This document shows, piece by piece, positions 1 through 64,000 of a stretch of 64,000 bases of DNA. A model generated the notes under the pieces. The model was not told the DNA's origin and ran no database searches. It saw nothing but the letters and a program-made list of their open reading frames with translations. How positions within the stretch are numbered: position 1 is the stretch's first letter; every line of letters starts with the position of its first letter. The stretch lies in the NCBI GenBank assembly GCA_964365955.1, contig CAYISA010000005.1, positions 751 to 64,750 of the forward strand, written 5' to 3'. This DNA comes from an uncultured Candidatus Saccharibacteria bacterium. GTDB lineage: Bacteria > Patescibacteriota > Minisyncoccia > UBA6257 > GWB1-50-10. Made by a program: the position numbers and the translations under genes.

Positions 1-1
1 G

Positions 2-712
2 GCATGGATTCTGAATACTCTCACGCCGTTTGGAGAACTCCGCCGCATGACCCAATTTAAAGATAAGTCCGAGACCGCGCCGGAAAATATAAACGTCGGC
101 TTATTTTCTTATCCAACCCTTATGGCCGCGGATATCCTGCTTTACGATGCCAAATATGTACCCGTCGGCGACGATCAGCTCCAGCACCTAGAACTTGCCC
201 GCACACTTGCGAGAAAATTTAATGGGCGTTTTGGAAAAACGTTCGTGGAGCCCCAGTCGCTTCTTACGGAAATTCCCCGCTTGATGAGTTTGGATGATCC
301 GACCAAAAAAATGTCCAAATCGCAGCCCTCGGGATGTCTATTCTTGGACGATGCACCGGACATTATCCGTTCCAAAATCAAAACCGCGGTAACGGATTCG
401 GGCCGCGAAGTCACCTATAATCCTGAACGCAAAAAGGCAGTGAGTAGTTTAATTCTTATTTATTCGGCACTTAGCGGAAAATCCATCAAAGCCATTGAAC
501 AGATGTTTAAGGGAAAGGGGTACGGCGAATTCAAAAAATCTCTCGCGGAAGCCGCGGTCTCTGCATTCGCACCGTTTCAAAAAAAGAAACGCGCGCTATT
601 AAAAAGACAAAAAACGCTCCACGCGATGCTTGCGCGCGGCAACAAAAAAGCGTTAGAGGTTTCCACGAAAAAAATGGAAAACATCAAGAAGAGCATAGGA
701 CTTTCACTATAA
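2..712 (+). CDS. trpS: Tryptophanyl-tRNA synthetase, 5'-truncated at the window edge (C-terminal ~237 aa).
   Basis: The frame is open from base 2. Motifs GELRRMTQFKDKS, LMAADILLY, VPVGDDQLQHLEL and KMSKS align collinearly with E. coli TrpRS. Confidence 0.9.
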   Translation, partial: AWILNTLTPFGELRRMTQFKDKSETAPENINVGLFSYPTLMAADILLYDAKYVPVGDDQLQHLELARTLARKFNGRFGKTFVEPQSLLTEIPRLMSLDDPTKKMSKSQPSGCLFLDDAPDIIRSKIKTAVTDSGREVTYNPERKKAVSSLILIYSALSGKSIKAIEQMFKGKGYGEFKKSLAEAAVSAFAPFQKKKRALLKRQKTLHAMLARGNKKALEVSTKKMENIKKSIGLSL

Positions 713-957
713 TCCTTGACCCCGAAACTTAAGAGGGTGTAGTATAGAATTCTGCTCCTTAACAGGACGGGACGGATGGGGCTACGATCCCAGACCTCAC
801 TCCACAGCGTGGGAACTGCAAGCCCCGCACGGACATCCGATTATCCGTAATGAACGAAAAGTTGCGGTAGACGCACTTGGTTCAGCGTTTTCTTTGCCGC
901 TTTATGCGACTACAGGGGAACAAAAGTCCGGGTAAAGGCACGGGCAGGATCATCAAC

Positions 958-991
958 GCCGGCGAAGGACATCTCCTTCGCCGGATTTTTT
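958..991 (+). terminator. Rho-independent terminator downstream of trpS.
   Basis: GC hairpin gccggcgaagg/ccttcgccgg followed by a T6 run. Confidence 0.6.
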
Positions 992-1029
992 ATAATGAAA
1001 TTCCTTTTTAAACCGCTTCATAGCGCTAT

Positions 1030-1058
1030 TTGACAATCGTAAAGAATAGGTATACAAT
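1030..1058 (+). promoter_or_regulatory. Sigma70-like promoter for the small ORF starting at 1108.
   Basis: TTGACA (1030-1035), a 17-nt spacer, then TACAAT (1053-1058). A GGAGAA RBS sits about 8 nt before the ATG at 1108. Confidence 0.45.
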
Positions 1059-1107
1059 CAAATCAGAACTTTAAATTCACTTTTCCCCTCATTTTTTTGG
1101 AGAATAT

Positions 1108-1380
1108 ATGAAAATTTCCGATTTCGGGCATAATCCTTACGCGTGCAGCTTTCCGGATTGCAAAGCAAAGGGACCCGCGGACGAGATGTGGAACGTGAAA
1201 GGAAAACCCATAATCCTCTGCGGAGAACACGCATACAAAGTGCGTGAGCACGGATTCCATACGTATCGGCTGTCAAATACCTTGGAGTTTTTGGAAGAGC
1301 AGAAGCTCCGGGAAAACCACTTTTTTACACAACTGGAGGAGCTGGTCCGTCAGCCCCAAAAACAGCACCAAAAGAAGTAG
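1108..1380 (+). CDS. Hypothetical small Cys-containing protein (90 aa), possibly a zinc ribbon.
   Basis: The ORF has its own promoter, RBS and terminator. Cys pairs CSFPDC and LCGEH. No family recognised. Confidence 0.5.
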   Translation: MKISDFGHNPYACSFPDCKAKGPADEMWNVKGKPIILCGEHAYKVREHGFHTYRLSNTLEFLEEQKLRENHFFTQLEELVRQPQKQHQKK

Positions 1381-1388
1381 GTTCCAAC

Positions 1389-1424
1389 ACCCCCGTCCAT
1401 TCATTGGACGGGGGCTTTTTTTTA
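1389..1424 (+). terminator. Rho-independent terminator.
   Basis: ccccgtcc-attcattg-ggacgggggc hairpin followed by T8. Confidence 0.65.
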
Positions 1425-1707
1425 TCAGAACACGAAAATGCTAAAATAAGACCAGAACCTAAAGTTTCGTAGGCAGCTCTCGGATCCCGCACTGCCATTA
1501 CGCTCCGGACGCCATTCCGGAAAAAATGCGGTTCCGCCGATTTTTGTGCGGAACAGGTGAGATGCTGATCCCCCCGCGTTTTAAAGGAGAATCTTTGTAC
1601 TCCAGCGACGAGCGTAAGTTGTCTTTTGCGTTCAAGCATCGTCCGCAGAAACGCCGCTTGCCGAAGTCCTAACACTGGCAAAAGGACAGGGATCCGTTGT
1701 GCGTTTA

Positions 1708-1731
1708 GCGAGGGCAAAAACCCTCGCTTTT
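1708..1731 (+). terminator. Rho-independent terminator.
   Basis: gcgaggg-caaaaa-ccctcgc hairpin followed by TTTTTATTT. Confidence 0.5.
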
Positions 1732-1770
1732 TATTTGTAAATCGTGAAAAGGACGCGTTATACTCTACTT

Positions 1771-2607
1771 ATGAATACAAATAGAATGGAGGATCAAATT
1801 TTAAATTCTCTTACAATCGACCAAGCATACAAACAAGCAATAAAAAAGATGCGCAGAGAGGCGATTAATCCGGAAACATTCCGCGATATTTATCACGAGG
1901 GCGTGGATAAGGATAACACCTATGTAAAAGCAATGGAAGATAAGTTTAAACAAGATTCCACTTCCGAAAAAGAGGAGGTGTTGAAACTTGCGACCGTGTT
2001 TGAGGGTATTATCCACGAAAACGCCGAGTTAAGCGATTGGCTGGGACAAAATGCGCAGACTTTCAAAACATCGCGGTTCGACGATATCGCGAACGGCGTT
2101 GACACCATCGTAGAGTTTGAAGAAAGTGAGACTACCGCATCGCATTTGGCGCTCGCGATTGATGTAACCTTCAGCAGCGATACCGAACGTAAACTCGCGG
2201 ACATTCGCGATAAAATCAAAAAGGGGGAACTCACGAAAATAAAATACTTCGCATCAGAGCACCTGGGGATGCGTGGAGAACTCGCAAAAGTGCCACGCGT
2301 TATCATCGGCGCGGAATCAAAAACCATCAAACAGCTCGCGGAATTATGGATAGAAGGGGACAAGAAAAAAGAACTCGGTGTACACCCTATCCAATTTCAA
2401 ATTCTTGAGGAAATTGTAGAACAACTCGAAACATTCCAGAACTTTGCGGAAAGAAACCATCAACCGGAATTGGCGGCGATTTTTGAGAAACGTCTTGCGT
2501 TCGTAAGTAAAATCCTTGAGGAAAAACGGATCATGCTCGACGACAACGGCGAGCGCGACAGCGTGTTTGAAGATATCGAACGCAATTTAAGAACGATGTT
2601 CGTCTGA
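1771..2607 (+). CDS. Hypothetical protein (~279 aa), probably leaderless.
   Basis: Long ORF. The GTG at 1744 given in the ORF track lies inside a TTGTAA-18 nt-TATACT promoter (1735-1764), so the ATG at 1771 (or 1786) is more plausible. No family recognised. Confidence 0.5.
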   Translation: MNTNRMEDQILNSLTIDQAYKQAIKKMRREAINPETFRDIYHEGVDKDNTYVKAMEDKFKQDSTSEKEEVLKLATVFEGIIHENAELSDWLGQNAQTFKTSRFDDIANGVDTIVEFEESETTASHLALAIDVTFSSDTERKLADIRDKIKKGELTKIKYFASEHLGMRGELAKVPRVIIGAESKTIKQLAELWIEGDKKKELGVHPIQFQILEEIVEQLETFQNFAERNHQPELAAIFEKRLAFVSKILEEKRIMLDDNGERDSVFEDIERNLRTMFV

Positions 2608-5600
2608 TTACTCCACTTTTCGTAGCGCGATCCACAAGGGCCATTCCTCGAATTTCGTCTCAAGTTCTACCGTGAATCGCTTTACACGTTTATACTCGAT
2701 TGCTTTTGCGTTTACTTCTGTCCCAATATTTTTGCGATTTTTTTCAATAAACGGGATAAGCTCTTTGCACTCGACATGGATTACAATCCTATTCTTCGGT
2801 TCCAGCTTCGCGTCCTGCCGCAGATCCTGCACCAAACGGATAAACTCGCGCACAAGTCCTTCTTCCTTTAGCGCTGGCGTTACACGAATGTCGAGCTCAA
2901 TCGGACGTTTGATGTCGTTATCCACGTAGGCATTTTTTACATTCACCTCTTCCGAGAGAAGCACCATCAGTTCTTTGTTTCCCCACAGATAGTTGTTCTC
3001 CGTTTTCACGCGCAGCATCTGAAGCGGCTGGCGCACTTTAATCGCCGCTTCGGCGCGCTTCGCAAGCGCCAAACTTGCGAACTCGCGGATCTCTGTCATG
3101 CCTTTAATCAGTTTTTCATTCGTCAGCGCTTTTTTCATTTTTGGCCAGTCCGTCAGATGGACCGAAAGCGTCTTGTTCCCCTCTGACACCAGCGATTTAT
3201 AAAGCGCCTCGGAAAAAAACGGCATAAAGGGCGCGAGTAACTGGCTTAACACATAAAGACAGTGTCCCAGCATTTTTGACGCCGCTTCATGGTCCGCCTG
3301 TGTTTCCGGTTTTTGAAGACGCCGTCGCGAGCGGCGAATATACCACCGGGAAAGATCTCCGGTAAATATTTCGATTGTTCTCCCAGCGGTTCCGGGGTTA
3401 TAAGCATCCATCGCTTTTGTGACACTCTTCGTTGTTTCCTCAAGGCGCGCCAAAATCCACCGGTCAAGAACGTGCTTCGGATTGCCTATAGTGAGCGGGA
3501 AATTGAATTTTTTGGCATAGGTTTCGTAAAAAATGAACGAATGATAAACCATCAGCACGAACTGGCGCAGGGTTTTTCCGAGTTCTGCTTCGTCGAATTT
3601 TTTTGGTTCGCCGGGCGGATTTACTGTAAACAGATACCACCGCACCGCGTCCGCTCCATACTTTGCGATCACCCCCCAAGCGTCTACCGCGTTCCCTTTC
3701 GATTTGGACATTTTCTGCCCGTTCTTATCAAGCACGTGTCCCAAACAGATAACATTTTTGTAAGGAGTTGTTTTATCTAAGAGGATGGACTCGGCAAGCA
3801 GGGTATAGAACCAACCGCGCGTTTGATCTACCGCTTCTGAAATATAATCAGCAGGAAAATCTATTTTTTCTTTTGCAAAAGGATAGTGCGCCTGTGCAAA
3901 CGGCATCGCGCCGGAATCAAACCATACGTCCGCCACTTCCGGAATGCGCGTCATGCGTTCGTGGCATTTTTCGCAAGGGAATGTTACGTCATCCACATAT
4001 GGGCGATGAGGGTCCGCGAAGTTCCAGCCGTTCCGCGGAAGCTTCAAAAATGGAACTTTGCGAAATTCCGTCGTCTCGATAAAATCATTACCACGCTTTT
4101 CTTTCTCCGTAATCGCCCGTTCTTCACCCCATCCGCTCATCACGGTCTGCATCATCCAGACGGGATACTCGTGACTCACAACCAAAATAGTTTTTCCTTC
4201 GTATTTTTTCTCGAGTGTTTCAAGACCTTCGTAAACGCGCTTCGCAAGATCGCGGAGTGATTCGCCTTTTGGCGTCCGTTTTGTAAATTTCTCCGCATAG
4301 GACGAAAAATACGCGTGATAGTCCTCACCCTTTTTTCCGTCAAAAATTCCTGTATTTATTTCGCGGAATTTTTTCTCGAAAATTATCTTTTTGATTCCCA
4401 GTTCGCTTGCGACAATTTCCGCCGTTTCGCGGGTGCGGCGAAAATCCGACGCTACGATGATATCAATATTTTCTTTTTTCAGTTTTTTTGCGGACCGTTC
4501 GGCAATAACGCGTCCTTTCAGGGTAAGGGGGTATACATTCCGCTTTGCAGGACTACTATTTATTTTTTTCATCAAGATATTTTGCGGTTCACCGTGCCGC
4601 ATTAAAATGTAGCGATTTTTAGCGCCTCCCTGCAATTGGCTTAATTCTTCATACCCACCTACCGCGCGCACTCCCCCACATTTTTTGCACTCCCAGAGCG
4701 GAAGCGGAGTGCCCCAGTAGCGTTCGCGCGAAATCGCCCAGTCCTTCACTTCGCGGAGCCACTCGCCAAACCGGCCCTCCTTCACGGATTCCGGAACCCA
4801 GCGGATTTTTTTGTTTTCCCGAAGCAATTCTTTGCGGAATTTGCTCATCGCGATAAACCAGGAGTCCCGCGCGTAATACAAAAGCGGTGTATCACACCGC
4901 CAGCAAAACGGATAGTCGTGCTTGTAAGGTTCCGTACGGAGCAAGAGCCCCTTTTTCTCCAGATCGTCCACAATCTTTTTTTCCGTCTCCTTGGCTTTAA
5001 CGTACATGCCTGCATATGCCGGAACGTCACTGGTGAATTTTCCTTGCAGGTCCACCGTGTGGTGCTGCGGCAGGCCAACCTCCTTTCCCAGATTGTAATC
5101 GTCTTCTCCGTACATCACTGCCGTGTGGACTACGCCCGTGCCATCTTCTGCCCCGACAAATTTTGCCGGATAGATTTTGTACGCCGCGCTTGATTTTTTA
5201 AACGCCTCAACGGAAAAAAGGGGTTCATAGGCGAGCCCAACCAGATCTTTTCCTTTTACGCTCGCCACAACGGTGTGTGGATCTTTCAAAACCGAGAGAC
5301 GATTCGTCGCAAGAATATAAATTTCTTTTTTCTTTCCTTCTCCCACGTTCACAACGGAATACTCGATATTCGCCCCCACCGCAAGCGCGACATTCCCCGG
5401 CAGTGTCCACGGCGTGGTCGTCCACGAAAGCACGTAGGTGGAAGCACCTGACCCCGCTTTTCTACCCACAGACTGCCCCTTCTTTAGCTTAAATTTGATG
5501 TATACGGAGGTTTCTTCCACTTCCCGGTATCCTAAGGCGATCTCGTGAGATGAAAGCGCCGTACCGCACCGGGTGCACCATGCCACCACTTTATGGCCTT

Positions 5601-6117
5601 TATAGAGGAGCCCGCGCTCCCAGACGCGCTTTAAGATCCACCAGAGCGTCTCGATATAGGAATTTTCATATGTAATGTAGGGGTGCCGCATATCGAGCCA
5701 GAATCCAATACGCTCGGTTAGGCGTTCCCACTCGTCTTTATAGGTCCAGACGGATTCTTTGCATTTTGCGTTGAATGCACCGATGCCGTATTTCTCGATA
5801 TCTTTTTTCGAGTTCAATCCCAGTTTTTTTTCCACCTCCAATTCCACCGGAAGTCCGTGCGTATCCCAGCCGCCTTTGCGTGAAACAAAATATCCCCGCA
5901 TGGTCCGATAGCGCGGGATCACGTCTTTGAATGCACGCGCCAATACGTGGTGGATACCCGGGCGGCCGTTTGCGGTGGGCGGCCCTTCATAAAAAACAAA
6001 CTTCTTTCCGTGAGCGCGTTGTTCAAGTGATTTTTCGAATATCTTATGTTCCTTCCAAAACTGAAGGATTTTTTCTTCTATTTCTGGAAGTGAGAATTTT
6101 TGAAGTTTTCTAAGCAT
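2608..6117 (-). CDS. ileS: Isoleucyl-tRNA synthetase with an inserted histidine-phosphatase-like domain.
   Basis: Class I aaRS motifs (PPTANGRPGIHHV, WCTRCGTALS, CWRC zinc knuckle, KMSKSKGN) are collinear with IleRS. An extra ~200 aa between WECKKCGG and HRPYVDD carries RHGE...SHE motifs. Confidence 0.92.
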   Translation of the reverse strand: MLRKLQKFSLPEIEEKILQFWKEHKIFEKSLEQRAHGKKFVFYEGPPTANGRPGIHHVLARAFKDVIPRYRTMRGYFVSRKGGWDTHGLPVELEVEKKLGLNSKKDIEKYGIGAFNAKCKESVWTYKDEWERLTERIGFWLDMRHPYITYENSYIETLWWILKRVWERGLLYKGHKVVAWCTRCGTALSSHEIALGYREVEETSVYIKFKLKKGQSVGRKAGSGASTYVLSWTTTPWTLPGNVALAVGANIEYSVVNVGEGKKKEIYILATNRLSVLKDPHTVVASVKGKDLVGLAYEPLFSVEAFKKSSAAYKIYPAKFVGAEDGTGVVHTAVMYGEDDYNLGKEVGLPQHHTVDLQGKFTSDVPAYAGMYVKAKETEKKIVDDLEKKGLLLRTEPYKHDYPFCWRCDTPLLYYARDSWFIAMSKFRKELLRENKKIRWVPESVKEGRFGEWLREVKDWAISRERYWGTPLPLWECKKCGGVRAVGGYEELSQLQGGAKNRYILMRHGEPQNILMKKINSSPAKRNVYPLTLKGRVIAERSAKKLKKENIDIIVASDFRRTRETAEIVASELGIKKIIFEKKFREINTGIFDGKKGEDYHAYFSSYAEKFTKRTPKGESLRDLAKRVYEGLETLEKKYEGKTILVVSHEYPVWMMQTVMSGWGEERAITEKEKRGNDFIETTEFRKVPFLKLPRNGWNFADPHRPYVDDVTFPCEKCHERMTRIPEVADVWFDSGAMPFAQAHYPFAKEKIDFPADYISEAVDQTRGWFYTLLAESILLDKTTPYKNVICLGHVLDKNGQKMSKSKGNAVDAWGVIAKYGADAVRWYLFTVNPPGEPKKFDEAELGKTLRQFVLMVYHSFIFYETYAKKFNFPLTIGNPKHVLDRWILARLEETTKSVTKAMDAYNPGTAGRTIEIFTGDLSRWYIRRSRRRLQKPETQADHEAASKMLGHCLYVLSQLLAPFMPFFSEALYKSLVSEGNKTLSVHLTDWPKMKKALTNEKLIKGMTEIREFASLALAKRAEAAIKVRQPLQMLRVKTENNYLWGNKELMVLLSEEVNVKNAYVDNDIKRPIELDIRVTPALKEEGLVREFIRLVQDLRQDAKLEPKNRIVIHVECKELIPFIEKNRKNIGTEVNAKAIEYKRVKRFTVELETKFEEWPLWIALRKVE

Positions 6118-6163
6118 ATTCCTCTCATTTTATATAAAATGCGACTCTTTTTCCAATCATAGA

Positions 6164-6598
6164 TTGTATAATAGAGTTATGGAAACTCACCCATCTATCC
6201 GCAACGTAAACGAAGAGCATCGCCAGAAACTTTCGCGGCTGGATAAATTTGCGCTCTGGATCACGTGTCACGTGGGCACTACTGGATTTTTCCTTCTGAT
6301 TGCCTTCTGGACAGCGCTCTGGCTTCTGTGGAATACGTTCGCCTCACATGAATTGCGTTTTGATCCGTTTCCGGCATTCGCGCTCTGGCTTTTTATCTCG
6401 AATGTCATACAGATTTCCATTCTCCCTCTTATTATGATCGGGCAGAATCTTGAATCGCGCCATGCGGAACTGCGCGCGCAGGCGGACTATGAGGTGAACA
6501 TCAAGGCGGAACAAGAAGTGAAGGTGATAATGGAACACTTGGAGCGTCACGACAAAATGCTCCGTGAGATACTTCAAAAAACGGAGAAGCAAAGCTAA
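6164..6598 (+). CDS. DUF1003-like small membrane protein.
   Basis: Two hydrophobic helices and a C-terminal coiled-coil region, typical of the DUF1003 architecture. Confidence 0.55.
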   Translation: MYNRVMETHPSIRNVNEEHRQKLSRLDKFALWITCHVGTTGFFLLIAFWTALWLLWNTFASHELRFDPFPAFALWLFISNVIQISILPLIMIGQNLESRHAELRAQADYEVNIKAEQEVKVIMEHLERHDKMLREILQKTEKQS

Positions 6599-8263
6599 CT
6601 ACATCTTTTCGGGCGCGGAGATTCCTAGCACCCGGAACAAGTTTTCAAATACTTGGATGGTGGCGCATACCAACCCCAACCGCGCCTGCGCTAGTTTTTC
6701 TTCTTCTCCTGCCACGCGTTCACGCTCGTAAAATATCTGGAATGCCCGCGCTAATTTTATGGCGTAGCGCGGAATACGATGCGCTTGGATGTCATTCGCC
6801 GTGTCCGCAACGATTTCGGGAAACTCCGCGAGCGCAAGCATAAGCCGCATGTCTTCCTCCGTGTGGAGCAAATTCCAATCCGGCCTTCTCTTTATTTCTA
6901 CCGCCTTCTCTTTAATTCCGCGCGCGCGAACATAGGCGTACTGCACGTAAAAAACGGGATTTTTGGATGAGTGTTCTTTCGCAAGTCCCAGATCAAAATC
7001 CATATGCGTTTCGGGTGCGATCATCAAGAAAAAGAACCGTGCCACATCTGCCCCCACATCGTTCACTAGTTCTTCGAATGTTATGAACTCGCCTTTCCGC
7101 TTCGACATCCTTGCTTCTTCTCCGTTTTTTATGAGTCGTACCGCCTGCGTAATCAATACGCGCGAATTCGCAAGCCCCAGAAGTTTTGCCGCCGCTTGGA
7201 TACGCGCTACATAGCCATAATGATCGGGCCCTAAAATATTAATCTTTCCCGTAAAACCGCGATCCTTGGTTTCCAGATAATGGCCGGCGTCCGCCAGAAA
7301 ATAGGTCGGCTCTTTTTCGCTCGTAACAAGGACCCGATCTTTATCGTCTCCATGCTCCGATGTTTTAAGCCACACCGCGCCGTCGCGCTCATATGCGGCA
7401 CCGGCTTTCTTGAACGCCGCAAGCGTTTTTTCGACGAATCCTTTAGCCCGAATATCGTTTTTTTCCGACGTATACCGATCAAACCGAATCCCGGACTTCT
7501 TCTCGATCGTCGTTTTGATCATCCCCAGAAAATCTTGCGCGGCCACCTCTCCCACCGCCTCGGGATTGTTTTTGTTTTCCGAAACGAATTTTTTATGCCC
7601 CGCACTCCACTCCGCGATGTAGGCGCCTTTATAGAACTCGTCTTCCTCGGGAGTATGTCCTTGCGACGCAATGATGGATTTTCCTAAAATAAGCACCTGC
7701 CGACCCATATCGTTTACATAATATTCCCGCTCGACTTCTATTCCAGAAAACGCGAGTGTGTTTGCGATCACGTCGCCCAAAAATCCGCCGCGTCCGTTTG
7801 CGAGCGTAAGGGGCCCCGTCGGGTTCGCGGAGATGAACTCCACCTGAATTTTTTCTTTTGTTTTTTTCCCCGCTCCGTAATTCTTTTTTTCTTTCAGAAT
7901 CACTTCAAGTTCCTTATAAAATGCGTCGGGTGCAAGCCAAATGTTTATAAATCCAGGCGCTACTGCTTCGGCTTTTGCTATTAATTTAGAAGCTTTGTTC
8001 TTTATTTTTTTTACAATATCTTCCGCAATCAAAAGAGGTGGCTGCTTACGGATTTTGGAGAACGAAAACGCAACGTTGGTGCTATAATGTCCGCGGTTTT
8101 CTCCGCTTGCGGTTGGTTCCGAAACCGCAATCTTAAAAGGAGTCGGTCCTTCAACCGCCTCTTCTAAGACCTTATGAATTTCCTCGCGTAGCATAATTCC
8201 ATTTAACACCAAATCATTCTCCTTTTCCATTGCCGCTTTATGGTACGCTACAAGAGATGCCAC
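6599..8263 (-). CDS. argS: Arginyl-tRNA synthetase.
   Basis: SANPTGPLTLANGRGG (HIGH region equivalent) and a DALR anticodon-binding C-terminus. The start may instead be at 8230. Confidence 0.9.
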   Translation of the reverse strand: MASLVAYHKAAMEKENDLVLNGIMLREEIHKVLEEAVEGPTPFKIAVSEPTASGENRGHYSTNVAFSFSKIRKQPPLLIAEDIVKKIKNKASKLIAKAEAVAPGFINIWLAPDAFYKELEVILKEKKNYGAGKKTKEKIQVEFISANPTGPLTLANGRGGFLGDVIANTLAFSGIEVEREYYVNDMGRQVLILGKSIIASQGHTPEEDEFYKGAYIAEWSAGHKKFVSENKNNPEAVGEVAAQDFLGMIKTTIEKKSGIRFDRYTSEKNDIRAKGFVEKTLAAFKKAGAAYERDGAVWLKTSEHGDDKDRVLVTSEKEPTYFLADAGHYLETKDRGFTGKINILGPDHYGYVARIQAAAKLLGLANSRVLITQAVRLIKNGEEARMSKRKGEFITFEELVNDVGADVARFFFLMIAPETHMDFDLGLAKEHSSKNPVFYVQYAYVRARGIKEKAVEIKRRPDWNLLHTEEDMRLMLALAEFPEIVADTANDIQAHRIPRYAIKLARAFQIFYERERVAGEEEKLAQARLGLVCATIQVFENLFRVLGISAPEKM

Positions 8264-8703
8264 CCATTGCCGTCAACAAAAACGCTACCTTCGATTACGA
8301 GATCGCGGAAAAATTCAGCGCGGGCGTGGAACTCACGGGACACGAAGCAAAGTCCGCAAAACGCGGACGGTTTGACCTCTCGGGTGCGCGTGTCAATCTG
8401 CGCGGAGGCGAAGCGTGGCTTGTAGGAACCTCGATTCCTTCTTTCCAACCCGGGAATACCCCTGCGGAGTACGACGTAACGCGCTCCCGCAAGCTTCTTC
8501 TCAAAAAAGATGAGCTTCTGTACTTGGACGGCAAGCTGAAGTCTGGATTGACACTGGTTCCTCTTTGTGCCTATACTAATCGCGGCTTCTTGAAGATTGA
8601 GCTGGGACTCGGTCGCATGCGCAAAAAATACGATAAACGCGAAGCGATAAAAAAACGCGACATGGAGCGCGACCTGCGACGTCTGAAACCGAACGAACAT
8701 TAA
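8257..8703 (+). CDS. smpB: SsrA-binding protein SmpB.
   Basis: IAVNKNATFDYEI...LTGHEAKS...RKLLLKKDEL...GLTLVPL...KREAIKKRD matches the SmpB family. Start taken at the second Met (MPPIAVNK). Confidence 0.85.
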   Translation: MPPIAVNKNATFDYEIAEKFSAGVELTGHEAKSAKRGRFDLSGARVNLRGGEAWLVGTSIPSFQPGNTPAEYDVTRSRKLLLKKDELLYLDGKLKSGLTLVPLCAYTNRGFLKIELGLGRMRKKYDKREAIKKRDMERDLRRLKPNEH

Positions 8704-8714
8704 GAAACGCATAT

Positions 8715-9053
8715 GGGGATGCTGGGCTTTGACAGGGTGCGGAATTGTAAACTTGCAAGCCGAGCCGAACGTCTCGTAAATCCGTTCAAACAACAAAACT
8801 GCCAACAAAACGGCGGCTCCTGCATTCGCTTTCGCGTAATGTAGGGGACCCCCGACCATTTAGCGTCGGGGCATCGGCCCCTCACGCCTTCTAAGGGATC
8901 GCCGGTGTTATAAGAAGGCCCGCGCACGCGAACTTGTTTCGTAGGTCGCGCGCGTTAAACCAAACGAAACAAACTTGTTTCTTTTGAGACTAAGCTTGTA
9001 GAGAGTTCATGAGGATCCACCTTGGACGTCGGTTCAACTCCGACCATCTCCAC
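8715..9053 (+). ncRNA. ssrA: tmRNA (ssrA).
   Basis: 5' GGGGAUGCUGGGCUUUGACAGGG matches the tmRNA 5' consensus. 3' T-arm GUCGGUUCAACUCCGAC then CAUCUCC-A closes a 7-bp acceptor stem with a G3:U wobble (Ala identity). Internal tag frame ...ANKTAAPAFAFA ends at TAA 8837-8839. It lies immediately downstream of smpB. Confidence 0.8.
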
Positions 9054-9091
9054 AATATAAAAACGCCTTTTTTAAGGGCGTTTTATATATT

Positions 9092-9934
9092 TCATTGCCT
9101 TTCGAATTTGTAATAACCGCAATTAAAACAGAAAGGGGACTCGTCGATGGTCAGCGCATCAGTGCCGCACATCTTCATTTTTCCATACAAATCGTACTCG
9201 CCTTCCTGTCGAATCAGAACAATAAGAAGTGTATCTTTTACCGCAGGCGGGAGGGATTCCCTTAAAATCCGATAGGTTCCGCTCCGAAAGAGCGTGTCAC
9301 TCCGAAAACGAAAAAAAATCCCCCGACTTTCGAAGGTCCACGTTTCTCTATAACCGACCATTGCGGGCGATGTCGTTCCATCGAACGGATTGTATGACTC
9401 CGCCCATTCCCAAGATCCATGGAGCGAACGTTTCGCTTGTGCCATGGAAGGAGTTGGCTTGATTCTCCCGTACACCGAGTATCCCACATCCGAAGAAAAA
9501 TAAGGATTTAAAACCATGGTGTCTTGACATGGAAATTGAACCTCGAATTTTGTTTCCCATATCCAGCCGGAAATTCTGCCATAGAACTCTATCATCTGTA
9601 CGGGATAAAAAGATGCGAACGGCGTCCGACCCAAGGAAACGCGGAAGTGGCCTTCTCCCCAAAGGGTGTCGTTTATATACACCGCAAATGTTGAATCAGG
9701 TTTAAACCAAAATGTTCGCGTATATCCCGCTTTCTCCGGAGTCCATCTTCCACCCATTCCTCCGTTTGATTCTGTCCAATACCATCGTCCGACAATTCCA
9801 TGTGGATCGTCAATAAAAACAGGCGGGGCATTGGGAGATATCTGCACGATATCTTCCTTACAACCCAAGAAATGAAACTGGGCCAAAAAGACCGCCATGA
9901 GCAAAAAAATCCACCATGCTGACCTTGCATTCAT
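9092..9934 (-). CDS. Hypothetical lipoprotein (signal peptide plus lipobox FLGC).
   Basis: N-terminal hydrophobic signal followed by L-x-G-C. Trp/Tyr-rich; no family recognised. Confidence 0.55.
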   Translation of the reverse strand: MNARSAWWIFLLMAVFLAQFHFLGCKEDIVQISPNAPPVFIDDPHGIVGRWYWTESNGGMGGRWTPEKAGYTRTFWFKPDSTFAVYINDTLWGEGHFRVSLGRTPFASFYPVQMIEFYGRISGWIWETKFEVQFPCQDTMVLNPYFSSDVGYSVYGRIKPTPSMAQAKRSLHGSWEWAESYNPFDGTTSPAMVGYRETWTFESRGIFFRFRSDTLFRSGTYRILRESLPPAVKDTLLIVLIRQEGEYDLYGKMKMCGTDALTIDESPFCFNCGYYKFERQ

Positions 9935-10078
9935 GATTTCTTCCTTTCGTCGATTTTAAAAATGCTGAATTCAGTATTCTTAAATCCAACGGATAAATCA
10001 AGAGCGTTTTGACATCCCTCCTTCCGCCTGTTACAACCAATACAGTATCTTTCAAACCACACGAGAGGAAACAGAGAT

Positions 10079-10747
10079 ATGCCTATAAACCTGATCGAGG
10101 TGGAAGTGACGCAACTGATAGAGGGAACAGCGGCTGGGAATAAGAAAGTTCTGGGTTTAGTGCTTGCAGAGAAAGACGGTCCAAGAATACTAACCATAGA
10201 ACTAGAGGCGTCCGATGCGCTCATGCTGACCACGCTCACCGAAAAAGTGAAGCTAGAGGATCCTCCTCTCCCGTGGGTAGTTGTGAACATGCTTCGCGTG
10301 CTTGGAGCAGAAGTCATCTGCGTGACGATCGCGAAAACGAAAGAAAAAATACTGCGGGCATTGATGAAACTGAACGGAAAAGACTCGATTCTGATACGGC
10401 CTCCGGACGCAATTGCAATGATAACGGACGCTTCAATCCTCGTCGCAGAGGAACTTTTGATGAACCCCACGGATAAGCAGCTCGCAAAACGGGAAACGCG
10501 CGAAGAAAAAAAGGCACGTGAAGCAGTAGCCGTGGAAAACGCGAAGAAGAACGAACGGCTGAAAGCGGAAATCGAGCAATTAGACAAGGCCATTGATAAG
10601 GCGCTTACCGCGCAAGATTTCCACAAAGTCGCGGAACTTCAAAAGGAGTTGCACATTAAACGTCTTCTGCTCGGAGATATTGCAAGACCCATTGATCCCG
10701 GCATCATCGCGCTATTAGACGAAAATGAACTGTCGCCCATTTTGTAA
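10079..10747 (+). CDS. Bifunctional-nuclease (BFN)-domain protein with a C-terminal UVR motif.
   Basis: N-terminal ~130 aa resemble the BFN/DUF151 fold. The C-terminal LTAQDFHKVAELQKELHIKRLL resembles the UvrB/UvrC interaction (UVR) domain. A GAGGAAACAGAG RBS precedes it. Confidence 0.65.
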   Translation: MPINLIEVEVTQLIEGTAAGNKKVLGLVLAEKDGPRILTIELEASDALMLTTLTEKVKLEDPPLPWVVVNMLRVLGAEVICVTIAKTKEKILRALMKLNGKDSILIRPPDAIAMITDASILVAEELLMNPTDKQLAKRETREEKKAREAVAVENAKKNERLKAEIEQLDKAIDKALTAQDFHKVAELQKELHIKRLLLGDIARPIDPGIIALLDENELSPIL

Positions 10748-10756
10748 TAGTGATCT

Positions 10757-10788
10757 CTCCCCGCTCGTTTTTGGGCGGGGATCTTTTA
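10757..10788 (+). terminator. Rho-independent terminator.
   Basis: ccccgc-tcgtttttgg-gcgggg hairpin followed by a T-run. Confidence 0.5.
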
Positions 10789-10854
10789 TCGCTTTACATT
10801 TTTTGACCTCATTGTTATGATGGCTCCATCCAACAATACAGAGTAAATAATCAA

Positions 10855-11331
10855 ATTAGCGCCCCGGAACTGCGCCTGATTGGGGAGACAGGTGAAAATA
10901 TCGGCGTCGTGTCGCGACAGGAAGCGCTCCGACTGGCTGCCGAAAAAAGCCTTGATCTGATCGAAATCGCCCCTACCGCCAAACCGCCGGTTGCCCGCAT
11001 CATCAGCTTCGACAAATTCCGCTATCAGAAAGAGAAAGAAGAGAAAAAACAGCGTGTGGCACAAAAGGTGAAGGAAATGAAGCAGATTCGGATTACCGCC
11101 CGAGCCGCCGCAAACGATCTGCAAATTCGGGTAACGCAAGCGGAAAAGTTTCTTGCGGATGGACATAAGATAGAGATCAATTTATTCTTGCGGGGACGTG
11201 AAAAGGCGAATAAGGATTGGGCACTCAAGAAAATGAAAGAGTTTTTGGCTCTTATCCAGATCCCCCACACCGTCACCTTGCCACCCAAACAGGGGGGGCG
11301 CGGATTCGTAGCTCAAATCACAAAAAAATAA
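10855..11331 (+). CDS. infC: Translation initiation factor IF-3 with a non-AUG start.
   Basis: The conserved IF3 N-terminus ISAPELRLIGETGENIGV is encoded upstream of the first in-frame GTG (10909). The only in-frame start candidates there are ATT 10855 and ATC 10828. E. coli infC is known to start with AUU. The coordinates assume ATT. Confidence 0.85.
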   Translation: MSAPELRLIGETGENIGVVSRQEALRLAAEKSLDLIEIAPTAKPPVARIISFDKFRYQKEKEEKKQRVAQKVKEMKQIRITARAAANDLQIRVTQAEKFLADGHKIEINLFLRGREKANKDWALKKMKEFLALIQIPHTVTLPPKQGGRGFVAQITKK

Positions 11332-11336
11332 TTCGT

Positions 11337-11510
11337 ATGAACAAAAGCATCAAAAAAAGGATCACGATTACTTCCACGGGGAAAATCCGCCGGCGCGCGA
11401 TGGCGCTCGGGCACTCGCGCACCAATAAAAACAGTCGGCAAATGCAGAGAAAAAAGAACACGCGCGGGATCGATATTACGTCGCGCGTGATCACAAAACA
11501 TTTCAGATAA
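11337..11510 (+). CDS. rpmI: 50S ribosomal protein L35.
   Basis: 57 aa, very basic (MNKSIKKRITITSTGKIRRR...). Canonical infC-rpmI-rplT order. Confidence 0.85.
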   Translation: MNKSIKKRITITSTGKIRRRAMALGHSRTNKNSRQMQRKKNTRGIDITSRVITKHFR

Positions 11511-11513
11511 CCC

Positions 11514-11858
11514 ATGACACGCATCAAACGCGGAAAAACCGCGAATAAAAAACGCGCGAAGCTTTTAAAATACGCCAAAGGGTTCCGTTGGGGACGCAAA
11601 TCCAAAGAGCGTTTGGCGAACGAAGCGCTTCTCCACGCGTGGAGTCGCCAGTTTAAAGGGCGCAAAGAAAAAAAGCGCGTCTATCGTTCGCTCTGGACCA
11701 CGCAGATCAATGCCGCAGTCCGGATGGAAGGGACCACCTACAGCAGGCTCATTGCGATGCTTAAGAAAAAGAATGTGAAGCTGGACCGGAAAATCCTTGC
11801 GGATATCGCAAACGAGCATCCGGCGGTGTTCAAGAAGATTGCGGAATCGATGAAATAG
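11514..11858 (+). CDS. rplT: 50S ribosomal protein L20.
   Basis: MTRIKRGKTANKKRAKLLKYAKGF...LWTTQINAAVR...KKNVKLDRKILADIA matches L20. Confidence 0.92.
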   Translation: MTRIKRGKTANKKRAKLLKYAKGFRWGRKSKERLANEALLHAWSRQFKGRKEKKRVYRSLWTTQINAAVRMEGTTYSRLIAMLKKKNVKLDRKILADIANEHPAVFKKIAESMK

Positions 11859-11862
11859 GTCA

Positions 11863-11892
11863 AGTCCCCACTTAAAAACGGGGATTTTTGTT
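11863..11892 (+). terminator. Rho-independent terminator after rplT.
   Basis: tcccc-acttaaaaac-gggga followed by TTTTTGTT. Confidence 0.5.
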
Positions 11893-12069
11893 GTGGATAA
11901 CTTTTGTTGCAGAGGAGATCGGGCGTGATATAGTAAATGCGTTAGGGGCCACTTTGATCTCGATCTTATTAACCCCTGACGGAAACAGCTCTTTGTAATA
12001 ATTTCGGAAACCAGCGCGTACAAACGCGCACATTCGACCCTCCCATTGCTAATGCGGAGGGTCAACTAT

Positions 12070-12369
12070 TTATCCCAAACCGAATTTCAACAGATCAATG
12101 CGTTTATTTTTGATACTCACCCCTTCTCTCCGAAGGAGTTTTTCTTTTTTCCCCGCCCCGCCGGCAAACCCTCCCAGTCGTCCGTCGGAACAAACCACGC
12201 GGTGACACGGAACGTGCGGAGCATACGGATTCTTGTGGAGCGCGTTCCCGACTGCCCGGACGGATCCTGGATTATTTATTTTGCGGGCGATCCACTGGTA
12301 CGTGGCGACTTTCCCGCGGGGGATTTTTTTCGCCGCTCGGTAGACTTTTTCGTTGAAGGATAACATCAT
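12070..12369 (-). CDS. Methylated-DNA-protein-cysteine methyltransferase (MGMT) DNA-binding/active-site domain protein (99 aa).
   Basis: HTH region VYRAAKKIPRGKVATYQWIA and the active-site PCHRVV motif. Confidence 0.75.
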   Translation of the reverse strand: MMLSFNEKVYRAAKKIPRGKVATYQWIARKINNPGSVRAVGNALHKNPYAPHVPCHRVVCSDGRLGGFAGGAGKKEKLLRREGVSIKNKRIDLLKFGLG

Positions 12370-12790
12370 GGGCGCGTTTTAAAATACTTCGCAGATTCCT
12401 ATGCATCAGAACCCGCAGGGCTTCCGGATAGGTAAACCAACCGTATCCATATGCGCGTTCTCCTTGTTTTTCTTCATCCACTTCCTGAAGCCGCACGCGC
12501 GTGGTCGCGGTTTCCGCCAGATAATAGGTCACGGTTTTGAAGATTTTTTGCTTGTCGCGCGTGAATACAAAATGATCCTGAATGCGAAACCAGTCTTTGA
12601 ATCGAAGGTCGCGCTCGCTGATTCCGGTCTCTTCCCACACCTCGCGAAGCGCCGCGCGAAAACTTTTTTCGCCTTCGGAGAGCTTCCCTTTGGGGAAATT
12701 CCAATACCGCCCTCCGTGATAGAGGACTAAAAACCGAGGACCTTCTTTTGTCTTTCGATAGATGATGATGCCAGCAGAGACCTCTTTCAT
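12272..12790 (-). CDS. NUDIX hydrolase.
   Basis: Nudix box GKLSEGEKSFRAALREVWEETGI. The unconserved 33-aa C-terminal tail overlaps the MGMT gene by 98 nt in another frame. Confidence 0.8.
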   Translation of the reverse strand: MKEVSAGIIIYRKTKEGPRFLVLYHGGRYWNFPKGKLSEGEKSFRAALREVWEETGISERDLRFKDWFRIQDHFVFTRDKQKIFKTVTYYLAETATTRVRLQEVDEEKQGERAYGYGWFTYPEALRVLMHRNLRSILKRAHDVILQRKSLPSGEKNPPRESRHVPVDRPQNK

Positions 12791-13479
12791 ACAGAGTTTT
12801 CCCCGAAATCGTCGAGGATGTTCTTAACTTCTTTTGCAACCGTTGACCACGCAATACGGCCGCGCTCAAACATTCGTACCGATCGGTCCTCTTCGGACAC
12901 GGTAATGATCGTCGTCCCTTTGAGTATATACGAAGCCGCAATGCCGGCCAAATGTCGCGTATGAACTTTTTTCTCGAATCCGAATGCCGCCGAAAGATCT
13001 TCAACGTTCCCACCGCACATTTCTTGCGCTACTTTTTTTGGCTTCATATTTTCCAGATAAACACCGCTTGCAAAAACAATTCCTTCACGGCTTATCAGAA
13101 TTGCCCCGTCAAAATCCGTGGTGCGTTTCAAAGACCCCACGCATTCCTTAAACGAGTGGTCGCTCACATTAAAATGCCGCGTTTTGAACAGATTTTGGTC
13201 CGCATCCGCTACCGCCGCATGATTCCGGTCCCATTTTCTACGCCAACCAACCACCATAATCATTCCGAACGGTTTCCGCGCGTGCGCCTGGAGTTCCAAT
13301 ACGGTTTTGTAGACTTTTAGTTTCAGTTCCGGATCAACGCCCCCCGGAAGCGCGGAAAGCGCGCGTTCCAAATACGTCTTCTCTTTTTCAGTAAATCTCG
13401 GATACGCATGAATCCTTTGGTCTAGCGAAAGATTTTTAATCATAGGCATAACGACTCTCAATAAGTAATACGCGCGCAA
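12787..13479 (-). CDS. Diadenylate cyclase (DAC) domain protein, soluble.
   Basis: DGAILISREGIVFASG and GTRHLAGIAAS...TIITVSEEDRSV resemble the DAC/DisA_N motifs (DGA, RHR). No TM segments. ATGA overlap with the NUDIX start. Confidence 0.65.
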   Translation of the reverse strand: MRAYYLLRVVMPMIKNLSLDQRIHAYPRFTEKEKTYLERALSALPGGVDPELKLKVYKTVLELQAHARKPFGMIMVVGWRRKWDRNHAAVADADQNLFKTRHFNVSDHSFKECVGSLKRTTDFDGAILISREGIVFASGVYLENMKPKKVAQEMCGGNVEDLSAAFGFEKKVHTRHLAGIAASYILKGTTIITVSEEDRSVRMFERGRIAWSTVAKEVKNILDDFGENSV

Positions 13480-13495
13480 GGACCGAAATGTGTCA

Positions 13496-14125
13496 TTATT
13501 TTATATGTCGTTCGGGAAATATTCGTTTTTGTCCGTCCTCTTGATGTCTTATCTCATGGCGGAGAGGGAGCTGAAGAAGCGCCGCGCCTACCGCAATCAC
13601 GGACGCAATCACAAAGAGCACCTGAAATCCGAATGCGTCAACAATATAACCTCCAACTGCGGCAGAGATTGCCACGGGAATTCCAAAAGAAAACACGCTC
13701 TGCAAACTCCATTCAAAACTTATTCGCCACTCATCTACATGACGCGTAAAAATGGCGTACCAACTCGGCACCGCTAACGCCATGGCAAATCCATAAATAC
13801 CCTGTACGACGTAGAGATGCCAGGGTTTCGTTACGAAAAGATACCCAAGAGGAACAAGGGCGCTGATTATGTAGCCACAAAACATGGTCCAAAAGTCATC
13901 CTTCTCTCCTTTTGTTTTGTCTAAAAAGCGCGCGACAGGAAGTTGAACAATCGATTTTACAATCCAAAAAACCGCGGTTGCCATACCTACAACACTTGCG
14001 GAACCATCCGTAATCTGTCTTGTTATAAAAATTGCGAAAATCGGAGCAAATGTTCCTAATGCCGAATTGAAGAAAAAATCCACAAAGATAAGCCGTTTGA
14101 TGATGGTATTAATATTTTGAAACAT
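13496..14125 (-). CDS. Six-TM membrane protein, MFS-half-like.
   Basis: About six hydrophobic helices and a loop VARFLDKTKGEK resembling the MFS 2-3 loop. Start codon abuts the Clp stop (TAAATG). Confidence 0.45.
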   Translation of the reverse strand: MFQNINTIIKRLIFVDFFFNSALGTFAPIFAIFITRQITDGSASVVGMATAVFWIVKSIVQLPVARFLDKTKGEKDDFWTMFCGYIISALVPLGYLFVTKPWHLYVVQGIYGFAMALAVPSWYAIFTRHVDEWRISFEWSLQSVFSFGIPVAISAAVGGYIVDAFGFQVLFVIASVIAVGAALLQLPLRHEIRHQEDGQKRIFPERHIK

Positions 14126-16633
14126 TTAGGCGGTGGTCTTAAAATCAAATTTCTCTCCGTCGTGGACGAGCGATAGTATATTTCCGCGCGCAATTTCTTT
14201 CCGCAGAATCTTGTCCGCAAGGGTGCTGCGCACATTTTCGGAAATCGCGTTCCGAAGCGGGCGTGCACCGAAAACGGGGCTGTATCCTACCTCCGCGATC
14301 TTCGAAAGCGCACTATCCTCCACCCGCAGTTCTACGCCTTGGGTTTCCATGAGTGTGTCCGCAATTTCCTTGATCATAAATGCCGTCACTTTTTTGATTT
14401 CCGCTATGTTCAAGCTGCGGAACACGATAATGTCCGAAAAACGATTGATAAGCTCCGGCTTGAAATACGTGGTGAGTTTTTTCTTAAGCTCGCCCGCAAT
14501 ACTTTCGCTGGTGTTTCCTTTTTCGATCTCTTCCTTAATAAAGTCGGAGTGCGCGTTCGACGTCGCAATAATAATCGTATTTTCAAAACTCACCGTACGC
14601 CCCAGACTGTCGGTTAATCTCCCGTCGTCAAACACCTGTAAAAATATGTTTAAGAGGTCGGGATTCGATTTTTCGAATTCGTCGAGCAGAACCAAACTGA
14701 ACGGTTTTTCAAATACCGCATCAGTCAGGGTTCCGCTACGGCTTCCGTCCGGATTTCCGATCAGGCGAAAAATGCTTTGTTTGTCTTGATATTCCGACAT
14801 ATCGAACCGCGATAGGGCGTCTTTTGACCCGAACTGCGTCTGCGCCAAAATCTTCGCAAGCTCCGTTTTCCCCACACCTGTGGGTCCCACAAAAAGAAAA
14901 ATGGCGATGGGGCCTCCTTTGCGCGCCAACCCGCTTCGGTACTCCCGAAGCGCGCGTGCCACCGCCTTGACCGCGGCTTCTTGGTTCACTAATTTGGCGT
15001 GGATCGTCGCCTCCAGATTCAGAAGTTTTTCCGCTTCCGCGCCGTGCGCCTGCTCAATCGGAATTTTACTCTGCCGTTCCGCGACCTCCACAACCGCGGA
15101 CTCATCCACGATCTTTTTGCCGTCCTGCGACACACTCGCAAGCGCCTGTTTCAGAAGGTCGGACGCGCTTCCCGGAAGCGGCTTCTGCCGAAAATAGCGA
15201 TGCGCCACTTCCACGGCTTTTTTGAGAGCCCGAAACGTCACCATGACCTTAAATTCCCGCTCCAAAATCATACTGTCGTAGATTAGAAAACGAAGCGCAT
15301 CTGCCTCCGAGATTTCTTCAATCGTAACCCGCTCGAACTGATCCAAGAAATCCGTCCGCGGCTCTATCCATTGCTTGCACTCGCGCGGAAACGTCTCACC
15401 GACCACGGGAATTTGTGCGTTTTTGATGATGGGGAGAAAAATATCGATGGCGTTCATGGAGTTCGCATCGGAAGTACGGAATAAATCATGAATATTGGGA
15501 ACGTGGAGAACGATATTCCCCGCTTTGATGATTTCATCCGCCACTTTTTGAAGGCGTCCAGACAAAACTTCACGCGGCGCGTTTGCCAGCAGTTCGGAAA
15601 GATCGAGCGACACAAGCCGTTTGTCGTACAAAACCGGCGGCACCTTGTCTTTGGTCATCTGAAACGCCAGATGCGCAATCAAAGTGGATTTTCCCGATCC
15701 GGGCTCTCCGATCAACAGCACATTCGGTTTTCCCGGGCGAGAAATAATCTGAACCAAATGGTTGTACTCCGCCTGATGGCCGATCAAAAAACCCGACTTT
15801 TCCGCTCGCGCAAGATCGGTATAGTCGGTGCCGTACTCGTCGAGCATCGGGGTAGGGCGCGACGTCCAGGCGCGGTTCATAATACGGTGCCGCGGAGCCC
15901 CCAGCTGATTGGCAAACCCGCCGATTGCCGCCGGAATCCGCCGCAAGCCGCTTCTCATTTTTCTCCAACGCCCGAAAATCACTGTCTCGCCCAAATCCGC
16001 GGTTTCAATGCTGAACAACGCGAACAGTTTCGCGACCGACGGGTCTTTTACCGCTGCGAGCCCCACCAAAACATTCCGTGTTTCGATAAACCGCTCATTC
16101 GTATTTTTCGCGTTTTGATACGCCTCCCGTACAATTTCTCCGATCCGCTCCAGATACGCCTCCCGCGTAATTCCCTCTTTTGTTTCCCCGCTTTGAGAAA
16201 GAGATTCTTCTACTTTTGTGAGAAACGCCTTGGGGTCGGTATCGAGCCGCCGGAGCGCTTCCTGCGCATCGGGACGCGCACACATTTCGCGGAGCAACAG
16301 AAGATGAAAATCCTGCTTGGTGATCAGTGCGCGCCGGAACGTCCGCCGCACGATATGAAATGCGTCGGATGTCATGGCCTCTATAAGATTCGCGTTTTCT
16401 TCGCGTTCCAGTTCGTACAATTTTTTTTCTCCCTGCTTCGCGTGCAAAAGCCGGTCCAAAAGAAACAGCGCGAAAAGAATTCCCGCGTAGAGAAGGCGGC
16501 TGTTTCCGGAAAAAAGAAACAGTGCGGTCGCAACGCTCAAAAAAGCGTACCACACCGCAACCACCAGCCGTACAAAAAACTCCACCGGTCCCGGAAAATC
16601 AAAGCGCGGATCTTTTATATAAACGGTTTTCAT
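14126..16633 (-). CDS. Clp-family two-AAA+ ATPase (ClpA/B/C-like) with a hydrophobic N-terminal anchor.
   Basis: D1 Walker A LLIGEPGSGKST and D2 Walker A FLFVGPTGVGKTELAK. The N-terminal 65 aa form two hydrophobic helices. Confidence 0.85.
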   Translation of the reverse strand: MKTVYIKDPRFDFPGPVEFFVRLVVAVWYAFLSVATALFLFSGNSRLLYAGILFALFLLDRLLHAKQGEKKLYELEREENANLIEAMTSDAFHIVRRTFRRALITKQDFHLLLLREMCARPDAQEALRRLDTDPKAFLTKVEESLSQSGETKEGITREAYLERIGEIVREAYQNAKNTNERFIETRNVLVGLAAVKDPSVAKLFALFSIETADLGETVIFGRWRKMRSGLRRIPAAIGGFANQLGAPRHRIMNRAWTSRPTPMLDEYGTDYTDLARAEKSGFLIGHQAEYNHLVQIISRPGKPNVLLIGEPGSGKSTLIAHLAFQMTKDKVPPVLYDKRLVSLDLSELLANAPREVLSGRLQKVADEIIKAGNIVLHVPNIHDLFRTSDANSMNAIDIFLPIIKNAQIPVVGETFPRECKQWIEPRTDFLDQFERVTIEEISEADALRFLIYDSMILEREFKVMVTFRALKKAVEVAHRYFRQKPLPGSASDLLKQALASVSQDGKKIVDESAVVEVAERQSKIPIEQAHGAEAEKLLNLEATIHAKLVNQEAAVKAVARALREYRSGLARKGGPIAIFLFVGPTGVGKTELAKILAQTQFGSKDALSRFDMSEYQDKQSIFRLIGNPDGSRSGTLTDAVFEKPFSLVLLDEFEKSNPDLLNIFLQVFDDGRLTDSLGRTVSFENTIIIATSNAHSDFIKEEIEKGNTSESIAGELKKKLTTYFKPELINRFSDIIVFRSLNIAEIKKVTAFMIKEIADTLMETQGVELRVEDSALSKIAEVGYSPVFGARPLRNAISENVRSTLADKILRKEIARGNILSLVHDGEKFDFKTTA

Positions 16634-16641
16634 CTGGGTGG

Positions 16642-16992
16642 TTAAAATAAGATTTTGAAAACAAGGTACAGCGGGATCAAAAGCCAGATTACATAAACAC
16701 AGACGATAATTGCGAAAAGAACGCTGTACACAATGGTCCCCACCAGAAGCCGCGCAGTGCGGAAAATGATACCAAGTAAACGCCCTAGAATGGAATAATC
16801 TTTATAAAGCGGCTCAAAAAAATGACGCGCTGTTTCGCGCCACGCAAGATAATAATCGACTTCTTCCAGACGATCCACCACCCAACCCGAGTACATTTTA
16901 AAACCGCGCACATACCAATGACGCAAAAACTCCCCGATATGATAGAGAAAGTGGCTGATTAGATAGGGAATGACACGGAGCATTTGTATCAT
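16642..16992 (-). CDS. Hypothetical membrane protein.
   Basis: ORF with a hydrophobic C-terminus. Start taken at MIQM, after an AAGAGG RBS. Confidence 0.4.
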   Translation of the reverse strand: MIQMLRVIPYLISHFLYHIGEFLRHWYVRGFKMYSGWVVDRLEEVDYYLAWRETARHFFEPLYKDYSILGRLLGIIFRTARLLVGTIVYSVLFAIIVCVYVIWLLIPLYLVFKILF

Positions 16993-17073
16993 TATACCTC
17001 TTTTTGGGGTTTCGGAGAAAAAATGCCCCGTCCGCAAAATGCGAACGGGGACACAAATCATAACACAAGGAAC

Positions 17074-17394
17074 CTAACCCAGAGACGGCAACATCATGTT
17101 TCTTTCTCTCTCTATTCTCTGCTTAAGATTCCTCAAACGAAAATACATGAGTATCATAGCCATAATCCAGAGTACCAACAGCAGCAAACTCAAGGGGATT
17201 TCCTCAGAAAACGACGACTCTCTGTAAAAGGCGAGTAGGCCAAAGATAATCGCGGTTGAAAAGAAAAACATCACCGCGATAGAAAATCCCTTTGTTTTTT
17301 TGTAGCTATTGTTTTTTCTCGTTTCTGCTGCTTTATTTGAAAGACCGAGAAAAATAAATGTGGTGATCATCAACGCGATACTAAGTGGAAACAT
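17074..17394 (-). CDS. Hypothetical three-TM membrane protein.
   Basis: ORF with three hydrophobic segments. Confidence 0.4.
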   Translation of the reverse strand: MFPLSIALMITTFIFLGLSNKAAETRKNNSYKKTKGFSIAVMFFFSTAIIFGLLAFYRESSFSEEIPLSLLLLVLWIMAMILMYFRLRNLKQRIERERNMMLPSLG

Positions 17395-17500
17395 AAGTTC
17401 TCCAAAAAAGTGTATGAAATTGTTAATTCGTACTTTCTGCTATAAGTTTAGCATACTACACACCATTTGTCAATACTGCCAAAAACACTGATTTTACTGC

Positions 17501-18130
17501 CTAAAACAGGTGTTCTTGGTCTGCTTTTGGCACCGGTCTTTCTTCTTTCTCCCCTTTTGCTCCTTTTGCTTTTACTTCCTCAATTTTCTTTATGATGGCG
17601 GGAAGCTTTTTGAAGCATTCTTCGAACTGTTTTAAAACGCCGGTTCCGCGGAGCGCTGCGGCCGGGTGGAACATCGGCGCTACAAACCATCCTCCGGCGC
17701 GAAATACCTTTCCCTGATCTCGACTGATTTTTGCAGTTGGCAAAAAATAATTCATGGAAAATCGCCCGAGTGTCACGATCACTTCCGGATTGATGATATC
17801 AATCTGCCGCGTAAGGTAGGGTTTGTAGCTTTCGATTTCCTCGGGAAGCGGATCGCGATTATTCGGGGGTCGGCGCTTCACAATATTGGTGATGTATACA
17901 TCCGCGCGTTTCCATCCGATACGCTCGATCATCTTGGTAAGAAGCTGTCCCGACCGCCCCACAAACGGACGTTTCAGCTCGTCTTCTTTTTGCCCAGGCG
18001 CTTCGCCGATAAAAAGCACCTTGGCATTGATATCCCCTTCTCCAAAAACTAGATTCGCCTCGCGGAGTGGAAGCGACACATTGGTTTCCATTTCTTCCGC
18101 AAGTTGTCGAAGCGCTTCAGCTTTCTTCAT
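17501..18130 (-). CDS. Uracil-DNA glycosylase, family 4.
   Basis: FIGEAPGQKEDELKRPFVGRSGQLL matches the family-4 UDG motif GEGPG...PFVG.SG.LL. Confidence 0.85.
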   Translation of the reverse strand: MKKAEALRQLAEEMETNVSLPLREANLVFGEGDINAKVLFIGEAPGQKEDELKRPFVGRSGQLLTKMIERIGWKRADVYITNIVKRRPPNNRDPLPEEIESYKPYLTRQIDIINPEVIVTLGRFSMNYFLPTAKISRDQGKVFRAGGWFVAPMFHPAAALRGTGVLKQFEECFKKLPAIIKKIEEVKAKGAKGEKEERPVPKADQEHLF

Positions 18131-19559
18131 GTTCTTTTATACTGGTGCCCTCGGGCCGATTCGAACGGCCATCACCTCCTTCGGAGGGAGAGATCCTATC
18201 CATTGAACGACGAGGGCTAAGCCCCATCATTATTCCCAAGAGCAGCCAAAACATCAACCGACCAGCTTGCAGGTCCCAAAAATAATGATCCGCCATTGCC
18301 ATCACAAGAAAAGAAATAAAAAGTGAAAACATAACCACTATTTCCACCGGGAACATCCCTTTTGTCTGCCGCAACGTGATCCACCCCGCGACCCCCAGAT
18401 ACGCAAGAAATATCAAAAAAACCGCGAGCGCCGGAAAACCCGCTTCTGTAGCGATCAGAATAAAAAGATTGTGCACGGGCTGCCAGTTCCAGAATTCCTT
18501 TTCGGTAATTCCTTCGTCCTGATAAAACCCCCGCCCCACTCCATACGCAACTTGGTTCCCCAACCCGACTCCCGACGGCCGCTCTACAATCGTTCGAATC
18601 CCGATCGTGTTATAGAGGACGCGGTACTGGAACGAAGGATCGGTTTGAATTGGAATCGCCGCGCGGGGTAAGACCAGATGCCCAAATGCCGCCAAAAGAA
18701 ATACGGCGATCGCGACTATGCGCGCGAAAAGGAGCAGTACAGGAAACCGCATTTCTCTAATCCATAGTCCCAATAGAACAACAAAAAACGTCATAATGCC
18801 GGCGCCAATCCATCCAGAACGAGAAAAGGAAAATAAAAGTCCCGTACTCACAATAAGAATTCCGGCTCCGATTGCGATTCTCCGCACGGAGAATTTTTTT
18901 GTTGCTTCGCTCAAAAAAAGATAGTAGAGCGCCGCAAGCCCCAGAACCAAAAACGCGGCATAAATGTTTGCGTGTGGGAATGTCCCGTAGGAACGGAGCA
19001 GAAAACCGCCGTCCACCAAAGCCCTTCCTACGTTCTTCGTGGCGCCGGTAATAACCGACTCCCCCAAAAACCACAACCCAACGCTTTTTTGAAATATGGA
19101 CTGAAAAATTCCTACGAGCCCTTCGAGTACCGCAGTCCCGGCAATCGCGGTTGCAACACTTGCGAAAGAAATTATTTTTTTAAAAAGCAAAGTCATGGCA
19201 GCAACGCCAGCGGCAACCGCAAGAAACAGGCGCGCATAAAGAAATAAGCCCGGAAACGACAGGGGTGTATACCAAACGGTCACGAGCACAAAACAAAAAA
19301 ATAAAAATAACAGGGTTTGTGCTTTTTTATTTTTCGCAAAAACTGTTCCGGCGTCTTCCCAAATATTTTTCGAAAAAAGAAACAGAAAGAGAAACAGGAC
19401 AGCGGTCATATCCGTCAAAAACAAAAACACAGCCGAAAATTCCTGAAACCTCGGAAGATTCGTGGGCACTTCAAACAAAAACTTTTTTGTTCCGAACGGA
19501 AGGGAGACGAGAAATACGAAAAATGCGAGCGCCAGAGGATTTTCAAAATACTTTTGCAT
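18117..19559 (-). CDS. O-antigen ligase/polymerase-family polytopic membrane protein. The last ~33 codons run through the tRNA-Arg gene.
   Basis: About 12 TM helices with a large loop typical of Wzy_C/WaaL-like proteins. The C-terminal tail SPRRSMDRISPSEGGDGRSNRPEGT is the translated tRNA sequence. Confidence 0.6.
   Translation of the reverse strand: MQKYFENPLALAFFVFLVSLPFGTKKFLFEVPTNLPRFQEFSAVFLFLTDMTAVLFLFLFLFSKNIWEDAGTVFAKNKKAQTLLFLFFCFVLVTVWYTPLSFPGLFLYARLFLAVAAGVAAMTLLFKKIISFASVATAIAGTAVLEGLVGIFQSIFQKSVGLWFLGESVITGATKNVGRALVDGGFLLRSYGTFPHANIYAAFLVLGLAALYYLFLSEATKKFSVRRIAIGAGILIVSTGLLFSFSRSGWIGAGIMTFFVVLLGLWIREMRFPVLLLFARIVAIAVFLLAAFGHLVLPRAAIPIQTDPSFQYRVLYNTIGIRTIVERPSGVGLGNQVAYGVGRGFYQDEGITEKEFWNWQPVHNLFILIATEAGFPALAVFLIFLAYLGVAGWITLRQTKGMFPVEIVVMFSLFISFLVMAMADHYFWDLQAGRLMFWLLLGIMMGLSPRRSMDRISPSEGGDGRSNRPEGTSIKEHEES
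18143..18217 (-). tRNA. tRNA-Arg (anticodon CCG), CCA encoded.
   Basis: Cloverleaf: acceptor GCCCUCG/CGAGGGC, D-loop AAUGGAUA, anticodon stem UCUCC/GGAGG with loop CUCCGAA, T-stem GGCCG/CGGCC with loop UUCGAAU, discriminator A, then CCA. Confidence 0.9.
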
Positions 19560-19562
19560 TTT

Positions 19563-20669
19563 TCAAAAAATTTTCACTACTCCCGAGATAATCGCCACGG
19601 CAAAGACTAAAATCAGCGGGATCGCAATCCATCGGTACGGATGCGCGGGAAATGCCTTCCGCCACATAAACGCGATCGCCGCTCCTTCCATCCCCAAAAG
19701 CACGCTTCCCGTAAAGCTCACGGCACTCAAAAAATGATTGACTCCCGCGAAGTAGAGCAGAAGCGGAAAAATCCAGGGAACGGCATATGCCGCAACATTC
19801 GGTGCTTTAAGGTCCTCCCGCAAAGTGTCGCGTAGATTGATTCCGATTATAAAATAGGAAGTCCATAGAGCAAAAAAGCCGAGCGTCCCGAGTGCCAAAA
19901 GTGCGCCGGACGGCAAAAATCCCAATCCGGCAACGGCATCGATCGAAGGAGAGGGGGGAAGTGTAAGTATGCCTACCACAAAAACGAAATAGAGTATCAC
20001 GGGAATTACGGTGCCCCAAAAAATAGCGCGCGGAAGAGAGAAAGGGGAATGCTCCCGTTCGCTTTTCCTCCATGTTTTTACCACTTCCCCAATCGCGGGC
20101 CTTCCTGAAAACGCAAAAAGAAGCGGACCGAACGGGAGCACAAAACCGAGCCAACCGGTCAGGGATGGGGTCGAAAACTCAAGAGATTTTCCCGCACCCA
20201 TCCATACAATCGCTCCCACCGCCCCTATAATGCTAAAGACGCCCAAAAACTCCGCCCAACCAACCCACGAGAGCCGTGCGAGCATAAAAAATGATCCGAG
20301 CGCCCAAAAACCTATTACTAAATATCCTGTCGGGATATCCGCCACAAGTTTTAAAAACGACGGCGCCAAAATAAGATAGATGGTCATCACAAACACCAGC
20401 TCCAAAAAAACTCCGCCGGAAACTAGATTCGCAAAGAAACGAGGGAGGTATGTGCGGGCGACGTAAAAAAACTGGTGGGATTCGTCTGTTTTCAATAAAA
20501 GATCCGCGTACATCCGATGAATTACCAAATACACGGCGGCGAAAAAAATAAAATAAAAAATGCCGCGGACCAGCCCCACGCGGCTTATCACATACGGCAA
20601 TGAAAAAATTCCCGCGCCGACAATCGTGCCCACCAAAAGGGCTATCGCCAGCACGCTGTTTTTATGCAT
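19563..20669 (-). CDS. Amino-acid permease-like transporter (Trp/Tyr permease family-like).
   Basis: About 11 TM helices. The N-terminal GTIVGAGIFSLPYV resembles the aromatic amino acid permease signature. Confidence 0.55.
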   Translation of the reverse strand: MHKNSVLAIALLVGTIVGAGIFSLPYVISRVGLVRGIFYFIFFAAVYLVIHRMYADLLLKTDESHQFFYVARTYLPRFFANLVSGGVFLELVFVMTIYLILAPSFLKLVADIPTGYLVIGFWALGSFFMLARLSWVGWAEFLGVFSIIGAVGAIVWMGAGKSLEFSTPSLTGWLGFVLPFGPLLFAFSGRPAIGEVVKTWRKSEREHSPFSLPRAIFWGTVIPVILYFVFVVGILTLPPSPSIDAVAGLGFLPSGALLALGTLGFFALWTSYFIIGINLRDTLREDLKAPNVAAYAVPWIFPLLLYFAGVNHFLSAVSFTGSVLLGMEGAAIAFMWRKAFPAHPYRWIAIPLILVFAVAIISGVVKIF

Positions 20670-20687
20670 AGCGCGCTTTTTTTGTCT

Positions 20688-20987
20688 TTATTCTGTAGCG
20701 TACACCTCGTCTCCTTCGCGAACCTTCCCGTCTACTTTAATTCCCACCTCCTGTCCTTTTTTGGCGGTATCGATCGGTTTGTGGTCAAACTGCATTGATT
20801 TGATGTTTTCCGTAAAATCCGTCGTTGCGCCTTTAAAATGGACCGCGTCTCCCACGCGCATAGCGGTGCTGAATTTTACGATCGCCACTTCCAAATGCCC
20901 GAAATAGTGCGTGACAACTCCGATCGGTTTCGATTTTTTGACTGCTTTCGGTTTTTTCGCTGCCGGTTTTGTTTTTGCGTTCGGCAT
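20688..20987 (-). CDS. Hypothetical small protein with a basic N-terminal tail and a beta-barrel-like domain.
   Basis: KKPKAVKKSK tail followed by a region resembling translation-protein beta-barrels. No firm family call. Confidence 0.4.
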   Translation of the reverse strand: MPNAKTKPAAKKPKAVKKSKPIGVVTHYFGHLEVAIVKFSTAMRVGDAVHFKGATTDFTENIKSMQFDHKPIDTAKKGQEVGIKVDGKVREGDEVYATE

Positions 20988-20993
20988 AATCGT

Positions 20994-21626
20994 TTAAAGA
21001 TGAATACGACCTTTGATTCCCTGTTTTTCTTCCTCTTCTTCAATCAGGTTCAGTACTTTTTCGACCAAATCCGACGGGTCGGAAGAGAACACAATCTTCC
21101 CGGGTCCCCGATGCGCCATTTCCAGAATATCCTTGATTCTATCCGCCATTCCTCCGGAACCTTCCAATATCCCCTGCGGTTTTTGATCTTCAAACGCGAT
21201 GGTGAATTCGTTTAAGGTTCCCATTCTCCCGCAGATCGTAATCACGGCATCCGCAGAACGCGTAAGAAGCAAATTGCGGCCCGCGTACTCGAAACCGGTA
21301 TAGATCACCATGTCGTGATAATCGAGTGGAAGATGATAGGTTTTTACATGCGCTACTTTCGAAGCGGCGGGAGAGAGGCCGATTACCACGCCGCCCGCTT
21401 CTTTCGCGCCTTTTGCCGCCCAGTACGGAGTCCCGGTGGTGGCTCCGGTCACCAGAATAAGACCACGTTTGGCGATTTCCCGCCCAATTTGTTCCGCTTT
21501 TTCGAGAGCATCCTTCGCGCAATGACCCGTTTCCGCCGCTCCGGATACGCAGATTTTATATTTTAAATTATGACTGTGATTATGAATGACTTTTGCGGTA
21601 TCACCCGCATTTTTCTTGATCGGCAT
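20994..21626 (-). CDS. LOG-family/TIGR00725-like Rossmann-fold protein.
   Basis: GGxGTxxE-type motif CGRMGTLNEFT and an N-terminal VSGAAETG region. Confidence 0.7.
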   Translation of the reverse strand: MPIKKNAGDTAKVIHNHSHNLKYKICVSGAAETGHCAKDALEKAEQIGREIAKRGLILVTGATTGTPYWAAKGAKEAGGVVIGLSPAASKVAHVKTYHLPLDYHDMVIYTGFEYAGRNLLLTRSADAVITICGRMGTLNEFTIAFEDQKPQGILEGSGGMADRIKDILEMAHRGPGKIVFSSDPSDLVEKVLNLIEEEEEKQGIKGRIHL

Positions 21627-21632
21627 ATGTAT

Positions 21633-22997
21633 CTATAATATCACACTGTCGCCCGCAGTCGGCACAGATGCTTCAACTGCCAGTTCGTCGCGTAATTTAA
21701 GCGCCAACGCTTCCGCCTGTTCTTCTTCTCCCTGAACTACAAATACTTTTTTGACACGGCTTCGCATTGCGTCCACCCATTTCACCAACTGCGGCTGATC
21801 CGCGTGCGCGGAATAACCGCTGATCGTACATGTTTTGCATCGCACCGGAACGACTTCTCCAAACATTTTTACGCTCGTCGCACCATCTAAAATCAAACGC
21901 CCCAGCGTTCCTTTGCCTTGATGCCCCACAAAAATAATCGTGCTGGCGGGGTCGGATAGGTACCTTCGTTCGTGGTGAAGAATGCGTCCGCCATTCGACA
22001 TGCCGGAACCCGCCATAATGACTTTGGGCGACGGGACATCATTAATCGCCTTTGATTCTTCTGTGGTAAGCGTCATACGAAGTCCGGGGAAATTAAAAAT
22101 AGCATCGCCTTTCTGAATCAATTGGATCGCTTTTTCGCTGAAATAATGGGGATCTTCGGAATATTTCTGATAGACCGCTGTGAGCTTGATTGCGAGCGGA
22201 CTGTCGATAAACACCGGAATGCGCGGAATACGCCCGTGTTCCACAAGTTCATTCAGTTCAAAAATCATCTCTTGCGTGCGCTCCAGCGCAAACGCAGGAA
22301 TCATCACTACACCTTTCAAAAGAATCGTCTCTTCAATCGCGTCTTCCAATAAATCCTTCCGCTCCGCCGCTTTTTCGTGTATTCGCGCGCCATAGACGGA
22401 TTCCACCAGCGCGTAATCCACGTCTTCGATATATTCCGTAGGGCGGATAAACGGAGCGGGAATATTCCCCAAATCACCCGAAAAAACAATCTTCTTCCCT
22501 TCTGCCTCAACCAGAATGGAAGCGGACCCCAAGACGTGCCCCGCATCATAAAGCTCAACAGTAAACGGCCCTACCGTAACGTGTTCGTGATACGCAATCT
22601 TCTGCCAAAACCCGACCGTCTGTATGACATCCGCGATGCTATATAAAGGGGTTCGTTTTTTTCTTTCGGCTTCCTCCCGAAGCAGATGCTCGGAGTCCAC
22701 CAGAAGCGACTCCGCCATGTCTTTGGTGGGGTGCGTTGAGTAGATTTTCCCGTGAAATCCCGCTTTGATGAGTTTCGGCAGCCGCCCGGTGTGATCAATA
22801 TGCGCGTGCGTGATAAAAACTGCGGAAATGTTTTTAGGGTCAAACTCAAACGGCTTATAATTTTCTTCTTCCACGTAACTCGATCCCTGGTGCAGTCCGC
22901 AGTCCACTAGAATCTTCGTGTCGCCGGACTCCAGTAAATAATTGGAGCCGGTTACTTCTTTCACGGCTCCCAAAAATGTGAGTTTCATCCCGTTCAT
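21633..22997 (-). CDS. MBL-fold beta-CASP ribonuclease (RNase J/CPSF-like).
   Basis: HAHIDHTG motif, with downstream beta-CASP and RNA-specificity regions. Confidence 0.8.
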   Translation of the reverse strand: MNGMKLTFLGAVKEVTGSNYLLESGDTKILVDCGLHQGSSYVEEENYKPFEFDPKNISAVFITHAHIDHTGRLPKLIKAGFHGKIYSTHPTKDMAESLLVDSEHLLREEAERKKRTPLYSIADVIQTVGFWQKIAYHEHVTVGPFTVELYDAGHVLGSASILVEAEGKKIVFSGDLGNIPAPFIRPTEYIEDVDYALVESVYGARIHEKAAERKDLLEDAIEETILLKGVVMIPAFALERTQEMIFELNELVEHGRIPRIPVFIDSPLAIKLTAVYQKYSEDPHYFSEKAIQLIQKGDAIFNFPGLRMTLTTEESKAINDVPSPKVIMAGSGMSNGGRILHHERRYLSDPASTIIFVGHQGKGTLGRLILDGATSVKMFGEVVPVRCKTCTISGYSAHADQPQLVKWVDAMRSRVKKVFVVQGEEEQAEALALKLRDELAVEASVPTAGDSVIL

Positions 22998-23125
22998 TAT
23001 AAATTGTCTGCACCAAAATAAAAAATCAGAATCTCGATGCCCTGATCAATCCCACCTGCTTCTCCAAAACGTGCATATTTCCATCCCAGAAGTATGGGAA
23101 TTCAATCACATACATATTTAGTATA

Positions 23126-23155
23126 TAAAAAAGCCTCTCGTTTGCACGAGAGGCT
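23126..23155 (-). terminator. Rho-independent terminator (minus strand).
   Basis: agcctctcg-tttgca-cgagaggct hairpin followed on the minus strand by T6. Confidence 0.6.
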
Positions 23156-23212
23156 AAGTCTAAGGGTCTAAGAGACCCGAGGTCATTACTGATGGACGTA
23201 AGCGTCTAAGCG

Positions 23213-23869
23213 CTATTCGTCGCAGTCGCAGAGACACAGGACAACGCCGTCGGAACGCCAGCCAAACTCGAAGTAGCCGAGGTAGAACCGGAAGTCACCG
23301 CCCGAGGCAGCGTCCACGCGCGGCACCCTGTGGTCACCGCCGGAGTCCTGCCAAAGAGCATCTTTCTCATCGAAAGAAACCGTGTACTTTCCTTTCGGAA
23401 GCACATCCTTCTTCAGCTGGTAGACCAGGGACAACCCTTGGGCACCCGTGAGGATCGCGCCGACCGCTTTGTAGAGGCCGAGACAATCGTCGGAGTTGAC
23501 GGTCTTGCGGATCGAGAAGAGTTTCGCTTTGTAGGTTTTCCCGGGGACGAGCTTCTGCGTCGCCTTCCGGAAATTCCTGTCCGTGATCTCATCATTGAAG
23601 TAGTAAAACTCCTTCTTCTTGAGTGTGCTGAGCTACGTTCCGTGGTCGTAGTCCGTGGGGACCGTGATCTTGAATTCCATGAGGAATTCGAATCGAGAGT
23701 CGATCGACGGGAGTTTCTTGCCCGAAAGAAACGCCTCGCGCTGTTCTTTCGTTAAATTGTTGAACCACTCAACTTGAGCGAGGGTCATCTGACCGCTACG
23801 CATCTTCGACAGCATGTCGATTTGCAAACCAGCCAATTTGGCCGCATCTGCGCCGATGATCATCTCCAT
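23213..23869 (-). pseudogene. GC-rich unknown gene interrupted by an in-frame TAG (78 aa, stop, then 140 aa in the same frame).
   Basis: ORFs 23633-23869 and 23213-23632 are contiguous in one frame, separated only by TAG 23633-23635. The final stop is also TAG. The gene has its own consensus promoter and terminator. Confidence 0.5.
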
Positions 23870-23937
23870 CGTTGTACCTTTCTGTTAATGAACACCTAGA
23901 GATTGCTAGGTCAGGCGTACGAGTATCGTACGTTAGA

Positions 23938-23967
23938 ATTGTAGCATGGTAGACGCTATTTTGTCAA
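23938..23967 (-). promoter_or_regulatory. Consensus sigma70 promoter (minus strand).
   Basis: TTGACA (23962-23967), an 18-nt spacer, then TACAAT (23938-23943). An RBS gaaagg lies upstream of ATG 23869. Confidence 0.6.
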
Positions 23968-23999
23968 GTATATAAAACCTTCTAAGATAGGGGGTTTAG

Positions 24000-25274
24000 T
24001 TAGTGTGCACGTTCTTTTTGTGCCAGCGCTTCTTCTACCACTTTCCGGTCACTCCACGGGATTTTCTTGCCTTTTGCGACGCGCAAATACGGCTCGCTCC
24101 CTTTCCCGGTTACAACCACAACATCTCCTTTTTTTGCCAACTGAACCGCTTTTTGAATCGCCTGCCTGCGATCCAAAATAGGGTAATAATTATTCGGTTT
24201 CAGTCGTGAATGTGTTGCGGTCAAAAAACCTTCCTCCACTTGTTTAATGATCTCCTCGGGGTTTTCGTCAAACGGGTCTTCGTTCGTCAAAATAATTTTT
24301 TCACAATGCTCTGCCGCGATCTGTCCCAAAACCGGACGCTTCCATTTGTCTCGTCCGCCTCCGGCGGCACCGAGCACGCAGATGAGCTCACCGCCCGAAT
24401 CCACTAAAAATCCCCGCTCAAGGGTTTCGTACACTTTTTCGAGTGAATCGAGAGTGTGCGCATAATCCACGACAACCGCGAAGGGAGTTTTTTGGACGAA
24501 TTCCAACCGCCCCGGAACGCCGCGAAAGTTATCGAGCGCTCGTTTGATTATTTTCCAGTGAATCCCGCGGGAACGCGCAAACGTCACCGCCGCAGCCGCG
24601 TTTTCCAGATTGAAGTCCGCCATGAGCCAATCCCCCAACAACCGCCGACTCTCTGCCGAGCTTAGATCGTACTGCGCCCCGAGGTCTTCCTTCACAAACC
24701 GCTCGCGTCCAAAAAATGAAATGTTGGAATCCGGAACCGCACGAGCCGCTTCTTCAAAATATTTCTGATTTTTGTCTTCTTCGTTGATGAAAAAATACTT
24801 TACTTTTTTTCGGGATGTCGCAAGCGAACGGAAAAATTCCATCTTTGCGTCACGATACTTTTCGAACGATCCGTGCGATTCGATATGCTCGGGCGCCAGA
24901 TTCAGAAACACAGCCGCATCCCAATCGATAAACTTGTGCCGATGCTGAACGACGCCCTGTGACGTAACTTCAATAAACGCATACTCGCACCCGCACTGCA
25001 CGGCTTCATTCAAAAACTGCTGAATCGCAAACCGCCCCGGCATGGTGTTGCCCGTAAGATTCGCCGCTTCGGACGCGCAGATTTTGCGCCGCACCGAAGA
25101 AAGCAACGCGGTGTTTTTGCCCGCTGCCTCGAAAATAGCATTCATGAGTTCCAACACCGTTGACTTCCCTTTGGTCCCGGTGACCCCGACCACAAACAGG
25201 CGCCTGCTCGGGTGACGCAGAAACAGATCTCCGAACCACGCCCACCCAAAATGATAAAGAGAGGTGAGGTTCAT
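24000..25274 (-). CDS. murE: UDP-N-acetylmuramoyl-tripeptide synthetase (Mur ligase, MurE-like).
   Basis: GVTGTKGKST P-loop and the DYAHTLDSLE motif typical of MurE. Confidence 0.8.
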   Translation of the reverse strand: MNLTSLYHFGWAWFGDLFLRHPSRRLFVVGVTGTKGKSTVLELMNAIFEAAGKNTALLSSVRRKICASEAANLTGNTMPGRFAIQQFLNEAVQCGCEYAFIEVTSQGVVQHRHKFIDWDAAVFLNLAPEHIESHGSFEKYRDAKMEFFRSLATSRKKVKYFFINEEDKNQKYFEEAARAVPDSNISFFGRERFVKEDLGAQYDLSSAESRRLLGDWLMADFNLENAAAAVTFARSRGIHWKIIKRALDNFRGVPGRLEFVQKTPFAVVVDYAHTLDSLEKVYETLERGFLVDSGGELICVLGAAGGGRDKWKRPVLGQIAAEHCEKIILTNEDPFDENPEEIIKQVEEGFLTATHSRLKPNNYYPILDRRQAIQKAVQLAKKGDVVVVTGKGSEPYLRVAKGKKIPWSDRKVVEEALAQKERAH

Positions 25275-25281
25275 CGTTTAT

Positions 25282-25866
25282 TTATGCCCGCTTTTTACTT
25301 AAAATCTGGAGCGCTTTTTTGAGCCGACTCTCAAGCGTTTTTTCCCCGTGTCCTATTTCTTTTAGAGCTTGCTTTACGTGCCCGCGCAGATACCCCAAAC
25401 CTACCAGCGCCTCTTCCACCTCGGCATTCACGTCCATTACGTCCGTGCGCGTCCGGGATTCTGGAAGATGCACTTTGCTTTCGAGATCCAAAATAATCCG
25501 CTCGGCCGTTTTTCTGCCGATGCCCGACGCTTTTGTAAGAAACTCGGGGCGCTTCTCCAAAATAGCCGCCATCAAATTTTCTACTGTGTCGCTTTCCAGA
25601 ACGGAAAGCGCGGATTTTGGCCCCACCCCCGAAACGCTCGTGAGCAACTCAAAAAATCGTAGTTCGTTTTTTTCCAAAAACCCGTAAAGCGATTCCCCGT
25701 CTTCTTTCACGTGATGAAATGTGAATAGCGTGATTTTCGATCCCGCCTCCGGAAGTCGGCGAATCGTTGCGGCATTTAAGAATACCTGATATCCCACCCC
25801 TCCCACATCCAAAATCACAAAGGATTCCCGTTTGCTAAAAAGCGTGCCAGTGAGCTGGTAGATCAT
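25282..25866 (-). CDS. ruvA: Holliday junction helicase subunit RuvA.
   Basis: VGGVGYQV and GVGPKSA HhH motifs; ~194 aa. Confidence 0.9.
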   Translation of the reverse strand: MIYQLTGTLFSKRESFVILDVGGVGYQVFLNAATIRRLPEAGSKITLFTFHHVKEDGESLYGFLEKNELRFFELLTSVSGVGPKSALSVLESDTVENLMAAILEKRPEFLTKASGIGRKTAERIILDLESKVHLPESRTRTDVMDVNAEVEEALVGLGYLRGHVKQALKEIGHGEKTLESRLKKALQILSKKRA

Positions 25867-25953
25867 TTGGTTTTAGTATAAAAGAAATTCTGTCTTTTTT
25901 CTAACTGTTTTTATTTGACTTCCGAAAGTAAATACGATTAAAATAGAGCCATA

Positions 25954-26208
25954 ATGCCCAAAACAAAATCCGCCAAAAAAGCGCTCCGCCAGGGTCATCG
26001 GCGATTCAAGCAAAATACGTCCCGCAAAAATGAGCTGAAAACCGTGGTGAAAAGATACCGGAATCTCTTGCAAGACGGAAAGAAAGAGGAGGCTCAAGTG
26101 TATCTGGCAACCGTCTATAAAAAATTCGACAAAATGGCAAAGGCGGGACTCATCAAAAAAGGAAAAGCGCGTCGTGTAAAATCGCGTTTTTCGAAAAAAC
26201 TAAAATAA
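25954..26208 (+). CDS. rpsT: 30S ribosomal protein S20.
   Basis: MPKTKSAKKALRQ...; 84 aa, basic. Confidence 0.9.
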   Translation: MPKTKSAKKALRQGHRRFKQNTSRKNELKTVVKRYRNLLQDGKKEEAQVYLATVYKKFDKMAKAGLIKKGKARRVKSRFSKKLK

Positions 26209-27033
26209 CCCAAAACGCTCACCCCCTAACGCTAGATCGGTGAGCGCTTCTTCGTACTCTAATTTTCCGCTTTTTACCGCCACATCATAGTCCGCCATTT
26301 TTAAGATCGCGGGGCCTTGTGCAAGCGACCCCGCCATATTGAATACGTATGCCGCTTCCTCTTCGTGGAGCGCGCGCTCAAGAAAAAAAAGGGCTTCCGG
26401 GCTGTTGCGCGCATTCAAAATTCCGCGCGCGAGCGCGAACACTCCCGTTTTCTGGCCTCCGGTCAGAATGGTTTGTATATGGTTCAGCGAAACAGGAGCC
26501 GGAAAATGCGCGAGCTCCGTTTTTTGAAGTGCGCGGACAACGGTCCATCCACGCTCCACGCCATTTTGAATGGCATCCGCAAAAAACCGAAAAGCATCGG
26601 GGCTTAAAACAACTCCGTATGTCGAGCATTCTTTTTTGATAAATTCAGAAAGCGCGACACCGACGAGCTCCGGAAACTCCTGCGCACGCGTGGGCGGTTT
26701 CGTTAAAAACTGAAACGCTTTGCGCGGTTTCGCCTGGTCCACCGCGATCACGAATATTGTTACCGATTCCAACTCTTTCTTGAGCGTCTTAATCCACTCT
26801 TTTTCATCGCGCTCCGGAACTTCGTTCGCCCCGCGAAGGATCGCAAGTTTTGAGTCCGCAAACATGGAGGGCTGTTCCAAAAAATCCCGAACATTCGTCC
26901 AGTGATCGGGGTTCTTCTCCAAATCCGCCTCGAAGATATCCGTTTCTTTATTTTTCCCGCGATACTCTACAACCAGCTCGTGGAGTTTCCGCGCGCGCCG
27001 ATAAGAATCGGGACCGTAGAGATAGATGATCAT
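26200..27033 (-). CDS. holA: DNA polymerase III delta subunit.
   Basis: MIIYLYGPDSY N-terminus and a delta-subunit-like length. Convergent 9-nt overlap with rpsT. Confidence 0.7.
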   Translation of the reverse strand: MIIYLYGPDSYRRARKLHELVVEYRGKNKETDIFEADLEKNPDHWTNVRDFLEQPSMFADSKLAILRGANEVPERDEKEWIKTLKKELESVTIFVIAVDQAKPRKAFQFLTKPPTRAQEFPELVGVALSEFIKKECSTYGVVLSPDAFRFFADAIQNGVERGWTVVRALQKTELAHFPAPVSLNHIQTILTGGQKTGVFALARGILNARNSPEALFFLERALHEEEAAYVFNMAGSLAQGPAILKMADYDVAVKSGKLEYEEALTDLALGGERFGLF

Positions 27034-27200
27034 GGCTTATTTTCCAGTTTACTCTTTCTATTTAAAAACAAAAATCCCTTCTTCTGCAAAAGCAGAAAAG
27101 AGGCGCACTATTCGACTGTTATGCTATAGCATAACACCCATCCTTCGTAGTCATAGCGGTCTATTACGAAGTAGGCCACCCGTGATTTTCTCAAAAGCAT

Positions 27201-27230
27201 AATAAAATCCCCTGCCGTTACAGACAGGGG
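27201..27230 (-). terminator. Rho-independent terminator (minus strand).
   Basis: cccctg-ccgttaca-gacagggg hairpin followed on the minus strand by ATTTTATT. Confidence 0.6.
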
Positions 27231-27247
27231 ACTCGATAAACCCACGG

Positions 27248-27694
27248 TCACTGAAGAAGAATCTGTTTCCCGTCGTCCGAAAGTTCCATAAGGATACTTT
27301 TTTCGTTGACGGTGGACCAGTCGTTATTCTCCCAGTTCCATGTCCACTGGGAATAATCCCAAGTCACTTTCGCTCCATGGATCTGCCCGATCTTTCTGAC
27401 CGGAGGGAGAATCACGACTTCGATGTAGAGGTTGTAGTTTCGTTGAACGAAGATTGAACGATTACCGTAACTAACTCTGGTGGAAGTCCCTGAAGGAACC
27501 GTAAAGCTCAGAGGGCCGAGCTCGACCGGAAGCTCGTAGGGCGTGTTGTTGACGAATTTGATACCCGCCACAGCACCGCCTCCGAAAGCGTACTGTTTGA
27601 AACTGGTGGTGGAGATTGTGTAGGTCCCCATGGCACATCCCCCGAAGCCCAACGCGACAATCACGAGAGCGAGAAAAAATACCTTCGTTTTCAT
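27248..27694 (-). CDS. Hypothetical lipoprotein.
   Basis: Signal peptide plus lipobox GFGGC. Confidence 0.5.
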   Translation of the reverse strand: MKTKVFFLALVIVALGFGGCAMGTYTISTTSFKQYAFGGGAVAGIKFVNNTPYELPVELGPLSFTVPSGTSTRVSYGNRSIFVQRNYNLYIEVVILPPVRKIGQIHGAKVTWDYSQWTWNWENNDWSTVNEKSILMELSDDGKQILLQ

Positions 27695-27822
27695 CTTTAA
27701 ATCCTTTCTTGAATATGAATAAGTTAAGTTTCTAGTATAATTATATCACCAAATACCACAGAAGTCAAATATGCACAGTTTTCGTTGATATTCGGGGCTT
27801 TGGGGGCTATCATGAATAAACA

Positions 27823-29496
27823 ATGCTTAGCCCCAAGGATCTGCAGGCAATGCTCCAGAAACAGCGCCATGCCGCCGAGGAAAATGACGCAAAACGGCGC
27901 GCGGAACGCCTGCGGCTCCCCTACATGGACTTGGTGTCGCTCCACGTCCCCACGGAACTCAAAGCGATGGCGCTCGTTCCAGAAGAAAGCGCCCGTGCCG
28001 GATTGTTGGTGCCGCTCCAACTTCTGCGAAAAAAACTGGTCCTCGCGGTTTTTGATCCAACGCTTCCGGAAACAAAAAAGGTAGCGGACGAACTGAAGAA
28101 AAAGTACGAGGTCAGCGTGGTGGTGGCTTCAAAAAGCGGGCTCGCGTTTCTTTGGACATTTTATAAATATGTCGCAAACGAGATGGATGAAATTTCGGGG
28201 CGCGTAGAAATCGACGAAGCGAATCTCTCGAATATTTTAGGGAACGTAAAAACGCTTGGCAATCTGAAAGCGTTGATTGAAGGATTCAAGGGCCAGCGCA
28301 CCTCCGAACTTTTGGAAATTATTTTAGGTGGCGCCATGGCGCTTCGATCTTCCGATATTCATCTGGAACCCACCAAAGAATGGGGGGTCTTCCGTCTGCG
28401 TATCGACGGGTTGTTGCACACCGCAACCGACCAGTTCCCGCTCGGAGCGTATCATTCCGTTATCACGCGCATTAAACTGCTGTCCAATCTAAAGCTCAAC
28501 ATCACTGATCAAGCTCAAGACGGAAGATTCACGATCGCCCTTAAAGATCGCGACATTGAAATTCGCACCTCAATCATTCCTTCGGAGTACGGAGAAACCA
28601 TTGTGATGCGGCTACTCGATCCGAATGCGCTCAAAGTAAACTTGGAAGAACTGGGTTGGAGATCGGATGATCTGGGAATTGTGACAAACGTACTTAAAGA
28701 ACCGAATGGCCTCATTTTGAATACCGGTCCCACGGGTTCCGGAAAAACCACAACCCTTTACGCGTTCTTGAAATACATTCTTACCCCCGAGATTAAGATT
28801 ATTACCGTCGAGGATCCGATTGAGTACCATATTGCCGGGATTTCGCAAACACAAGTGGATACCGATGCAAATTACACCTTCGCAAGCGGTCTCCGTTCCA
28901 TTTTGCGCCAGGACCCCGACGTGATTTTGGTCGGAGAAATCCGCGACGAAGAAACGGCGGATATCGCGATGAATGCGAGTCTTACGGGACATATGGTATT
29001 TTCGACTCTCCACACAAACGATGCTGTGGGTGCCATTCCCCGTTTACTCGACTTGGGGGCAAAACCACAGGTACTCGCGCCTGCGCTGTCGCTTGTAATC
29101 GCACAACGCCTGGTGCGCCGACTCTGCCCCACCTGCAAAACGGCGAAAAAAACAGACCAAAAAACCGCAAAGCAGTTTGAGGTTTTTTTGGAGAATCTCC
29201 CGAAGCGCGTGGACCGCGCCGTTTATACCACTATTACCGTTTTTGAGTCCAAAGGATGCGAGAAATGCGGCGGTTTGGGATACAAAGGCCGAACCTCTCT
29301 GTTTGAACTCTTCGAGGTAGGTGAAAAAATCGAAACGGCAATTTACGAAAATCCGAATGAACTGCGGCTTAAAAAATTGGCAAACGAGCAAGGAATGTCT
29401 ACAATGCAAGCAGACGGTATTTTAAAAGTATTCCAGGGAATCACGACATTCGCGGAAGTTGAAGGAGTAACGGGACCGATTGAGTGGAAAACTTAG
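27823..29496 (+). CDS. Type II/IV secretion-family ATPase (PilB/GspE-like).
   Basis: Walker A GPTGSGKTTT, His-box region, and a tetracysteine CPTCK...CEKCGG motif. Confidence 0.85.
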   Translation: MLSPKDLQAMLQKQRHAAEENDAKRRAERLRLPYMDLVSLHVPTELKAMALVPEESARAGLLVPLQLLRKKLVLAVFDPTLPETKKVADELKKKYEVSVVVASKSGLAFLWTFYKYVANEMDEISGRVEIDEANLSNILGNVKTLGNLKALIEGFKGQRTSELLEIILGGAMALRSSDIHLEPTKEWGVFRLRIDGLLHTATDQFPLGAYHSVITRIKLLSNLKLNITDQAQDGRFTIALKDRDIEIRTSIIPSEYGETIVMRLLDPNALKVNLEELGWRSDDLGIVTNVLKEPNGLILNTGPTGSGKTTTLYAFLKYILTPEIKIITVEDPIEYHIAGISQTQVDTDANYTFASGLRSILRQDPDVILVGEIRDEETADIAMNASLTGHMVFSTLHTNDAVGAIPRLLDLGAKPQVLAPALSLVIAQRLVRRLCPTCKTAKKTDQKTAKQFEVFLENLPKRVDRAVYTTITVFESKGCEKCGGLGYKGRTSLFELFEVGEKIETAIYENPNELRLKKLANEQGMSTMQADGILKVFQGITTFAEVEGVTGPIEWKT

Positions 29497-29720
29497 TTTT
29501 TTAAAAACAAAAATCCCGAAACAAGATCTGTGGGCAAGACGCCATAGAGAGAGCGCTTTTACTTTTCTGATTCTAAAGAATCTGAAAAGGTCGAATAAAC
29601 CAGCGGATATTTCCAGCCGAAGCCGGAAGGTCCTTGGACTGGGAGGTATCCGTTTGCCCACAGGTCTTATATCAGGATTCTAGTTACATGTTAGCATAGA
29701 CGGTCTAGATTGTCAATAGT

Positions 29721-30719
29721 ATGGAAAATAAGGCTATTTTGAAGGAAATCGACCCAAATTTTGACGCGGCACTCCGCCCCACGGAGTGGGGGGACTACAT
29801 CGGTCAGAAGAAAATTAAGGCGAATCTGCGCCTGATGATGGACGCCGCCAAAGAACGCAACGAATCGTGCGAGCATCTTTTATTTTACGGGCAGGCGGGA
29901 CTCGGGAAAACGACACTCGCCTATTTAATCGGCAAAGAAATGAACGCGCCCGTGCAGTCCACGTCCGGTCCCGCGCTCGAAAAAGCCGGGGACATCGCGG
30001 CAATTCTTTCGAACCTCGAGCCGCATCATATTTTATTCATCGACGAAGTTCACCGCATGCAAAAACTTGCGGAGGAAATCCTCTACCCCGCCATGGAAAG
30101 CCGTAAACTTCCACTTATCGTGGGGAAGGGTCCCTCGGCGCGGATGCTCACCATCGATCTTCCGCCTTTTACTATTCTTGCCGCCACCACCAAAATGAAT
30201 CTATTGTCCGCGCCGCTTCGCTCGCGGTTTGGCGCTACATTCCGCCTGGAATATTATTCAAGCGAAGAGATCGGGGAGATTGTAAAGCGCTCGGCAAAAC
30301 TGTTGGGAATAACAATCAATGCGGACGCGATCAAACTCCTCTCCGACACCTCGCGGTTTACGCCACGCATCGCCAATCGTCTTTTGAAACGCGCCCGCGA
30401 TTACGCGCAAATCCACAAACGCGGAGGAATTGACGCGGAATCGGTTCGGGAAACGCTGCGCCTTCTTGAGATCGACGGACTTGGACTGGAACTCACCGAT
30501 CGCCACCTTTTGGAGATTATCATCAAGAAATTCGTGGGTGGGCCCGTGGGGCTTAAAACCCTTGCGGCAGCCTTAAACGAGGAACCAGGGACTATAGAAG
30601 ACGTTTTTGAACCGTTCCTCATGAAGCTGGGATTCCTGCATCGCACCCCGGCGGGCCGCACTGCGACATCCTTGGCATACAAACATCTGAATTTGCCCAT
30701 GAAATCGGGCTTACTCTAG
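29721..30719 (+). CDS. ruvB: Holliday junction helicase RuvB.
   Basis: GQAGLGKTTLA Walker A and collinear RuvB motifs. Confidence 0.93.
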   Translation: MENKAILKEIDPNFDAALRPTEWGDYIGQKKIKANLRLMMDAAKERNESCEHLLFYGQAGLGKTTLAYLIGKEMNAPVQSTSGPALEKAGDIAAILSNLEPHHILFIDEVHRMQKLAEEILYPAMESRKLPLIVGKGPSARMLTIDLPPFTILAATTKMNLLSAPLRSRFGATFRLEYYSSEEIGEIVKRSAKLLGITINADAIKLLSDTSRFTPRIANRLLKRARDYAQIHKRGGIDAESVRETLRLLEIDGLGLELTDRHLLEIIIKKFVGGPVGLKTLAAALNEEPGTIEDVFEPFLMKLGFLHRTPAGRTATSLAYKHLNLPMKSGLL

Positions 30720-30723
30720 GGTT

Positions 30724-31185
30724 ATGCGTTTTTTGAGTACATCCGCAAAAGCAACCAAGGACTATGCTGCGCTTTTAGGCCGTGAGATTTCCCGCGCGTC
30801 TCTAAAGAAATCCCATGCCCTTGTTCTGGGTTTAGAAGGCGACCTTGGAAGCGGCAAAACGACGTTCGTGCAGGGACTCACGAAAGGGCTTGGGATCCGT
30901 GCACAAATTTTAAGTCCGACGTTTGTCATCTGCCGGAGCCACGCACTCCGAGGGAAACAGTACAAGCGCCTGTTTCACATGGATGCCTATCGCATCCGAT
31001 CCGAAAAAGAACTGGGTGCTCTCGCCTTTGATCCGATGATGAAGGACCCATCGCATGTGGTGGTTATTGAATGGGCTGATATCATCCGAAATGCCATTCC
31101 CCGCGACGCGATCTGGATTTGTTTTTCTCACGAACAAAAGAATGGGTCGCGCCTCATCACGATTCGGTCTCCCCGCAAACGATAA
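30724..31185 (+). CDS. tsaE: tRNA t6A biosynthesis ATPase TsaE (YjeE).
   Basis: LGLEGDLGSGKTTFVQG P-loop in a ~150-aa protein. Confidence 0.8.
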   Translation: MRFLSTSAKATKDYAALLGREISRASLKKSHALVLGLEGDLGSGKTTFVQGLTKGLGIRAQILSPTFVICRSHALRGKQYKRLFHMDAYRIRSEKELGALAFDPMMKDPSHVVVIEWADIIRNAIPRDAIWICFSHEQKNGSRLITIRSPRKR

Positions 31186-31188
31186 TTT

Positions 31189-33648
31189 ATGAAAACACTT
31201 CTGCTGATCGATGCTCATTCGTTAATCCACCGCGCATACCACGCACTTCCTCCTTTTGCTTCCCCTAAACACGAACCAGTGGGGGCAATCTACGGAATTT
31301 CTTCGATGCTTCTGAAAATGTTACGCGACATTCGCCCGGACTACGTTGCCGCGGCATTCGACAGGCCCGAACCCACGTTCCGGAAGGAACTGTTCGTGGA
31401 TTATAAAGCGCATCGCCAGAAAGCGGACGATGAGCTGGTGGCGCAGTTGATTGAGGCGCATCACACGTTCGAGGTGTTTGGAATTCAAGCGTTCGAAAAA
31501 CCGGGGTTTGAGGGGGATGATATCATCGGTACGCTCGCAAAAAAATTCCACAATAAAAAATCGCTCCGCGTCATTATTCTTACGGGAGATCTGGACACGC
31601 TTCAGCTTGTGGAGGGAGATTCCCTGGTGGTGGAAACGCCCAAAAAGGGACTTGGAGAAACCACTACGTATAACGAGAAAGCGGTCGAGACGCGTTATGC
31701 GCTTTCCCCTGGGCAACTCACGGATTATAAGGGCTTGGTAGGAGACCCGTCGGACAATATCCCCGGCGTGAAAGGGGTTGGACCGAAAACTGCGGCACAT
31801 CTACTTGCAGAATACGGCACGCTCGAAAATCTTCTTTTGCGCCTCGATCCAAAAACGGCGGCGGAGAAAAAGATTATTGCGGAAAAAGACGCTGCTCTGT
31901 TTTCAAAAAAACTTGCCGTGATAAAAACGGACGTTTCGCTTTCCGTTGACCTTTCTTCGCTTTCTTTTCCCGAACTTCCTATCGCACCGCTCAAAAAATA
32001 TTTTGAAGAAAAAGGATTTGATAGTCTCCTTGCGCGTTTAGGAATTTCGCCGACGTTACTGCCTTCTAAAACCAACCGAGCGGTAACAGAAGCCCCAAAG
32101 GACGCTGTCTTTGTTTTTGAGGAAACTGCGGAAAACATTCCATCGGAAACACGCTCGTCTTCCGTATTAAAGATTGCTTATGACTGGAAAAGTGTCCTAA
32201 AAACACCCGGGGGGGGGAACATTTCCGGTCCCTTTTTTGATATAAAGATCGCCGGCTGGCTTTTGGATCCGGAAAAAAAAGATGTCTCCGTCGAAGCGTT
32301 GATACGACGATTTCTAAAACGTCCGTTGGGCGGTCTTTTTCCACAGGAAGAAAAAGAGGGGGCGGTACGCGAACTGTATCCTTTTTTGAAAAATGAACTG
32401 CGCGCCTGTAAAATGGAGGATCTTTTTGAAAAAATTGAAATGCCCCTCATCCCCGTTCTTGCGAAAATGGAACTCGCCGGAATCGGAGTCGAAAAAGCGG
32501 CACTTGAATTGCTCGGAAAAGAAATTGATGCGGAACTTGAAGATCTAACCGAAAAAATCTATAAGGGGGCGGGAATGATGTTCAATATTAATTCTCCCAA
32601 GCAAGTTGCGCAAATTCTTTTTGAAAAATTGGAATTGGGCGGCGTGAGGCGTAAAAAAACAGGGACGGGACAGGCTCGAACCGGAAAAGATATTCTTCAG
32701 GAACTTTCCGGACATCATGCGATTGTGGATTTAATCCTTGCGTATCGCGAACATTTCAAAATACGCTCGAGCTTCGTAACACCTCTGTTGGATTCCATCG
32801 GGACAGACGGGAGAGTTCATACAGAGTTCCTGCAAACCGGCACAGCTACCGGCAGAATCGCATCCGAAAATCCCAACCTTCAGAACATTCCGCAGGAATC
32901 CAAGTGGTCAACACAACTTAGAGACGCGTTTCAGGCGAGCGACGGATGGAGCTTTCTTTCGTTCGACTATTCTCAGTTGGAACTGCGGCTTCTTGCCCAT
33001 GTGAGCGGTGACAAGAATTTGAAGAATGCCTTCAAAAACGGAGAAGATGTGCATACGCTGACCGCGTCTCGCGTTCTGAAAATTCCCGCCGAGAAAGTCG
33101 GTGCGGTTGAACGACGCATCGCAAAGACATTGAATTTCGGAATTATCTACGGAATGGGAGCGCGTGCGTTTGCGAAAACAAGCGGTGTTCCTCCGAAAGA
33201 AGCGGAGCGTTTTATGGAAGAATATTTCCGCACCTTCCCCGGTATCAAGGAGTGGCAGGAACGCACCAAGGCGGAAGCGCGTACGTTTGGATACGTCAAA
33301 AATTTGAACGGCCGCCGGCGCGTGTTTTTACGCACGGGAAACGCCTTTCTGCGAAACGAGATGGAGCGGGCCGCCATCAATATGCCCCTTCAAAGTCTGG
33401 GTGCGGATATTATAAAATTAGCTATGATCGGCACATCTGCCATTCTGACACAGCAAAAAAAATCGGCACGCTTGGTTCTTTCTATCCACGACGAACTGGT
33501 CTTCGAAATACAAGATGCCTTGCTCCCCGCGCTTCTTTCTCCGATTCGCGATATAATGGAACACGTCTTCCCCCTTTCGGTGCCGCTGCGCGTAGAGGCA
33601 AAGACGGGGAAAACATGGGGAAACATGAAAAAAATCGACACAGAATGA
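31189..33648 (+). CDS. polA: DNA polymerase I (5'-3' exonuclease plus polymerase domains).
   Basis: N-terminal 5'-nuclease motifs and polymerase motifs A/B/C (DYSQLELR, RRIAKTLNFGIIYG, HDEL). Confidence 0.93.
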   Translation: MKTLLLIDAHSLIHRAYHALPPFASPKHEPVGAIYGISSMLLKMLRDIRPDYVAAAFDRPEPTFRKELFVDYKAHRQKADDELVAQLIEAHHTFEVFGIQAFEKPGFEGDDIIGTLAKKFHNKKSLRVIILTGDLDTLQLVEGDSLVVETPKKGLGETTTYNEKAVETRYALSPGQLTDYKGLVGDPSDNIPGVKGVGPKTAAHLLAEYGTLENLLLRLDPKTAAEKKIIAEKDAALFSKKLAVIKTDVSLSVDLSSLSFPELPIAPLKKYFEEKGFDSLLARLGISPTLLPSKTNRAVTEAPKDAVFVFEETAENIPSETRSSSVLKIAYDWKSVLKTPGGGNISGPFFDIKIAGWLLDPEKKDVSVEALIRRFLKRPLGGLFPQEEKEGAVRELYPFLKNELRACKMEDLFEKIEMPLIPVLAKMELAGIGVEKAALELLGKEIDAELEDLTEKIYKGAGMMFNINSPKQVAQILFEKLELGGVRRKKTGTGQARTGKDILQELSGHHAIVDLILAYREHFKIRSSFVTPLLDSIGTDGRVHTEFLQTGTATGRIASENPNLQNIPQESKWSTQLRDAFQASDGWSFLSFDYSQLELRLLAHVSGDKNLKNAFKNGEDVHTLTASRVLKIPAEKVGAVERRIAKTLNFGIIYGMGARAFAKTSGVPPKEAERFMEEYFRTFPGIKEWQERTKAEARTFGYVKNLNGRRRVFLRTGNAFLRNEMERAAINMPLQSLGADIIKLAMIGTSAILTQQKKSARLVLSIHDELVFEIQDALLPALLSPIRDIMEHVFPLSVPLRVEAKTGKTWGNMKKIDTE

Positions 33649-34949
33649 TAAAGAATATTTTTGAAACATTCCGGCTGGTTACGCTCCACATAAGGGGCGT
33701 CCACGCAATAGCACTCTACACCGTGCTGGTGATCATGGCGGTTCCCCCTGTAGTGGCTTTTCTTTTTGCTCCGTGGTTTTTTGGAGTCCTGGGTTTCTTC
33801 GCTTATTTTTCGGCGGCGATCCTGTATCTGCGGAAAGCGCTCGATGTTGCGCGGCTACAGCTTTCGGAACAGTTTGAAACAAAAGAGTTTTCTGCGCTGG
33901 TGGATTATCTGCCCGAAGGCGTTATTTTGTATGATCCTTCTTTTAAGGTTCTTTCATTCAATAAAGCCGCACAAGAACTGTTTCGTCTTTCCGCCGAGGA
34001 AATCGTGGGACGCATGATGGATCCGGGGATGGCGAAAAATCCCCATTATCGCATTCTTGTGCAAGCCCTTTTTCCGTCCCTAGCTCCTTCCATGACGCAG
34101 GTTTCGACATCAGAGGCATGGCCACAAATTGTCGATTTAACGACCGATGAACCCGTGCTGGAGCTTCGTTCAACGCTTATCCGATTAACGGACGAAGGGC
34201 AAAATGCCATTGGTTTCCTCCGTCTGGTCAAGGACCGCACGCGCGAAAAGGCGCTACTTGCGGAAAAAACGGATTTTATCAACGTGGCGGCGCATCAGCT
34301 GCGGACACCCCTTACCGCAATGGGATGGGCTATGGAAAGCCTTGTGAATCTCACCGCTGATTCAAGTGCCGACGTAAAAGAAATCGTGAAAGAAGGGAAC
34401 GAAATTGCACAGCGAGCGCTTAAAATCACAAACGATTTGCTGGATGTGGCAAAGATCGAAGAAGGGAAATTCGGATTTTTATTTGAGGAAAAAGATATCG
34501 CGGAACTGATTCAACAACTCGTCTCTGCTTCCGGAAGCATCGCGAAACAGTACTCGGTCACTCTTTTTATGGAGCCGCCGAAGGAATCGATCGTGGTTCG
34601 CATGGATCCCGCAAAACTTTCGAGCGTATTTTTGAACCTTTTGGATAATGCCATCAGATATAACGTGAAAAACGGGCGCGTCGTAATCGCAGTTGATCGT
34701 CTGATGGATAAACCGTTCGTTAAAATTTCGGTGGAAGACACTGGAATCGGCGTTCCTTCCGAAGAAATAGGCGAACTGTTCACGAAGCTTCATCGCGGAT
34801 CGAACGCCGCGGTAGCGGAACCTAACGGAAGCGGCCTTGGTCTCTACATCGCGAAGAACATCGTGGAACAGCACGGGGGAAGCATCGGGTTTGAATCTAC
34901 GCTGAATCGTGGGAGCACGTTCTGGTTTACGCTCCCTTTAAAAAAATGA
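33645..34949 (+). CDS. Sensor histidine kinase (two TM, PAS-like region, HisKA, HATPase_c).
   Basis: H-box AAHQLRTPLT, N-box LLDNAIRYN, G-box GSGLGLYI. The start ATG overlaps the polA TGA (ATGA). Confidence 0.85.
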   Translation: MIKNIFETFRLVTLHIRGVHAIALYTVLVIMAVPPVVAFLFAPWFFGVLGFFAYFSAAILYLRKALDVARLQLSEQFETKEFSALVDYLPEGVILYDPSFKVLSFNKAAQELFRLSAEEIVGRMMDPGMAKNPHYRILVQALFPSLAPSMTQVSTSEAWPQIVDLTTDEPVLELRSTLIRLTDEGQNAIGFLRLVKDRTREKALLAEKTDFINVAAHQLRTPLTAMGWAMESLVNLTADSSADVKEIVKEGNEIAQRALKITNDLLDVAKIEEGKFGFLFEEKDIAELIQQLVSASGSIAKQYSVTLFMEPPKESIVVRMDPAKLSSVFLNLLDNAIRYNVKNGRVVIAVDRLMDKPFVKISVEDTGIGVPSEEIGELFTKLHRGSNAAVAEPNGSGLGLYIAKNIVEQHGGSIGFESTLNRGSTFWFTLPLKK

Positions 34950-34956
34950 GCGGCGT

Positions 34957-35424
34957 ATGGTTATTGTAGGCATTGATCCGGGGACGCACCGCGTCGGATA
35001 CGGGGTTATTAAAAAAACAGGATCTTCTCTTTCTTTTTTGGAGGCAGGTCTTTTGAACGTTGCGGTGGGACCAGACCGTCTACCCGCAATCGAGAGGAGC
35101 CTAAAGGAACTTCTGGACCGCGCCTTGCCCGATCGTGTGGGAATTGAAAAATTGTTTTTTACCAAGAACCAGAAAACGGCCATCGCCGTTGCCCAGGCAC
35201 GCGGCGTATTGTTAAATACGGTTATGAAGCATGGGACTCCCGTCGTGGAACTTACACCTTCCGAAATTAAGCTCGCGGTTGCGGGAAACGGGCGAGCGGA
35301 AAAACGGTCTGTTGCGCGTATGGTTTTTCGTTTTTTGAACATACCGCCACTCCGTTCCCCCGATGACATCACAGATGCTCTCGCGATCGCTATTGCCGCT
35401 TCCTCCCGCCGTATTGACATTTGA
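34957..35424 (+). CDS. ruvC: Holliday junction resolvase RuvC.
   Basis: MVIVGIDPGTHRVGYGV N-terminus with catalytic Asp; ~155 aa. Confidence 0.9.
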   Translation: MVIVGIDPGTHRVGYGVIKKTGSSLSFLEAGLLNVAVGPDRLPAIERSLKELLDRALPDRVGIEKLFFTKNQKTAIAVAQARGVLLNTVMKHGTPVVELTPSEIKLAVAGNGRAEKRSVARMVFRFLNIPPLRSPDDITDALAIAIAASSRRIDI

Positions 35425-35485
35425 AATCTGTTTTCTATACTATCCCCATCACAAAAGAAAGGTCGCTGGGGTCTTTTATTATTTC

Positions 35486-35704
35486 ATGTTAGACGCGCTA
35501 CTTCTTACAAAGATGTCAAAAGCCGAAGACGAGAAGGAGGAGATGGACGTTGAAGAAACGTTTGGTTCCGGTATTGCTACCCCTCGTTCGCCTTTCCCTG
35601 AAACCGAGGTGGGCGTGGGAGGATTGGAAGAAACGGAGGATGAGGGCACGCTTCCACTTCCCGACGAAGAAAAAACTGCGGGAGAAGGAGAAGAAGAGTG
35701 GTGA
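35486..35704 (+). CDS. Hypothetical small acidic protein.
   Basis: A TTGACA-16 nt-TATACT promoter (35414-35441) precedes it and a terminator follows. The Glu/Asp-rich sequence has no recognised family. Confidence 0.3.
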   Translation: MLDALLLTKMSKAEDEKEEMDVEETFGSGIATPRSPFPETEVGVGGLEETEDEGTLPLPDEEKTAGEGEEEW

Positions 35705-35726
35705 CAACGCGTAATGGTTTTCGCAA

Positions 35727-35765
35727 CCTCGTGGTGGGTTTGAAACACTCCCCACGAGGTTTTAT
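35727..35765 (+). terminator. Rho-independent terminator.
   Basis: cctcgtgg ... ccacgagg hairpin followed by TTTTA. Confidence 0.5.
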
Positions 35766-35774
35766 ATTAAAGAG

Positions 35775-38273
35775 ATGCTGATAGAATCGAAAAGGGGGAA
35801 GAGGTTAAAAATTCGCCACATCGCCGCGTTTTTTTTCGGATGGCTTTTCCTTGCCGGACTCGGCGTCGCCGGAGGAGGAGTGATCTATTTGGCGGTACTT
35901 ATCAAACAACTTCCGTCGCCGAACGATCTGAATAATCGTAACGTTGTGCAGTCTACAAAAATCTACGACCGCGACGGAAAAGTTCTTCTCTACGAGATCC
36001 ATGGAGAAGAGAAACGGACCGTCGTTCCATTCGAAAACATACCGCAGAACCTGAAAAATGCTACGCTTGCCGCGGAAGATGCGGAATTTTACACCGAACC
36101 CGCGTTCAGTTGGAAAGCGATTCTTCGCGCGCTCGCATCGAACCTTCGCGCTGGAAAAGTAACACAAGGCGGATCTACCATCAGCCAACAACTCGCTAAA
36201 AATATTTTTCTGTCTTCCGAACGCACCGTTACGCGAAAAATAAAAGAACTGGTTCTTGCGCTTGAACTCGAGGCAAATTATTCCAAAGATCAGATTTTTT
36301 CTTTTTACCTAAATCAGATTCCTTATGGTTCAAATGCGTATGGAATTGAAGCGGCGAGCCAGACGTTTTTCGGAAAACCCGTAAGCTCCACAACACTTGC
36401 CGAGGCGGCGGCACTCGCCTCTCTTCCTAAAGCTCCGAGTTATTATTCACCGTGGGGAAACAATATAAAACTCTTGTTGGAGCGAAAAGATAAGACACTC
36501 GACAGAATGGAGGAGCTGCATTGGATTACACCCAAAGAACGCGACCAGGCAAAAAAAGAGATTCTTGTCTTTATGCCGCCCTCGCTCGGCTCCATTAAAG
36601 CTCCTCATTTTGTCCTTTCGGTGAAAGATTATCTCATCAACAAATACGGGGAAGAGCTCGTGACAAACGGGGGTCTTCGCGTCCTGACTACGCTCGATTG
36701 GGACTTACAGCAACAGGCGGAGAAATCCGTGGAGGAGGGGGTTAAAAGAAATCTGGAACTTTACAACGCAAAAAACAGCGCACTTGTTGCACAAGATTCA
36801 AAAACGGGACAGGTTCTCGCTCTCGTCGGATCCCGAAACTACTTCGACATCGCAAACGACGGAAATTTTAATATCGCAACGCAAGGCCTTCGGCAACCCG
36901 GCTCCGCACTGAAACCGTTCGTGTATATGACAGCGTTTCAAAAAGAATACTCTCCGAAAACCGTCCTGTGGGACGTCCCCACGGAATTCGACGCTCGAAA
37001 CGACAACGATCCGGAACACAGCTACAGTCCCAAAAATTTTGACGATGTGTTTATAGGACCCGTCACCATGGAAAACGCACTGGCACAGTCGAGGAACGTT
37101 CCGGCCGTCAAAGCACTTTACCTTGCGGGATTCGACGACGTCTTAAAAAATCTCCACTCATTTGGAATTACGACTCTTAAAGAACGCTGGCGGTACGGTC
37201 TCTCCCTTACACTTGGGGGTGGCGAGGTGCGCTTGATTGACTTGGTAAATGCGTACGCGACCCTCTCTCAAGAAGGGGTTCGTCACACACAAACGCTGGT
37301 TCTTCGCATAGAAGACGCTTCAGGAAGGGTGCTCGAGGAATACAGGGACTCCAACGAGTCGGTAATGGATCCGCAGTATCCTCGCATGATTTCCCAGATC
37401 CTTTCGGACGCCCAACTCCGGTCTCCCGTTTTCCAAGCGAGTCTCCCTCTAACGGTCTTTCCGGACTATGAAGTAGCGCTCAAAACAGGCACCACGGAGG
37501 ACTATCGAGACGCTTGGGCGCTTGGATATACCCCCTTCCTCACTGTGGGCGTATGGGCGGGAAACAACAACAACACGCCCATGACACACAAAGGAACTAG
37601 CATTCTTGCGGCGGTTCCTATCTGGAATTCGTTTCTGAAAGAGGTCCTCAAAAAATTTCCGCCGGAATCATTTACGAAACCGGAATCGTACGTGCTTCCG
37701 CAAAAACCTATGTTGAACGGGGAATCGGAAATTATTCCCGTCCTGAACGGAAAACGTTTTCCACAAATTCATTCCATCCTTTTTTACACGGATAAAAACG
37801 ATCCGTTGGGACCGGTTCCGCAAAATCCTTTGGCTGATCCGCAGTACGAGAATTGGGAGCGGGGAGTTTTAGAATGGGCGCGTATAAACCTTCCGTCTTT
37901 TTCATCTTACAACCAGCCCGTTCCCGAGGGCGCGACGTTTTACTACCCTTCCCAAAAAATCCCCGTCGCTCCTTCGTTGCCACCTCCGGTGATGCCAGGA
38001 AGTTCGCTTTCGATGGAAAACTTGATGCCAAAAAGCGGTGAGTTTATGAACACGCCGTTTCGTATCACCGCAAATTTTAATTCTTCGGTGGGATTAAAAA
38101 AGATTGAACTGTATTATAACCGCCGTCTTATCAGTTCGCTCTCGGTGTTCGGGATTCGATACTATTACAGCTACCTTTTTGATCTCCCGCTAGAAACGCA
38201 AAACCTTTTCGAGATTCGCGCATCGGACGTAAACGGAAAAGAAATAAAATCTTCGTTCGTAGTGAACCATTAG
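35775..38273 (+). CDS. Penicillin-binding protein 1A-type bifunctional transglycosylase/transpeptidase.
   Basis: GT51 motifs (EDAEFY, GGSTISQQLAKN) and a transpeptidase region. N-terminal TM anchor. Confidence 0.88.
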   Translation: MLIESKRGKRLKIRHIAAFFFGWLFLAGLGVAGGGVIYLAVLIKQLPSPNDLNNRNVVQSTKIYDRDGKVLLYEIHGEEKRTVVPFENIPQNLKNATLAAEDAEFYTEPAFSWKAILRALASNLRAGKVTQGGSTISQQLAKNIFLSSERTVTRKIKELVLALELEANYSKDQIFSFYLNQIPYGSNAYGIEAASQTFFGKPVSSTTLAEAAALASLPKAPSYYSPWGNNIKLLLERKDKTLDRMEELHWITPKERDQAKKEILVFMPPSLGSIKAPHFVLSVKDYLINKYGEELVTNGGLRVLTTLDWDLQQQAEKSVEEGVKRNLELYNAKNSALVAQDSKTGQVLALVGSRNYFDIANDGNFNIATQGLRQPGSALKPFVYMTAFQKEYSPKTVLWDVPTEFDARNDNDPEHSYSPKNFDDVFIGPVTMENALAQSRNVPAVKALYLAGFDDVLKNLHSFGITTLKERWRYGLSLTLGGGEVRLIDLVNAYATLSQEGVRHTQTLVLRIEDASGRVLEEYRDSNESVMDPQYPRMISQILSDAQLRSPVFQASLPLTVFPDYEVALKTGTTEDYRDAWALGYTPFLTVGVWAGNNNNTPMTHKGTSILAAVPIWNSFLKEVLKKFPPESFTKPESYVLPQKPMLNGESEIIPVLNGKRFPQIHSILFYTDKNDPLGPVPQNPLADPQYENWERGVLEWARINLPSFSSYNQPVPEGATFYYPSQKIPVAPSLPPPVMPGSSLSMENLMPKSGEFMNTPFRITANFNSSVGLKKIELYYNRRLISSLSVFGIRYYYSYLFDLPLETQNLFEIRASDVNGKEIKSSFVVNH

Positions 38274-38280
38274 TGTTTTT

Positions 38281-39387
38281 CTACAACTTGATTGGCATCA
38301 AAACGTAGACGAGTGATGCGTCATGTGATGAGCGGATCAGCGCCGGGCGTCCGGGCGTCGCCCCGATCACAATTTCGCTTTCTGCATAAATACGGAGGCC
38401 GTCTAAAATATATTTCCAGTTGAAGATTGCGGAAAAAGCGCCGCCTTTTATTTTTGCCGGAACTTTGTATCGGTTCTCCCCTAAAGCCCCGTCCGCCGAA
38501 TGCAGTTCTAAAAAGTTCTTCCCGTCTTTGACGTTCATGGAAATCCCCTGCGTTCGTCCCGCAAACGCGGCTGTGAGTTTTATTGCGTTAATCATTTCTT
38601 CACGATCCACCGTGAGCTCGTTTTCCACTTCTTTTGGAATCACTCCTTGATACTCTGGAAAATTACCATCAATGAGACGCGAAATAATTTGTCCTGCCGG
38701 CATCTTAAACAGGACTTGGTTTGGGTCGATAAAAATCTCTACCAGAACGTCGTTTTTCCCGAGCACGCGCAATAATTCTTCGATTGTTTTTTTGGGAATA
38801 ATCATGGAAATGGCCTCGAAAGAAGTTTCGATCTCTTTCGCTAGGACGCGCTTTTCGACAAGTCGAAAGCTGTCGGTTCCCACGAAAACCAGCGAGTCTT
38901 TTTCGTATTTGAACAACACGCCGCTGATTTCGGGCCGTATTTCGGAATACTGGACAGCGGCGGAAACGGCAGATAGGGCGTCACGGAGAATGCTGGAATT
39001 GATCTTAAAAAAATGTTTTGTGTCGTGCACAGAAGGAATGAGCGGGAAATCTTTAGGGTTATTTCCCTGAATCTCTGCTTCGTAATTATCCGTGGTAATC
39101 GTGATTTTTTTGCCTTCTTCGTTTATCGAAACGCGTTCCGATAAAATATTTTTTACAATGGAATTTAGAAGTAAAAATGGAATGGAGCATTCCCCATCTT
39201 CGATTATTTTACCCGGAACCGTGCTTTGCGTCGCAATCTCTAAATCAGTTGTCGTAAGAAGAATTTTGTTTTCAAATGCCCGCAACAAAACACTTTTTAA
39301 AATCGGAAGGTTTGCGTTCATTCCAACGGAGTGTTCTACGGCGGAAAGACTTTCCACAAGATTGTTTCGGAGTAGTACTAGTTTCAT
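38281..39387 (-). CDS. dnaN: DNA polymerase III beta sliding clamp.
   Basis: Three-domain clamp; N-terminus MKLVLLRNNL. Confidence 0.88.
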   Translation of the reverse strand: MKLVLLRNNLVESLSAVEHSVGMNANLPILKSVLLRAFENKILLTTTDLEIATQSTVPGKIIEDGECSIPFLLLNSIVKNILSERVSINEEGKKITITTDNYEAEIQGNNPKDFPLIPSVHDTKHFFKINSSILRDALSAVSAAVQYSEIRPEISGVLFKYEKDSLVFVGTDSFRLVEKRVLAKEIETSFEAISMIIPKKTIEELLRVLGKNDVLVEIFIDPNQVLFKMPAGQIISRLIDGNFPEYQGVIPKEVENELTVDREEMINAIKLTAAFAGRTQGISMNVKDGKNFLELHSADGALGENRYKVPAKIKGGAFSAIFNWKYILDGLRIYAESEIVIGATPGRPALIRSSHDASLVYVLMPIKL

Positions 39388-39565
39388 ATAGATATAAAGA
39401 TAGTAGTAATAGAACTAAGAGTGTGGATATGTGGAAAACAAAATCCGTCCTTTAAACAGAAGAGTTTTTAAAAGAAGCGGCATTTTATATTCCGTGGATA
39501 ACGTGGGATAAAATACTATGGATTTTCGAGAACGGGTAAAAAAAGCTATTTTTTTCCACATGTTG
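39388..39565. other. Candidate oriC segment (DnaA-box cluster in the dnaA-dnaN spacer).
   Basis: TGTGGATAT (39422-39430), cGTGGATAA (39493-39501) and TTtTCCACA (39552-39560) are each one mismatch from TTATCCACA. There are AT-rich stretches between them. Confidence 0.5.
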
Positions 39566-41032
39566 TTAAGATTTATATAACCGTTCTTTTATCAGCATGA
39601 TTTTTTGGTTCAATCCCGGATTTTGATTAGTTTCCCTTGCGATTTTCTCGTAAGCATGAATCGCGGTAGTGTGATCTCGCTTTCCCAGTTTTTCCCCAAT
39701 GTGAGGATAGGAAAGTTTCAACATGTCCCGAAGAAGAAACATCGCAATTTGGCGCGGCTCCACGATTTCCTGTTTCCGGCTGCGTTCCGTGAGGTCGGAC
39801 ACAGGAACCTCGAAAAAGTCGGCCACCGTACGTATCACGTCTCCCGCGGAGATGTTTTTTGCGCTTACTTGTGAAGTCTCCGTTATCATTTCGTCCAATT
39901 TTTTCATATCGATATCCGCGTGTTTGTATTGCTGATAAAAGACAATCTTATTCAAAACCCCTTCGAGTTCGCGTATACTCCTTTGAACCTTTGAGGCTAT
40001 ATGTTCCAACGTTTTTTCGGGGACTGACCACCCCTTTTCTTGCGTTTTCGCTTTTAAAATAGCGAGACGCATTTCGTATTCCGGGTATTGGATGTCCGCC
40101 ACCATGCTGGCCTGGAAGCGCGACCGAAGGCGTTCCTCAAGAGTTGCGATCGCGGCCGGAGGCCGATCGGAAGAAATAATAATTTGTTTGTTGTTTTCGT
40201 GAAGCGCGTTGAACGTGTGAAAAAATTCCATCTCGGTTGCAGGCTTTCCGCCAATGAACTGAATATCGTCGACAATCAAAACATCGACGTTCCGATATTT
40301 ACGTTTCATATCTTCCATCCGTTTATTTTTTACGGACCACACAACGTCATTCACGAACTTTTCCGATGTGGTGTAAAGAACCTTTGTTCTCCCGCCGTAT
40401 TCTTTTTGAATTGCATTTCCCGCGGATTGAATGAGATGGGTTTTCCCGACGCCCGTCCCCCCGTAAATAAAAAGCGGATTGTATTTTGTTCCCACATCTT
40501 TAATGACGGCAAGAATGGCGGCGTGCGCAAGTTCGTTGGAGGACCCCACGACAAACGATTCCAACGTGTAGCGAGGGTTGAGATTGGAAATAGGGTCCAC
40601 TTTTAGTTCCGTGATGGGAAGCTGCGTTCTTTCTTCCACCAAAGAAGCTTGCGGAGACAACGGTTTTATTTTTGCGGTTTTTATAAATGTCGCCGCCTGA
40701 CTAAGCACCGTATAATTGACGTGCTTGATCGAAGTGTCGAGATTACGGAGGGAACCCAAGATGATTTTATGATAGCGGTTCTTTACCCACTCTTTCGCGA
40801 AGTTATTCGGAAGCCCGACGAACGCGATCCCCTCCTTTTCGTTTTTAGCGAGGAGCTCGCTATTTTTCATCCACGTGAGAAAATTAGGACGAGAAATCTG
40901 AAGTTCGATTTCTCCGAGTGCCGACTTCCACAAATCCTTGTTTTCCATTGGGTGCGTGTAATGAGTTTGAAAATTTTTCTGATGTTCGGCAATTTTTATG
41001 GACGCAAGTCCTCCCTCCGCTTGTATACTCAT
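39566..41032 (-). CDS. dnaA: Chromosomal replication initiator DnaA.
   Basis: AAA+ Walker A GGTGVGKTHL and the C-terminal DnaA-box-binding HTH. Confidence 0.93.
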   Translation of the reverse strand: MSIQAEGGLASIKIAEHQKNFQTHYTHPMENKDLWKSALGEIELQISRPNFLTWMKNSELLAKNEKEGIAFVGLPNNFAKEWVKNRYHKIILGSLRNLDTSIKHVNYTVLSQAATFIKTAKIKPLSPQASLVEERTQLPITELKVDPISNLNPRYTLESFVVGSSNELAHAAILAVIKDVGTKYNPLFIYGGTGVGKTHLIQSAGNAIQKEYGGRTKVLYTTSEKFVNDVVWSVKNKRMEDMKRKYRNVDVLIVDDIQFIGGKPATEMEFFHTFNALHENNKQIIISSDRPPAAIATLEERLRSRFQASMVADIQYPEYEMRLAILKAKTQEKGWSVPEKTLEHIASKVQRSIRELEGVLNKIVFYQQYKHADIDMKKLDEMITETSQVSAKNISAGDVIRTVADFFEVPVSDLTERSRKQEIVEPRQIAMFLLRDMLKLSYPHIGEKLGKRDHTTAIHAYEKIARETNQNPGLNQKIMLIKERLYKS

Positions 41033-41165
41033 AGTACGAATATTTTACTCCATCGCAAGATTGAGGGAAGAGTTCGTTTGTGTCTTAATTGTGCACGACA
41101 GGTGAACAACTCGTTTTAAGAAAAAAGTTGCGCCCGTCCGCAGGGCATAGTACAATCACTTCCAT

Positions 41166-41300
41166 ATGAGCGTTACCTATCAACCGAAAAAGAAGAAACG
41201 CCGCAGAACGCATGGTTTTTTAGCGCGGAAAAGAACTCCGGGAGGGCGCGCCGCGATAAAACGAAGAAGGCAAAAAGGACGGAAACGGCTTTCCGTCTAA
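41166..41300 (+). CDS. rpmH: 50S ribosomal protein L34.
   Basis: 44 aa: [44 protein letters not shown]. Absent from the ORF track because it is under 60 aa. Confidence 0.85.
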
Positions 41301-41307
41301 CGAAACC

Positions 41308-41562
41308 GTGGTCATCACCCTTAAAAAAGTTGTTTCAAAAACCGCGAAGAATCGGTGCGTGATTATTGTTGGGAAAAACGTCGAAAAAAAAGCGACAGGG
41401 AGAAATAAAATTAAAAGGCGCCTACGGGCAATTCTCCGCCCCCTTCTCGCAAGACAGGAAAAAGGACAAGGAGTACGTGTCGTGGTAAAACCGGGAGCAA
41501 CAGCGATGACTTTCCGGATATTGAAACAAGAAGTAGAGAGCAGCTTTGACTCCGCGAAGTAA
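41308..41562 (+). CDS. rnpA: RNase P protein component (GTG start).
   Basis: Basic 84-aa protein in the canonical rpmH-rnpA position. Confidence 0.8.
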   Translation: MVITLKKVVSKTAKNRCVIIVGKNVEKKATGRNKIKRRLRAILRPLLARQEKGQGVRVVVKPGATAMTFRILKQEVESSFDSAK

Positions 41563-41571
41563 TAAAAATAT

Positions 41572-42267
41572 ATGGCAGGATTTTTTAATACGATCATCTA
41601 TCAACCCATTCTGGCGCTTCTCGTCTGGATTTATCAGACGGTGGCGTTCCATGATTTGGGAATCGCGATCGTTGTTCTCACTGTTTTGGTGCGCGTCGTT
41701 CTGTTCCCTGTTTTTAACAAAGGGAGCCGCGATCAAACAATCATGCAGCATTTGCAGCCGCACGTTAAAAAAATTCAACTGGATCATAAAGACGAAAAAG
41801 AAATACAAGCAAAGAAACTGATGGAGTTGTATTCCCGCCACAAAGTTAATCCCTTGTCGGGATTTTTGCTTCTCATTGTGCAGTTGCCGGTGTTTATCGC
41901 CCTGTTTGAAATTTTCAGAAAAGAACTCGGCGGAGCAATGTTCGCTTCGCAAATGTTTCTAGGGTTTATGAATCTTGGAGAAAAAAGTATTGTGATCGCG
42001 ATTATTGCAGCACTGGCGCAGTATATTCAAGGGAAAATTAGTCTTCCGAAAACGCAACCCTCAATGGATTCCAAAAACCCTCTCGCTTCTATGGGGAAAA
42101 CAATGGTGTATATAGGTCCCGCTCTCACATTTGGAATTTTGATGGGACTGCCTGCGGCGATCGGACTGTACTGGATCGTGTCTTCACTGTTTTCAATCGC
42201 ACAACAGATGTACATCAATAAAAAGATGCCAGCATTCGAAGACCTTGAAAAACCGAGTAAAAGCTGA
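41572..42267 (+). CDS. yidC: Membrane protein insertase YidC (short form).
   Basis: Five-TM YidC/Oxa1 core in the canonical position after rnpA. Confidence 0.85.
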   Translation: MAGFFNTIIYQPILALLVWIYQTVAFHDLGIAIVVLTVLVRVVLFPVFNKGSRDQTIMQHLQPHVKKIQLDHKDEKEIQAKKLMELYSRHKVNPLSGFLLLIVQLPVFIALFEIFRKELGGAMFASQMFLGFMNLGEKSIVIAIIAALAQYIQGKISLPKTQPSMDSKNPLASMGKTMVYIGPALTFGILMGLPAAIGLYWIVSSLFSIAQQMYINKKMPAFEDLEKPSKS

Positions 42268-42279
42268 TAAAAAAGGACC

Positions 42280-42708
42280 ATGGATACGATCATAAGCAAA
42301 GCAAAAGAAATGCTCCATTATATGGGGTTTTCCGATGCAGAAATAACCTTCGATGAAGCACATCGTAGAATTTCCGTGGTGGTCACGGACAAAGTAGTCG
42401 AGGACAGTACCGCGCTATTTCTGGCCGCTATAGATCACATTATTAATCTAATGTTAAAAAAAGCGGAGTTGCCGATGTATATCGTGGACGTGAATTTCTA
42501 TCGGAAAGAGCGGGAACGATTGATTTCGGAACTCGCCCGCGCAGCGGCAAAAAAAGCGATGATCACAAAAACAGACGTGGAGCTTCCTCCGATGAATTCG
42601 TATGAGCGGAGGCTGGTGCATGTGGAAATAACTACGCACCCGGAACTGATGACGGAGAGCGGCGGCATCGGAAAAGAGCGCCATGTAATCATAAAACACG
42701 TTGTATAA
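42280..42708 (+). CDS. Jag/KhpB-like RNA-binding protein (KH/R3H).
   Basis: C-terminal R3H-like ELPPMNSYERRLVHVEI motif; canonical position after yidC. Confidence 0.75.
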   Translation: MDTIISKAKEMLHYMGFSDAEITFDEAHRRISVVVTDKVVEDSTALFLAAIDHIINLMLKKAELPMYIVDVNFYRKERERLISELARAAAKKAMITKTDVELPPMNSYERRLVHVEITTHPELMTESGGIGKERHVIIKHVV

Positions 42709-42731
42709 AATAACCCCTCCGATCGGCGGAG

Positions 42732-43898
42732 TTATTGTGATGCGAGGGAAAGTTCGTAAAGAAATCCGTCGTAACGGTTAATAAAATACAATTTTCCGGC
42801 GCGGGCGGTAACGTGTGAAGCGTCGATTGCCGGGAATGTTTCGCTAAGACTTGTAAAAATCTTTTCCGTTCCCGTGTCTTCGCTTGCCGAATAAAGATCG
42901 TCAACCGTGTAGAATTTTCGCATGAGGTAATCATCGGGAATGGTTGCCGGATTTTCTTTTGTCGAGAGCTCGCGGGGAACGAAACAGTAAACCGAAGAGC
43001 TTGCATAAGCCGCGCATTTCGAAGGAAACGTCGTGAAGATCACGGGAGTTTGGAGTCCCATTCTTTCGTCAAGAATCGAAAACTGGTTGGGGGAAAAGAA
43101 CATAAAAAGTGTTTTGAACGTATCGTCCCATCCGACCGTAAGCCCCCGCTCCCCCTGAACCAAAAGCGAGAGTTCTTGTGTTTTTAGATTCAGGCGCCAC
43201 AAACGCCCGTTTTGCAGGAACGACGGTTTTTCCGCGATAAGAAGCGTGCCGGGCGACTGTGGGATAAAATGAACGTCTGTAAGCCGAAAATCTTTTATAA
43301 CCGTAACATATTGGACGGGTGTGCGCGTATAGTCGAATGTCGCAAGAGACGGCAGACCGCCCGCCTGAACGATGCCCACAATCTCGTTTGTTTTTGTTCC
43401 CCATGCCGCCTCTTTTACTTCAGCCGGCAGGGGTCTCCACACCTTGTCCTGCGCGTCAAATACCCCCCATGAAGGCGTGAGCGGGCTTCCGAATGCCACC
43501 AGCACGCGCGTCCCGTCCGTGTTCGGGATTACGCGATTTAGCGTAGAGATGGTTTCCGTGGACACTTCAAGGTCGGGTCCGGATTTTGCGGACGCGATTT
43601 TCCCGTCGGGTTTGAAATAAAATACGTCTTCTCCGTTTTTCAAAACCCAGTAATCAAAAATAGGAACGTCCGAGATGCGGCGCAACACCGTTCCGCCTGC
43701 ACCCTTCATTTCTGCAGGGTATTCCTTTATCGGGGGCGCGGTGGGCGCAAACGGAAGCGATGATGTAGAAGAAGATTCGGAGGGAGGAACAATCGGCTCG
43801 CTTAACGCCTTCCAGACAAAATAACCCAAAAGAGCCACAAAGATTATTCCTACCGCTATAATTGTTATTTTAAATGAAAAGCGCATAAAGTTTAGCAA
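42732..43898 (-). CDS. Membrane-anchored protein of unknown function (last gene of the T4SS-like operon).
   Basis: N-terminal TM segment with a Ser/Pro linker. Its start overlaps the upstream pilin-like gene by 7 nt. Confidence 0.4.
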   Translation of the reverse strand: MLNFMRFSFKITIIAVGIIFVALLGYFVWKALSEPIVPPSESSSTSSLPFAPTAPPIKEYPAEMKGAGGTVLRRISDVPIFDYWVLKNGEDVFYFKPDGKIASAKSGPDLEVSTETISTLNRVIPNTDGTRVLVAFGSPLTPSWGVFDAQDKVWRPLPAEVKEAAWGTKTNEIVGIVQAGGLPSLATFDYTRTPVQYVTVIKDFRLTDVHFIPQSPGTLLIAEKPSFLQNGRLWRLNLKTQELSLLVQGERGLTVGWDDTFKTLFMFFSPNQFSILDERMGLQTPVIFTTFPSKCAAYASSSVYCFVPRELSTKENPATIPDDYLMRKFYTVDDLYSASEDTGTEKIFTSLSETFPAIDASHVTARAGKLYFINRYDGFLYELSLASQ

Positions 43899-44875
43899 GG
43901 ACGGATGTCATTTTGAATATCGGTCATTTCCGTGTCATTGTATAGATCGCAGTATCCAGTTACGGGATTACAGTTTGCTTCAGGAGAAGTTTGAGTCCCT
44001 CCTCTACCCGACGCTTGTAGTGGTTTTCTCCACGCATAGATAATACACCGAGCCCCCGTTTTGTTCGTATCACTCATTTTATAATAAGGATAGGTCCAAA
44101 CTAAGGAGTATGTTGGAATTTTTTCTTCATTCTCGGCATAAAAATCTTCATATATGGGTAGATTATCAGTAACACCGCCAAGTACATTTCCATAATTATT
44201 TCCTTCACCTTGTCTAAAAATATCACCAGACAAAGGACGAATTCCATGTGTTCCCATCCTCGTTCCGTCTAAATCTAAAGTGAGAATTATTTTCCCAGGG
44301 CATGTTGTAGTAGCCATCACGGTTCTGGGGCAAGCAATGGCTGATGGAACACACCCGCCGCAAGTCGCGCTCTGTTGCGTGCCCGGAGTGGTACAAATAT
44401 CCACGCATACTGATGGAGTATCTAAATACTCACCGGTTGGACCCTTTGGATTGCAACGATATTGTCTAGCAGGACATGCCAAAGAAGGGTCTTCGCGTAC
44501 GCTAAGCGTTTTAAGCTGCGGATTTACGGTATTCAGGATAAGCACCGCTCCGAAAAGAAGCGCCACACCCCAGAGTGCAGAAAAAATCATGTCTTTTGCA
44601 TCATTTTGAACATCCGGTTTTCCCGCAGAGGTTGCATAACGAATACCTCCCGCGACGATCATAAGCATTGCGAGCGCGCCGGAAATCCAGAGCGCAAACG
44701 TATAAAAATTCTGAATGTATTCCGCGATGGGATTGGTGTTTTTTGAAAATCCGGCATTCGGATTCGCGAAGCTTAAATCGATATTCGTTGCTCCAAATGC
44801 GGGCAGGACAAAACCGAGCGCCAGGATTCCTACATTCGCTATCAAAAACCATTTTGCGATTTTTTTGAGCGTCAT
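43892..44875 (-). CDS. VirB2/TrbC-like pilin-topology protein with a long Cys-rich C-terminal extension.
   Basis: Signal peptide ...PAFGA, then two hydrophobic helices separated by the short polar loop GGIRYATSAGKPDVQ (TrbC/VirB2 topology). Then ~200 aa containing 14 or more Cys. Confidence 0.45.
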   Translation of the reverse strand: MTLKKIAKWFLIANVGILALGFVLPAFGATNIDLSFANPNAGFSKNTNPIAEYIQNFYTFALWISGALAMLMIVAGGIRYATSAGKPDVQNDAKDMIFSALWGVALLFGAVLILNTVNPQLKTLSVREDPSLACPARQYRCNPKGPTGEYLDTPSVCVDICTTPGTQQSATCGGCVPSAIACPRTVMATTTCPGKIILTLDLDGTRMGTHGIRPLSGDIFRQGEGNNYGNVLGGVTDNLPIYEDFYAENEEKIPTYSLVWTYPYYKMSDTNKTGARCIIYAWRKPLQASGRGGTQTSPEANCNPVTGYCDLYNDTEMTDIQNDIRPC

Positions 44876-44878
44876 AAG

Positions 44879-45604
44879 TTATTGTATGGTTAATTGAAAA
44901 CGTTCCTGCGCGAACTCCAACGGGTTCGAAAGATTTTGTGCTAAAAGATTTATTTGGAGCGTCCTGTCGTATTCTGACGCAGGTGTTCCGACGCCAAGCG
45001 AAAGCGTATTTTCCCCTTGCGCTTTTTTCTGCTCGCCGTTAATAGTCCAGGTAAAGTAAAGATCGTTCAATGTTTTGATATTCCAGAAAAAAGGAAATGC
45101 CTCGAGTAAAAAACGACTCTGCGACGCTACGATTTCGAGAGGCAATGGGATGTTTGCAACGATTTGGGGCGAAAGGACGGGAACCTGGAGAGAAATTTCC
45201 CGGATGTTCTCTTGGTCCATGAGACGCGCTGTCGCTTTTATTGTGACGGTTTCACCCGCGATAGATTTAGGCGTGAAAAGAATTTCTTTTTTTCCATCGC
45301 CACGGTCCATAAGTTTATCATTTATGAACCACGTAATGGTTACGCGCGACAGATCTAAAAATTTTCCGCCGCGAAGTGCTTCCAAGGACGCGGTGATCGG
45401 CGTCCCTGCCGTAGGAAACACCTTTCCTTCAAAAAACGACGGATAGAAGTTATTTGCTCTCCAGGTAAGAAAAAACTGGGTTGGGGGGGGTGTTTGAGCG
45501 CGCGCTGTGTGAAGAATTCCCCCAGCCAAGAAAACGGCTGTCCCCAAAAAGAGCGCGGCGAAAGAAAAAATTAAAAATTTCATAGGTGACTTCTTATTCA
45601 TCAT
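44879..45604 (-). CDS. Secreted protein of unknown function.
   Basis: Signal peptide; no recognised family. Confidence 0.4.
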   Translation of the reverse strand: MMNKKSPMKFLIFSFAALFLGTAVFLAGGILHTARAQTPPPTQFFLTWRANNFYPSFFEGKVFPTAGTPITASLEALRGGKFLDLSRVTITWFINDKLMDRGDGKKEILFTPKSIAGETVTIKATARLMDQENIREISLQVPVLSPQIVANIPLPLEIVASQSRFLLEAFPFFWNIKTLNDLYFTWTINGEQKKAQGENTLSLGVGTPASEYDRTLQINLLAQNLSNPLEFAQERFQLTIQ

Positions 45605-45987
45605 ACAACAGTTTTCGTTGCGATTTTAGCGGCAGGACCGCCTTTAGCCGCCACTTTTTCTGTGATAGCCGCTAATTTCGGATTGTTGTGGATAAATACC
45701 TCGATAAGAAAGGGAATGGTTATGGTAAACGCGGTAATGATAATCGGAGTTACCGGAAGAAGATTTAAACCATATTTAAGAATCTGTTTGCCAAGTTTTG
45801 TAGCATTGGGATCACCTTTGCTTCTAAACCACATGGTGATGGCGAATGTAGCAAATCCTTGGATGACAGGAGCGATGATAACTCCAACTCCCGTGATATC
45901 AATAAGAATACTTATTCCATCGACGCCGAGCGCAAAGAATGTTCCGATGATTATCTCACCCGCCCCAAATTTTTTATGTTCATCCAT
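45601..45987 (-). CDS. Small polytopic membrane protein.
   Basis: Three to four hydrophobic helices; 4-nt overlap with the next gene. Confidence 0.4.
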   Translation of the reverse strand: MDEHKKFGAGEIIIGTFFALGVDGISILIDITGVGVIIAPVIQGFATFAITMWFRSKGDPNATKLGKQILKYGLNLLPVTPIIITAFTITIPFLIEVFIHNNPKLAAITEKVAAKGGPAAKIATKTVV

Positions 45988-46001
45988 ATTCTCTTAATAG
46001 A

Positions 46002-47774
46002 TCATTTTTGTTCTTTGGCGTTTTCTTCAAGCCCTTTAATCTCAAGCATCTGTTCGGGGTTTGTAGTGACAATCTGATCCTCGGTGTAAGACGCCACCAC
46101 TTTAATGGCAACGTGTTTTAAGCCGGCAAAAAAGAGTCCTTCGCCGACCCCCGCCTCCAAAAGAAGTGTCCGTTCCCCTTCTGTCAGGTCAAACGCTTTC
46201 CCGACCGCCTCGATCGATGTTGGCGATTGTTTCAGAAGAAATTGCAAGGATGAGTTGGTGATAATCGGGCGGCCGTAATCCGATTTGATAAAATCTTCCA
46301 CGTCTTGGGTGATGGTGGTAATGCCCAAGAAATATTTTCGCGCGCGTTTCACCAGTCCGAACAAAAACGACGCGCTGTCTTTGTACTTCATCATCCACCA
46401 CGCCTCGTCAATGATTAAGAGTCGGCGTTTCAGTTGCGATCGAACAATGCTCCACACGAAGTTCAGGACGATATACATAGCAATCGGACGGAGTTCTTCT
46501 TCAAGGTCCCGAATCGAAAAAACAATCAACCGATTTTTAATATCGATGTTGGTGGGTGCATTGGTGAATCCCGCATAAGAACCATGCGTAAATTTTTCAA
46601 GGCGCTGCGCCATACTCTGTGCACCGGCGGAATTTTGCAGAATCACCTGCAAATCTTCAAGAAGCGGCGGATTCATTTCTTTGTTCAGGCCGAAATTTTC
46701 CGCCGTAATATCACGCGACGCGTAGGTTTCGGTAATCGCGCGGTCCAAAATCGCGTCTTCTTCCGGCGTTACGGCAGTGAGCATCAGTTTTAAAAGACCC
46801 GTCAAGTTTAGCACATGTGATTTAAACACGTCGCCGGGTTCTTCGCCTTCCGGAATCACGGGAATGTCGAATGGGTTGATGTGGTTCGGCGACGTAAGTG
46901 AGATTTTAAAATAGCTTCCGCCGATCGCGTTCGAGAGATTCGCATACTCATTTTCTGGATCAATCACAATCACATCCGTTCCCATCATCATGGAACGCAG
47001 GATTTCTAGTTTGGTCGTGTAGGATTTTCCGGAACCGGATTTTGCGAAGACCACGGAATTTGCGTTTTCAAGCGAGAACCGGTCAAAAATAATCAAACTA
47101 TTGTTATGCATATTGACCCCGTACAAAATTCCTTTGTCGGATGTGAGATCAGGCGAAACAAAAGGAAAAATAGAGGCGGCGGGACCGCTATTCAAAGGCG
47201 TGGTGACTTGAAGCGCATCTTCTCCTTGCGGGAGCGCGGAGCGGAAACCCTCGAGTTGGCGGAAGAGCGATTGCTTGATGTATACCAGGCGGGACTCCAG
47301 CATGTTTTCCACTGTATTTTGAAGTTTATTTAACTCTTCTAACGTGCGGCCGTAGATAGTGATATAGATTCCCACACTGAAGAGTTTTTCCCGCGCTTGT
47401 TGTAAAGCGTCTCGGAGCGTTTCCACGTCCTGAAACGCGGTTTCAAGCTGGGGATCGCGCACTAATCCTTTTTCATCGCGTTCGGAAAGTTCTGCTTGGA
47501 ACTGCGTGACTTTTTTGCGGAGATTCTTGAGAGCCAAGCTTGTATCCATAGGATGCACGAAAATCGAAACATCCATCATTTCGGGCAGGTTAATGATCGG
47601 AGAAAACCAACCGGTCGAGATAAAGCGGGGATAAGTGAATACAAACATCGAGCGCGCGAAAAAGTCCCCTATTTTTATGAAATTCGGGCTTATTTCGAGT
47701 CCCGCGGGCGCGATCACATTCGGAAGGTCCTCGGGGGATGCCTGATATTCTTTGGGGATAGAAAGAGAAGACAT
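46002..47774 (-). CDS. VirB4/TrbE/TraC-family conjugation-type ATPase (C-terminal 590 aa).
   Basis: Walker A VVFAKSGSGKSYTTK and Walker B LLIIDEAWWMMK (the DEAW signature of VirB4-like ATPases). The conserved linker region IKIGDFFARSMFVFTYPRF is present. Confidence 0.8.
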   Translation of the reverse strand: MSSLSIPKEYQASPEDLPNVIAPAGLEISPNFIKIGDFFARSMFVFTYPRFISTGWFSPIINLPEMMDVSIFVHPMDTSLALKNLRKKVTQFQAELSERDEKGLVRDPQLETAFQDVETLRDALQQAREKLFSVGIYITIYGRTLEELNKLQNTVENMLESRLVYIKQSLFRQLEGFRSALPQGEDALQVTTPLNSGPAASIFPFVSPDLTSDKGILYGVNMHNNSLIIFDRFSLENANSVVFAKSGSGKSYTTKLEILRSMMMGTDVIVIDPENEYANLSNAIGGSYFKISLTSPNHINPFDIPVIPEGEEPGDVFKSHVLNLTGLLKLMLTAVTPEEDAILDRAITETYASRDITAENFGLNKEMNPPLLEDLQVILQNSAGAQSMAQRLEKFTHGSYAGFTNAPTNIDIKNRLIVFSIRDLEEELRPIAMYIVLNFVWSIVRSQLKRRLLIIDEAWWMMKYKDSASFLFGLVKRARKYFLGITTITQDVEDFIKSDYGRPIITNSSLQFLLKQSPTSIEAVGKAFDLTEGERTLLLEAGVGEGLFFAGLKHVAIKVVASYTEDQIVTTNPEQMLEIKGLEENAKEQK

Positions 47775-47777
47775 AAA

Positions 47778-48419
47778 TTATTTTTTTGCGACCTCGATTC
47801 CTTTCTTTTCGACCAGCCCGGGATTGTAAAGATTATAGAAAAGCTCGATCAGTTCCGCGTCTTCCAAGGGTGCCGCCCGAAGACCGATTAATTCGAGTCC
47901 GCTCACCACCTGATCCACGCGATGGGTGAGCTGCTCCAGATTGTTCTGTAGGTTCGCTTTCTGCTCCGTGGAAGACGTTTTTTGAAACAGTCCAAAGAGT
48001 CCCGCGCCCGAACTGCCGGACGAAAGCGACGGAGGATCATACGGCACCACCGTAAAAAATGTCTTATTGATAATCGCATTTTGATCCACAAATGTGCGGA
48101 TAAATTCGGCATATTCGTCAATCTGGATTTTCAGGAGTTCGTTTTCTTCCTCTTCTTTCCGCTTTTTTACCCGCGCGAGATAATCGTCAATGTTCATTTT
48201 ACGCGAGTGGATGAGAAACTGTAGTGAAAAGTCGAGTGAGTTTAAGAAATTTTGGAACGTATTCAGGATAAGCGTTTGTTCTTCTTCGGATTTCAGATCG
48301 AAATTTACGCCGCTCACGATAATAATCTGGCGCAAACCGCCGTTTTTGAGGTACACAATCCCCTCTTTTATGTTTTTTACGTCTACAAATTTTTGTGTGG
48401 GGAGTGTAGGTTCCGACAT
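47778..48419 (-). CDS. VirB4 N-terminal-domain-like protein (213 aa), in frame with the ATPase ORF across a single TAA.
   Basis: The N-terminus resembles the start of Gram-positive-type VirB4 proteins (…VDVKNIKEGIVYLKNGGLRQIIIVSGVNFDLKSEEEQ…FLNSLDF…). This recognition is from memory only. Confidence 0.5.
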   Translation of the reverse strand: MSEPTLPTQKFVDVKNIKEGIVYLKNGGLRQIIIVSGVNFDLKSEEEQTLILNTFQNFLNSLDFSLQFLIHSRKMNIDDYLARVKKRKEEEENELLKIQIDEYAEFIRTFVDQNAIINKTFFTVVPYDPPSLSSGSSGAGLFGLFQKTSSTEQKANLQNNLEQLTHRVDQVVSGLELIGLRAAPLEDAELIELFYNLYNPGLVEKKGIEVAKK

Positions 48420-48435
48420 GGATACGGTTATTGTA

Positions 48436-48957
48436 TCAATAGTCCATACGCTTCGCGAGTTTGCGCTCTCCAGTCAGATAGGTGACGACCTGATACTGGT
48501 CCTTTTCTTCTTCTTCTTCTTCTTCTTCTTCGCTGTGGCCCCGGAACGCATCCATCGAGAATAACTTTCCGGTGGAGATGCCGAGCGCAACCGATTTGAT
48601 TTTTTCCTGGATCCTCATGCGTTGGCGCAGCGCCTCAAGTTTTTCGATATGAGAAACGTCAACCGTGGCTTTTGGAATTTCACGTTGCCACAGATAACGG
48701 CGCGGGTTCCACGCGAACACGAAAGCGTTTTTTAAGAATTTCGGGAACGGCTGTCCGTTGATTTCTACGAACGCGAGCGCAATAGCGAACCCTGCGACGA
48801 AAATAGAAAGAACAATCCATGCGCCGAAGGAGAAAATATAGAAAAAAATAAACGAAACAATTCCAGCCACGCCGACATAGAAAAGCTGTATCAATGTCAG
48901 AAACCCGACAATCTTCGCTTTTTCCTCGATAAATTGTGGGACCTGAAATGTTGCCAT
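48436..48957 (-). CDS. PrgI/VirB3-like small two-TM protein with a poly-Glu tract.
   Basis: The N-terminus ATFQVPQFIEEKAKIVGFLT plus two TM helices lie immediately upstream of VirB4. An E9 run is encoded by (GAA)9. Confidence 0.4.
   Translation of the reverse strand: MATFQVPQFIEEKAKIVGFLTLIQLFYVGVAGIVSFIFFYIFSFGAWIVLSIFVAGFAIALAFVEINGQPFPKFLKNAFVFAWNPRRYLWQREIPKATVDVSHIEKLEALRQRMRIQEKIKSVALGISTGKLFSMDAFRGHSEEEEEEEEEKDQYQVVTYLTGERKLAKRMDY
48505..48531. repeat. Perfect trinucleotide microsatellite: (TTC)9 on the plus strand, (GAA)9 in the minus-strand coding frame.
   Basis: Nine tandem TTC units read directly from the sequence. Confidence 0.95.
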
Positions 48958-48971
48958 AGAAAATACCGGTT

Positions 48972-49868
48972 CTAACGGAGATCCACCACGTTCCCTTCAA
49001 TGCGCGGAGTCGGTTTTTCTTCTAGTTTTACTTCCGGCACCTTGATTGGGAGCGGAGCCCCAGAGAGAGGGGTAGGTGCGCGAGAAAATCCCGACAAACT
49101 TCGCGGAAGCGGTTTTGCGTTGGGGTTCGGTTTTTGAGGCGGCGTGACGGGCGGAAATCCTATCGAGGCAATTGGTGTTACGGGAGTTTTGGTCTCGTCA
49201 TAATGTACGACGCGTTGCGTTTTCGGGATTTCCACTTCCACGCGCGCGGGCGCTCTTTCCCCCGAGGATTGGGGCATATTCGATTTAAAGAATCTGAACG
49301 GAAGCGAAAACCCTTTCCGGTCTTCCTTTGAAGTTGTTTCCACCGCGCTCTTTTCTTCGTGGATAATAAACGGCTTGATCTCTTTTTCGCCGGCAGAGGT
49401 GCTTTGCTGTGTAACCGATACGGCGCGAGGAGTCATCGCCCCACTTTTCCCGGGAAAGAAATCCAACGACACCTTTGGGCCGTTTATTTTTTGCGATTGT
49501 GGTACGGCAGACGCTGTTTTTTGAGCCGACTCCTCCTTAAGGGGAGAGTATCCCTGTTCCAGCTGTTTCTGAATCGGAAAAAAAATCTTTTTTTCGAGTT
49601 CATCCACCAGCGCGCGGGAGTGATCGAAGTTCAGAAACAACTCTTCGCTCACAAAATGCGCCAATTCGCGCGTGTGAATGAAGCCAAGAAGCGCGAGCCC
49701 CACCAACTGTTCAAAAATCTGCAATTTTTCTTCGTTCAAGTACTGTGTTTTCCCGATGGTGCGAATAATCCGTCCGTCTTCTTCGGAATTCAAGACGCCT
49801 TGCACCGACTCCGGCAGGGAGTCATATCGTTCCAACATTGCGTCTTGTGTTAGGAGTTGGTAGTTCAT
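48972..49868 (-). CDS. Hypothetical protein with a Pro-rich C-terminus.
   Basis: ORF in an operon context; no family recognised. Confidence 0.4.
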   Translation of the reverse strand: MNYQLLTQDAMLERYDSLPESVQGVLNSEEDGRIIRTIGKTQYLNEEKLQIFEQLVGLALLGFIHTRELAHFVSEELFLNFDHSRALVDELEKKIFFPIQKQLEQGYSPLKEESAQKTASAVPQSQKINGPKVSLDFFPGKSGAMTPRAVSVTQQSTSAGEKEIKPFIIHEEKSAVETTSKEDRKGFSLPFRFFKSNMPQSSGERAPARVEVEIPKTQRVVHYDETKTPVTPIASIGFPPVTPPQKPNPNAKPLPRSLSGFSRAPTPLSGAPLPIKVPEVKLEEKPTPRIEGNVVDLR

Positions 49869-49874
49869 GGGGTG

Positions 49875-52457
49875 TTATGGTGTTGGCGGTGTTGATCCTG
49901 GTGGTGGATTCCCTCCCCCCTGTTTTTTCTTCAGCTCATCTTGTGCGTCGGACGCGGCGTTTTGAAGTTCTGTGATCATAGCGATATCTTCGGGTTTGGT
50001 CATATCAAGAATTCCCGCGTTTTGAATGCTTGTTATTTGATTCGCAAGATCCTTAACACGCTGATCCCACTCCGCCGCGCCCTTCGGTTTTTTGACCCGA
50101 ATGTTCTGGAATGTATCAATCGTCTGCTCAATTTTCTTTATTTCCGCGTCTTTTATGTCAGCCTGTGTTTTATTTCCGTCACCAATATATTGGTCCCTCT
50201 GCTTTTTGAGAGTTTGCATATGGGTTTCCCATTTCTTTTCGGCCAAGAATAATTTTTTATCTTCCTCATTAAAGCGCCGAATCTGCGCGTCCAAACTCTT
50301 AATTTTTTCGTCATATGCCGAAGACGGAACCATTTTATTTTCGATCTGCTTATCGCGTAACGCGGCGATCTCTTTCTTCTGCGCCTTTGCTTCCGCCGCC
50401 GTTTCCGGTTTTCCATGTTCTTTATCGCGGCGATCCATAAGAGAGTATTCCTGATACTCCAAAGCCTTCTTTTCTCTTTCAAGCCGAGGCTTATCAAGGG
50501 ATGATGCAACGTTGATCTCTTTTTGTTTGTCATTGCTCTCTTCCGTCACGCGATCTATTTCTTCTTCGATTGCCGGACCCTCCAGTTTTCCTTGCATCTT
50601 GCGGAGCTGCGCCTCGCGCTCCCGCGGATCTGTGTAGTTTGTTGCCGTTTTGTGGATGCGTTGTGCTTCCTCGTTTGCGGAGTCGGAGTCTTGTATCTTA
50701 TTCTGCAAAGTTCCAATCTGCGACTGTGTTACGCGTTTCTGTTCGGTAAGTCTCTCGATCTGGTCCTTGTCTTTTGTTGCAGAAATCGCAGCATCAATTT
50801 TTGTCAGGTCGTCGTGAAGCGTGTTAAGTTCGCTGTCTACCAAAGTGGTATTCGACGGATCAATCTGTGCATGCAGTTCATCCCGCTGTTTGTTGATTTC
50901 TTTCTGTCCTGCGCCGGCATAACCCTGTTGTTCCGTGGCGTCCGTAATACGCTTTGCGGCTTTCTCTTGTTCCGTTGCGGAGAGTTTTTCTTTCGGTTTT
51001 TCCTTCTCTTTGAAAATTCCCGCGCTCGTCAACATATTACCCATAACAGATCCTGGGTTGATTTTTTCCTGTAGCGCAAGGTTTTTGGTGTATTTTTCAG
51101 CTCCTTTCAGCGTGGCGCCCACACCGCCTTTCTTTGCGTCGTACGGTCGTATTCCTAAAGCAGACGTCGTAACGTTGGATGCAACTGCCGCGATTTTACG
51201 CCAGCCTTTCATATTCTTTGTATCAAAGCCTTTCTCAAGTTTCTGTAAGCGTCCACCAAGTTTTCCAGCTCCTGTCGCCAGTTTCTGTCCCATTTCCGTT
51301 TGCGCGACTCTTTTTTGATACAACGCTTTCGTACGCGCCCCCGCGTATTTTCGCAGACCCTTCCCGCCGTCTTTTGCCATTTTGACTGCCGCGCCGGCAC
51401 CCTCAATTCCCATTTTGTCCGCCACAATCAAACCGCCCAACATCACGCCCGCAACGATAATCATCTGAACGCCCTGTTGCATGATGCCACCCAAGACTCC
51501 GCCCAAAAAACCTCCGGCAGCCGCGCCGCCCATCGAACTCATTCCCGCTCCGCCCGTTCCCGCGAGTTTCGCAAGCTGTTTTACGGACGCAATTGAAAGA
51601 AACATGAAAAAAGTTGAGGCGGGAGCGAAAAATGTCCATTTCATAAAATCGTGCCACCATTTGCTGTACTGGCTTGAAAGCGGCGGAAATACCCAGAAAA
51701 GCCAGACAAGCGGCGAAAGAATCGCAAGGAACGAGAGATGTAAGAAACGGAGGAGCAGAAGAAACGCGAACGCCAAAAACACGAATGTCGCAAGAAGCGT
51801 AAAGACCATGGTAAACACAAGCCCCGCAACGGAGCTCAATGCTCCGACCGTAAGCGAAGTAAGCGCGCCCTCTTCTTCCGCCGGGTTTGGCGGTGCTGGG
51901 TCTTCTTCGCCGATCAGAAATTTTTGTGGACCGAATGCATCCGCAAGTGTGCCCGTGAGACCACTCGGACCCACACCCGTTCCCGTGGTCGTCTGTTTGA
52001 TGAAAAAATTAGTTATCGTGTTTGAAAAGTTCACAAAAACGGCCATGAGCGGCAAACTGAAGTTCACGATAATCGCCGCGGCGATGAGCTTCGGCAGAAG
52101 TTTTTTAGCGGCATAATCGCGGTACCGGACAATCGTGGAAACCGCGATGATAATGATCACGATCACAAAACCAAGGTTCGCAATATCGCGCACAATCGGC
52201 CAACCGACTGTCACAATCGTATTCCCTTTTCCGAGCACGCCCTGATTGATATTCAGCATCACATCCACAAGAAACGCGGCAAGCTGGAACAGGACCGAAA
52301 AAATGAAGTTCAGAATATACGCAAGAATTTTAAATGCGCCAATAACAATATCCGTGACGCTACCAAACGGCCAGACAGCATGCGTTACTGACGGCGTGAT
52401 CAAAACCATAAGCGCGAGTCCGGCTACAATAAGATATTTTTTAGGAATACGTTTCAT
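49875..52457 (-). CDS. VirB6/TrbL-like polytopic membrane protein with a long C-terminal coiled-coil and a Pro/Gly tail (860 aa).
   Basis: Eight or more TM helices in the first ~330 aa. It sits upstream of the VirB3/VirB4 analogues, as PrgH/VirB6 does. The C-terminus is a charged coiled-coil ending GGGNPPPGSTPPTP. Confidence 0.45.
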   Translation of the reverse strand: MKRIPKKYLIVAGLALMVLITPSVTHAVWPFGSVTDIVIGAFKILAYILNFIFSVLFQLAAFLVDVMLNINQGVLGKGNTIVTVGWPIVRDIANLGFVIVIIIIAVSTIVRYRDYAAKKLLPKLIAAAIIVNFSLPLMAVFVNFSNTITNFFIKQTTTGTGVGPSGLTGTLADAFGPQKFLIGEEDPAPPNPAEEEGALTSLTVGALSSVAGLVFTMVFTLLATFVFLAFAFLLLLRFLHLSFLAILSPLVWLFWVFPPLSSQYSKWWHDFMKWTFFAPASTFFMFLSIASVKQLAKLAGTGGAGMSSMGGAAAGGFLGGVLGGIMQQGVQMIIVAGVMLGGLIVADKMGIEGAGAAVKMAKDGGKGLRKYAGARTKALYQKRVAQTEMGQKLATGAGKLGGRLQKLEKGFDTKNMKGWRKIAAVASNVTTSALGIRPYDAKKGGVGATLKGAEKYTKNLALQEKINPGSVMGNMLTSAGIFKEKEKPKEKLSATEQEKAAKRITDATEQQGYAGAGQKEINKQRDELHAQIDPSNTTLVDSELNTLHDDLTKIDAAISATKDKDQIERLTEQKRVTQSQIGTLQNKIQDSDSANEEAQRIHKTATNYTDPREREAQLRKMQGKLEGPAIEEEIDRVTEESNDKQKEINVASSLDKPRLEREKKALEYQEYSLMDRRDKEHGKPETAAEAKAQKKEIAALRDKQIENKMVPSSAYDEKIKSLDAQIRRFNEEDKKLFLAEKKWETHMQTLKKQRDQYIGDGNKTQADIKDAEIKKIEQTIDTFQNIRVKKPKGAAEWDQRVKDLANQITSIQNAGILDMTKPEDIAMITELQNAASDAQDELKKKQGGGNPPPGSTPPTP

Positions 52458-52463
52458 GTGGTG

Positions 52464-54284
52464 TTATAGCGAACAGGCGTAGGGACCGGCTTGGCACGCT
52501 CTTAACCGCGGATTTACCGTGGACGAGGCAACCGTGTTGATGTCGAAGCTAAAGCTCGGAACGATGGTAGTGATGATATTCTCTACAGAAAGATAAACAT
52601 TATTTACGACCGCAACCAGTTCTGTAAGCGATGCAACGGAGATAGCGGGGTCGTTCGCGGCAGTGCGGACTTGCTGAAGCTGGCCGGAGAGCGTTTTTAA
52701 CGAATCCAACTGGGATTGGATCACGTTTGCGCGGGTCGTGTTATTTTTTGCGATTGTCTCTGTGCTTGCACAAGGGAAGTCGGGATAGAGACCATCGGGA
52801 TCTGGAATTTTTATTTTTTCACACGCAACCAAAAGTGTTGTGGACGCAATCAAACGGTTGTTCAATGGCGTGAGTATGGGGAGCGGTGAACTAATCGTCA
52901 AAAGCGAAGAACTTGCGACGCGCATGCGCGCGGTAGTTAAGGCAATCGTCTTTGAGATCGCGTCTTTTAGCTGTGCGCTGGGGTCGAATGAGGTTCCGTA
53001 CTCGCTCCCATACCCGCCATAACGCTGATCACGCGGATCACGGCTATTATTCCACGTTTCCGAAGCGCGTCCCGTACCGCTCTCGCTCGAGAGGTTGTTC
53101 GAATCTCCACGAAGTCCTTTCACCCCTTCTTTGAATAGACGATTAATTGAGGCGTCAAAAATGGCGGAGATGTAGGGGGCAAGATCATCTGCGTTAGCAA
53201 GTAGTTGTATATCAGGTTGTATAAGCGCCTGATTTGTAAGACTTGCAACCGTTGTTCCAGGAACAGTGACCTTTTCTTTGGTACACTTCCACGTTGATGC
53301 GCTAACTGCCCCGGCTCCAACAGGAAGAGCTGTAGGTATAAATCCTTGACGCGCGGCGTCTGTATCATAAAAATTATCGTTCCAAACTGGACCGTTAGGA
53401 CCGTAGGGATTAGGAGAATTATCCGACCGCATGGATTGTGGATGTACAGAGTTATCTCCAAGGCGAAGATCGCGTGACCACTCGTAACACGCTTTTTCGT
53501 CTGTGTATCCGCCACCGGAATTTAATGCGATGCGATCCGCCTCCGCTTTTTGCGCCTGCAGTTTCGACGCCTGATCGACTGCCAGAATTTCGAGCCCCCA
53601 GCGATTATTCTGCGGCTTCAGCACTTCGTTGTATCCAACCCAGCCGCCCGCGCGAAAGTCACGGTTAAAATCCCCCACGTTTTTTACGACATCCGTAAGC
53701 GTGCAGTTCACCTGTTCTGTAAATGGAGCGGGTTGTTGAAGTTGCAGTTGCAAACGTGCCGTTAGACTGCCGGAACAGAGATTACTAAATCCCAGCGCCT
53801 CTACGGTCTGTCCGATGGATTCATCGGCGGTATCTTTTAAGAAACCTCCAAAATCATCAACGAAACGAGGTTGTCCGCTACCATCGTCCTTTATCCAAGC
53901 CACAACATCGTCGGTCATTTTATCCAAAAGGCGTTTTTTGAATTTCTGAAGAGCAACCTTCGCTATTTTATCGGTGACATATTTGATGCAGTTTTTTAAG
54001 CCCTCTTTATGGGCAAGATTGCGCAGTTCAGCGTCCTTTACAGCATCTTCTCCGCCGCCAAAAAGACCGCCAAGAACACCGCCAATAATCGGAATGCCTT
54101 CAGCAATTTTACTTAGACGATTTTGGATCTGTGCGAACAAAAGGTCGAGCCCGAGATCGGACAAACAATCCTTCCCAGGGTCGGGATCCGCAGCGGAGAC
54201 GTTACGGGGAATTATTCCAATTCCAAACGCGGTCGCAAGAATCGCTACAAGGAGAACGCCGGATAGGGCGCGCGTAGGTTTCAT
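52464..54284 (-). CDS. Large secreted protein of unknown function (606 aa).
   Basis: Signal peptide; no recognised catalytic motif. Confidence 0.45.
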   Translation of the reverse strand: MKPTRALSGVLLVAILATAFGIGIIPRNVSAADPDPGKDCLSDLGLDLLFAQIQNRLSKIAEGIPIIGGVLGGLFGGGEDAVKDAELRNLAHKEGLKNCIKYVTDKIAKVALQKFKKRLLDKMTDDVVAWIKDDGSGQPRFVDDFGGFLKDTADESIGQTVEALGFSNLCSGSLTARLQLQLQQPAPFTEQVNCTLTDVVKNVGDFNRDFRAGGWVGYNEVLKPQNNRWGLEILAVDQASKLQAQKAEADRIALNSGGGYTDEKACYEWSRDLRLGDNSVHPQSMRSDNSPNPYGPNGPVWNDNFYDTDAARQGFIPTALPVGAGAVSASTWKCTKEKVTVPGTTVASLTNQALIQPDIQLLANADDLAPYISAIFDASINRLFKEGVKGLRGDSNNLSSESGTGRASETWNNSRDPRDQRYGGYGSEYGTSFDPSAQLKDAISKTIALTTARMRVASSSLLTISSPLPILTPLNNRLIASTTLLVACEKIKIPDPDGLYPDFPCASTETIAKNNTTRANVIQSQLDSLKTLSGQLQQVRTAANDPAISVASLTELVAVVNNVYLSVENIITTIVPSFSFDINTVASSTVNPRLRACQAGPYACSL

Positions 54285-55111
54285 AAGGATGGTTGCCCCA
54301 AAGATTTTCCGATCTCGGTCTGAAATGTTTCAAGAAGCTGACTTTCTCGGTCCGCGCTTTCCGACAATTTATTGATTGCCATATAAGCCCTGAAGGGATC
54401 TTCCGCACTTTGCGAAATAATCGTTCCAAGCGAAAATCGCGCTTGCCAGAGATTCAAAAGTTCTACATGAAATGCGCCCCATCCGGACGGAACCTTTATC
54501 GAGAGAAGATCAGTTACATAGTGTGATGCGGCATCCAACTGACTTTGTATGGCAGTGGTGCGCCCATTCTGGAATGCGTCCACGATTCCCAAAAAATAAT
54601 TCGAGGTAACATTTTTGAATTCTTTCGTATGCATCTCCACGACGGTTTTGAAATACGTGGTTAATTCTTCTTTTGTGGGAGCGGTCACGGAAACGCGGAT
54701 ATCGCGAACGCTATAAGTGGGAATCGTAAGGGATTGTGTATTCAGTTCGTTTGAAACAATAGAGTTTAAAGCGTCTTCCGTAGGAACAGAAACTTTGCCG
54801 CCGTTCAGCCCGGATCCTTTCGGATTTTGCTTCAAGATCTGGAGCGTGTAAGCATTCAGAACATTTTCCGTGATATTGCCAGAAAGGACGTTCGCGGGTT
54901 TCAGCGGTTCCGGCGTCGCAGTTTGTGATGTAGGCGCTTGAATGGATGCAAAATAAGGCGAGCTTTTTATGGACCCGCCCGACGGATCCATAGAAACAAG
55001 GATGTTTTGTTGGGGCGCACTCCCGCTTTTTGCGATGACGAAAGAAAATAAAACGCTTCCCGCAAGAATCATCAAGGCGTATACTCTTTTTCTTGTGAAA
55101 AGTGTTCGCAT
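54281..55111 (-). CDS. Secreted/membrane-anchored protein of unknown function (first gene of the operon).
   Basis: N-terminal hydrophobic anchor. An AAGGAA RBS sits 17 nt after the ksgA stop. Confidence 0.45.
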   Translation of the reverse strand: MRTLFTRKRVYALMILAGSVLFSFVIAKSGSAPQQNILVSMDPSGGSIKSSPYFASIQAPTSQTATPEPLKPANVLSGNITENVLNAYTLQILKQNPKGSGLNGGKVSVPTEDALNSIVSNELNTQSLTIPTYSVRDIRVSVTAPTKEELTTYFKTVVEMHTKEFKNVTSNYFLGIVDAFQNGRTTAIQSQLDAASHYVTDLLSIKVPSGWGAFHVELLNLWQARFSLGTIISQSAEDPFRAYMAINKLSESADRESQLLETFQTEIGKSLGQPSL

Positions 55112-55127
55112 TTTCCTTTATTATACA

Positions 55128-55931
55128 CTATTTTTGCGGACATCCGAGTGTTTTTGTAAGTGCTATAATGGTTTCAACCGATAGATTCTGCGGGCGGCTG
55201 TTTGCAGGAACAGAAAGATGCGCTAATGCTTTGATGACGGCGGTTTTTTTCGCGGGGTAGGCAAAAACAAGGTTGTTCAAAACCGTCTTTCTCGGTTGCC
55301 GGAAGAGATTGCGGACGAATAAGAAGTAATTTTTCAAAAAAGAATCATCGGGAATCCCGGGTTTCGAGTTTAACTCTATGACGGCGGAGTTCACGTTGGG
55401 CTGTGGCGAAAAATAGCGGGCCGGAATTTTTAAAATGAGTTTGGGCGTTGCCCATATCTGGAGCGTAGCGGCCAACAGATTCATGCGTGGCGGAAGCGCA
55501 ACGATCCGTTCCGCTACTTCTTGCTGGATCGTAAACACCGCGCGCGTCGGCCGTTTCGGCAAATCTCCCAGCAGGCGGAATAAATAACCCGTGAGGTAAT
55601 ACGGGATATTCCCTATGACCTTAAAGCCATTTTTGTTTGAAAAACGCGCGACAACGCCGGGAAGTTCTTTTCGGACATCTCCTTCCCTTACAACCAAATT
55701 CGGAAAGCGCGAAACCGGGAATATCCTGCGAAGCTCCTTTGCGAGGCGCGCATCCTTTTCGATTGTGAGAAGGTGAAGTTTCGGAACTTTCTCTAAAAGC
55801 GCGCGCGTCAGTTCGCCGTGACCCGGACCCACTTCGATGACCGCGTCTTCGCCGGTTGGTTCAAGCGCATCCGCAATTGCGAAGAGAGTCGGGTGGTGCG
55901 TCAAAAAATGTTGTCCTAATCGTTTCGGCAT
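55128..55931 (-). CDS. ksgA: 16S rRNA adenine dimethyltransferase KsgA/RsmA.
   Basis: LGQHFL N-terminal motif and SAM-binding VIEVGPGHGELT. Start taken at MPKRLGQHFL. Confidence 0.85.
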   Translation of the reverse strand: MPKRLGQHFLTHHPTLFAIADALEPTGEDAVIEVGPGHGELTRALLEKVPKLHLLTIEKDARLAKELRRIFPVSRFPNLVVREGDVRKELPGVVARFSNKNGFKVIGNIPYYLTGYLFRLLGDLPKRPTRAVFTIQQEVAERIVALPPRMNLLAATLQIWATPKLILKIPARYFSPQPNVNSAVIELNSKPGIPDDSFLKNYFLFVRNLFRQPRKTVLNNLVFAYPAKKTAVIKALAHLSVPANSRPQNLSVETIIALTKTLGCPQK

Positions 55932-55986
55932 GTTATATTGGGGTATCAGTACTATTCTAAGCCACATTTTGGAATACGGTAAGCGA

Positions 55987-56988
55987 ATGCTTAAGACGAC
56001 CACACTTTGGTCGATTGTTTTTCTGTGTATCGCGGTATCGGGGAGCGTTGCTTTTTCCGTGTTGGTGCGCAAGGGCAGTACGTTGGAAGAGATCTATCGC
56101 GTGGAGGGAGGTCTCGCAAACGGAAATGACGACTTTTCTTTTGCAGTAGGAAGACAGGGAATAGGAAACGGGCATGCCACTTTGGAAGCGATGCGCTTTG
56201 TATCTATGGACGGGTCTCTTCTTGCGTCCCTTTCCCCTTTAACGAACATGATTGCTTCGCGGAACGGCCTGAAGCGGTACACGGTGCAGAAAAAAGATAC
56301 GCTCGCAAAAATCGCCTCGCAATTCAATATCGATGTGGCGACCATCAAGGCGGCGAATCCGGGTATTCGCTCGGGGCTTCGTCCGGGGCAGCAAATCAGC
56401 ATTTTGCCTGTTTCGGGCATCGTGTACGACGTTGTGGAAGGCGATACGGTGGAATCACTCGCGTTAAAATTCCATATGGAACCCGATCTTTTCAGGCGTT
56501 ACAACCCCGATTTTCAGAAAGTTTTAGTAACGGGCCGCGGAACGCTTATTTTACCGAACGTGAAACCGGATACATCGCTCATCGCCAAAAAAGAAGGGGC
56601 GCTCCCCGATCTAAAAGGCTATTTTTCGCTTCCCGCGAAAGGATGGAATTGGGGCGAGCTACACGAAAAAAACGCGGTGGATATCGCGAATAAATGCGGA
56701 ACGGAAGTATACGCATCGGCGGACGGAGTGGTGGTTCCGGATGACAAGTTCGGCGAAGGTGCGGACGGGTGGAATGATGGATACGGCGTTTTTGTTTTGT
56801 TGGAACACCCGAACGGCACGCGTACGCGGTACGCGCATTTGGGACGGGCGCTCGTGACGGTGGGAGAAGAAGTGAGTCAAGGAACCATCGTGGGCGTGAT
56901 GGGGAACACGGGGAACACGCACGGACCCAGCGGGTGCCACCTTCATTTTGAAGTGCTCGGCGCAAAGAACCCTTTCGCTATTCGCTGA
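55987..56988 (+). CDS. LysM-domain plus M23 family metallopeptidase.
   Basis: LysM region YTVQKKDTLAKIASQFNIDVATIKAANP, and the M23 motifs HxxxD-like and GCHLHFEV. Confidence 0.8.
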   Translation: MLKTTTLWSIVFLCIAVSGSVAFSVLVRKGSTLEEIYRVEGGLANGNDDFSFAVGRQGIGNGHATLEAMRFVSMDGSLLASLSPLTNMIASRNGLKRYTVQKKDTLAKIASQFNIDVATIKAANPGIRSGLRPGQQISILPVSGIVYDVVEGDTVESLALKFHMEPDLFRRYNPDFQKVLVTGRGTLILPNVKPDTSLIAKKEGALPDLKGYFSLPAKGWNWGELHEKNAVDIANKCGTEVYASADGVVVPDDKFGEGADGWNDGYGVFVLLEHPNGTRTRYAHLGRALVTVGEEVSQGTIVGVMGNTGNTHGPSGCHLHFEVLGAKNPFAIR

Positions 56989-58522
56989 TCTTTAACCGAT
57001 ACTGCAGCGCCTCGGCAAGATGGTTTTTTGTTATACATTCCGACCCGTCAAGATCGGCGATGGTGCGTGCTACCTTTAGCGTTCGATAATATGCGCGCGG
57101 GGAGATGAAAGCTTTTTCGAGCGCTTGTTTCAAAAACGTTTCCGCCGGCGCATCCAATACGACTAGCAGGTCAGTCTGTTTTGAAGACATTTCGGAATTA
57201 CTCCAGATGTGTGGACGTGTGTGCGCGAAACGGTTGTGTTGGATGCCTCGTGCGCTCTTCACACGTGAACGGAAGTCCGCATCGTTTTTTATTTCGGGAG
57301 TTGCGCGAAGCGTTGCAACGGAAAGGCGCGGAATCTCGAGTTGGATATCGATGCGGTCGAGAAGCGGTCCGGACGCCTTTTTCTGATAGCGAAAAATTTC
57401 ATGTGCGGTACAGCGACATTCTTTTTCGGGATCTTCAAAGTATCCGCACGGACACGGGTTCATGGAGGCGAGAAGGGTGAAGCGAGCCGGGAAAACCAGC
57501 GCTTCCTTAGCGCGGGCAATGTGGATGCTTCCGTCCTCAAGGGGCTGTCGTAGACCTTCCAGTACATCGCGGTGAAATTCCGGCATCTCGTCCAAAAAAA
57601 GAACACCGCGGTGCGCCAAACTGACTTCGCCTGGGCGGGGGTTCGTCCCACCTCCTAAAATTGCGACAGCAGAAGCACTGTGGTGAGGCGCTCGGAAAGG
57701 GCGCCACGCAATAATCGGCGTACTTCCCGTGAGCCCCGCCGCGCTCCAGATTTCCGTAATTTCTATCGCTTCTTCAAGAGTCGGTGTCGGCAAAATAGAC
57801 GCAAACGCTTGCGCGAGCATTGTTTTTCCGGTTCCCGGAGGTCCGGACATAAGAACGTTGTGTCCGCCGGCGGCGGCGACAAGGAGCGCTCGTTTCGCGT
57901 GATCTTGCCCCTTGACTTCGGAAAGAGAGAAGAGTGAAGGAGGGAGCGCGGAAGTGAGTCCCGGCATATGGGATACGGGCGGAATAAGATGAATACTTTC
58001 CAGATGTTCCATGAGTTCCCGCAGTGTAGTGACGGGAAATATTTTTAATTGCGGAACGATCGCAGCTTCGGCTGCGTTTTGTGCGGGAAGATACAATTCT
58101 TTGAATCCGCGCCGTTTTGCGAGAAGCGCGATATTCAATGCCCCGTTCACCGGACGGAGGGTACCATCCAGTGAAAGTTCCCCCACAAACAGCGCGTGTG
58201 CTGTTTCGAATTGCTGAAGCTGTTCGCTTGCCAGAAGATATGCGAGTGCGATGGGGAGATCAAATCGCGACCCTGCTTTTTTTATATCCGCCGGCGCAAG
58301 ATTGATGGTAATGCGGCGGTTTTCTTTCGTGGGCGGCTTGATTCCGGAATTTTTCAGCGCCGAATTGACACGCTCTTTTGCCTCGCTCACCGCTTTGTCG
58401 GCGAGCCCCACGATGTTAAACGAGTGGAGACCGACGTTAATGTCGGCTTCCACTTCAATAAGGTTTGCCTGGATTCCCTCGAGTTCCGCGGAAAATAATT
58501 TAGGGATTCCTTTCCCACGCAT
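56978..58522 (-). CDS. YifB/ComM-family Mg-chelatase-like AAA+ ATPase.
   Basis: Walker A MSGPPGTGKTMLA and a Lon-protease-like N-terminus. ComM-like length. Confidence 0.85.
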   Translation of the reverse strand: MRGKGIPKLFSAELEGIQANLIEVEADINVGLHSFNIVGLADKAVSEAKERVNSALKNSGIKPPTKENRRITINLAPADIKKAGSRFDLPIALAYLLASEQLQQFETAHALFVGELSLDGTLRPVNGALNIALLAKRRGFKELYLPAQNAAEAAIVPQLKIFPVTTLRELMEHLESIHLIPPVSHMPGLTSALPPSLFSLSEVKGQDHAKRALLVAAAGGHNVLMSGPPGTGKTMLAQAFASILPTPTLEEAIEITEIWSAAGLTGSTPIIAWRPFRAPHHSASAVAILGGGTNPRPGEVSLAHRGVLFLDEMPEFHRDVLEGLRQPLEDGSIHIARAKEALVFPARFTLLASMNPCPCGYFEDPEKECRCTAHEIFRYQKKASGPLLDRIDIQLEIPRLSVATLRATPEIKNDADFRSRVKSARGIQHNRFAHTRPHIWSNSEMSSKQTDLLVVLDAPAETFLKQALEKAFISPRAYYRTLKVARTIADLDGSECITKNHLAEALQYRLKISE

Positions 58523-58525
58523 GGT

Positions 58526-58870
58526 TTATGCCGTTTGCCTAAGTTTGCAATCCTGACAGAGCTCGGACTCCGGATCCACTTCAAGAACGGCTAACGGGAT
58601 AGGTTGCTTGCATGTTTCGCATATTCCGTACGTCCCGTCCTTTATTTTTTGAAGCGCCGTATCAATGCGTTCCGTTCGTGTTTTTAGGGATTCCACCAGT
58701 TCCACCTGATTTGAAAATTCAGTGGTTTCATCGCCTTCTTCCTGATACGAATCCGTATCATCGCCGTAGTCGCGTGTTTTTTGCAATTCTTCAAGACGTT
58801 TTTTAATTTCTTTTCGCCCATTCAAAAGTTTTTCCGAAAAACGTGTGATTTGCTCGGTTGAAAATGACAT
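58526..58870 (-). CDS. DksA/TraR-family C4 zinc-finger protein.
   Basis: CETCKQPI...CQDCK (C-x2-C-x17-C-x2-C) after a coiled-coil N-terminal half. Confidence 0.7.
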   Translation of the reverse strand: MSFSTEQITRFSEKLLNGRKEIKKRLEELQKTRDYGDDTDSYQEEGDETTEFSNQVELVESLKTRTERIDTALQKIKDGTYGICETCKQPIPLAVLEVDPESELCQDCKLRQTA

Positions 58871-58925
58871 TGAAAAAACAATAGCTCCTCATGGAGCCAT
58901 TGTCAAACGTTTAAGTGGGCAGAAT

Positions 58926-60017
58926 TTATTCCAGCCGCCGCAGCGCCTCTTTAAAGCCGTCATAGGACGCGCTCATGATGAGATACTCCCCTTTCCACGC
59001 GTAATTAAACGAAGCTCCGGGCATGGCAAACGGCTGGTAGCGTGTCGGAGTTCCGTTCGCGGAGCCCGATTTCCAGGACTGCGAAACGCCAGGCGATTCA
59101 AGATAAAAGTTTAAGGAAGCGGAGCTCTTTTCGATTTCCCCGATCTGTTTTTGAAGATCTGGAAGGGAGGTTCCTGTTTTCGCTTTTGCCACAAACCCCA
59201 GCCATGTTCCTTGCGGATTGGTGAGCGCGAATAGCGAGAAATCGGGCTCGAAAGAAGACGCGACGGTAGGGGTGAAGATAGCGGGTAAAACACCCTGGGT
59301 AAAAAGTTCTAACGAGAGAAATTCTCCACCCGATGTTTTTCCTATCATCTCCTTAAAAACAAGAACGTTCGCGGTATCGAACGCGATTGCGTTTTTGATG
59401 TCTGCGACCGTAAGAGAAGCTAACGGAAGATCAATTTCTGTGTCGGTCGGAGATTTAAAAAGGGATGCATGAGATGCAAGGGGCTGGGGAGTATTTTGTG
59501 TCTCCGGTGCGGGCACGGGTTCCGGAGCCGGCGAAGGATTAGGAATAGGAGACGGAATGTTTGGAGTTTCCGCCGGTGCCACATTTGGCGCCGCTTTTTC
59601 CGAAAAAATCATGGGGTAAAGAACAAAATATCCGAGTGCGGCAAGTCCCACAACAATCACCGCGGTAAGAATTCCCACCATCACCCCTTTCGAAGATTTT
59701 TTCGGGGCGCTCATTAACGGCGCGGGAGCGTTCACTGGTGCGGGAGAGGAAGGAGGAACGGGTGCCGGTTTGGGGGGCATAGGAACGGAAAAAGTCGGCG
59801 CGGAAACATTCGCAGTGACAGTCTTCTCGGGTTGCGGTACATACGAGCGCGGCATTCCTCCGCCGCTTTCTTGAGCAGATTTCTGATCGGATGCCATAGT
59901 GCGCGTATCCAGTTTTGGAACAGGAGGAAGCGGCGCGAGCGGAACCTCTCCTTCGCCTGTCCCGATGCCCGGTGTTTTTGTGGGGTCCCAAGGCTGACCC
60001 ATCATTCCGTTTGTCAT
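58926..60017 (-). CDS. Pro-rich single-pass membrane protein of unknown function.
   Basis: Central TM helix, Pro/Ala/Ser-rich low-complexity regions, and a C-terminal globular part. Confidence 0.45.
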   Translation of the reverse strand: MTNGMMGQPWDPTKTPGIGTGEGEVPLAPLPPVPKLDTRTMASDQKSAQESGGGMPRSYVPQPEKTVTANVSAPTFSVPMPPKPAPVPPSSPAPVNAPAPLMSAPKKSSKGVMVGILTAVIVVGLAALGYFVLYPMIFSEKAAPNVAPAETPNIPSPIPNPSPAPEPVPAPETQNTPQPLASHASLFKSPTDTEIDLPLASLTVADIKNAIAFDTANVLVFKEMIGKTSGGEFLSLELFTQGVLPAIFTPTVASSFEPDFSLFALTNPQGTWLGFVAKAKTGTSLPDLQKQIGEIEKSSASLNFYLESPGVSQSWKSGSANGTPTRYQPFAMPGASFNYAWKGEYLIMSASYDGFKEALRRLE

Positions 60018-60087
60018 TATGATTTATTATACCATGACGCAAAAAGCGCTTCCAGAAGAGCGCTTTTTAAAGGCAAAAAACAACAAA

Positions 60088-62160
60088 TTAGACCGCCGCT
60101 TTTTTATTAACTTCGAGCGCTTTCATCGAAAGCCCGATACGCCCCTGTTCCACCCGAATGACTTTTGCCCGTACCACATCTCCCATTTTCACTACATCCT
60201 CCACGCGCTCCACAAACCCATTTTTAAGTTCCGATACGTGGATCATGCCGTCTTTGCCTGCGCCCAAATCCATAATCGCGCCGAAGTCCAATACTTTAAT
60301 AATCGGGCCTTCCACGATCTCCCCGATCCGATATTCATGCACAATTGCCTCCACCATGAGGCGAGCTTTTTCCACCATTGCTCGATCCGTGCCAGACACG
60401 AACACCTTCCCTTCCTGTTCAATGTCGATTGTGATTTTGTTTTCGCACGCCGCAATCATCCCATTGATTACTTTTCCGCCCGGACCGATGACTTCGCCAA
60501 TTTTTTCGGGATCGATCGGGATAATGACCATGAGCGGCGCGAATTCCGAGACATTTGGACGCGGTGCGGAAAGAGCGCCGGAAATAACGCCCAGAATTTC
60601 ATGCCGCGCTTTTTTGCCGCTTGCGAGTGCGTCCTTAAAAATAGTTTCCGTGATTCCGTTTACTTTCACATCCATCTGGATGGCGGTTACGCCCGTATCC
60701 GTTCCCGCTACCTTGAAATCCATATCCCCGTAATGGTCTTCGGGACCCTGAATATCCGTTAAGATTTTATACGCTCCCGTGTCATCCGACATAAGACCGA
60801 TTGCAATTCCACCCACTGGTTTTTTGATGGGGACGCCCGCATCCATAAGCGAAAGTGTCGTCGCACACGTGGAAGCCATGGAAGACGATCCATTCGAAGA
60901 CAGCGTTTCCGCGACTACCCGAATGGTGTAAGGGAACACGTCTTTTGTGGGAATCATATTGATGAGCGCCTTTGCGGCAAGCGCGCCATGCCCGATTTCG
61001 CGCCGTCCGGGACCCCGCGAACGGCCGACTTCTCCGGTAGAAAATTTTGGGAAATTATAATGCAGCATAAAACGTTTTGTCGTTCGCCCCTCCATGGTTT
61101 CGGAGATTTGTTCGGTAGACGGCGAGCCCAGAGTCGTTACTGCAAGAACCTGCGTATCTCCGCGCATAAAAATAGCGGAACCGTGCATGCGGCGAAGCGT
61201 GGCCACTTCCGCGTAAAGAGGACGGATTTCGTCCATCGCCCGGCCGTCCACGCGTTTTCCGTCTTTGATGGCAAAGGTATGCACGAACTCATCCACGATC
61301 TGTTCGAAAATTCCCTCCACCAGTCTCAGGTTTTCCACCGTTTCGCCGCCGGTTTTCAGATGTTCAAAAAGAAAATCTTTTACTTCTCCCAAAGTTTGGT
61401 TTTTGAGAGCCGCTTCCAGATTTTTCAAAACGAAACTTTTTACCGCTTCACGAAGGCGTGGCTCCGGTTCGGGAAGCGCGACATTCGTTTTCTTTTTTCC
61501 GATCTCCTTTATAATCCCTTCCTGAAATTCCACAAGGCGGTTGATTTCGTCTTGGATGGGTTTGTATAATCCTTCAATTTCCCCCTCTTCGATTTCAGTT
61601 CCTTCGAACTCGATCATGTTCACATGATTTTTCATCCCGGCAAAAAATGCTTCGTAACGAAAGATTTGGTCAACGGTCTTGTCAGAAAGCCGAATAGCGG
61701 CTACCGGACCGCCCCACGGGATGTCCGAGATGCCAAGGGCGAGTGACGCCGCCAAAAGGCCCGCTTCGTCGGGGTCGTGTATTTCGTCATAAGAAAGCAC
61801 CGTAAGCGTTATCTGTACATCGCGGCGAAGCCGATGATCGAATAAGGGGCGGATAGTGCGATCGATCAGGCGTCCGGAAAGGGTTGCGTCGTCCGAGCTT
61901 TTTCCTTCTCGACGAACAAAGCGGCTCCCCAAAATTTTCCCGGAAGCATAAAACCGCTCTTCATAGTCCACCGTGAGCGGAAAGAAATCCCCTTCCTTGT
62001 CCTTGTTTCCCATTACGACCGTTGCAAGAACCGCCGTGTCGCCATAATGCGCGATGACCGCCGCATTGGCTTGTTTTGCGAGATCGGAAACCTCGAACGT
62101 AAGTTCCGCATCCCCCATCTTCGTTGACCACTTTTTTCTTTTTAATATTTGTTGTTTCAT
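60088..62160 (-). CDS. pnp: Polyribonucleotide nucleotidyltransferase (PNPase).
   Basis: Two RNase PH-like domains plus C-terminal KH and S1 regions; canonical rpsO-pnp order. Confidence 0.93.
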   Translation of the reverse strand: MKQQILKRKKWSTKMGDAELTFEVSDLAKQANAAVIAHYGDTAVLATVVMGNKDKEGDFFPLTVDYEERFYASGKILGSRFVRREGKSSDDATLSGRLIDRTIRPLFDHRLRRDVQITLTVLSYDEIHDPDEAGLLAASLALGISDIPWGGPVAAIRLSDKTVDQIFRYEAFFAGMKNHVNMIEFEGTEIEEGEIEGLYKPIQDEINRLVEFQEGIIKEIGKKKTNVALPEPEPRLREAVKSFVLKNLEAALKNQTLGEVKDFLFEHLKTGGETVENLRLVEGIFEQIVDEFVHTFAIKDGKRVDGRAMDEIRPLYAEVATLRRMHGSAIFMRGDTQVLAVTTLGSPSTEQISETMEGRTTKRFMLHYNFPKFSTGEVGRSRGPGRREIGHGALAAKALINMIPTKDVFPYTIRVVAETLSSNGSSSMASTCATTLSLMDAGVPIKKPVGGIAIGLMSDDTGAYKILTDIQGPEDHYGDMDFKVAGTDTGVTAIQMDVKVNGITETIFKDALASGKKARHEILGVISGALSAPRPNVSEFAPLMVIIPIDPEKIGEVIGPGGKVINGMIAACENKITIDIEQEGKVFVSGTDRAMVEKARLMVEAIVHEYRIGEIVEGPIIKVLDFGAIMDLGAGKDGMIHVSELKNGFVERVEDVVKMGDVVRAKVIRVEQGRIGLSMKALEVNKKAAV

Positions 62161-62178
62161 AACTATTCAATTCTTATC

Positions 62179-62712
62179 TTAACGTGTCTGTTTTTGACGC
62201 TGCGGCCGGATTTTCAAAAGAATGCGGGGGATGGATTCCATTTCGATAAATCGATCCACCTGTTCTTTTAGTTTCCCCGAAGTCGTTCGGCTGAACGCCG
62301 CCACTTCCACCTGTTTTCCCATTCCCCATTTGATGTAATCCACAAGCGGAATAAAGTCTCCGTCGCCGGTCACTAGAATCACAACATCCAGAAAATTAGC
62401 CATGCGGATGGCGTCCACTGCCATACCCACGTCCCAGTCCGCTTTTTTCGAGCCGTCGGCGTTGATCTGAAGTTCCTTTAGGCGAAGCTCCAGTCCTGCT
62501 TTGCGAAGCGCGTCAAAAAAAGATTCTTCCCCCGCTACATATTCGCTTTTTACGACATAGGCGACCGCGCGAATCAGTTGCCGTCCGTCCACGAGCGTGC
62601 GGATCAACTCCTCGAAATTCACGCGCGAGTGATACAGATTTTTCGCAGAATGATAGACGTTCTGCACATCGATGAAAATTCCCACGCGCTGATGCGGATA
62701 CGCATTTGCCAT
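62179..62712 (-). CDS. NYN/LabA-like domain protein.
   Basis: VGIFIDVQNV ... VVILVTGDGDFIPLV pattern typical of NYN (PIN-like) domains. Confidence 0.7.
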   Translation of the reverse strand: MANAYPHQRVGIFIDVQNVYHSAKNLYHSRVNFEELIRTLVDGRQLIRAVAYVVKSEYVAGEESFFDALRKAGLELRLKELQINADGSKKADWDVGMAVDAIRMANFLDVVILVTGDGDFIPLVDYIKWGMGKQVEVAAFSRTTSGKLKEQVDRFIEMESIPRILLKIRPQRQKQTR

Positions 62713-62738
62713 AAGGGTGAAAATAAAAATTCCCGAGC

Positions 62739-63005
62739 TTACGCGCTAAGCTCGAGTTTTTTTACTATTTTTTCGTAGTGTTTTTCGTTTTCTTGTTTCA
62801 GATACCGCAGAAACCGGCGACGTTTTCCCACCATCATTAAAAGTCCGCGCCGCGAATGATTGTCCTTTTTGTGTGTTTTTAAGTGTTCTGCGAGGGCGGA
62901 AATCTGCTTGGTAATCAACGCGATCTGCACTTCGGCGGAACCGGTGTCTTTTTCGTGGCGACCAACTTCTTTTGCCGCATTCTGTTTTTGACGCTTGGTA
63001 AGCAT
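62739..63005 (-). CDS. rpsO: 30S ribosomal protein S15.
   Basis: [13 protein letters not shown]...[27 protein letters not shown] matches S15. Start taken at the internal Met of the longer ORF. Confidence 0.9.
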
Positions 63006-63092
63006 AAAAGCATTGTAATCCGTACAGTAGAAAATGTCAAAAAATACGTTTCGCAAAAATATTTTGCGACAGATAAGCTATAATGAATTTAG

Positions 63093-63977
63093 ATGAAAGA
63101 AGTCGAGAAGCTTTTAGAGGACTATCTCGGATATCTCGAAGTGGAAAAAAACCGTTCCGCAAAAACGCGCGAAAACTATGGGCGGTATCTTCATGTATTC
63201 CTGAAAGAAACCGGAGTCGCCTCTCCCCGCGGTATCACCGCCGATGCGGTGCGTAAATTTCGCGTAGCGCTTGCACGGACAAACATCAAAAAAATAACGC
63301 AGAGCTATTACGTGATTGCGCTCCGGAATTTTCTGAAATATCTGATGAAGCGCGAGTATGAAACTCTTTCGCCGGACAGGATTGAGCTTCCGAAAATTGC
63401 ACGGCGCGATATCGAAGTGCTGGACTATAAAGAGTTGGAGCGGTTGCTTGCGGCGCCCCAAGGAAACGATCTGCGTGTGCTTCGCGATCGGGCAATCTTG
63501 GAAGTATTGTTTTCGACCGGGCTGCGCGTTTCGGAACTCTGCAAACTGAACCGCTATCTTGATTTGGAGCGCGGGGAAATTTCCATTCGCGGGAAAGGCG
63601 ATAAAATTCGCGTGGTGTTTTTATCCGGCAGTGCGAAGAGTGCGATACAAAAATATCTGAAAGCCCGCGCCGATGCGGAAGAAGCGATGTTCGTAAGTAT
63701 TCAAAAAAACGGAACAGTGAGGGGAGGCATTATCCCGCGTACCATAGAACGCGTGGTGGATACCTATGCGCGCAAGGCAGGGATTCCGAAAAAAGTGCAT
63801 CCCCATCAGCTACGGCACTCGTTCGCGACCGATTTGCTGATCAATGGCGCCGATCTGCGCTCCGTGCAGGAATTACTGGGGCACGCAAACATTTCTACTA
63901 CGCAAGTCTACACTCATTTAACCAACAAAGAACTTCGCGATGTGCACGAAGCATTTCATGGAAGAAGGAGAAAGTAA
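63093..63977 (+). CDS. Tyrosine recombinase, XerC/XerD-like.
   Basis: C-terminal catalytic region HQLRHSFATDLL...LLGHANISTTQVYTH (R..H..R..Y). Confidence 0.85.
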   Translation: MKEVEKLLEDYLGYLEVEKNRSAKTRENYGRYLHVFLKETGVASPRGITADAVRKFRVALARTNIKKITQSYYVIALRNFLKYLMKREYETLSPDRIELPKIARRDIEVLDYKELERLLAAPQGNDLRVLRDRAILEVLFSTGLRVSELCKLNRYLDLERGEISIRGKGDKIRVVFLSGSAKSAIQKYLKARADAEEAMFVSIQKNGTVRGGIIPRTIERVVDTYARKAGIPKKVHPHQLRHSFATDLLINGADLRSVQELLGHANISTTQVYTHLTNKELRDVHEAFHGRRRK

Positions 63978-64000
63978 GAAAGGAAGAGTTGGCATGCGTG

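What the first reader, a model, noticed from the sequence alone, without database searches (positions are those of the whole stretch)
4018..4620. Isoleucyl-tRNA synthetase carries an inserted ~200-aa histidine-phosphatase (PGAM-like) domain
Seen in sequence: IleRS motifs run collinearly through WECKKCGG (about aa 480). Then come about 200 extra residues, beginning NRYILMRHGEP and containing ...TRETAE... and ...VVSHEYPV.... These are the RHG and second catalytic His of branch-1 histidine phosphatases (phosphoglycerate mutase superfamily). The canonical sequence then resumes at HRPYVDD...CEKCHE...KMSKS. Established knowledge: standard IleRS has only a short segment here. Inference: a domain-fusion aaRS. 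The phosphatase could be an active editing or moonlighting module, or an inactive structural insertion.
Basis: partly seen in the sequence, partly recalled or inferred. Interest (0 to 1): 0.7.

Follow-up and report, generated by a model that had tools for sequence, protein, structure and literature searches.

The report
Phosphatase domain nested inside IleRS
The isoleucyl-tRNA synthetase of this groundwater Patescibacteria genome really carries a complete, apparently active histidine-phosphatase enzyme inside its catalytic domain, and hundreds of related species keep the same pairing either as this insertion or as a separate gene directly upstream of ileS, which ties an unknown phosphatase function to isoleucine charging.

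Summary
Confirmed. The ORF at 2608-6117 (-) is a 1169-aa type-2 IleRS (TIGR00392, 896 bits). About 208 residues (aa 494-701) replace an 11-residue loop of Thermus IleRS, between the two Cys pairs of a Zn knuckle. The insert matches His_Phos_1 (E 2.8e-30) and models as a PhoE/PspA-like fold (pLDDT 95). R507, H508, R561 and H649 are invariant and E586 nearly so. HIGH (here GIHH), KMSKS and the editing motifs are intact.

It is not a chimera. The identical protein occurs on 6 contigs, and all 120 closest homologues have the insertion. At least 309 species-level genomes encode the domain family. Of the 80 best loci, 70 carry it in frame at the same site. Eight encode it as a separate gene directly upstream of an insert-less ileS, usually overlapping it, and one has no ileS nearby. 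Fused and split forms interleave on the IleRS tree.

A second CPR group (Gracilibacteria/Peregrinibacteria) has His_Phos at three different IleRS sites, in one to three (possibly four) copies. Some also carry GNAT, P-loop kinase-like, DUF559 or HAD domains.

The domain is most likely an active phosphomonoesterase working with IleRS. Its substrate is unknown. I found no published description.

The parts
2608..6117 (-). ileS: 1169-aa type-2 isoleucyl-tRNA synthetase that hosts the insertion
   Evidence: ORF. TIGR00392 ileS scores 896 bits (cut-off 621.4). The best PDB relatives by sequence are 1ILE and P. megaterium IleRS2. The full-length AF2 model has pLDDT 90.9 and pTM 0.83. It superposes on IleRS2 structures with target-normalised TM 0.79-0.89.
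4639..6117 (-). IleRS N-terminal part (aa 1-493): first half of the Rossmann fold, CP1 editing domain, WAISRERYWG motif and the first Cys pair
   Evidence: Aligns with Tth IleRS 4-477. The editing residues T233-T235, W237, H331 and D340 are invariant in 76 homologues.
5947..5958 (-). Class-I signature in the swapped form G-I-H-H (aa 54-57) instead of HxGH
   Evidence: Sequence. G54 and H56 are at least 90% conserved and H57 is invariant. GXHH is the IleRS2 variant that confers mupirocin hyper-resistance (PMC10485003).
4678..4689 (-). First Cys pair of the Zn knuckle (C477-K-K-C480), equivalent to Tth C461/C464
   Evidence: C477 is invariant and C480 at least 90% conserved.
4015..4638 (-). Whole insertion (aa 494-701, 208 aa): short N-linker, histidine-phosphatase domain, and a return linker with the conserved P694-R695 motif
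   Evidence: This is the gap in the alignment to 1ILE. The length between the Cys pairs is 227-247 aa in all 120 homologues. pLDDT in the junction blocks is 93-94.
4123..4608 (-). His_Phos_1 (PF00300) core, aa 504-665
   Evidence: Pfam E 2.8e-30. The AF2 model of the insert has pLDDT 95.1 and pTM 0.91. The top Foldseek hits are PspA, GpgP, HFP, PhoE and CobC. A profile search of PDB sequences gives PhoE at E 2.3e-27.
4591..4599 (-). R507-H508-G509: phosphate-binding Arg and the nucleophilic His that would carry the phospho-enzyme intermediate
   Evidence: R507 and H508 are 100% conserved and G509 97% in 120 homologues. They align with the RHG of PhoE.
4435..4437 (-). R561: second phosphate-binding Arg, in the motif SDxxRTxETAE
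   Evidence: 100% conserved. Aligns with the GRALETAE motif of PhoE.
4360..4362 (-). E586: the general acid/base position, in the motif RLREInxG
   Evidence: 99% conserved in fused homologues. It is Asp in some separately encoded relatives. Aligns with the LREIHLG motif of PhoE.
4171..4173 (-). H649: second catalytic His, in the motif VVSHE
   Evidence: 100% conserved. Aligns with the VTHG motif of PhoE.
3964..3975 (-). Second Cys pair of the Zn knuckle (C715-E-K-C718), equivalent to Tth C502/C504
   Evidence: Both Cys are invariant.
2608..4014 (-). IleRS C-terminal part (aa 702-1169): HRPYVD, DVWFDSG, KMSKS, the anticodon-binding domain and the type-2 C-terminal domains (DUF5915)
   Evidence: Aligns with Tth 489-820. 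Pfam finds Anticodon_1 and DUF5915.
3700..3714 (-). KMSKS loop (aa 802-806)
   Evidence: Invariant. pLDDT dips to 66 here, as expected for a mobile loop.
6599..8263 (-). argS, the syntenic upstream neighbour. In split-type genomes the separate phosphatase gene lies between argS and ileS.
   Evidence: Pfam domains. The order smpB-argS-hisphos-ileS-recO is seen in L001 and L004. The window has smpB/tmRNA-argS-(DUF1003 on the opposite strand)-ileS.

Best explanation
This is a genuine bifunctional enzyme. A canonical type-2 IleRS, with intact synthetic and editing sites, carries a complete PhoE/PspA-like branch-1 histidine phosphatase. The phosphatase sits in the surface loop of the Zn knuckle, between the WxISRxRxWG and HRPYVD/DVWFDSG segments of the Rossmann fold.

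Shown: the fold, the insertion site, the conservation of the catalytic residues, the predicted rigid docking, and an evolutionarily persistent physical link to IleRS. That link takes the form either of an in-frame insertion or of a gene directly upstream of ileS, usually overlapping it.

Inferred: the domain is catalytically active. H508 would attack a phosphomonoester to form a phospho-histidine intermediate. R507, R561 and H649 would hold the phosphate, and E586 would act as the acid/base. It works as a roughly 1:1 partner of IleRS, on something met at IleRS rather than in general metabolism.

My specific guess (about 30%) rests on two observations. The domain has a PhoE-like helical cap, which is typical of small-molecule phosphatases. 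IleRS in a sister lineage has also acquired GNAT, P-loop kinase-like and HAD phosphatase domains. From these I guess that the domain removes a phosphoryl group from a small ligand that would otherwise interfere with Ile-tRNA synthesis. That ligand could be a phosphorylated inhibitor or antimetabolite, or a reaction product such as AMP or PPi. The substrate itself is not established.
For: Domain identity and site.

Fold: the insert model has pLDDT 95.1. The nearest solved structures are all small-molecule phosphatases: PspA 4ij6, GpgP 6s2q, HFP 9mmh, PhoE 1h2e and CobC 6e4b. The profile matches PhoE at E 2.3e-27 with all motifs aligned.

Selection: R507, H508, R561 and H649 are 100% conserved and E586 99% in 120 homologues. 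Overall, the insert is only 46% identical to the query at the median, against 61% for the IleRS core. Insert length is constant at 227-247 aa.

Docking: the full-length model has pTM 0.83, and pLDDT is 93-94 across both junctions.

Intact host: HIGH (as GIHH), KMSKS, the editing residues and both Zn sites are conserved. The body superposes on IleRS2 structures.

Link to IleRS: all 120 closest IleRS homologues carry PF00300. At least 309 species-representative genomes encode a relative of the domain. Of the best 80 loci, 70 are in-frame insertions at the same site. Eight have a separate gene directly upstream of an insert-less ileS, one has a gap of about 1.4 kb, and one has no ileS nearby. In 9 of 11 split loci the stop and start lie within -11 to +4 nt of each other. 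Synteny with argS is kept.

Recurrence: Gracilibacteria/Peregrinibacteria IleRS carry His_Phos at three different sites, in 1-3 copies. One protein has a HAD phosphatase instead.
Against: No substrate is identified. The domain reaches no curated NCBIfam cut-off for any characterised subfamily (dPGM, CobC, PspA, GpmB).

I could not read model coordinates, so the distance and orientation of H508 relative to the synthetic site, the KMSKS loop or the tRNA 3' end are unknown.

The domain works from at least three insertion sites and as a free protein. This argues against a mechanism that needs one precise geometry, and it is also compatible with mere co-expression.

No phosphorylated IleRS inhibitor is known to me. 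Branch-1 histidine phosphatases normally act on monoesters, not on adenylate-type diesters.

The accessory domains in the sister lineage (GNAT, kinase-like, DUF559, an IS200-like domain) could simply mean that IleRS tolerates insertions.
Confidence: 0.7

Rival explanations
1. The phosphatase acts on a macromolecule held by IleRS. One version is removal of a 2'/3'-phosphate from a damaged tRNA-Ile 3' end, as end-healing before charging. The other is dephosphorylation of IleRS itself, for example a Ser of the KMSKS loop phosphorylated by a HipA-like kinase. That would make it a built-in repair or anti-toxin module.
For: The link is specific to IleRS and very tight. The insertion lies in the same half of the Rossmann fold as KMSKS. 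Some Gracilibacteria/Peregrinibacteria IleRS combine His_Phos with an AAA_33/AAA_18 P-loop kinase-like domain. From my own knowledge, that pairing recalls polynucleotide kinase-phosphatase. The separately encoded forms are markedly basic, with median pI 9.75 and about +7.6 net charge per 100 aa, against +0.35 for their IleRS cores. Also from my own knowledge, PGAM5, Sts-1 and SixA are protein phosphatases of this superfamily, and HipA-type kinases target the KMSKS Ser of GltX and TrpS.
Against: The domain keeps a PhoE-like cap of about 30 residues (helices 597-603 and 607-612). Its closest relatives are all small-molecule enzymes. The inserted forms are not basic on average, with median pI 6.5. 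I know of no branch-1 histidine phosphatase that acts on RNA ends. Working from three different insertion sites is hard to reconcile with reaching one specific loop or the A76 pocket.
Confidence: 0.2
2. The domain is a housekeeping metabolic phosphatase with no mechanistic link to aminoacylation, for example a phosphoserine, sugar-phosphate or nucleotide phosphatase. In this reading it rides on ileS for expression, in genomes that are highly streamlined and prone to fusion.
For: The nearest characterised relatives are metabolic or broad-specificity phosphatases. CPR IleRS also tolerates unrelated inserts: GNAT, DUF559, an alpha/beta hydrolase and an IS200-like Y1_Tnp domain. Copy number varies from 1 to at least 3, with four in one partial protein. 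One family member has no ileS within 5 kb (L058). A tandem-double relative, P0374, is not next to ileS.
Against: 79 of 80 sampled genomes keep the gene inside or next to ileS, whether in fused or split form. Fused and split forms alternate among close relatives without the link being lost. The domain was inserted into IleRS, rather than another protein, at three separate sites in a second lineage, and one protein carries a HAD phosphatase in its place. The predicted docking is rigid. Random hitch-hiking would not be this specific to one host gene.
Confidence: 0.2
3. The domain is a non-catalytic structural or ligand-sensing module. A former enzyme would have been kept as a scaffold, a tRNA-binding surface, or an allosteric sensor of a phospho-metabolite that tunes IleRS activity.
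For: This part of the Rossmann fold hosts idiosyncratic structural insertions in class Ia synthetases (own knowledge: the LeuRS leucine-specific domain). Docking is predicted to be rigid, and the return linker has a conserved P694-R695 motif.
Against: Every catalytic residue is invariant or nearly so across sequences that are otherwise only about 46% identical. Pseudo-enzymes normally lose such residues. A sensor that binds a phospho-ligand would, however, keep the phosphate pocket, so sensing is not excluded.
Confidence: 0.07
4. Artefact: an assembly chimera or a mis-joined contig placed a phosphatase gene inside ileS.
For: The window comes from a metagenome-assembled genome. GC content is about 5 points lower over the insert (0.456-0.47) than over flanking ileS (0.50-0.52).
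Against: The identical 1169-aa protein is on record from NCBI, ENA and Logan and was read on 6 contigs, including a 71-kb contig whose name indicates 22x coverage. All 120 nearest homologues, at 53-77% identity, have the same in-frame insertion. So do 70 of 80 species-level genomes. The reading frame is continuous, the insert ends exactly at conserved IleRS residues, and no flanking repeats are present.
Confidence: 0.01

Closest known systems
PhoE/YhfR broad-specificity phosphatase of Geobacillus stearothermophilus (PDB 1EBB/1H2E) and the related short branch-1 phosphatases: PspA phosphoserine phosphatase 4IJ5/4IJ6, CobC alpha-ribazole phosphatase, GpgP, and HFP 9MMH
   Same: Same fold and size, about 190 aa. 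The motifs RHG, (S)xxxRxxxTA, LREIxxG, GE and xxSH/THG all align. The helical cap is similar, and the domain lacks the longer dPGM-type insertion.
   Different: Those are free-standing proteins (chains of about 200-235 residues). This one is nested in, or encoded directly upstream of, IleRS. It has family-specific motifs: N-x-Y before RHG, a SWPEK loop, and SD before the second Arg. It reaches none of the curated cut-offs for PspA, CobC, GpmB or dPGM. Identity to the solved proteins is only 18-24%.
Type-2 isoleucyl-tRNA synthetase (IleRS2): T. thermophilus 1ILE, Priestia megaterium 8C8U/8C8V, and the GXHH hyper-resistant variants
   Same: TIGR00392 scores above its cut-off. The protein is collinear over the whole length outside the insert. 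It keeps the two Zn sites, the CP1 editing motifs, KMSKS, and the type-2 C-terminal domains. The GIHH signature matches the natural GXHH class described in PMC10485003.
   Different: An extra catalytic domain of 208 aa sits in the Zn-knuckle loop, where Thermus has 11 residues. No solved IleRS has anything there.
Bifunctional RNase H/acid phosphatase (NCBIfam PRK07238, the Rv2228c type)
   Same: It is another nucleic-acid enzyme fused to a PhoE/CobC-like histidine phosphatase. It is also the best-scoring NCBIfam phosphatase model for the insert (76.8 bits) and for the separately encoded form (93.9 bits).
   Different: There the fusion is end to end, not nested. The scores are far below the 326-bit cut-off. 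The partner enzyme is different. To my knowledge the role of the phosphatase half is also unsettled there.
Nested domains of class Ia synthetases (the CP1 editing domain; the connective peptides CP2/CP3; the INS insertion of IleRS2)
   Same: A folded domain is inserted into a loop of the host without disrupting it. The connective-peptide architecture of IleRS is described in PMC11685878 and in bioRxiv 10.64898/2026.02.03.703510.
   Different: Those insertions serve tRNA handling or editing and are ancient. This one is an unrelated phosphoryl-transfer enzyme, restricted to CPR lineages, and able to exist as a separate gene. Neither paper mentions a phosphatase.
Enzymes that protect an aaRS from adenylate-mimic antibiotics (MccH HIT phosphoramidase; MccE/RimL acetyltransferases)
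   Same: This is only a functional analogy for the favoured guess. These small enzymes destroy or modify a ligand that would block a synthetase (PMC7157772). The domain set seen in CPR IleRS (phosphatase, GNAT, kinase-like, hydrolase) resembles a set of ligand-modifying enzymes.
   Different: The enzyme families are different and are not fused to the target. No phosphorylated IleRS inhibitor is known. Nothing here tests this analogy.

Membership tests
Histidine phosphatase superfamily, branch 1 (Pfam PF00300 His_Phos_1) | Sequence score above the curated Pfam gathering threshold | tested here: met
   105.9 bits against a cut-off of 21.7, E 2.8e-30, aa 504-665.
Histidine phosphatase superfamily, branch 1 (Pfam PF00300 His_Phos_1) | N-terminal RHG motif with the nucleophilic His | tested here: met
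   R507-H508-G509 are present. R and H are 100% conserved in 120 homologues.
Histidine phosphatase superfamily, branch 1 (Pfam PF00300 His_Phos_1) | Second Arg, acid/base Glu and second His completing the phosphate pocket | tested here: met
   R561 is 100% conserved, E586 99% (Asp in some split forms) and H649 100%. They align with the corresponding PhoE motifs.
Histidine phosphatase superfamily, branch 1 (Pfam PF00300 His_Phos_1) | Alpha/beta fold of the PGM/PhoE type | tested here: met
   AF2 pLDDT 95.1. Foldseek probability is 1.00 and query-normalised TM 0.70-0.78 to PspA, GpgP, PhoE and CobC.
Histidine phosphatase superfamily, branch 1 (Pfam PF00300 His_Phos_1) | Phosphatase or mutase activity through a phospho-histidine intermediate | not testable with these tools
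   This needs an enzyme assay and an H508A control.
Cofactor-dependent phosphoglycerate mutase (dPGM; NCBIfam NF038349, PRK01295, TIGR01258) | Score above the curated equivalog cut-off | tested here: not met
   NF038349 scores 68 bits against 225. PRK01295 scores 26.3 against 316. The best solved matches are phosphatases, not mutases.
PspA phosphoserine phosphatase / CobC alpha-ribazole phosphatase / GpmB (NCBIfam equivalogs) | Score above the curated equivalog cut-off | tested here: not met
   PspA scores 63.5 against 350, CobC 65 against 162.9, and GpmB 62.4 against 261. The same holds for the separately encoded form P0015.
Isoleucine--tRNA ligase (TIGR00392 ileS) | Score above the equivalog cut-off and better than the ValRS/LeuRS models | tested here: met
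   896 bits against a cut-off of 621.4. valS scores 426 (cut-off 612) and leuS under 200.
Isoleucine--tRNA ligase (TIGR00392 ileS) | Class-I signature motifs (HIGH-type and KMSKS) and CP1 editing residues | tested here: met
   GIHH (the swapped GXHH form) at 54-57. KMSKS at 802-806 is invariant. T233-T235, W237, H331 and D340 are invariant.
Isoleucine--tRNA ligase (TIGR00392 ileS) | Aminoacylation of tRNA-Ile | not testable with these tools
   Inferred from motif conservation only. I did not check whether a second ileS exists in the genome, because only 64 kb are available.
Type-2 IleRS (IleRS2) with the GXHH signature | Type-2 C-terminal organisation (no C-terminal Zn-binding domain) and closest similarity to IleRS2 structures | tested here: met
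   DUF5915/ARD-type C-terminus. The best structural matches are P. megaterium IleRS2 and T. thermophilus and yeast IleRS, with target-normalised TM 0.79-0.89. IleRS1 structures score lower.
Type-2 IleRS (IleRS2) with the GXHH signature | Mupirocin (hyper-)resistance | not testable with these tools
   The motif is present. The phenotype is known only for other IleRS2 enzymes (PMC10485003).
NCBIfam NF040702 'isoleucine--tRNA ligase, N-acetyltransferase domain-containing' | Score above the curated cut-off (1999 bits) | tested here: not met
   324.5 bits for the window protein. A GNAT-bearing Gracilibacteria IleRS, P0410, reaches only 245 bits. That model describes another family.
Known anti-phage defence proteins (PADLOC-DB) | Any model match | tested here: not met
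   No hit for the insert, for the separately encoded form, or for a GNAT/His_Phos IleRS.

The most novel reading that the evidence does not exclude
In CPR bacteria, IleRS may serve as a docking platform for a changeable set of small-molecule or RNA-modifying enzymes. The set includes histidine phosphatase in one to at least three copies, HAD phosphatase, GNAT acetyltransferase and P-loop kinase-like domains. These would act at the synthetase on an IleRS-specific threat or substrate. Candidates are phosphorylated or adenylate-mimic inhibitors made by neighbouring microbes, or damaged or toxin-modified tRNA-Ile. Under this reading, several features are signs of an arms race: repeated switching between fused and split forms, changes in copy number and insertion site, faster evolution of the insert than of the core, and the GXHH antibiotic-resistance signature. 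It would be a new principle: resistance or repair enzymes built into the drug target itself.
Probability: 0.2. Interest if true: 0.9.

Novelty: new variant of a known kind. Interest (0 to 1): 0.72.

Why it matters
Aminoacyl-tRNA synthetases are among the most conserved enzymes. Accessory catalytic domains inside their Rossmann fold are rare, the editing domain being the classic case. Here an unrelated and apparently active phosphoryl-transfer enzyme is kept with IleRS across hundreds of uncultivated species. It occurs as an insertion, as an abutting or overlapping upstream gene, in tandem copies, and at three different insertion points.

Such a persistent and IleRS-specific pairing predicts a biochemical step coupled to isoleucine charging that has not been described. 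Candidates are ligand clearance, inhibitor resistance, tRNA or enzyme repair, and metabolic sensing. The step would occur in organisms whose translation machinery is already known to be unusual.

The prediction is directly testable with recombinant protein. The split-form pairs provide a natural two-protein version for binding and kinetic experiments. The finding also bears on annotation: NCBI labels this protein only as 'class I tRNA ligase family protein'. Finally, it is relevant to IleRS as an antibiotic target, because the host enzyme carries the GXHH mupirocin hyper-resistance signature.

Tried and rejected
- **Locus search with the 20-sequence alignment A1.** It was too diverse for the search for related loci. 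A 9-sequence alignment, A2, worked.
- **The afdb50 library.** It was unavailable, so I could not list AlphaFold DB entries with the same architecture.
- **Model coordinates.** They are not exposed, so I could not measure how the phosphatase pocket faces the IleRS active site.
- **Assembly chimera or recent mobile insertion.** Rejected. No flanking direct or inverted repeats of note were found. The identical protein appears in independent assemblies. The insertion is old and widespread.
- **Conversion between fused and split forms by recombination within ileS.** Not supported. The split L071 and the fused L052 are sisters with 100% bootstrap in both the N-terminal and the C-terminal halves.
- **Domain-only phylogeny.** With 180 columns it is too poorly resolved to decide whether the separately encoded domains share one origin. 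A plot of domain identity against core identity is suggestive only.
- **Net charge as a sign of RNA binding.** Ambiguous. Separately encoded forms are basic, while inserted forms are neutral on average.
- **A replacement for the editing domain.** Rejected, because the CP1 motifs are intact.
- **A dPGM providing glycolytic mutase activity.** Not supported by model scores or by the nearest structures.
- **A defence-system component.** No PADLOC match.
- **NCBIfam 'ileS_w_GNAT' as the known family for the GNAT-bearing relatives.** The scores are far below its cut-off.
- **Literature.** I searched IleRS or tRNA synthetase combined with histidine phosphatase, phosphoglycerate mutase, His_Phos_1, CPR, Patescibacteria, Parcubacteria and Gracilibacteria. 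None returned a description of this architecture. Two recent IleRS evolution and structure papers do not mention it.


Full report
**1.

The minus-strand ORF 2608..6117 encodes 1169 aa. Pfam splits the class-I synthetase domain (tRNA-synt_1, best stretch aa 16-493, E 1.4e-118) around a His_Phos_1 match at aa 504-665 (E 2.8e-30, 105.9 bits, cut-off 21.7). Anticodon_1 and DUF5915 follow. NCBIfam identifies the host as isoleucine--tRNA ligase: TIGR00392 scores 896 bits against a cut-off of 621.

In the alignment with T. thermophilus IleRS (1ILE), query 4-493 pairs with Tth 4-477 and query 702-1025 with Tth 489-820. So 208 residues (aa 494-701; window 4015-4638) occupy the place of 11.

**2. Where the insert sits**

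The insert lies between two Cys pairs, C477/C480 (WECKKCGG) and C715/C718 (PCEKCHE). These align with Tth C461/C464 and C502/C504. From my memory of the 1ILE paper, those four Cys form the second zinc site of Thermus IleRS. The host segment lies between the WAISRERYWGTPLP motif and HRPYVD...DVWFDSG, in the second half of the Rossmann fold. IleRS papers call the insertions of this fold the CP core, CP1 (editing), CP2 and CP3 (PMC11685878). That this knuckle is CP3 is my inference.

Insert-less relatives and the two outgroups have a short loop exactly here. All fused proteins break at the same two conserved positions.

**3. What the insert is**

Modelled alone, the insert gives pLDDT 95.1 and pTM 0.91. 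Its best Foldseek matches in the PDB are short phosphatases of branch 1 of the histidine phosphatase superfamily:
- Hydrogenobacter PspA phosphoserine phosphatase (4ij6/4ij5, E 1e-13, TM 0.75-0.78)
- mycobacterial GpgP
- the riboflavin-pathway phosphatase 9mmh
- PhoE/YhfR (1h2e/1ebb)
- CobC

A profile of the family finds PhoE at E 2.3e-27, with RHG, RxxETAE, LREIxxG, GE and xxTHG all in register. None of the curated NCBIfam models for dPGM, PspA, CobC or GpmB reaches its cut-off. So this is an unclassified subfamily of the PhoE-like group, not a phosphoglycerate mutase.

In 120 full-length homologues, R507, H508, R561 and H649 are invariant and E586 is 99% conserved. G509, L531-T532, G535, S557-D558, G590, G618-E619 and R627 are also conserved. 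Overall, however, the insert is only 46% identical to the query at the median, against 61% for the IleRS core. Fast divergence with a frozen catalytic set points to selection for catalysis.

**4. The host enzyme is intact**

Among 76 fused homologues the following are conserved:
- KMSKS (802-806)
- the editing residues T233-T235, W237, H331 and D340
- both zinc sites
- the HIGH-type signature

The full-length model has pLDDT 90.9 and pTM 0.83. It scores 93-94 in the ten-residue blocks that span both junctions. The only weak blocks are 741-750 (58) and the KMSKS loop (66). The body superposes on IleRS2 structures with target-normalised TM 0.79-0.89, and no solved IleRS has a domain at this site. 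The phosphatase is therefore predicted to be a rigidly docked extra lobe on a normal type-2 IleRS. It does not replace the editing domain.

**5. Not an artefact**

The identical protein is on record from NCBI (MEK7465517.1, 'class I tRNA ligase family protein', Patescibacteria group bacterium), ENA and Logan. It was read on 6 contigs, one a 71-kb groundwater contig whose name indicates 22x coverage. All 120 nearest homologues (53-77% identity, 1140-1373 aa) carry PF00300 together with PF00133. The insert borders show only short, low-complexity repeats. GC content is about 5 points lower over the insert, which is unremarkable for an old insertion.

**6. The same enzyme also exists as a separate gene next to ileS**

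The closest free-standing relatives of the insert are proteins of 184-195 aa from Nealsonbacteria, Portnoybacteria and an unnamed bacterium. Each is encoded immediately upstream of an insert-less ileS of 934-951 aa. In L001 and L004 the order is smpB-argS-phosphatase-ileS-recO, whereas L002 and L003 show the phosphatase-ileS-recO part without argS upstream. The window has smpB/tmRNA-argS-(DUF1003 on the opposite strand)-ileS. These free proteins share the family-specific motifs: N-x-Y before RHG, SWPEK, and SDxxRTxxTAEI.

I classified the best 80 loci:

| Arrangement | Loci |
|---|---|
| In-frame insertion at the same site (one has a frameshift) | 70 |
| Separate gene directly upstream of ileS | 8 |
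| Separate gene about 1.4 kb upstream | 1 |
| No ileS within 5 kb | 1 |

In 9 of 11 split loci the phosphatase stop and the ileS start lie within -11 to +4 nt of each other. Three of these have ATGA overlaps, which suggests translational coupling.

An exhaustive profile search counts 544 cluster representatives (50% identity) at E <= 1e-30. Both forms are common among the best 150.

**7. Fused and split forms interleave**

I built a neighbour-joining tree on 877 IleRS core columns, with the insert removed and Thermus and Priestia IleRS2 as outgroups. The split-type enzymes are never monophyletic (0 of 100 bootstraps). L071 (split) is sister to L052 (fused) with 100% support and 72% core identity. 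L081 (fused) groups with L063 and L055 (split) at 99%. Four other split forms make a separate clade at 100%.

The L071/L052 pairing holds in both halves of the protein, so simple recombination within the gene does not explain it. At least three transitions between the two arrangements are implied.

Caveats apply. These are distance trees, the sampling is biased towards relatives of the query, and lateral transfer is possible. The direction of change is not resolved. The domain tree is too short to help.

**8. A wider pattern**

Some IleRS carry two tandem copies at the same site (P0282, 1468 aa). One partial protein has four copies (P0241).

A more distant IleRS lineage (32-38% identity, canonical HxGH) is named by NCBI as Gracilibacteria, Peregrinibacteria and Peribacteria. 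It also carries His_Phos_1 in 108 of the 120 best hits. I mapped the domains against the landmarks WxISRxRxWG, WFDSG and KMSKS. Site A is the same Zn knuckle as in the window. Site B lies between WFDSG and KMSKS, matching the low-confidence loop 741-750 of the window protein. Site C lies about 70 residues after KMSKS. The counts in 123 proteins are:

| His_Phos position(s) | Proteins |
|---|---|
| Site A only | 41 |
| Site C only | 44 |
| Site B only | 5 |
| Sites B and C | 8 |
| Sites A, B and C | 2 |
| None | 12 |

The remaining 11 are other combinations or could not be placed.

By my reading of the precomputed Pfam lists, the other domains in this lineage are:
- GNAT acetyltransferase, in about sixteen proteins
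- an AAA_33/AAA_18 P-loop kinase-like domain, in about five
- DUF559, in about five
- an alpha/beta hydrolase, in one
- an IS200-like Y1_Tnp segment, in one
- a HAD phosphatase at site B instead of a histidine phosphatase, in one (P0457)

JGI had already named one such protein 'isoleucyl-tRNA synthetase/phosphohistidine phosphatase SixA/...GNAT'. All 18 long multi-domain proteins I scanned with Pfam were class-I synthetase fusions with IleRS-type C-terminal domains where complete. The three checked with NCBIfam (P0393, P0282, P0410) were ileS.

**9. How it most likely works**

*Shown:* an intact PhoE-like active site; a fixed insertion point in this lineage; predicted rigid docking; and a link to IleRS that survives gene fission or fusion and recurs independently.

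*Inferred:* H508 forms a phospho-enzyme on a phosphomonoester. R507, R561 and H649 bind the phosphate and E586 protonates the leaving group, as in PhoE or dPGM (established chemistry of the superfamily). The enzyme acts about 1:1 with IleRS.

*Nature of the substrate:* the domain keeps a helical cap of about 30 residues (helices 597-603 and 607-612), and its nearest relatives are small-molecule enzymes. I therefore favour a small ligand over a polymer. The association is specific to IleRS. It tolerates several geometries. It co-occurs with acetyltransferase, kinase-like and HAD phosphatase domains. The host also bears the GXHH signature linked to mupirocin hyper-resistance (PMC10485003).

Putting these together, my leading guess is clearance or modification of a ligand that interferes with Ile-tRNA synthesis. 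That could be a phosphorylated inhibitor or antimetabolite, or a product. This is by analogy with enzymes that protect synthetases from adenylate mimics (PMC7157772).

I give this specific guess about 30%. Action on tRNA-Ile ends or on phosphorylated IleRS gets about 20%. An unrelated housekeeping phosphatase co-expressed with ileS gets about 20%. A non-catalytic or sensing role gets about 7%. The rest is 'other'. The 0.7 confidence I give the best explanation applies to the core claim: a real domain, catalytically competent, and functionally tied to IleRS.

**10. Comparison with what is known, and novelty**

The domain is a member of PF00300 by score, motifs and fold. It is not a member of any characterised subfamily that I could test. 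The host is a member of the ileS equivalog and of the type-2 group.

The combination, a phosphoryl-transfer enzyme nested in the Rossmann fold of a synthetase and interchangeable with an adjacent upstream gene, was not found in any paper I could search. It is also absent from a 2026 preprint that catalogued the domain architectures of 96,219 IleRS sequences, and from the GXHH paper. The proteins themselves are in public databases under generic names.

I therefore rate it a new variant of a known kind: an aaRS with an accessory domain. The function is unknown, but the comparative signal is unusually strong.

Noticed in passing
window 5947-5958 (-), aa 54-57 of IleRS: The class-I signature is G-I-H-H (GXHH) instead of HxGH. 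G54 and H56 are at least 90% conserved and H57 is invariant in the fused Paceibacteria-type homologues. By contrast, 122 of the 123 Gracilibacteria/Peregrinibacteria-type IleRS examined have canonical HxGH, and the motif was not found in the remaining one. GXHH in IleRS2 confers mupirocin hyper-resistance (PMC10485003).
   Followed up: partly
P0393/P0301 (locus L090:8001-12260) and 123 relatives: A second CPR lineage (Gracilibacteria, Peregrinibacteria, Peribacteria) has His_Phos_1 domains at three different IleRS sites: the Zn knuckle, between WFDSG and KMSKS, and about 70 aa after KMSKS. Up to three copies occur in one protein.
   Followed up: partly
P0397, P0410, P0458, P0479, P0412, P0457, P0447: IleRS of that lineage also carries nested GNAT acetyltransferase, AAA_33/AAA_18 P-loop kinase-like, DUF559 endonuclease-like and alpha/beta-hydrolase domains. 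P0479 additionally has an IS200-like Y1_Tnp segment at aa 346-470. P0457 has a HAD phosphatase where others have the histidine phosphatase.
   Followed up: partly
P0282 (1468 aa), P0241 (partial, 1161 aa): Tandem duplication of the inserted phosphatase is seen. P0282 has two copies at the query's site, and P0241 has four consecutive His_Phos_1 domains after the IleRS N-terminal half. All copies keep RHG.
   Followed up: partly
L087:2081-4890 and L088:2009-4818: A free-standing protein with two tandem His_Phos_1 domains (P0293) is followed by a further 109-aa His_Phos_1 ORF. A class-I TrpRS/TyrRS-type gene (tRNA-synt_1b) then starts about 165 nt downstream. This is a possible second aaRS association.
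   Followed up: no
L026 (fused IleRS): In L026, a fused IleRS on the deepest-branching clade of the tree, all four Zn-knuckle cysteines are lost (WLPADDDSS... / ...LVDDAG) while the phosphatase insert is kept. In that protein the inserted domain may have taken over the structural role of the zinc. The other members of its clade were not inspected.
   Followed up: no
L001-L004, L036, L039, L053, L055, L063 (separately encoded phosphatases): The separately encoded phosphatases are strongly basic, with median pI 9.75 and net charge up to +24. Inserted versions have median pI 6.5, and the partner IleRS cores are near neutral. This may reflect electrostatic docking or RNA binding.
   Followed up: partly
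window 8230-8703 (+) and 8715-9055 (+): smpB is followed directly by the tmRNA gene (Rfam 134.8 bits). ARAGORN predicts the tag peptide ANKTAAPAFAFA. So smpB, ssrA, argS, ileS and trpS, which serve translation or ribosome rescue, lie within about 9 kb.
   Followed up: no
window 6164-6598 (+): A DUF1003 membrane-protein gene on the opposite strand fills the argS-ileS gap, where split-type genomes have the phosphatase gene.
   Followed up: no
window 1108-1380 (+), 1744-2607 (+) and 9092-9934 (-): ORFs of 90, 287 and 280 aa next to ileS and smpB have no Pfam match. The 287-aa ORF ends at 2607, directly abutting the ileS stop codon on the opposite strand.
   Followed up: no
record titles of L009-L084: Many ENA MAGs carrying this Paceibacteria-type IleRS are labelled 'uncultured Candidatus Saccharibacteria', and one (L076) 'Gammaproteobacteria'. 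These labels look generic or mis-binned and should not be read as taxonomic breadth. NCBI names the window protein only 'class I tRNA ligase family protein'.
   Followed up: no

Follow-up and report, generated by a model that had tools for sequence, protein, structure and literature searches.

A probable orphaned target gene of a diversity-generating retroelement, interrupted by a TAG codon

In the 64-kb stretch of DNA analysed here (hereafter the window), a compact unit on the minus strand comprises a promoter, an ORF of 78 codons closed by a TAG, 139 further sense codons in the same frame, a second TAG and a terminator of its own (Table 1). In the current annotation the locus is represented by two small hypothetical proteins, of 78 and 73 aa. 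This arrangement largely agrees with an earlier description made from the letters of the window (the sequence-only reading), which had found the 78-aa ORF and its in-frame continuation between two TAG codons but had counted 140 codons in the continuation and 219 aa in a readthrough product, where the correct figures are 139 and 218. That reading had also called the promoter perfect; the TTGACA-18-TACAAT arrangement is indeed present, but it is near-consensus, agreeing at 11 of 12 positions, with the TG of an extended -10 element in addition (consensus scan). A counterpart, TTGACG-18-TATAAT, is found by alignment upstream of the homologous target genes in two related loci, L002 and L006. As a class, promoter-like matches are not enriched in the region (3 observed vs. 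1.6 expected). The terminator, already recognised in the sequence-only reading, has a 10-bp GC-rich stem followed by a T-tract and is kept in L001, L002 and L006, with one compensatory change in the stem. An open frame as long as the one after the first TAG seldom arises by chance, as 0.4% of mononucleotide shuffles reach 139 codons.

Table 1. Features of the minus-strand unit, in window coordinates.
Feature	Position	Strand	Basis
Sigma-70-type promoter: TTGACA (23967-23962), 18-nt spacer ending in TGC, TACAAT (23943-23938)	23938-23967	-	Consensus scan
Conserved structured 5' leader: hairpin 1 (23932-23916), hairpin 2 (23910-23895), Shine-Dalgarno GAAAGG (23882-23877)	23870-23935	-	Alignment and fold
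Codons 1-78 of the variable-protein gene: N-terminal helical module and first strand of the conserved core; ATG at 23869	23636-23869	-	Translation, homologues, dN/dS, AF2 model of P0001
Premature TAG, codon 79: nonsense substitution of a Gln codon	23633-23635	-	Homologue alignment, codon comparison, three assemblies
Codons 80-218: remainder of the conserved core, variable region included	23216-23632	-	Translation, dN/dS, uninterrupted homologues
DGR variable region (VR), 133 nt, codons 172-215, LWQDSGGDHRVPRVDAASGGDFRFYLGYFEFGWRSDGVVLCLCD	23225-23357	-	Mismatches to the template repeats of L001 and L002; dN/dS
Terminal stop TAG, normal; the nearest homologues end at the same position	23213-23215	-	Translation, alignment
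3' UTR and intrinsic terminator (stem-loop 23155-23132 and T-tract)	23126-23212	-	Consensus scan
3'-most conserved stretch of the cassette, beyond which (about 23103) intact DGRs are no longer matched	23103-23125	-	blastn and alignment

Several other candidate features of the locus were considered and rejected. An antisense ORF of 141 aa on the plus strand (23330-23755), annotated as a gene in both L004 and L005, is a shadow of the GC3-rich sense frame, as the sense-strand dN/dS of about 0.1 favours the sense frame. An Rfam match to suhB/mmgR at 23117-23191 reached 30.3 bits, below the gathering score of 41, and was judged spurious and probably driven by the terminator. A restart of translation beyond the first TAG would have to use, as the earliest in-frame start, a TTG at 23434 and would yield no more than 73 aa, and a Shine-Dalgarno-like AAGGAG in this stretch precedes an ATG that is out of frame.

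The fused translation, for which the sequence-only reading had suggested a homology search, matches 206 homologues of about 210-290 aa among 5.8 billion clustered proteins, all of them uninterrupted and the best of them 88% identical. Their hosts are Patescibacteria known from MAGs (Jorgensenbacteria, Paceibacterota, Nomurabacteria and others). No credible family emerged from Pfam, PHROGs and NCBIfam searches with both halves, the fused protein and 120 family members, and a profile search against PDB sequences gave no match. A scan of viral contigs for the family returned no relative, and hence there is no sign of a phage-borne cassette.

The genomic neighbourhood of the nearest homologues points to the kind of gene at hand. 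P0001 and P0002, encoded at L001 and L002 and 84-88% identical to the window's protein, are each followed by a 133-nt imperfect repeat of the gene's own 3' end, the template repeat (TR), and then by an RVT_1 gene (RT). Mismatches between TR and VR fall at TR adenines in 18 of 18 cases in L002 and in 18 of 22 in L001. Between TR and RT, the intact relatives carry a bAvd gene (Pfam bAvd; NCBIfam DivGenRetAVD at E = 1.6e-12, a match that falls short of the curated cut-off for this family). Diversity-generating retroelements (DGRs) are built in this way, as a target gene followed by repeat, Avd and RT. The L001 element is actively diversifying, since between two assemblies of its strain there are 24 differences over 3 kb, every one within the VR and most of them at positions of TR adenines. 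We compared 46 related loci (L001, L002 and 44 more that a survey of GTDB species representatives had returned), and in 26 of them a TR and/or an RT lies downstream, with A-biased mismatches. Neither was found at about 16 of the roughly 42 family loci that could be assessed (2 kb or more available downstream), and the genes there are intact, so that orphan copies evidently can persist as functional genes and orphan status alone does not imply decay. About one third of the family copies are orphans.

The 3' end of the window's gene carries the same signature. Its VR can be aligned gap-free with the L001 and L002 TRs, and the mismatches fall at TR adenines in 20 of 23 cases against L001 (binomial p = 3.4e-10) and in 19 of 23 against L002; the other three to four are all at T or C positions, of a type that also differs between the L001 and L002 TRs. 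The mismatches alter 13 residues, nearly all of which are AAC or AAT Asn codons in the TR, and the last ~21 nt of the VR, where the template has no adenines, are identical to the L001 template. In comparisons with L001, L002 and L006, dN/dS is 0.06-0.21 for codons 1-78 (dS 0.5-0.7) and 0.09-0.14 for codons 80-171 (dS 0.6-0.9), and rises to 1.1-2.6 in the VR, codons 172-215, where dS is 0.07-0.20. This pattern matches that of the intact control pair L001/L002, so that the stretch after the TAG, which the sequence-only reading had described as protein-like in composition, has a clear coding signature. No relaxation of selection is detectable in dN/dS, the nonsense mutation being too recent for it to be seen. 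Adenine-specific changes in the VR, homology to DGR-diversified proteins, a VR with dN/dS above 1 and homogenised synonymous sites, and a scaffold under purifying selection are all properties of DGR targets. Its sequence marks the unit as a target (variable-protein) gene module from a DGR of the Patescibacteria type, with the variable region as its 3' end, and this main point had escaped the sequence-only reading.

To describe the protein we turned to the AlphaFold (AF2) model of the 88%-identical P0001 (pLDDT 93), which consists of an N-terminal three-helix module and an alpha/beta domain. The VR takes up the last three strands of this domain, and two helices precede the VR-bearing strands. 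The top Foldseek matches in PDB and BFVD are nearly all C-type-lectin-like domains, with E > 0.02, and the model suggests a C-type-lectin fold for the variable protein. Prototype DGR variable proteins with this fold are Mtd of Bordetella phage BPP-1, TvpA of Treponema and the archaeal AvpA; as in these, the VR is predicted from the P0001 model to form the final strands and loops of a compact alpha/beta domain. By alignment and in the model, the N-termini are modular, residues 1-50 forming a separate helical module that is swapped among family members. Modular N-termini fused to a constant VR-bearing domain are general for DGR targets (PMC8144416).

We then considered the TAG that interrupts the gene. 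It aligns with the Q of a motif, DYDHGTQL, conserved in most homologues, and is located within the conserved core (after TVPxDYxH) rather than at the edge of the N-terminal module. As the three nearest genes have a Gln codon at this position (CAG in L001 and L002, CAA in L006), a single C-to-T substitution in a Gln codon accounts for the TAG. No other in-frame stop was seen, either in the 46 related loci or in the 120 homologues listed. The TAG is present in three assemblies that are 100% identical over 956-1701 nt (the NCBI MAG GCA_038061425.1, the Logan assembly of ERR3858116 and ENA ERZ1292638) and is therefore not an assembler artefact, although the read sets may overlap. A conserved sense codon has thus been turned into a stop by a reproducible point mutation, as in a nonsense pseudogene, and among the suggestions of the sequence-only reading that of a decaying gene is borne out. 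No RNA structure is evident around or after the TAG, where 81 nt fold no better than shuffles (z = +0.52), and no tRNA(CUA) was found in the 64-kb window, in which only a tRNA-Arg(CCG) and a tmRNA were detected. The 55 long ORFs of the window end in TAA (30), TGA (14) or TAG (11), and the genes ending in TAG include the neighbouring beta-CASP/MBL gene, RuvB and T2SSE genes. The base that follows the premature TAG is a C, a weak termination context in E. coli.

Downstream of the terminator the window departs from its relatives. Homology to L001, L002 and L006 covers the promoter, leader, ORF, terminator and about 30 nt beyond, and breaks at about 23103 (blastn, alignment); past this point the three loci have a conserved segment, TR, Avd and RT, whereas the window runs into the beta-CASP/MBL gene. 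No copy of the template repeat is present in the whole 64-kb window, and tblastn with two cassette RTs gave no match there, so that the window locus lacks the RT (and usually Avd) that is found near DGR targets. The flanking Mur-ligase and beta-CASP/MBL genes adjoin no other family member (synteny), and with flanks not shared with other family loci an in-situ deletion of TR through RT is not distinguishable from insertion of a target-only module.

A complete DGR (L052) does exist in MAG GCA_038061425.1, in which contig JBBTZI010000015.1 carries the window's unit. It lies on contig JBBTZI010000001.1 and comprises two tandem targets of the same family, TR, bAvd and RT. Between its TR and the two VRs of its own targets there are differences at 13 A and 2 non-A positions and at 17 A and 1 non-A positions, respectively; the window VR departs from this TR at 20 A and 12 non-A positions (Fisher p = 0.007), with at least six of the non-A differences within the adenine-free 3' segment. 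Writing of the window VR by the L052 element would have erased these non-A differences. A cognate TR, matching the window VR except at adenines, was found neither in L052 nor in the 64-kb window. The most recent template of the window VR was probably a TR like those of L001 and L002; no such TR turned up in the parts of this genome that were covered (MAGs are incomplete). A TR that matches the VR can be described by a pattern with N only where the TRs of L001 and L002 have A, e.g. GACTTCAAGTTCAAYCTCGGCAACTTCGAGAATGACTGGAATTCCGACAAYGTYGTCCTGTG. Among NCBI-sourced RTs at least 73% identical to that of L001, only P0126 comes from MAG GCA_038061425.1. As a positive control for targeting in trans we considered L039 and L047, which belong to one MAG, but they are 99.8% duplicates with identical VRs and hence uninformative.

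The sequence-only reading had noticed the raised GC of the unit and had seen in it a possible sign of recent acquisition. The raised GC itself is clear: the unit has a GC of 0.546 and a GC3 of 0.749, compared with gene means of 0.483 and 0.514, and ranks first of 49 window genes on both measures (GC3 z-score +4.8). The interpretation does not hold, as high GC3 is a trait of the family, seen in every genome checked, where it exceeds that of the neighbours and of the target's own RT and Avd genes, and is not evidence of recent acquisition. In L050 the GC3 of the target is 0.61 and that of neighbouring genes about 0.37; in L052 the two targets have 0.70 and 0.71 and the neighbours about 0.49 (RT 0.48, Avd 0.49); in L002 the target has 0.80, upstream genes about 0.61-0.69 (RT 0.61) and two downstream genes 0.74 and 0.82.

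The 5' leader is a further shared element. A covariance model of it (R1) has 17 copies upstream of family members, and 9 of its 11 pairs change on both sides. In the model, 94% of cells are paired, compared with 15-46% when the partners are slid. A search of Rfam found no family matching the leader. The covarying two-hairpin leader is a small lead for studies of DGR regulation.

We consider it likely that the unit is an orphaned DGR target gene whose TR, Avd and RT are gone and in which a single C-to-T change turned Gln79 (CAG) into TAG, and that it is a very recent pseudogene. In intact cassettes the TR is transcribed, and a complex of Avd and RT copies it with errors at adenines. The resulting cDNA overwrites the last ~44 codons, the VR, and so diversifies a binding surface that is probably C-type-lectin-like. 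The window VR bears the scars of such adenine mutagenesis, but the TR, Avd and RT expected after the terminator are absent, and the transition at Gln79 would stop translation after 78 residues. We infer that a TR and RT formerly served the window copy and that the truncated product is non-functional; the fold and the binding role are likewise inferred. Against decay, the gene has one disabling lesion only, and its promoter, leader, Shine-Dalgarno and terminator are intact. The gene may therefore remain in use, e.g. if the population contains an intact allele or by low-level near-cognate readthrough, which, we speculate, would re-insert Gln at the TAG.

The same intact signals, together with an undamaged frame after the TAG, would also suit a working remote target, served in trans by a DGR elsewhere, with the TAG a minority or transient allele or bypassed at low frequency. 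The genome could supply such a partner in L052, a complete DGR of the same family, and near-cognate decoding of UAG by tRNA-Gln, with a C as the next base, would restore the ancestral Gln. Remote, non-adjacent targets are a recognised DGR arrangement (PMC8144416), and the window gene resembles them in that it bears a VR, lies far from any RT and belongs to a genome with a DGR. A live remote target would nevertheless be expected to match its TR except at adenines, and the sole TR found in the genome has 12 non-A mismatches to the window VR, some of them in the 3' segment where homing starts. Furthermore, the two assemblies that include the window VR agree in every base of it, in contrast to those of the L001 strain, no intact near-identical allele occurs among the 5.8 billion clustered proteins (best 88%), and there is neither a suppressor tRNA in the window nor a predicted structure downstream of the TAG. 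We therefore regard service in trans as unlikely. We give an outside chance to a more far-reaching possibility, that the promoter, two-hairpin leader, GC3-rich ORF and terminator make up a self-contained mobile target module, which spreads without TR and RT and persists as a binding protein of fixed specificity. The TAG with its following C might then act as a leaky or reversible gate, near-cognate insertion of Gln yielding traces of the wild-type protein, and the leader might represent a new class of cis-regulatory RNA specific to Patescibacteria DGR targets.

The remaining explanations concern the TAG itself. A sequencing or assembly artefact, with CAG in the true genome, is conceivable for a single-base departure from the family consensus in a low-coverage metagenome contig (cov ~5.5 in the record name of L005), but is quite improbable given that assemblies from three different pipelines (NCBI MAG, Logan and ENA) have the same base at 100% identity. 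We find even less room for the two-product locus put forward in the sequence-only reading, in which the locus normally makes the 78-aa peptide and now and then, by programmed readthrough of the amber codon, a 218-aa form. Residues 1-50 are indeed a separate, exchangeable helical module, and an N-terminal fragment could conceivably fold alone; however, the stop lies inside the conserved core, it recurs at that position in none of the 46 loci or 120 proteins listed, and no stimulatory structure is predicted and no suppressor tRNA is present in the window. Both halves are under the same purifying selection as in intact relatives, as a single recent mutation would leave them, and programmed readthrough is thus very improbable. 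Reassignment of TAG to a sense codon, which the sequence-only reading had already disfavoured genome-wide, has a negligible chance of being correct. Alternative codes exist in some Patescibacteria lineages, UGA being reassigned in Gracilibacteria and Absconditabacteria, but in the window 11 of 55 long ORFs stop at a TAG that fits the end of a gene, the interrupted gene's own normal end is a TAG aligned with the ends of its homologues, and no tRNA(CUA) is encoded there.

Several known systems are close to the window copy. DGR clade 2 is cellular and restricted to Patescibacteria, and its targets typically have no recognisable domains (Roux et al., 2021; PMC8144416). The window gene agrees with this clade in host phylum, in being a small target without Pfam, transmembrane or signal domain and in having the VR at the extreme C-terminus, and its intact relatives agree in their AAC-rich TR, adenine-specific mismatches, bAvd and RT of ~300-350 aa. 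It departs from clade 2 cassettes in that the locus retains the target module only, its ORF contains a nonsense codon and the L052 TR in the same genome does not fit its VR. In the way it is disabled it is like ordinary nonsense-mutation pseudogenes, with one transition that turns a conserved sense codon into a stop and with frame and signals otherwise intact; nothing distinguishes it from these, and it is simply very young, with no further lesions.

The window gene is hence a further example of a known, ordinary kind of feature. Its amber codon amounts to an ordinary nonsense mutation in a gene of a familiar type, and there is no need to assume exotic decoding in this genome. The locus should be annotated as one disrupted DGR-target gene, not as two hypothetical proteins. 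The leader and the GC3 excess seen across the family offer modest starting points for research on DGR regulation. More generally, the locus bears on the life cycle of DGR targets in ultra-small groundwater bacteria, in which the target is a transcription unit of its own, separable from TR, Avd and RT; the window copy appears to show decay at its very onset, while diversification is evident in a sister element from the same aquifer.

The target genes of this DGR family are preceded by a conserved 5′ leader of ~68 nt that contains two short hairpins. Besides the copies tabulated below, the leader was found at L007, L008, L013, L022, L029, L031 and other loci with homologous target genes. Compensatory changes were observed in nine of the 11 base pairs of these hairpins, and 94% of the leader cells were paired, compared to 15-46% when the partners were slid. 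Between the window and L052, the leader is more conserved (79%) than the coding sequence (66-69%). The leader matched no Rfam family. It may represent a hitherto undescribed RNA with a cis-regulatory or stabilising role. At the other end of the window unit, spanning its 3′ UTR and terminator (23117-23191, minus strand), Rfam reported a match to suhB/mmgR below the threshold (30.3 bits, E = 5e-4; gathering score 41), which is most likely due to the terminator hairpin. A search of the 64-kb window with ARAGORN reported a tmRNA and a tRNA-Arg(CCG), and no other matches.

L052, located on another contig of the window's own MAG (GCA_038061425.1, JBBTZI010000001.1), holds a complete DGR with two tandem paralogous targets, where adenines account for 13/15 and 17/18 of the TR/VR mismatches. 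Directly 3′ of the TR in L052 and in the related cassettes L001 and L002 there is a hairpin, CTCCCRC-N6-GYGGGAG, in which a G-C pair is replaced by A-T from one cassette to another, a compensatory change. The hairpin is probably part of the TR-RNA element for cDNA priming. Two further loci, L033 (1579-1700) and L039 (6846-6967), carry an adenine-biased TR 3′ of the target gene, with no RT detectable within about 6 kb downstream, and are possibly cassettes that have partly decayed. One MAG contains both L039 and L047, which are duplicates with 99.8% identity across 1.15 kb.

Features of the window and of related loci
Feature	Locus	Position	Strand	Details
5′ leader	window	23870-23935	-	
5′ leader	L002	5934-6003		
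5′ leader	L006	2169-2238		
5′ leader	L052	3489-3559		
5′ leader, two copies	L050	6251-6318; 6406-6473		
Complete DGR	L052	2447-6050		
Targets	L052			283 and 222 aa
TR	L052	about 4556-4677		
bAvd	L052		opposite	
RT	L052			349 aa
Post-TR hairpin	L001	~1185-1205		
Post-TR hairpin	L002	~7113-7133		
Post-TR hairpin	L052	~4690-4710		
Target region, GC3	window	23213-23869		
Target region, GC3	L002	6001-6654		
Target region, GC3	L050	6471-7034		
Target region, GC3	L052	2447-4225		
tmRNA	window	8715-9053	+	ARAGORN; tag peptide ANKTAAPAFAFA
tRNA-Arg(CCG)	window	18143-18217	-	ARAGORN

In all genomes checked, the GC3 of the family target genes was 0.1-0.25 above that of most neighbours, the exceptions being two downstream L002 genes (0.74 and 0.82), and it also exceeded the GC3 of the RT and Avd genes in the same cassettes. 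High GC is thus characteristic of the family and does not signal recent transfer. Two public assemblies covering the unit (L004 and L005) annotate an antisense ORF of 141 aa (23330-23755, plus strand) as a gene. This ORF is not a real gene and only shadows the sense frame, which is rich in GC3.

In alignment A1 of the family proteins, residues 1-55 comprise at least three unrelated N-terminal modules (examples begin MEMIIGADAAKLAGLQID, MAKFSVTGDQYFKIDG and MATKPIVAGDLYESITG) attached to one shared, conserved, VR-bearing core. The unrelated modules on the same core indicate domain shuffling, of the kind proposed for DGR targets by Roux et al. (2021). L001 (VR at 577-709) and L050 (6983-7116) come from two assemblies of the same strain, ENA ERZ1292626 and NCBI GCA_964362295.1. 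Across 3 kb these assemblies show only 24 differences, every one of them within the VR and most at TR-adenine positions. They include one 1-nt indel that causes a frameshift and a 187-aa gene call in L050, probably an artefact of taking a consensus over a heterogeneous VR. These differences are evidence of ongoing diversification.

Follow-up and report, generated by a model that had tools for sequence, protein, structure and literature searches.

An eleven-gene, relaxase-less T4SS locus with a single long pilin beside the replication origin of a groundwater Patescibacteria genome

Introduction

The closest described relatives of the locus treated here are chromosomal T4SSs of Patescibacteria. 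A Patescibacteria-specific VirB4 clade nested within MPF_FATA combines TrsD, PrgI, VirB6 and PF18895 pilins (PMC12102498), comes without a relaxase and occupies a site near dnaA, dnaN, ksgA, rnpA and rpmH (PMC12102498, Quinonero-Coronel 2025, Microb Genom). VirD4 homologues are found in many Patescibacteria genomes, mostly distant from virB4 (PMC12102498). The Saccharibacteria T4SS has no recognisable coupling protein or relaxase (PMC10633639), and Tn-seq shows the genes for the T4SS and its pilins to be essential to epibiotic growth (PMC10633639, Wang 2023, Cell). Patescibacteria T4SSs are also covered in a T4SS review in which the idea of a pilus conduit is proposed (PMC12857230), and tubular structures have been described at the parasite-host interface that are maybe T4SS pili (bioRxiv 10.64898/2026.06.21.733656).

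The window analysed here (the whole stretch of 64,000 nucleotides, part of a 71-kb contig of an ultrasmall bacterium, Patescibacteria/CPR, from a Hainich groundwater metagenome) contains an eleven-gene locus that the original prediction ranked as its best candidate for an undescribed system. That ranking does not hold, since the same system had been published (PMC12102498, PMC10633639, PMC12857230), and the locus is a typical member of the chromosomal, relaxase-less, pilin-bearing system described in 2023-2025. Judged by its best VirB4 hits, it very probably belongs to the Patescibacteria clade of T4SSs. It shares with the Paceibacteria arrangement of Quinonero-Coronel et al. 2025 (PMC12102498) an MPF_FATA VirB4 whose closest relatives are Patescibacteria only, a separate TrsD-like gene beside virB4, a PrgI/VirB3, a VirB6 and a PF18895 pilin, the lack of a nearby relaxase or T4CP, and the adjoining genes dnaA, dnaN, ksgA, rnpA and rpmH. 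There are no essential differences, and the other neighbours were left unannotated in that paper.

Operon layout and chromosomal setting

The genes g1 to g11 are packed as a single operon-like unit behind ksgA. All eleven ORFs proposed between 42732 and 55111 were reproduced on the minus strand by an ORF check, as follows.

54281-55111, minus: g1, 276 aa, no known family, hydrophobic segment at residues 10-28
52464-54284, minus: g2, 606 aa, secreted or anchored, no known family; four Cys nearly invariant
49875-52457, minus: g3, extended VirB6/TrbL polytopic membrane protein (homologues' Pfam TrbL; AF2 fold)
48972-49868, minus: g4, 298 aa, small helical N-domain followed by a Pro-rich low-complexity region
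48436-48957, minus: g5, small membrane protein, PrgI/VirB3-like, acidic tail (Pfam PrgI)
47778-48419, minus: g6, TrsD-like, the VirB4 N-terminal domain as its own ORF (NCBIfam TrsD)
46002-47774, minus: g7, VirB4 ATPase core, MPF_FATA / CD1110 type (NCBIfam conju_CD1110)
45601-45987, minus: g8, membrane protein of 128 aa (three hydrophobic segments), no known family
44879-45604, minus: g9, 241 aa, N-terminal signal or anchor segment, no known family
43892-44875, minus: g10, VirB2-like T4SS pilin with a Cys-rich C-terminal extension (Pfam T4SS_pilin PF18895)
42732-43898, minus: g11, membrane-anchored, 388 aa, invariant Cys pair (hydrophobicity, orthologue matches)
55128-55931, minus: ksgA, 16S rRNA dimethyltransferase (called product of 267 aa, Pfam RrnaAD)
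42717-42731, both strands: terminator-like hairpin where g11 and jag converge
39422-39560, no strand assigned: four clustered DnaA-box-like 9-mers between dnaN and dnaA
55987-56988, plus: peptidoglycan endopeptidase with LysM and M23, divergent from ksgA (Pfam Peptidase_M23 1.8e-23, LysM 1.1e-17)
56978-58522: ComM-type gene
27823-29496: PilB/GspE-type ATPase

The junctions from g1 to g11 are -4, 6, 6, 14, 16, 3, 14, -4, 3 and -7 nt, which is the range originally given (a 7-nt overlap to a 16-nt gap). The source gene caller places later starts in g1 (263 aa), g9 (234 aa) and g11 (384 aa), so that three junctions are altered by a few to ~40 nt. As ksgA lies on the same strand directly upstream of g1, with a gap of 16 nt from its longest-ORF start, the co-directional run really comprises 12 genes; ksgA is probably the first gene in the transcription unit, and its adjacency to g1 is retained in nearly all related loci. 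At the other end the run appears to be closed by a predicted terminator-like hairpin held in common with the end of jag and found by consensus scan only; on the minus strand a T-rich tail comes after CTCCGCCGATCGGAG.

The location in core chromosome beside oriC could be confirmed from the genes next to the operon, rpmH-rnpA-yidC-jag and dnaA-dnaN, and the origin region lies 3 kb from the operon end. Four of the 20 window matches to TTATCCACA (at most one mismatch) fall inside 139 bp. The M23/LysM, ComM-type and PilB/GspE-type neighbours are present as claimed, the latter two being part of a conserved housekeeping neighbourhood. The rest of the window consists of housekeeping genes, and the GC content of the operon resembles that of its flanks. 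In about 20 related loci the M23/LysM gene is found at this same place; its NCBIfam matches are only generic ones of the MepM/DipM/EnvC type. M23/LysM domains occur on some VirB1-like proteins (PMC12102498); the gene is possibly a stand-in for VirB1, or equally a general cell-wall or division enzyme.

The synteny search suggested with the original prediction found the block intact in related genomes: about 40 species-level Paceibacteria-type MAGs carry all 11 genes, unchanged in order, with ksgA on one side and jag-yidC-dnaA-dnaN on the other. This recurrence indicates that the arrangement is not due to chance, and the fixed order and chromosomal site in so many species mark the block as vertically inherited core DNA and not an ICE, in agreement with the initial view. 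The best 80 VirB4 relatives in a one-genome-per-species GTDB set mostly bear the names of Patescibacteria lineages, the others being labelled uninformatively or, it seems, wrongly; the nearest are Jorgensenbacteria at 77-79%.

Core T4SS components

Family matches and plasmid VirB4 relatives support the predicted assignment to T4SS apparatuses of Gram-positive (MPF_FATA) type; the gene order is VirB6-like, VirB3-like, VirB4. The g7 ATPase matches the NCBIfam VirB4 CD1110 profile at 2.4e-110 (370 bits, cut-off 325, profile positions 186-733 of 752), carries the Walker A motif AKSGSGKS and the Walker B motif LLIIDEAWW, and has further Pfam matches to P-loop_TraG, AAA_10 and DUF87. Among Paceibacteria-type MAGs the identity of g7 is 65-79%, against 52-59% for the most distant of the classes recovered, and the nearest plasmid VirB4 proteins, of the CD1110 family in Bacillota and Actinomycetota, share 28-35%. 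The predicted split of VirB4 into N- and C-terminal ORFs is upheld by the matches of g6 to NCBIfam TrsD (4.5e-9), VirB4_plasma (positions 104-230) and CD1110 VirB4 (positions 7-119), the source annotation of g6 being PF26593 TraC-like. The split is stable over loci, with g6 and g7 separate in 49 and fused in loci L042-L045.

The PrgI/VirB3-like call for g5 is sustained by a Pfam PrgI match above cut-off (E 6.5e-8, 33.4 bits, cut-off 27), the TcpE match being weaker, and its position directly upstream of TrsD-VirB4 is kept even in distant classes. The VirB6/TrbL reading of g3, a protein with seven hydrophobic segments, is backed by close homologues that pass Pfam TrbL and by an AF2 model whose top PDB match is TrwI/VirB6. 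Its VirB6/TrbL part spans residues 1-~390 and is followed by a variable charged coiled-coil tail of ~470 aa.

No relaxase, coupling protein (T4CP) or VirB11 is found on the 71-kb contig in a search of every window ORF of at least 277 aa and the contig's remaining 6 kb, so the absence originally claimed for the window extends to the whole contig; a T4CP or relaxase may still lie in other parts of the genome. The sole T2SSE ATPase scores 438-451 bits to PilB/GspE versus 46 bits to VirB11. No VirB5-, VirB8- or VirB1-like component is recognised.

The pilin and the proteins without a family

The g10 protein was expected to be a VirB2/TrbC-type pilin with a Cys-rich tail, and it matches T4SS_pilin PF18895 above cut-off (3.2e-8, 34.0 bits, cut-off 26.6); T4SS_pilin is also matched by 30 of 33 orthologues, and the TrbC/VirB2 match of g10 is weak (0.008). 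A signal peptide and two hydrophobic helices, with the pilin domain at residues 48-116, precede an extension of ~210 aa that has no Pfam match. Orthologues range from 234 to 594 aa, with a very variable extension and conservation limited to the pilin core and a few Cys. The C-terminal domain is disulfide-rich, and no other pilin is found within the window. The adjacent g11 has a single N-terminal hydrophobic segment and is probably a beta-propeller, judging by weak propeller/Kelch/PD40 matches of its orthologues, in which C295 and C305 are invariant. The pilin-g11 gene adjacency holds in distant classes.

Six proteins, g1, g2, g4, g8, g9 and g11, are conserved yet have no known-family match in Pfam or NCBIfam. 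This agrees with the original description of six secreted or membrane proteins without a family, except that g4 has no hydrophobic segment. By predicted place, g1, g2, g9 and g11 are extracytoplasmic, g8 small and polytopic, and g4 cytoplasmic; the extracytoplasmic assignment draws on N-terminal hydrophobic segments and on Cys that occur only in g2, g10 and g11. The g4 protein, which has no Cys and no PDB match, retains short motifs over 23 orthologues including a C-terminal EGNxIDLR, and is probably cytoplasmic and largely disordered. No match is found for g1 in PDB profiles either; its orthologues (19-39% identity, same position) are limited to Paceibacteria-type loci and not detected in distant classes. 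Likewise g8, conserved in 23 loci at 27-52% identity, is not found in distant classes. The 40 orthologues of g9 (23-40% identity, same position) have conserved aromatic motifs (TW, FF, W).

The g2 protein also has no PDB match, and a fold search gives none, but its AF2 model is poor (pLDDT 55.9). Its conserved core covers residues 100-260 and 325-400, and C170, C194, C266 and C334 are kept in 93-100% of orthologues. A profile search with g2 recovers 4506 50%-identity clusters at E<=1e-3, and among ten looked up every named one is a 'hypothetical protein' of Parcubacteria/Paceibacterota. Across the operon identity falls from VirB4 (~77%) through TrsD (~60%), PrgI (~48%) and the VirB6 core (~45%) to the exposed proteins (20-40%).

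Comparison with other T4SSs

The T4SS of Southlakia epibionticum ML1 (SEML1_0006-0019, PMC10633639), compared here by its published description, is likewise chromosomal, origin-proximal by its low locus-tag numbers, and built from a Gram-positive-like subunit set and VirB2-like pilins with no recognisable coupling protein or relaxase. S. epibionticum belongs to a different class, Saccharimonadia; its system has six divergent pilins in an array, whereas one long pilin is found here, and its genes for a peptidase and a lysozyme come straight after virB4, whereas here a divergent M23/LysM gene lies beyond ksgA. Among the MPF_FATA prototypes (pCF10; pGO1/pSK41 Trs), which share the CD1110-family VirB4, the Enterococcus pCF10 Prg/Pcf system has the same core order, VirB6 (PrgH) - VirB3 (PrgI) - VirB4 (PrgJ), and Staphylococcus pGO1 has the same division into TrsD and a TrsE-type VirB4 (PMC12102498). 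These prototypes are, however, plasmid-borne and conjugative, with a T4CP (PcfC), a relaxase (PcfG), a VirB1-type hydrolase (PrgK), the VirB8-like PrgL and LPXTG adhesins but no pilin, whereas here a pilin is present and none of these is recognisable. Profile-versus-sequence comparison of the six family-less proteins, g3 and g10 with PrgC-PcfB gives no match.

R388 Trw and Agrobacterium VirB (MPF_T) share the VirB6 fold (TrwI being the top match to g3), a VirB2-type pilin and the VirB3-VirB4 partnership. They are diderm systems with an outer-membrane core (VirB7/9/10), VirB5, VirB8, VirB11, VirD4 and a relaxase, none of which is found here, and g3 differs from MPF_T VirB6 by its extra ~470-aa coiled-coil tail ('extended VirB6'). 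The ComB system of Helicobacter pylori is a non-conjugative T4SS that keeps VirB2/3/4/6 equivalents (ComB2/3/4/6) and, as here, has no coupling protein, relaxase or VirB11. Its ComB7-10 span a diderm envelope and it works with ComEC, and its sequence affinity to the locus is confined to shared T4SS families.

Discussion

In canonical T4SSs, VirB2, VirB3, VirB4 and VirB6 are the parts tied to pilus assembly. Their retention, together with the absence of T4CP and relaxase from the locus and contig, therefore suggests a pilin-filament model, in which the locus encodes a pilus- or tube-building machine (probability about 0.6). VirB4 would dock on VirB3 and VirB6 and pull pilin out of the membrane, and the extracted pilin would be polymerised into an extracellular filament or tube linking the epibiont with its host cell. 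The faster-evolving g1, g2, g9 and g11 and the pilin C-terminal domain would be the parts for cell-wall passage and host contact. The likeliest use would be as a contact device or a conduit to acquire host macromolecules, with effector export as the alternative; import, whether of host nucleic acid or of other macromolecules, is a tentative assignment, at less than even odds, and conjugation is a most improbable function. The pilus-assembly analogy is incomplete, since VirB5-, VirB8- and VirB1-like parts are unrecognised, and a ~210-aa extension on the single pilin may be incompatible with VirB2-type filament packing. The essentiality evidence comes from Saccharibacteria only, a different class with a different arrangement (pilin array) (PMC10633639).

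A DNA/RNA uptake machine like H. pylori ComB or archaeal Ced, taking in nucleic acid from the host or the environment as a nucleotide source, would fit the parallel in composition with ComB2/3/4/6, without T4CP, relaxase or VirB11, and the ComM-type ATPase three genes upstream in conserved synteny. Reviews have proposed such a role (PMC11665869, PMC12102498), with ComB cited as a precedent (PMC11665869), and a 2026 preprint on a cultivated member describes feeding on host RNA as well as possible T4SS pili (10.64898/2026.06.21.733656). The CedB and CedD matches, however, do not reach beyond the shared P-loop region, at 40 and 22 bits versus cut-offs of 700 and 600, and comM-M23-ksgA is housekeeping synteny from which a functional link need not follow. 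As comEC is dispensable and the T4SS essential in S. epibionticum (PMC10633639), uptake would also bypass the normal competence channel, and this role, drawn by analogy, is rather unlikely. Less likely again is an effector-export or toxin-delivery T4SS that would inject proteins into the host bacterium, manipulating or permeabilising it, without VirD4, as in Bordetella Ptl and Brucella VirB. Protein-secreting T4SSs without a T4CP are known (PMC12857230, PMC12102498), Wang et al. suggest that the S. epibionticum system 'may instead export proteins' (PMC10633639), and the operon encodes several conserved secreted proteins without a family. These stand in a fixed order, however, like structural parts and unlike variable effector cargo, and neither the operon nor its immediate surroundings contain a candidate effector in which a toxin or enzyme domain can be recognised.

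An organelle for adhesion only, with the VirB2-like protein as a surface adhesin, an ATPase that only assembles it and no substrate passage, would account for the absence of substrate-recruitment parts and for the variable Cys-rich ~210-aa pilin extension, as expected of a host-specificity determinant. It is doubtful, as type IV pili already serve adhesion and motility in Patescibacteria (PMC11623550, PMC10633639) and the extended VirB6 and strongly conserved VirB4 are suggestive of an active translocon. That the cluster is mobile-element DNA and no host organelle, namely an integrated conjugative element or a decayed remnant with relaxase and T4CP elsewhere or lost, is extremely improbable and largely refuted by synteny, the 11 genes lying at one chromosomal site from ksgA to jag/dnaA in about 40 species. 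The VirB4 is of the conjugative MPF_FATA/CD1110 type, a few Patescibacteria have relaxases (PMC12102498), and a tyrosine recombinase is encoded at 63093-63977, 8 kb off. That recombinase, however, resembles XerC/D and carries a SAM-like domain at its N-terminus, and PNPase, rpsO, comM and further housekeeping genes lie between it and the operon. The conservation of VirB4 is high (65-79%), composition shows no break, and the contig has neither relaxase nor T4CP.

The system is already described, and the locus adds to the published survey in three respects. In about 40 genomes g1, g2, g4, g8, g9 and g11 are constant parts of the block, g2 falls into a very large secreted family without annotation, and the pilin and g11 form a pair conserved across classes.

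Organization of the operon beside the replication origin

The operon studied here is real, well conserved and a typical member of a T4SS that has already been published for the Patescibacteria. Its eleven minus-strand ORFs, named g1 to g11 in transcription order, encode proteins of 276, 606, 860, 298, 173, 213, 590, 128, 241, 327 and 388 aa, with junctions of -4, 6, 6, 14, 16, 3, 14, -4, 3 and -7 nt when the longest-ORF starts are used, in agreement with the original prediction, whose extremes were an overlap of 7 nt and a gap of 16 nt; the gene caller of the source assembly places the starts of g1, g9 and g11 slightly later. The operon and the elements around it are as follows.

39422-39560, spacer between dnaN and dnaA with four DnaA-box-like 9-mers within 139 bp
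41166-41300, rpmH, divergent from dnaA-dnaN
41308-41562, rnpA, divergent from dnaA-dnaN, as are yidC and jag
42717-42731, terminator-like hairpin where the ends of g11 and jag converge (consensus scan only)
42732-55111, minus strand, g1 to g11
52464-54284, minus strand, g2, whose family includes the homologous proteins P0121-P0280
55128-55931, minus strand, ksgA, 16 nt upstream of g1

As ksgA is co-directional with g1, lies directly upstream and remains adjacent to it in related genomes, the co-directional unit really comprises twelve genes. Up to 4.5 kb downstream of the operon lie jag, yidC, rnpA, rpmH, dnaA and dnaN, and the DnaA-box-like cluster in the dnaN-dnaA spacer is, to judge from its sequence, likely an oriC element; these neighbours and the cluster bear out the predicted position of the operon beside the replication origin. 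A contig of 71,126 bp, assembled from a groundwater metagenome of the Hainich, encodes the exact g7 protein, and its positions from about 751 to 64750 correspond to the window; a protein identical to g2 is recorded at NCBI as 'hypothetical protein AAB631_02210 [Patescibacteria group bacterium]'.

Core components of the apparatus

With 33.4 bits for Pfam PrgI (cut-off 27), g5 is a PrgI/VirB3 protein. The g7 protein belongs to the Gram-positive CD1110 family of VirB4 ATPases: it aligns with positions 186-733 of the 752-position NCBIfam profile at 370 bits, above the cut-off of 325, and has the Walker A motif AKSGSGKS and the Walker B motif LLIIDEAWW. The g6 protein matches TrsD (4.5e-9) and, in several VirB4 models, the N-terminal ~120-230 positions; g6 and g7 together make one VirB4, which is how the original prediction had read them, as N- and C-terminal ORFs. 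The split does not stem from a frameshift artefact: 49 related loci encode TrsD and VirB4 as separate ORFs. A small Parcubacteria sub-lineage (loci L042-L045) has the two fused into one ORF of 716-795 aa, and Peregrinibacteria and Gracilibacteria have long single VirB4s. The best plasmid relatives of the VirB4, from Bacillota and Actinomycetota, are 28-35% identical.

The g3 protein itself falls below every Pfam threshold, and weak TrbL matches occur in 3 of 35 orthologues in a Pfam scan. Its N-terminal 400 residues have more than 160 close homologues, three of which (P0013, P0026 and P0112, 38-44% identical) score above the Pfam gathering threshold for TrbL/VirB6 along the full profile; most are assigned in a precomputed table to PF19590, a putative TrbL-like family that was given no weight here. 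An AF2 model built from a 76-sequence alignment is confident (pLDDT 84.4, pTM 0.79), and the rest of the protein, ~470 residues, is a variable coiled-coil tail, charged and by the positive-inside rule probably cytoplasmic. On the grounds of the homologues, the model and the tail, g3 is an extended VirB6.

The pilin and its partner

The g10 protein carries a T4SS_pilin domain (PF18895) at residues 48-116 (34.0 bits against a cut-off of 26.6; the TrbC/VirB2 match is weak), and the same model is matched by 30 of 33 orthologues, which range from 234 to 594 aa as whole proteins. The C-terminal extension, residues ~120-327, is highly variable in length and sequence across the orthologue set, with a mean column identity of 16%, and a few Cys, the C-terminal residue included, recur in 72-88% of orthologues. 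Profile searches of more distant loci recover VirB6, the long pilin and g11, with the pilin-g11 adjacency kept, and do not detect g1, g2, g8 or g9. In seven loci of distant Patescibacteria classes (L056, L064, L065, L068, L076, L081 and L082) the long pilin ORF is directly followed by an ORF for a homologue of g11, membrane-anchored and propeller-like, and this adjacency, kept even where the other four are not detectable, suggests that g10 and g11 form a functional pair. The g11 orthologues show only scattered sub-threshold beta-propeller or Kelch matches in a Pfam scan.

Proteins of no recognized family

The g1, g2, g4, g8, g9 and g11 proteins have no Pfam or NCBIfam match. These six had been described as secreted or membrane proteins, which fits the single N-terminal hydrophobic segment in each of g1, g2, g9 and g11 and the three segments in g8; g4 has no such segment and is for that reason removed from the group. 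Within the operon proteins Cys is confined to g2 (10 residues), g10 (12) and g11 (2), a distribution that fits disulfide-bonded extracytoplasmic proteins. Orthologue profiles of g1, g2, g3, g4, g9, g10 and g11 searched against all PDB sequences (hmmsearch) returned only coiled-coil and low-complexity noise, and a homologue search with g1, g9 and g11 joined as one query gave no match. Neither VirB8-like (PrgL/TcpC, NTF2-like) nor VirB1-like sequence or profile matches were found in g1, g2, g9 and g11, and the comparison by hhalign of eight profiles with the single pCF10 proteins PrgC to PcfB, which is too weak to count as negative evidence because the targets are single sequences, gave no match above 20% probability, the g3-PrgH pair included.

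The g2 protein represents a very large family of secreted proteins. Residues 100-260 and 325-400 make up its conserved core, and four of its Cys are nearly invariant. Its profile matches 4,506 clusters (50% identity, E<=1e-3), 790 of them at E<=1e-30, among 1.84 billion representatives, and in a sample of ten each named member is a 'hypothetical protein' of Parcubacteria or Paceibacterota. The family is covered by no Pfam model, a Pfam scan of the orthologues gave no match, and among ten long or distant members scanned for extra Pfam domains only one showed sub-threshold PKD matches. The AF2 model of g2 from a 15-sequence alignment is poor (pLDDT 55.9, pTM 0.34), and the lack of a Foldseek match to it at E<=0.001 is given no weight.

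Conservation of the locus in related genomes

A VirB4 scan of one genome per GTDB species was used to select the best 80 loci, which are 52-79% identical and mostly titled as Patescibacteria lineages, some titles being uninformative or apparently wrong. The nearest among these 80 belong to Ca. Jorgensenbacteria, Brennerbacteria and Paceibacterota (75-79%), and the VirB4s of Peregrinibacteria, Gracilibacteria and ABY1-type lineages are 52-59% identical. A tblastn search of the fetched loci with all window proteins reveals a conserved block, (comM-M23-)ksgA-g1...g11-jag-yidC-(rnpA-rpmH)-dnaA-dnaN, so that the synteny of the eleven genes proposed for checking in the original prediction recurs in about 40 species-level MAGs with order and orientation unchanged. 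Identity to the window protein decreases from the cytoplasmic motor towards the exposed parts, from 65-79% for VirB4, 50-66% for TrsD and 40-53% for PrgI to ~45% for the VirB6 core and ~20-50% for g1, g2, g4, g8, g9, g10 and g11. Many of the records (L008, L018, L023, L055, L056, L063-L065 and others) have a Paceibacteria- or CPR-type VirB4 and synteny under the title 'uncultured Candidatus Saccharibacteria' or 'uncultured Gammaproteobacteria', and such MAG records are probably mislabelled bins.

Gene content of the rest of the contig

No relaxase, T4CP (VirD4/TcpA-type) or VirB11 is present among the window ORFs of at least 277 aa or in the rest of the 71-kb contig, which extends to the whole contig an absence first noted for the window. 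Every ORF of at least 277 aa outside the cluster is a housekeeping gene or belongs to no family; those identified are IleRS, ArgRS, ClpB-type, RNase J-type, Mur ligase, RuvB, PolA, a histidine kinase, PBP1, DnaN, DnaA, PNPase, ComM, M23/LysM and a XerC/D-type recombinase. The remaining 6 kb of contig immediately beyond the window encode a glycosyltransferase, a type I restriction-modification system and an HTH protein, with neither relaxase nor VirD4. The following features were observed in passing.

2608-6117, minus strand, IleRS of 1169 aa with a complete histidine-phosphatase (His_Phos_1 / phosphoglycerate-mutase-like) domain at ~residues 496-666, between the halves of the synthetase match
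8715-9055, plus strand, an ordinary tmRNA gene with the tag peptide ANKTAAPAFAFA
58526-58870, minus strand, small zf-dskA_traR protein adjoining the next ORF
58926-60017, minus strand, 363-aa ORF of no family between PNPase and comM, with only a weak GltJ-like low-complexity match
12711-17113 of L085 (the contig beyond the right end of the window), type I restriction-modification system with S and M subunits, an uncharacterised 333-aa protein and an HTH regulator

The only secretion-type ATPase outside the cluster, at 27823-29496, was considered as a hidden VirB11 and rejected, as it scores 438-451 bits with PilB/GspE models and 46 bits with VirB11.

Relation to the published Patescibacteria T4SS

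In a survey of 3,035 Patescibacteria genomes, VirB4 was present in 2,417, and the VirB4 tree grouped 2,425 proteins in one monophyletic Patescibacteria clade inside MPF_FATA (Quinonero-Coronel 2025, PMC12102498). The virB4 neighbours in that survey are commonly TrsD, PrgI/VirB3, VirB6 and VirB2-like pilins (PF04956, PF18895), relaxases are almost absent, and in Paceibacteria and Microgenomatia the cluster lies near dnaA, dnaN, ksgA, rnpA and rpmH (PMC12102498). All of these surveyed features are found in the window locus, with TrsD-like g6 beside virB4, PrgI/VirB3 as g5, VirB6 as g3 and a PF18895 pilin as g10 nearby, neither relaxase nor T4CP near the cluster or elsewhere on the contig, and the origin-proximal position expected of those two classes; the nearest VirB4s are those of Patescibacteria and the affinity is to MPF_FATA, as judged by best matches and the CD1110 family rather than by a tree. 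The description in the original prediction and its reading as a non-conjugative T4SS are therefore correct, and the proposal of an undescribed system is not, since the same system has been published (PMC12102498; Wang 2023, PMC10633639; PMC12857230). The Saccharibacteria counterpart, SEML1_0006-0019 of S. epibionticum, has no recognizable coupling protein or relaxase and is, pilins included, essential for epibiotic growth by Tn-seq (PMC10633639). A 2025 review sees in the Patescibacteria systems the first T4SSs of monoderms that may bear pili, with speculation on an uptake conduit (PMC12857230), and a 2026 preprint describes tubes at the parasite-host interface that are possibly T4SS pili (10.64898/2026.06.21.733656). 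The new details added here are modest: six accessory proteins that are a fixed part of the Paceibacteria arrangement, a g2 family of this size, the pilin-g11 pair that extends across classes and the stable VirB4 split with occasional fusion.

Possible function of the apparatus

In canonical T4SSs such as R388/VirB, a platform of VirB4, VirB3 and VirB6 extracts the VirB2 pilin from the membrane and polymerises it, and DNA substrates are recruited by a T4CP and a relaxase. The operon retains the genes of the assembly half, and no gene of the recruitment half occurs in the locus or on the contig; building of an extracellular VirB2-type filament or tube would for this reason be the most likely activity, and conjugation is very unlikely. 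An integrated conjugative element is rejected on synteny and composition, as site and order are fixed in about 40 species and GC content shows no break across the operon and its flanks. The one recombinase on the contig is XerC/D-like and lies 8 kb from the operon behind housekeeping genes, and the patchy distribution, integrase with att borders and compositional break of a mobile element were not found.

As the use of such a filament, import of host macromolecules is given a small lead over effector export and over adhesion alone. Its cell-wall and host-contact parts would be the variable C-terminal domain of the pilin and the secreted proteins, which evolve fast, and the nearby M23/LysM enzyme, which lies outside the operon and by sequence resembles a generic murein endopeptidase, could be the wall hydrolase of the apparatus. 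Searches for import subunits of the ComB or Ced type gave 40 bits for CedB (cut-off 700), 22 bits for CedD (cut-off 600) and no recognizable ComB7-10-like protein, and no equivalents of VirB5, VirB8 or VirB1 were recognized in the locus. The ~210-aa extension of the sole pilin may be incompatible with VirB2-type filament packing. We tentatively propose, as a possible and on balance unlikely reading, that the Paceibacteria-type locus encodes every part of a T4SS that bears a pilus on a monoderm cell. Its extracellular half would consist of families without known relatives (the very abundant, Cys-stabilised and secreted g2 family, the pair of pilin g10 and membrane-anchored propeller g11 that is conserved across classes, and g1, g8 and g9), which would form a new cell-wall-spanning tube tipped by the variable domain of the pilin and drawing in host macromolecules (for example RNA or DNA) without a coupling protein.

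Much of bacterial diversity belongs to the Patescibacteria, which do not synthesise nucleotides, lipids or amino acids and live attached to host cells. The origin-proximal T4SS is a leading candidate for extracting what they need from the host and is essential in the one species tested. As a textbook member of the published clade, the locus adds no new kind of system. It shows the Paceibacteria arrangement in clean and complete form with a single pilin; its six unannotated genes are fixed components and no chance neighbours, and g2 stands for thousands of uncharacterised clusters. Structural work on the extracellular half of the apparatus could sensibly start from the six fixed accessory proteins.
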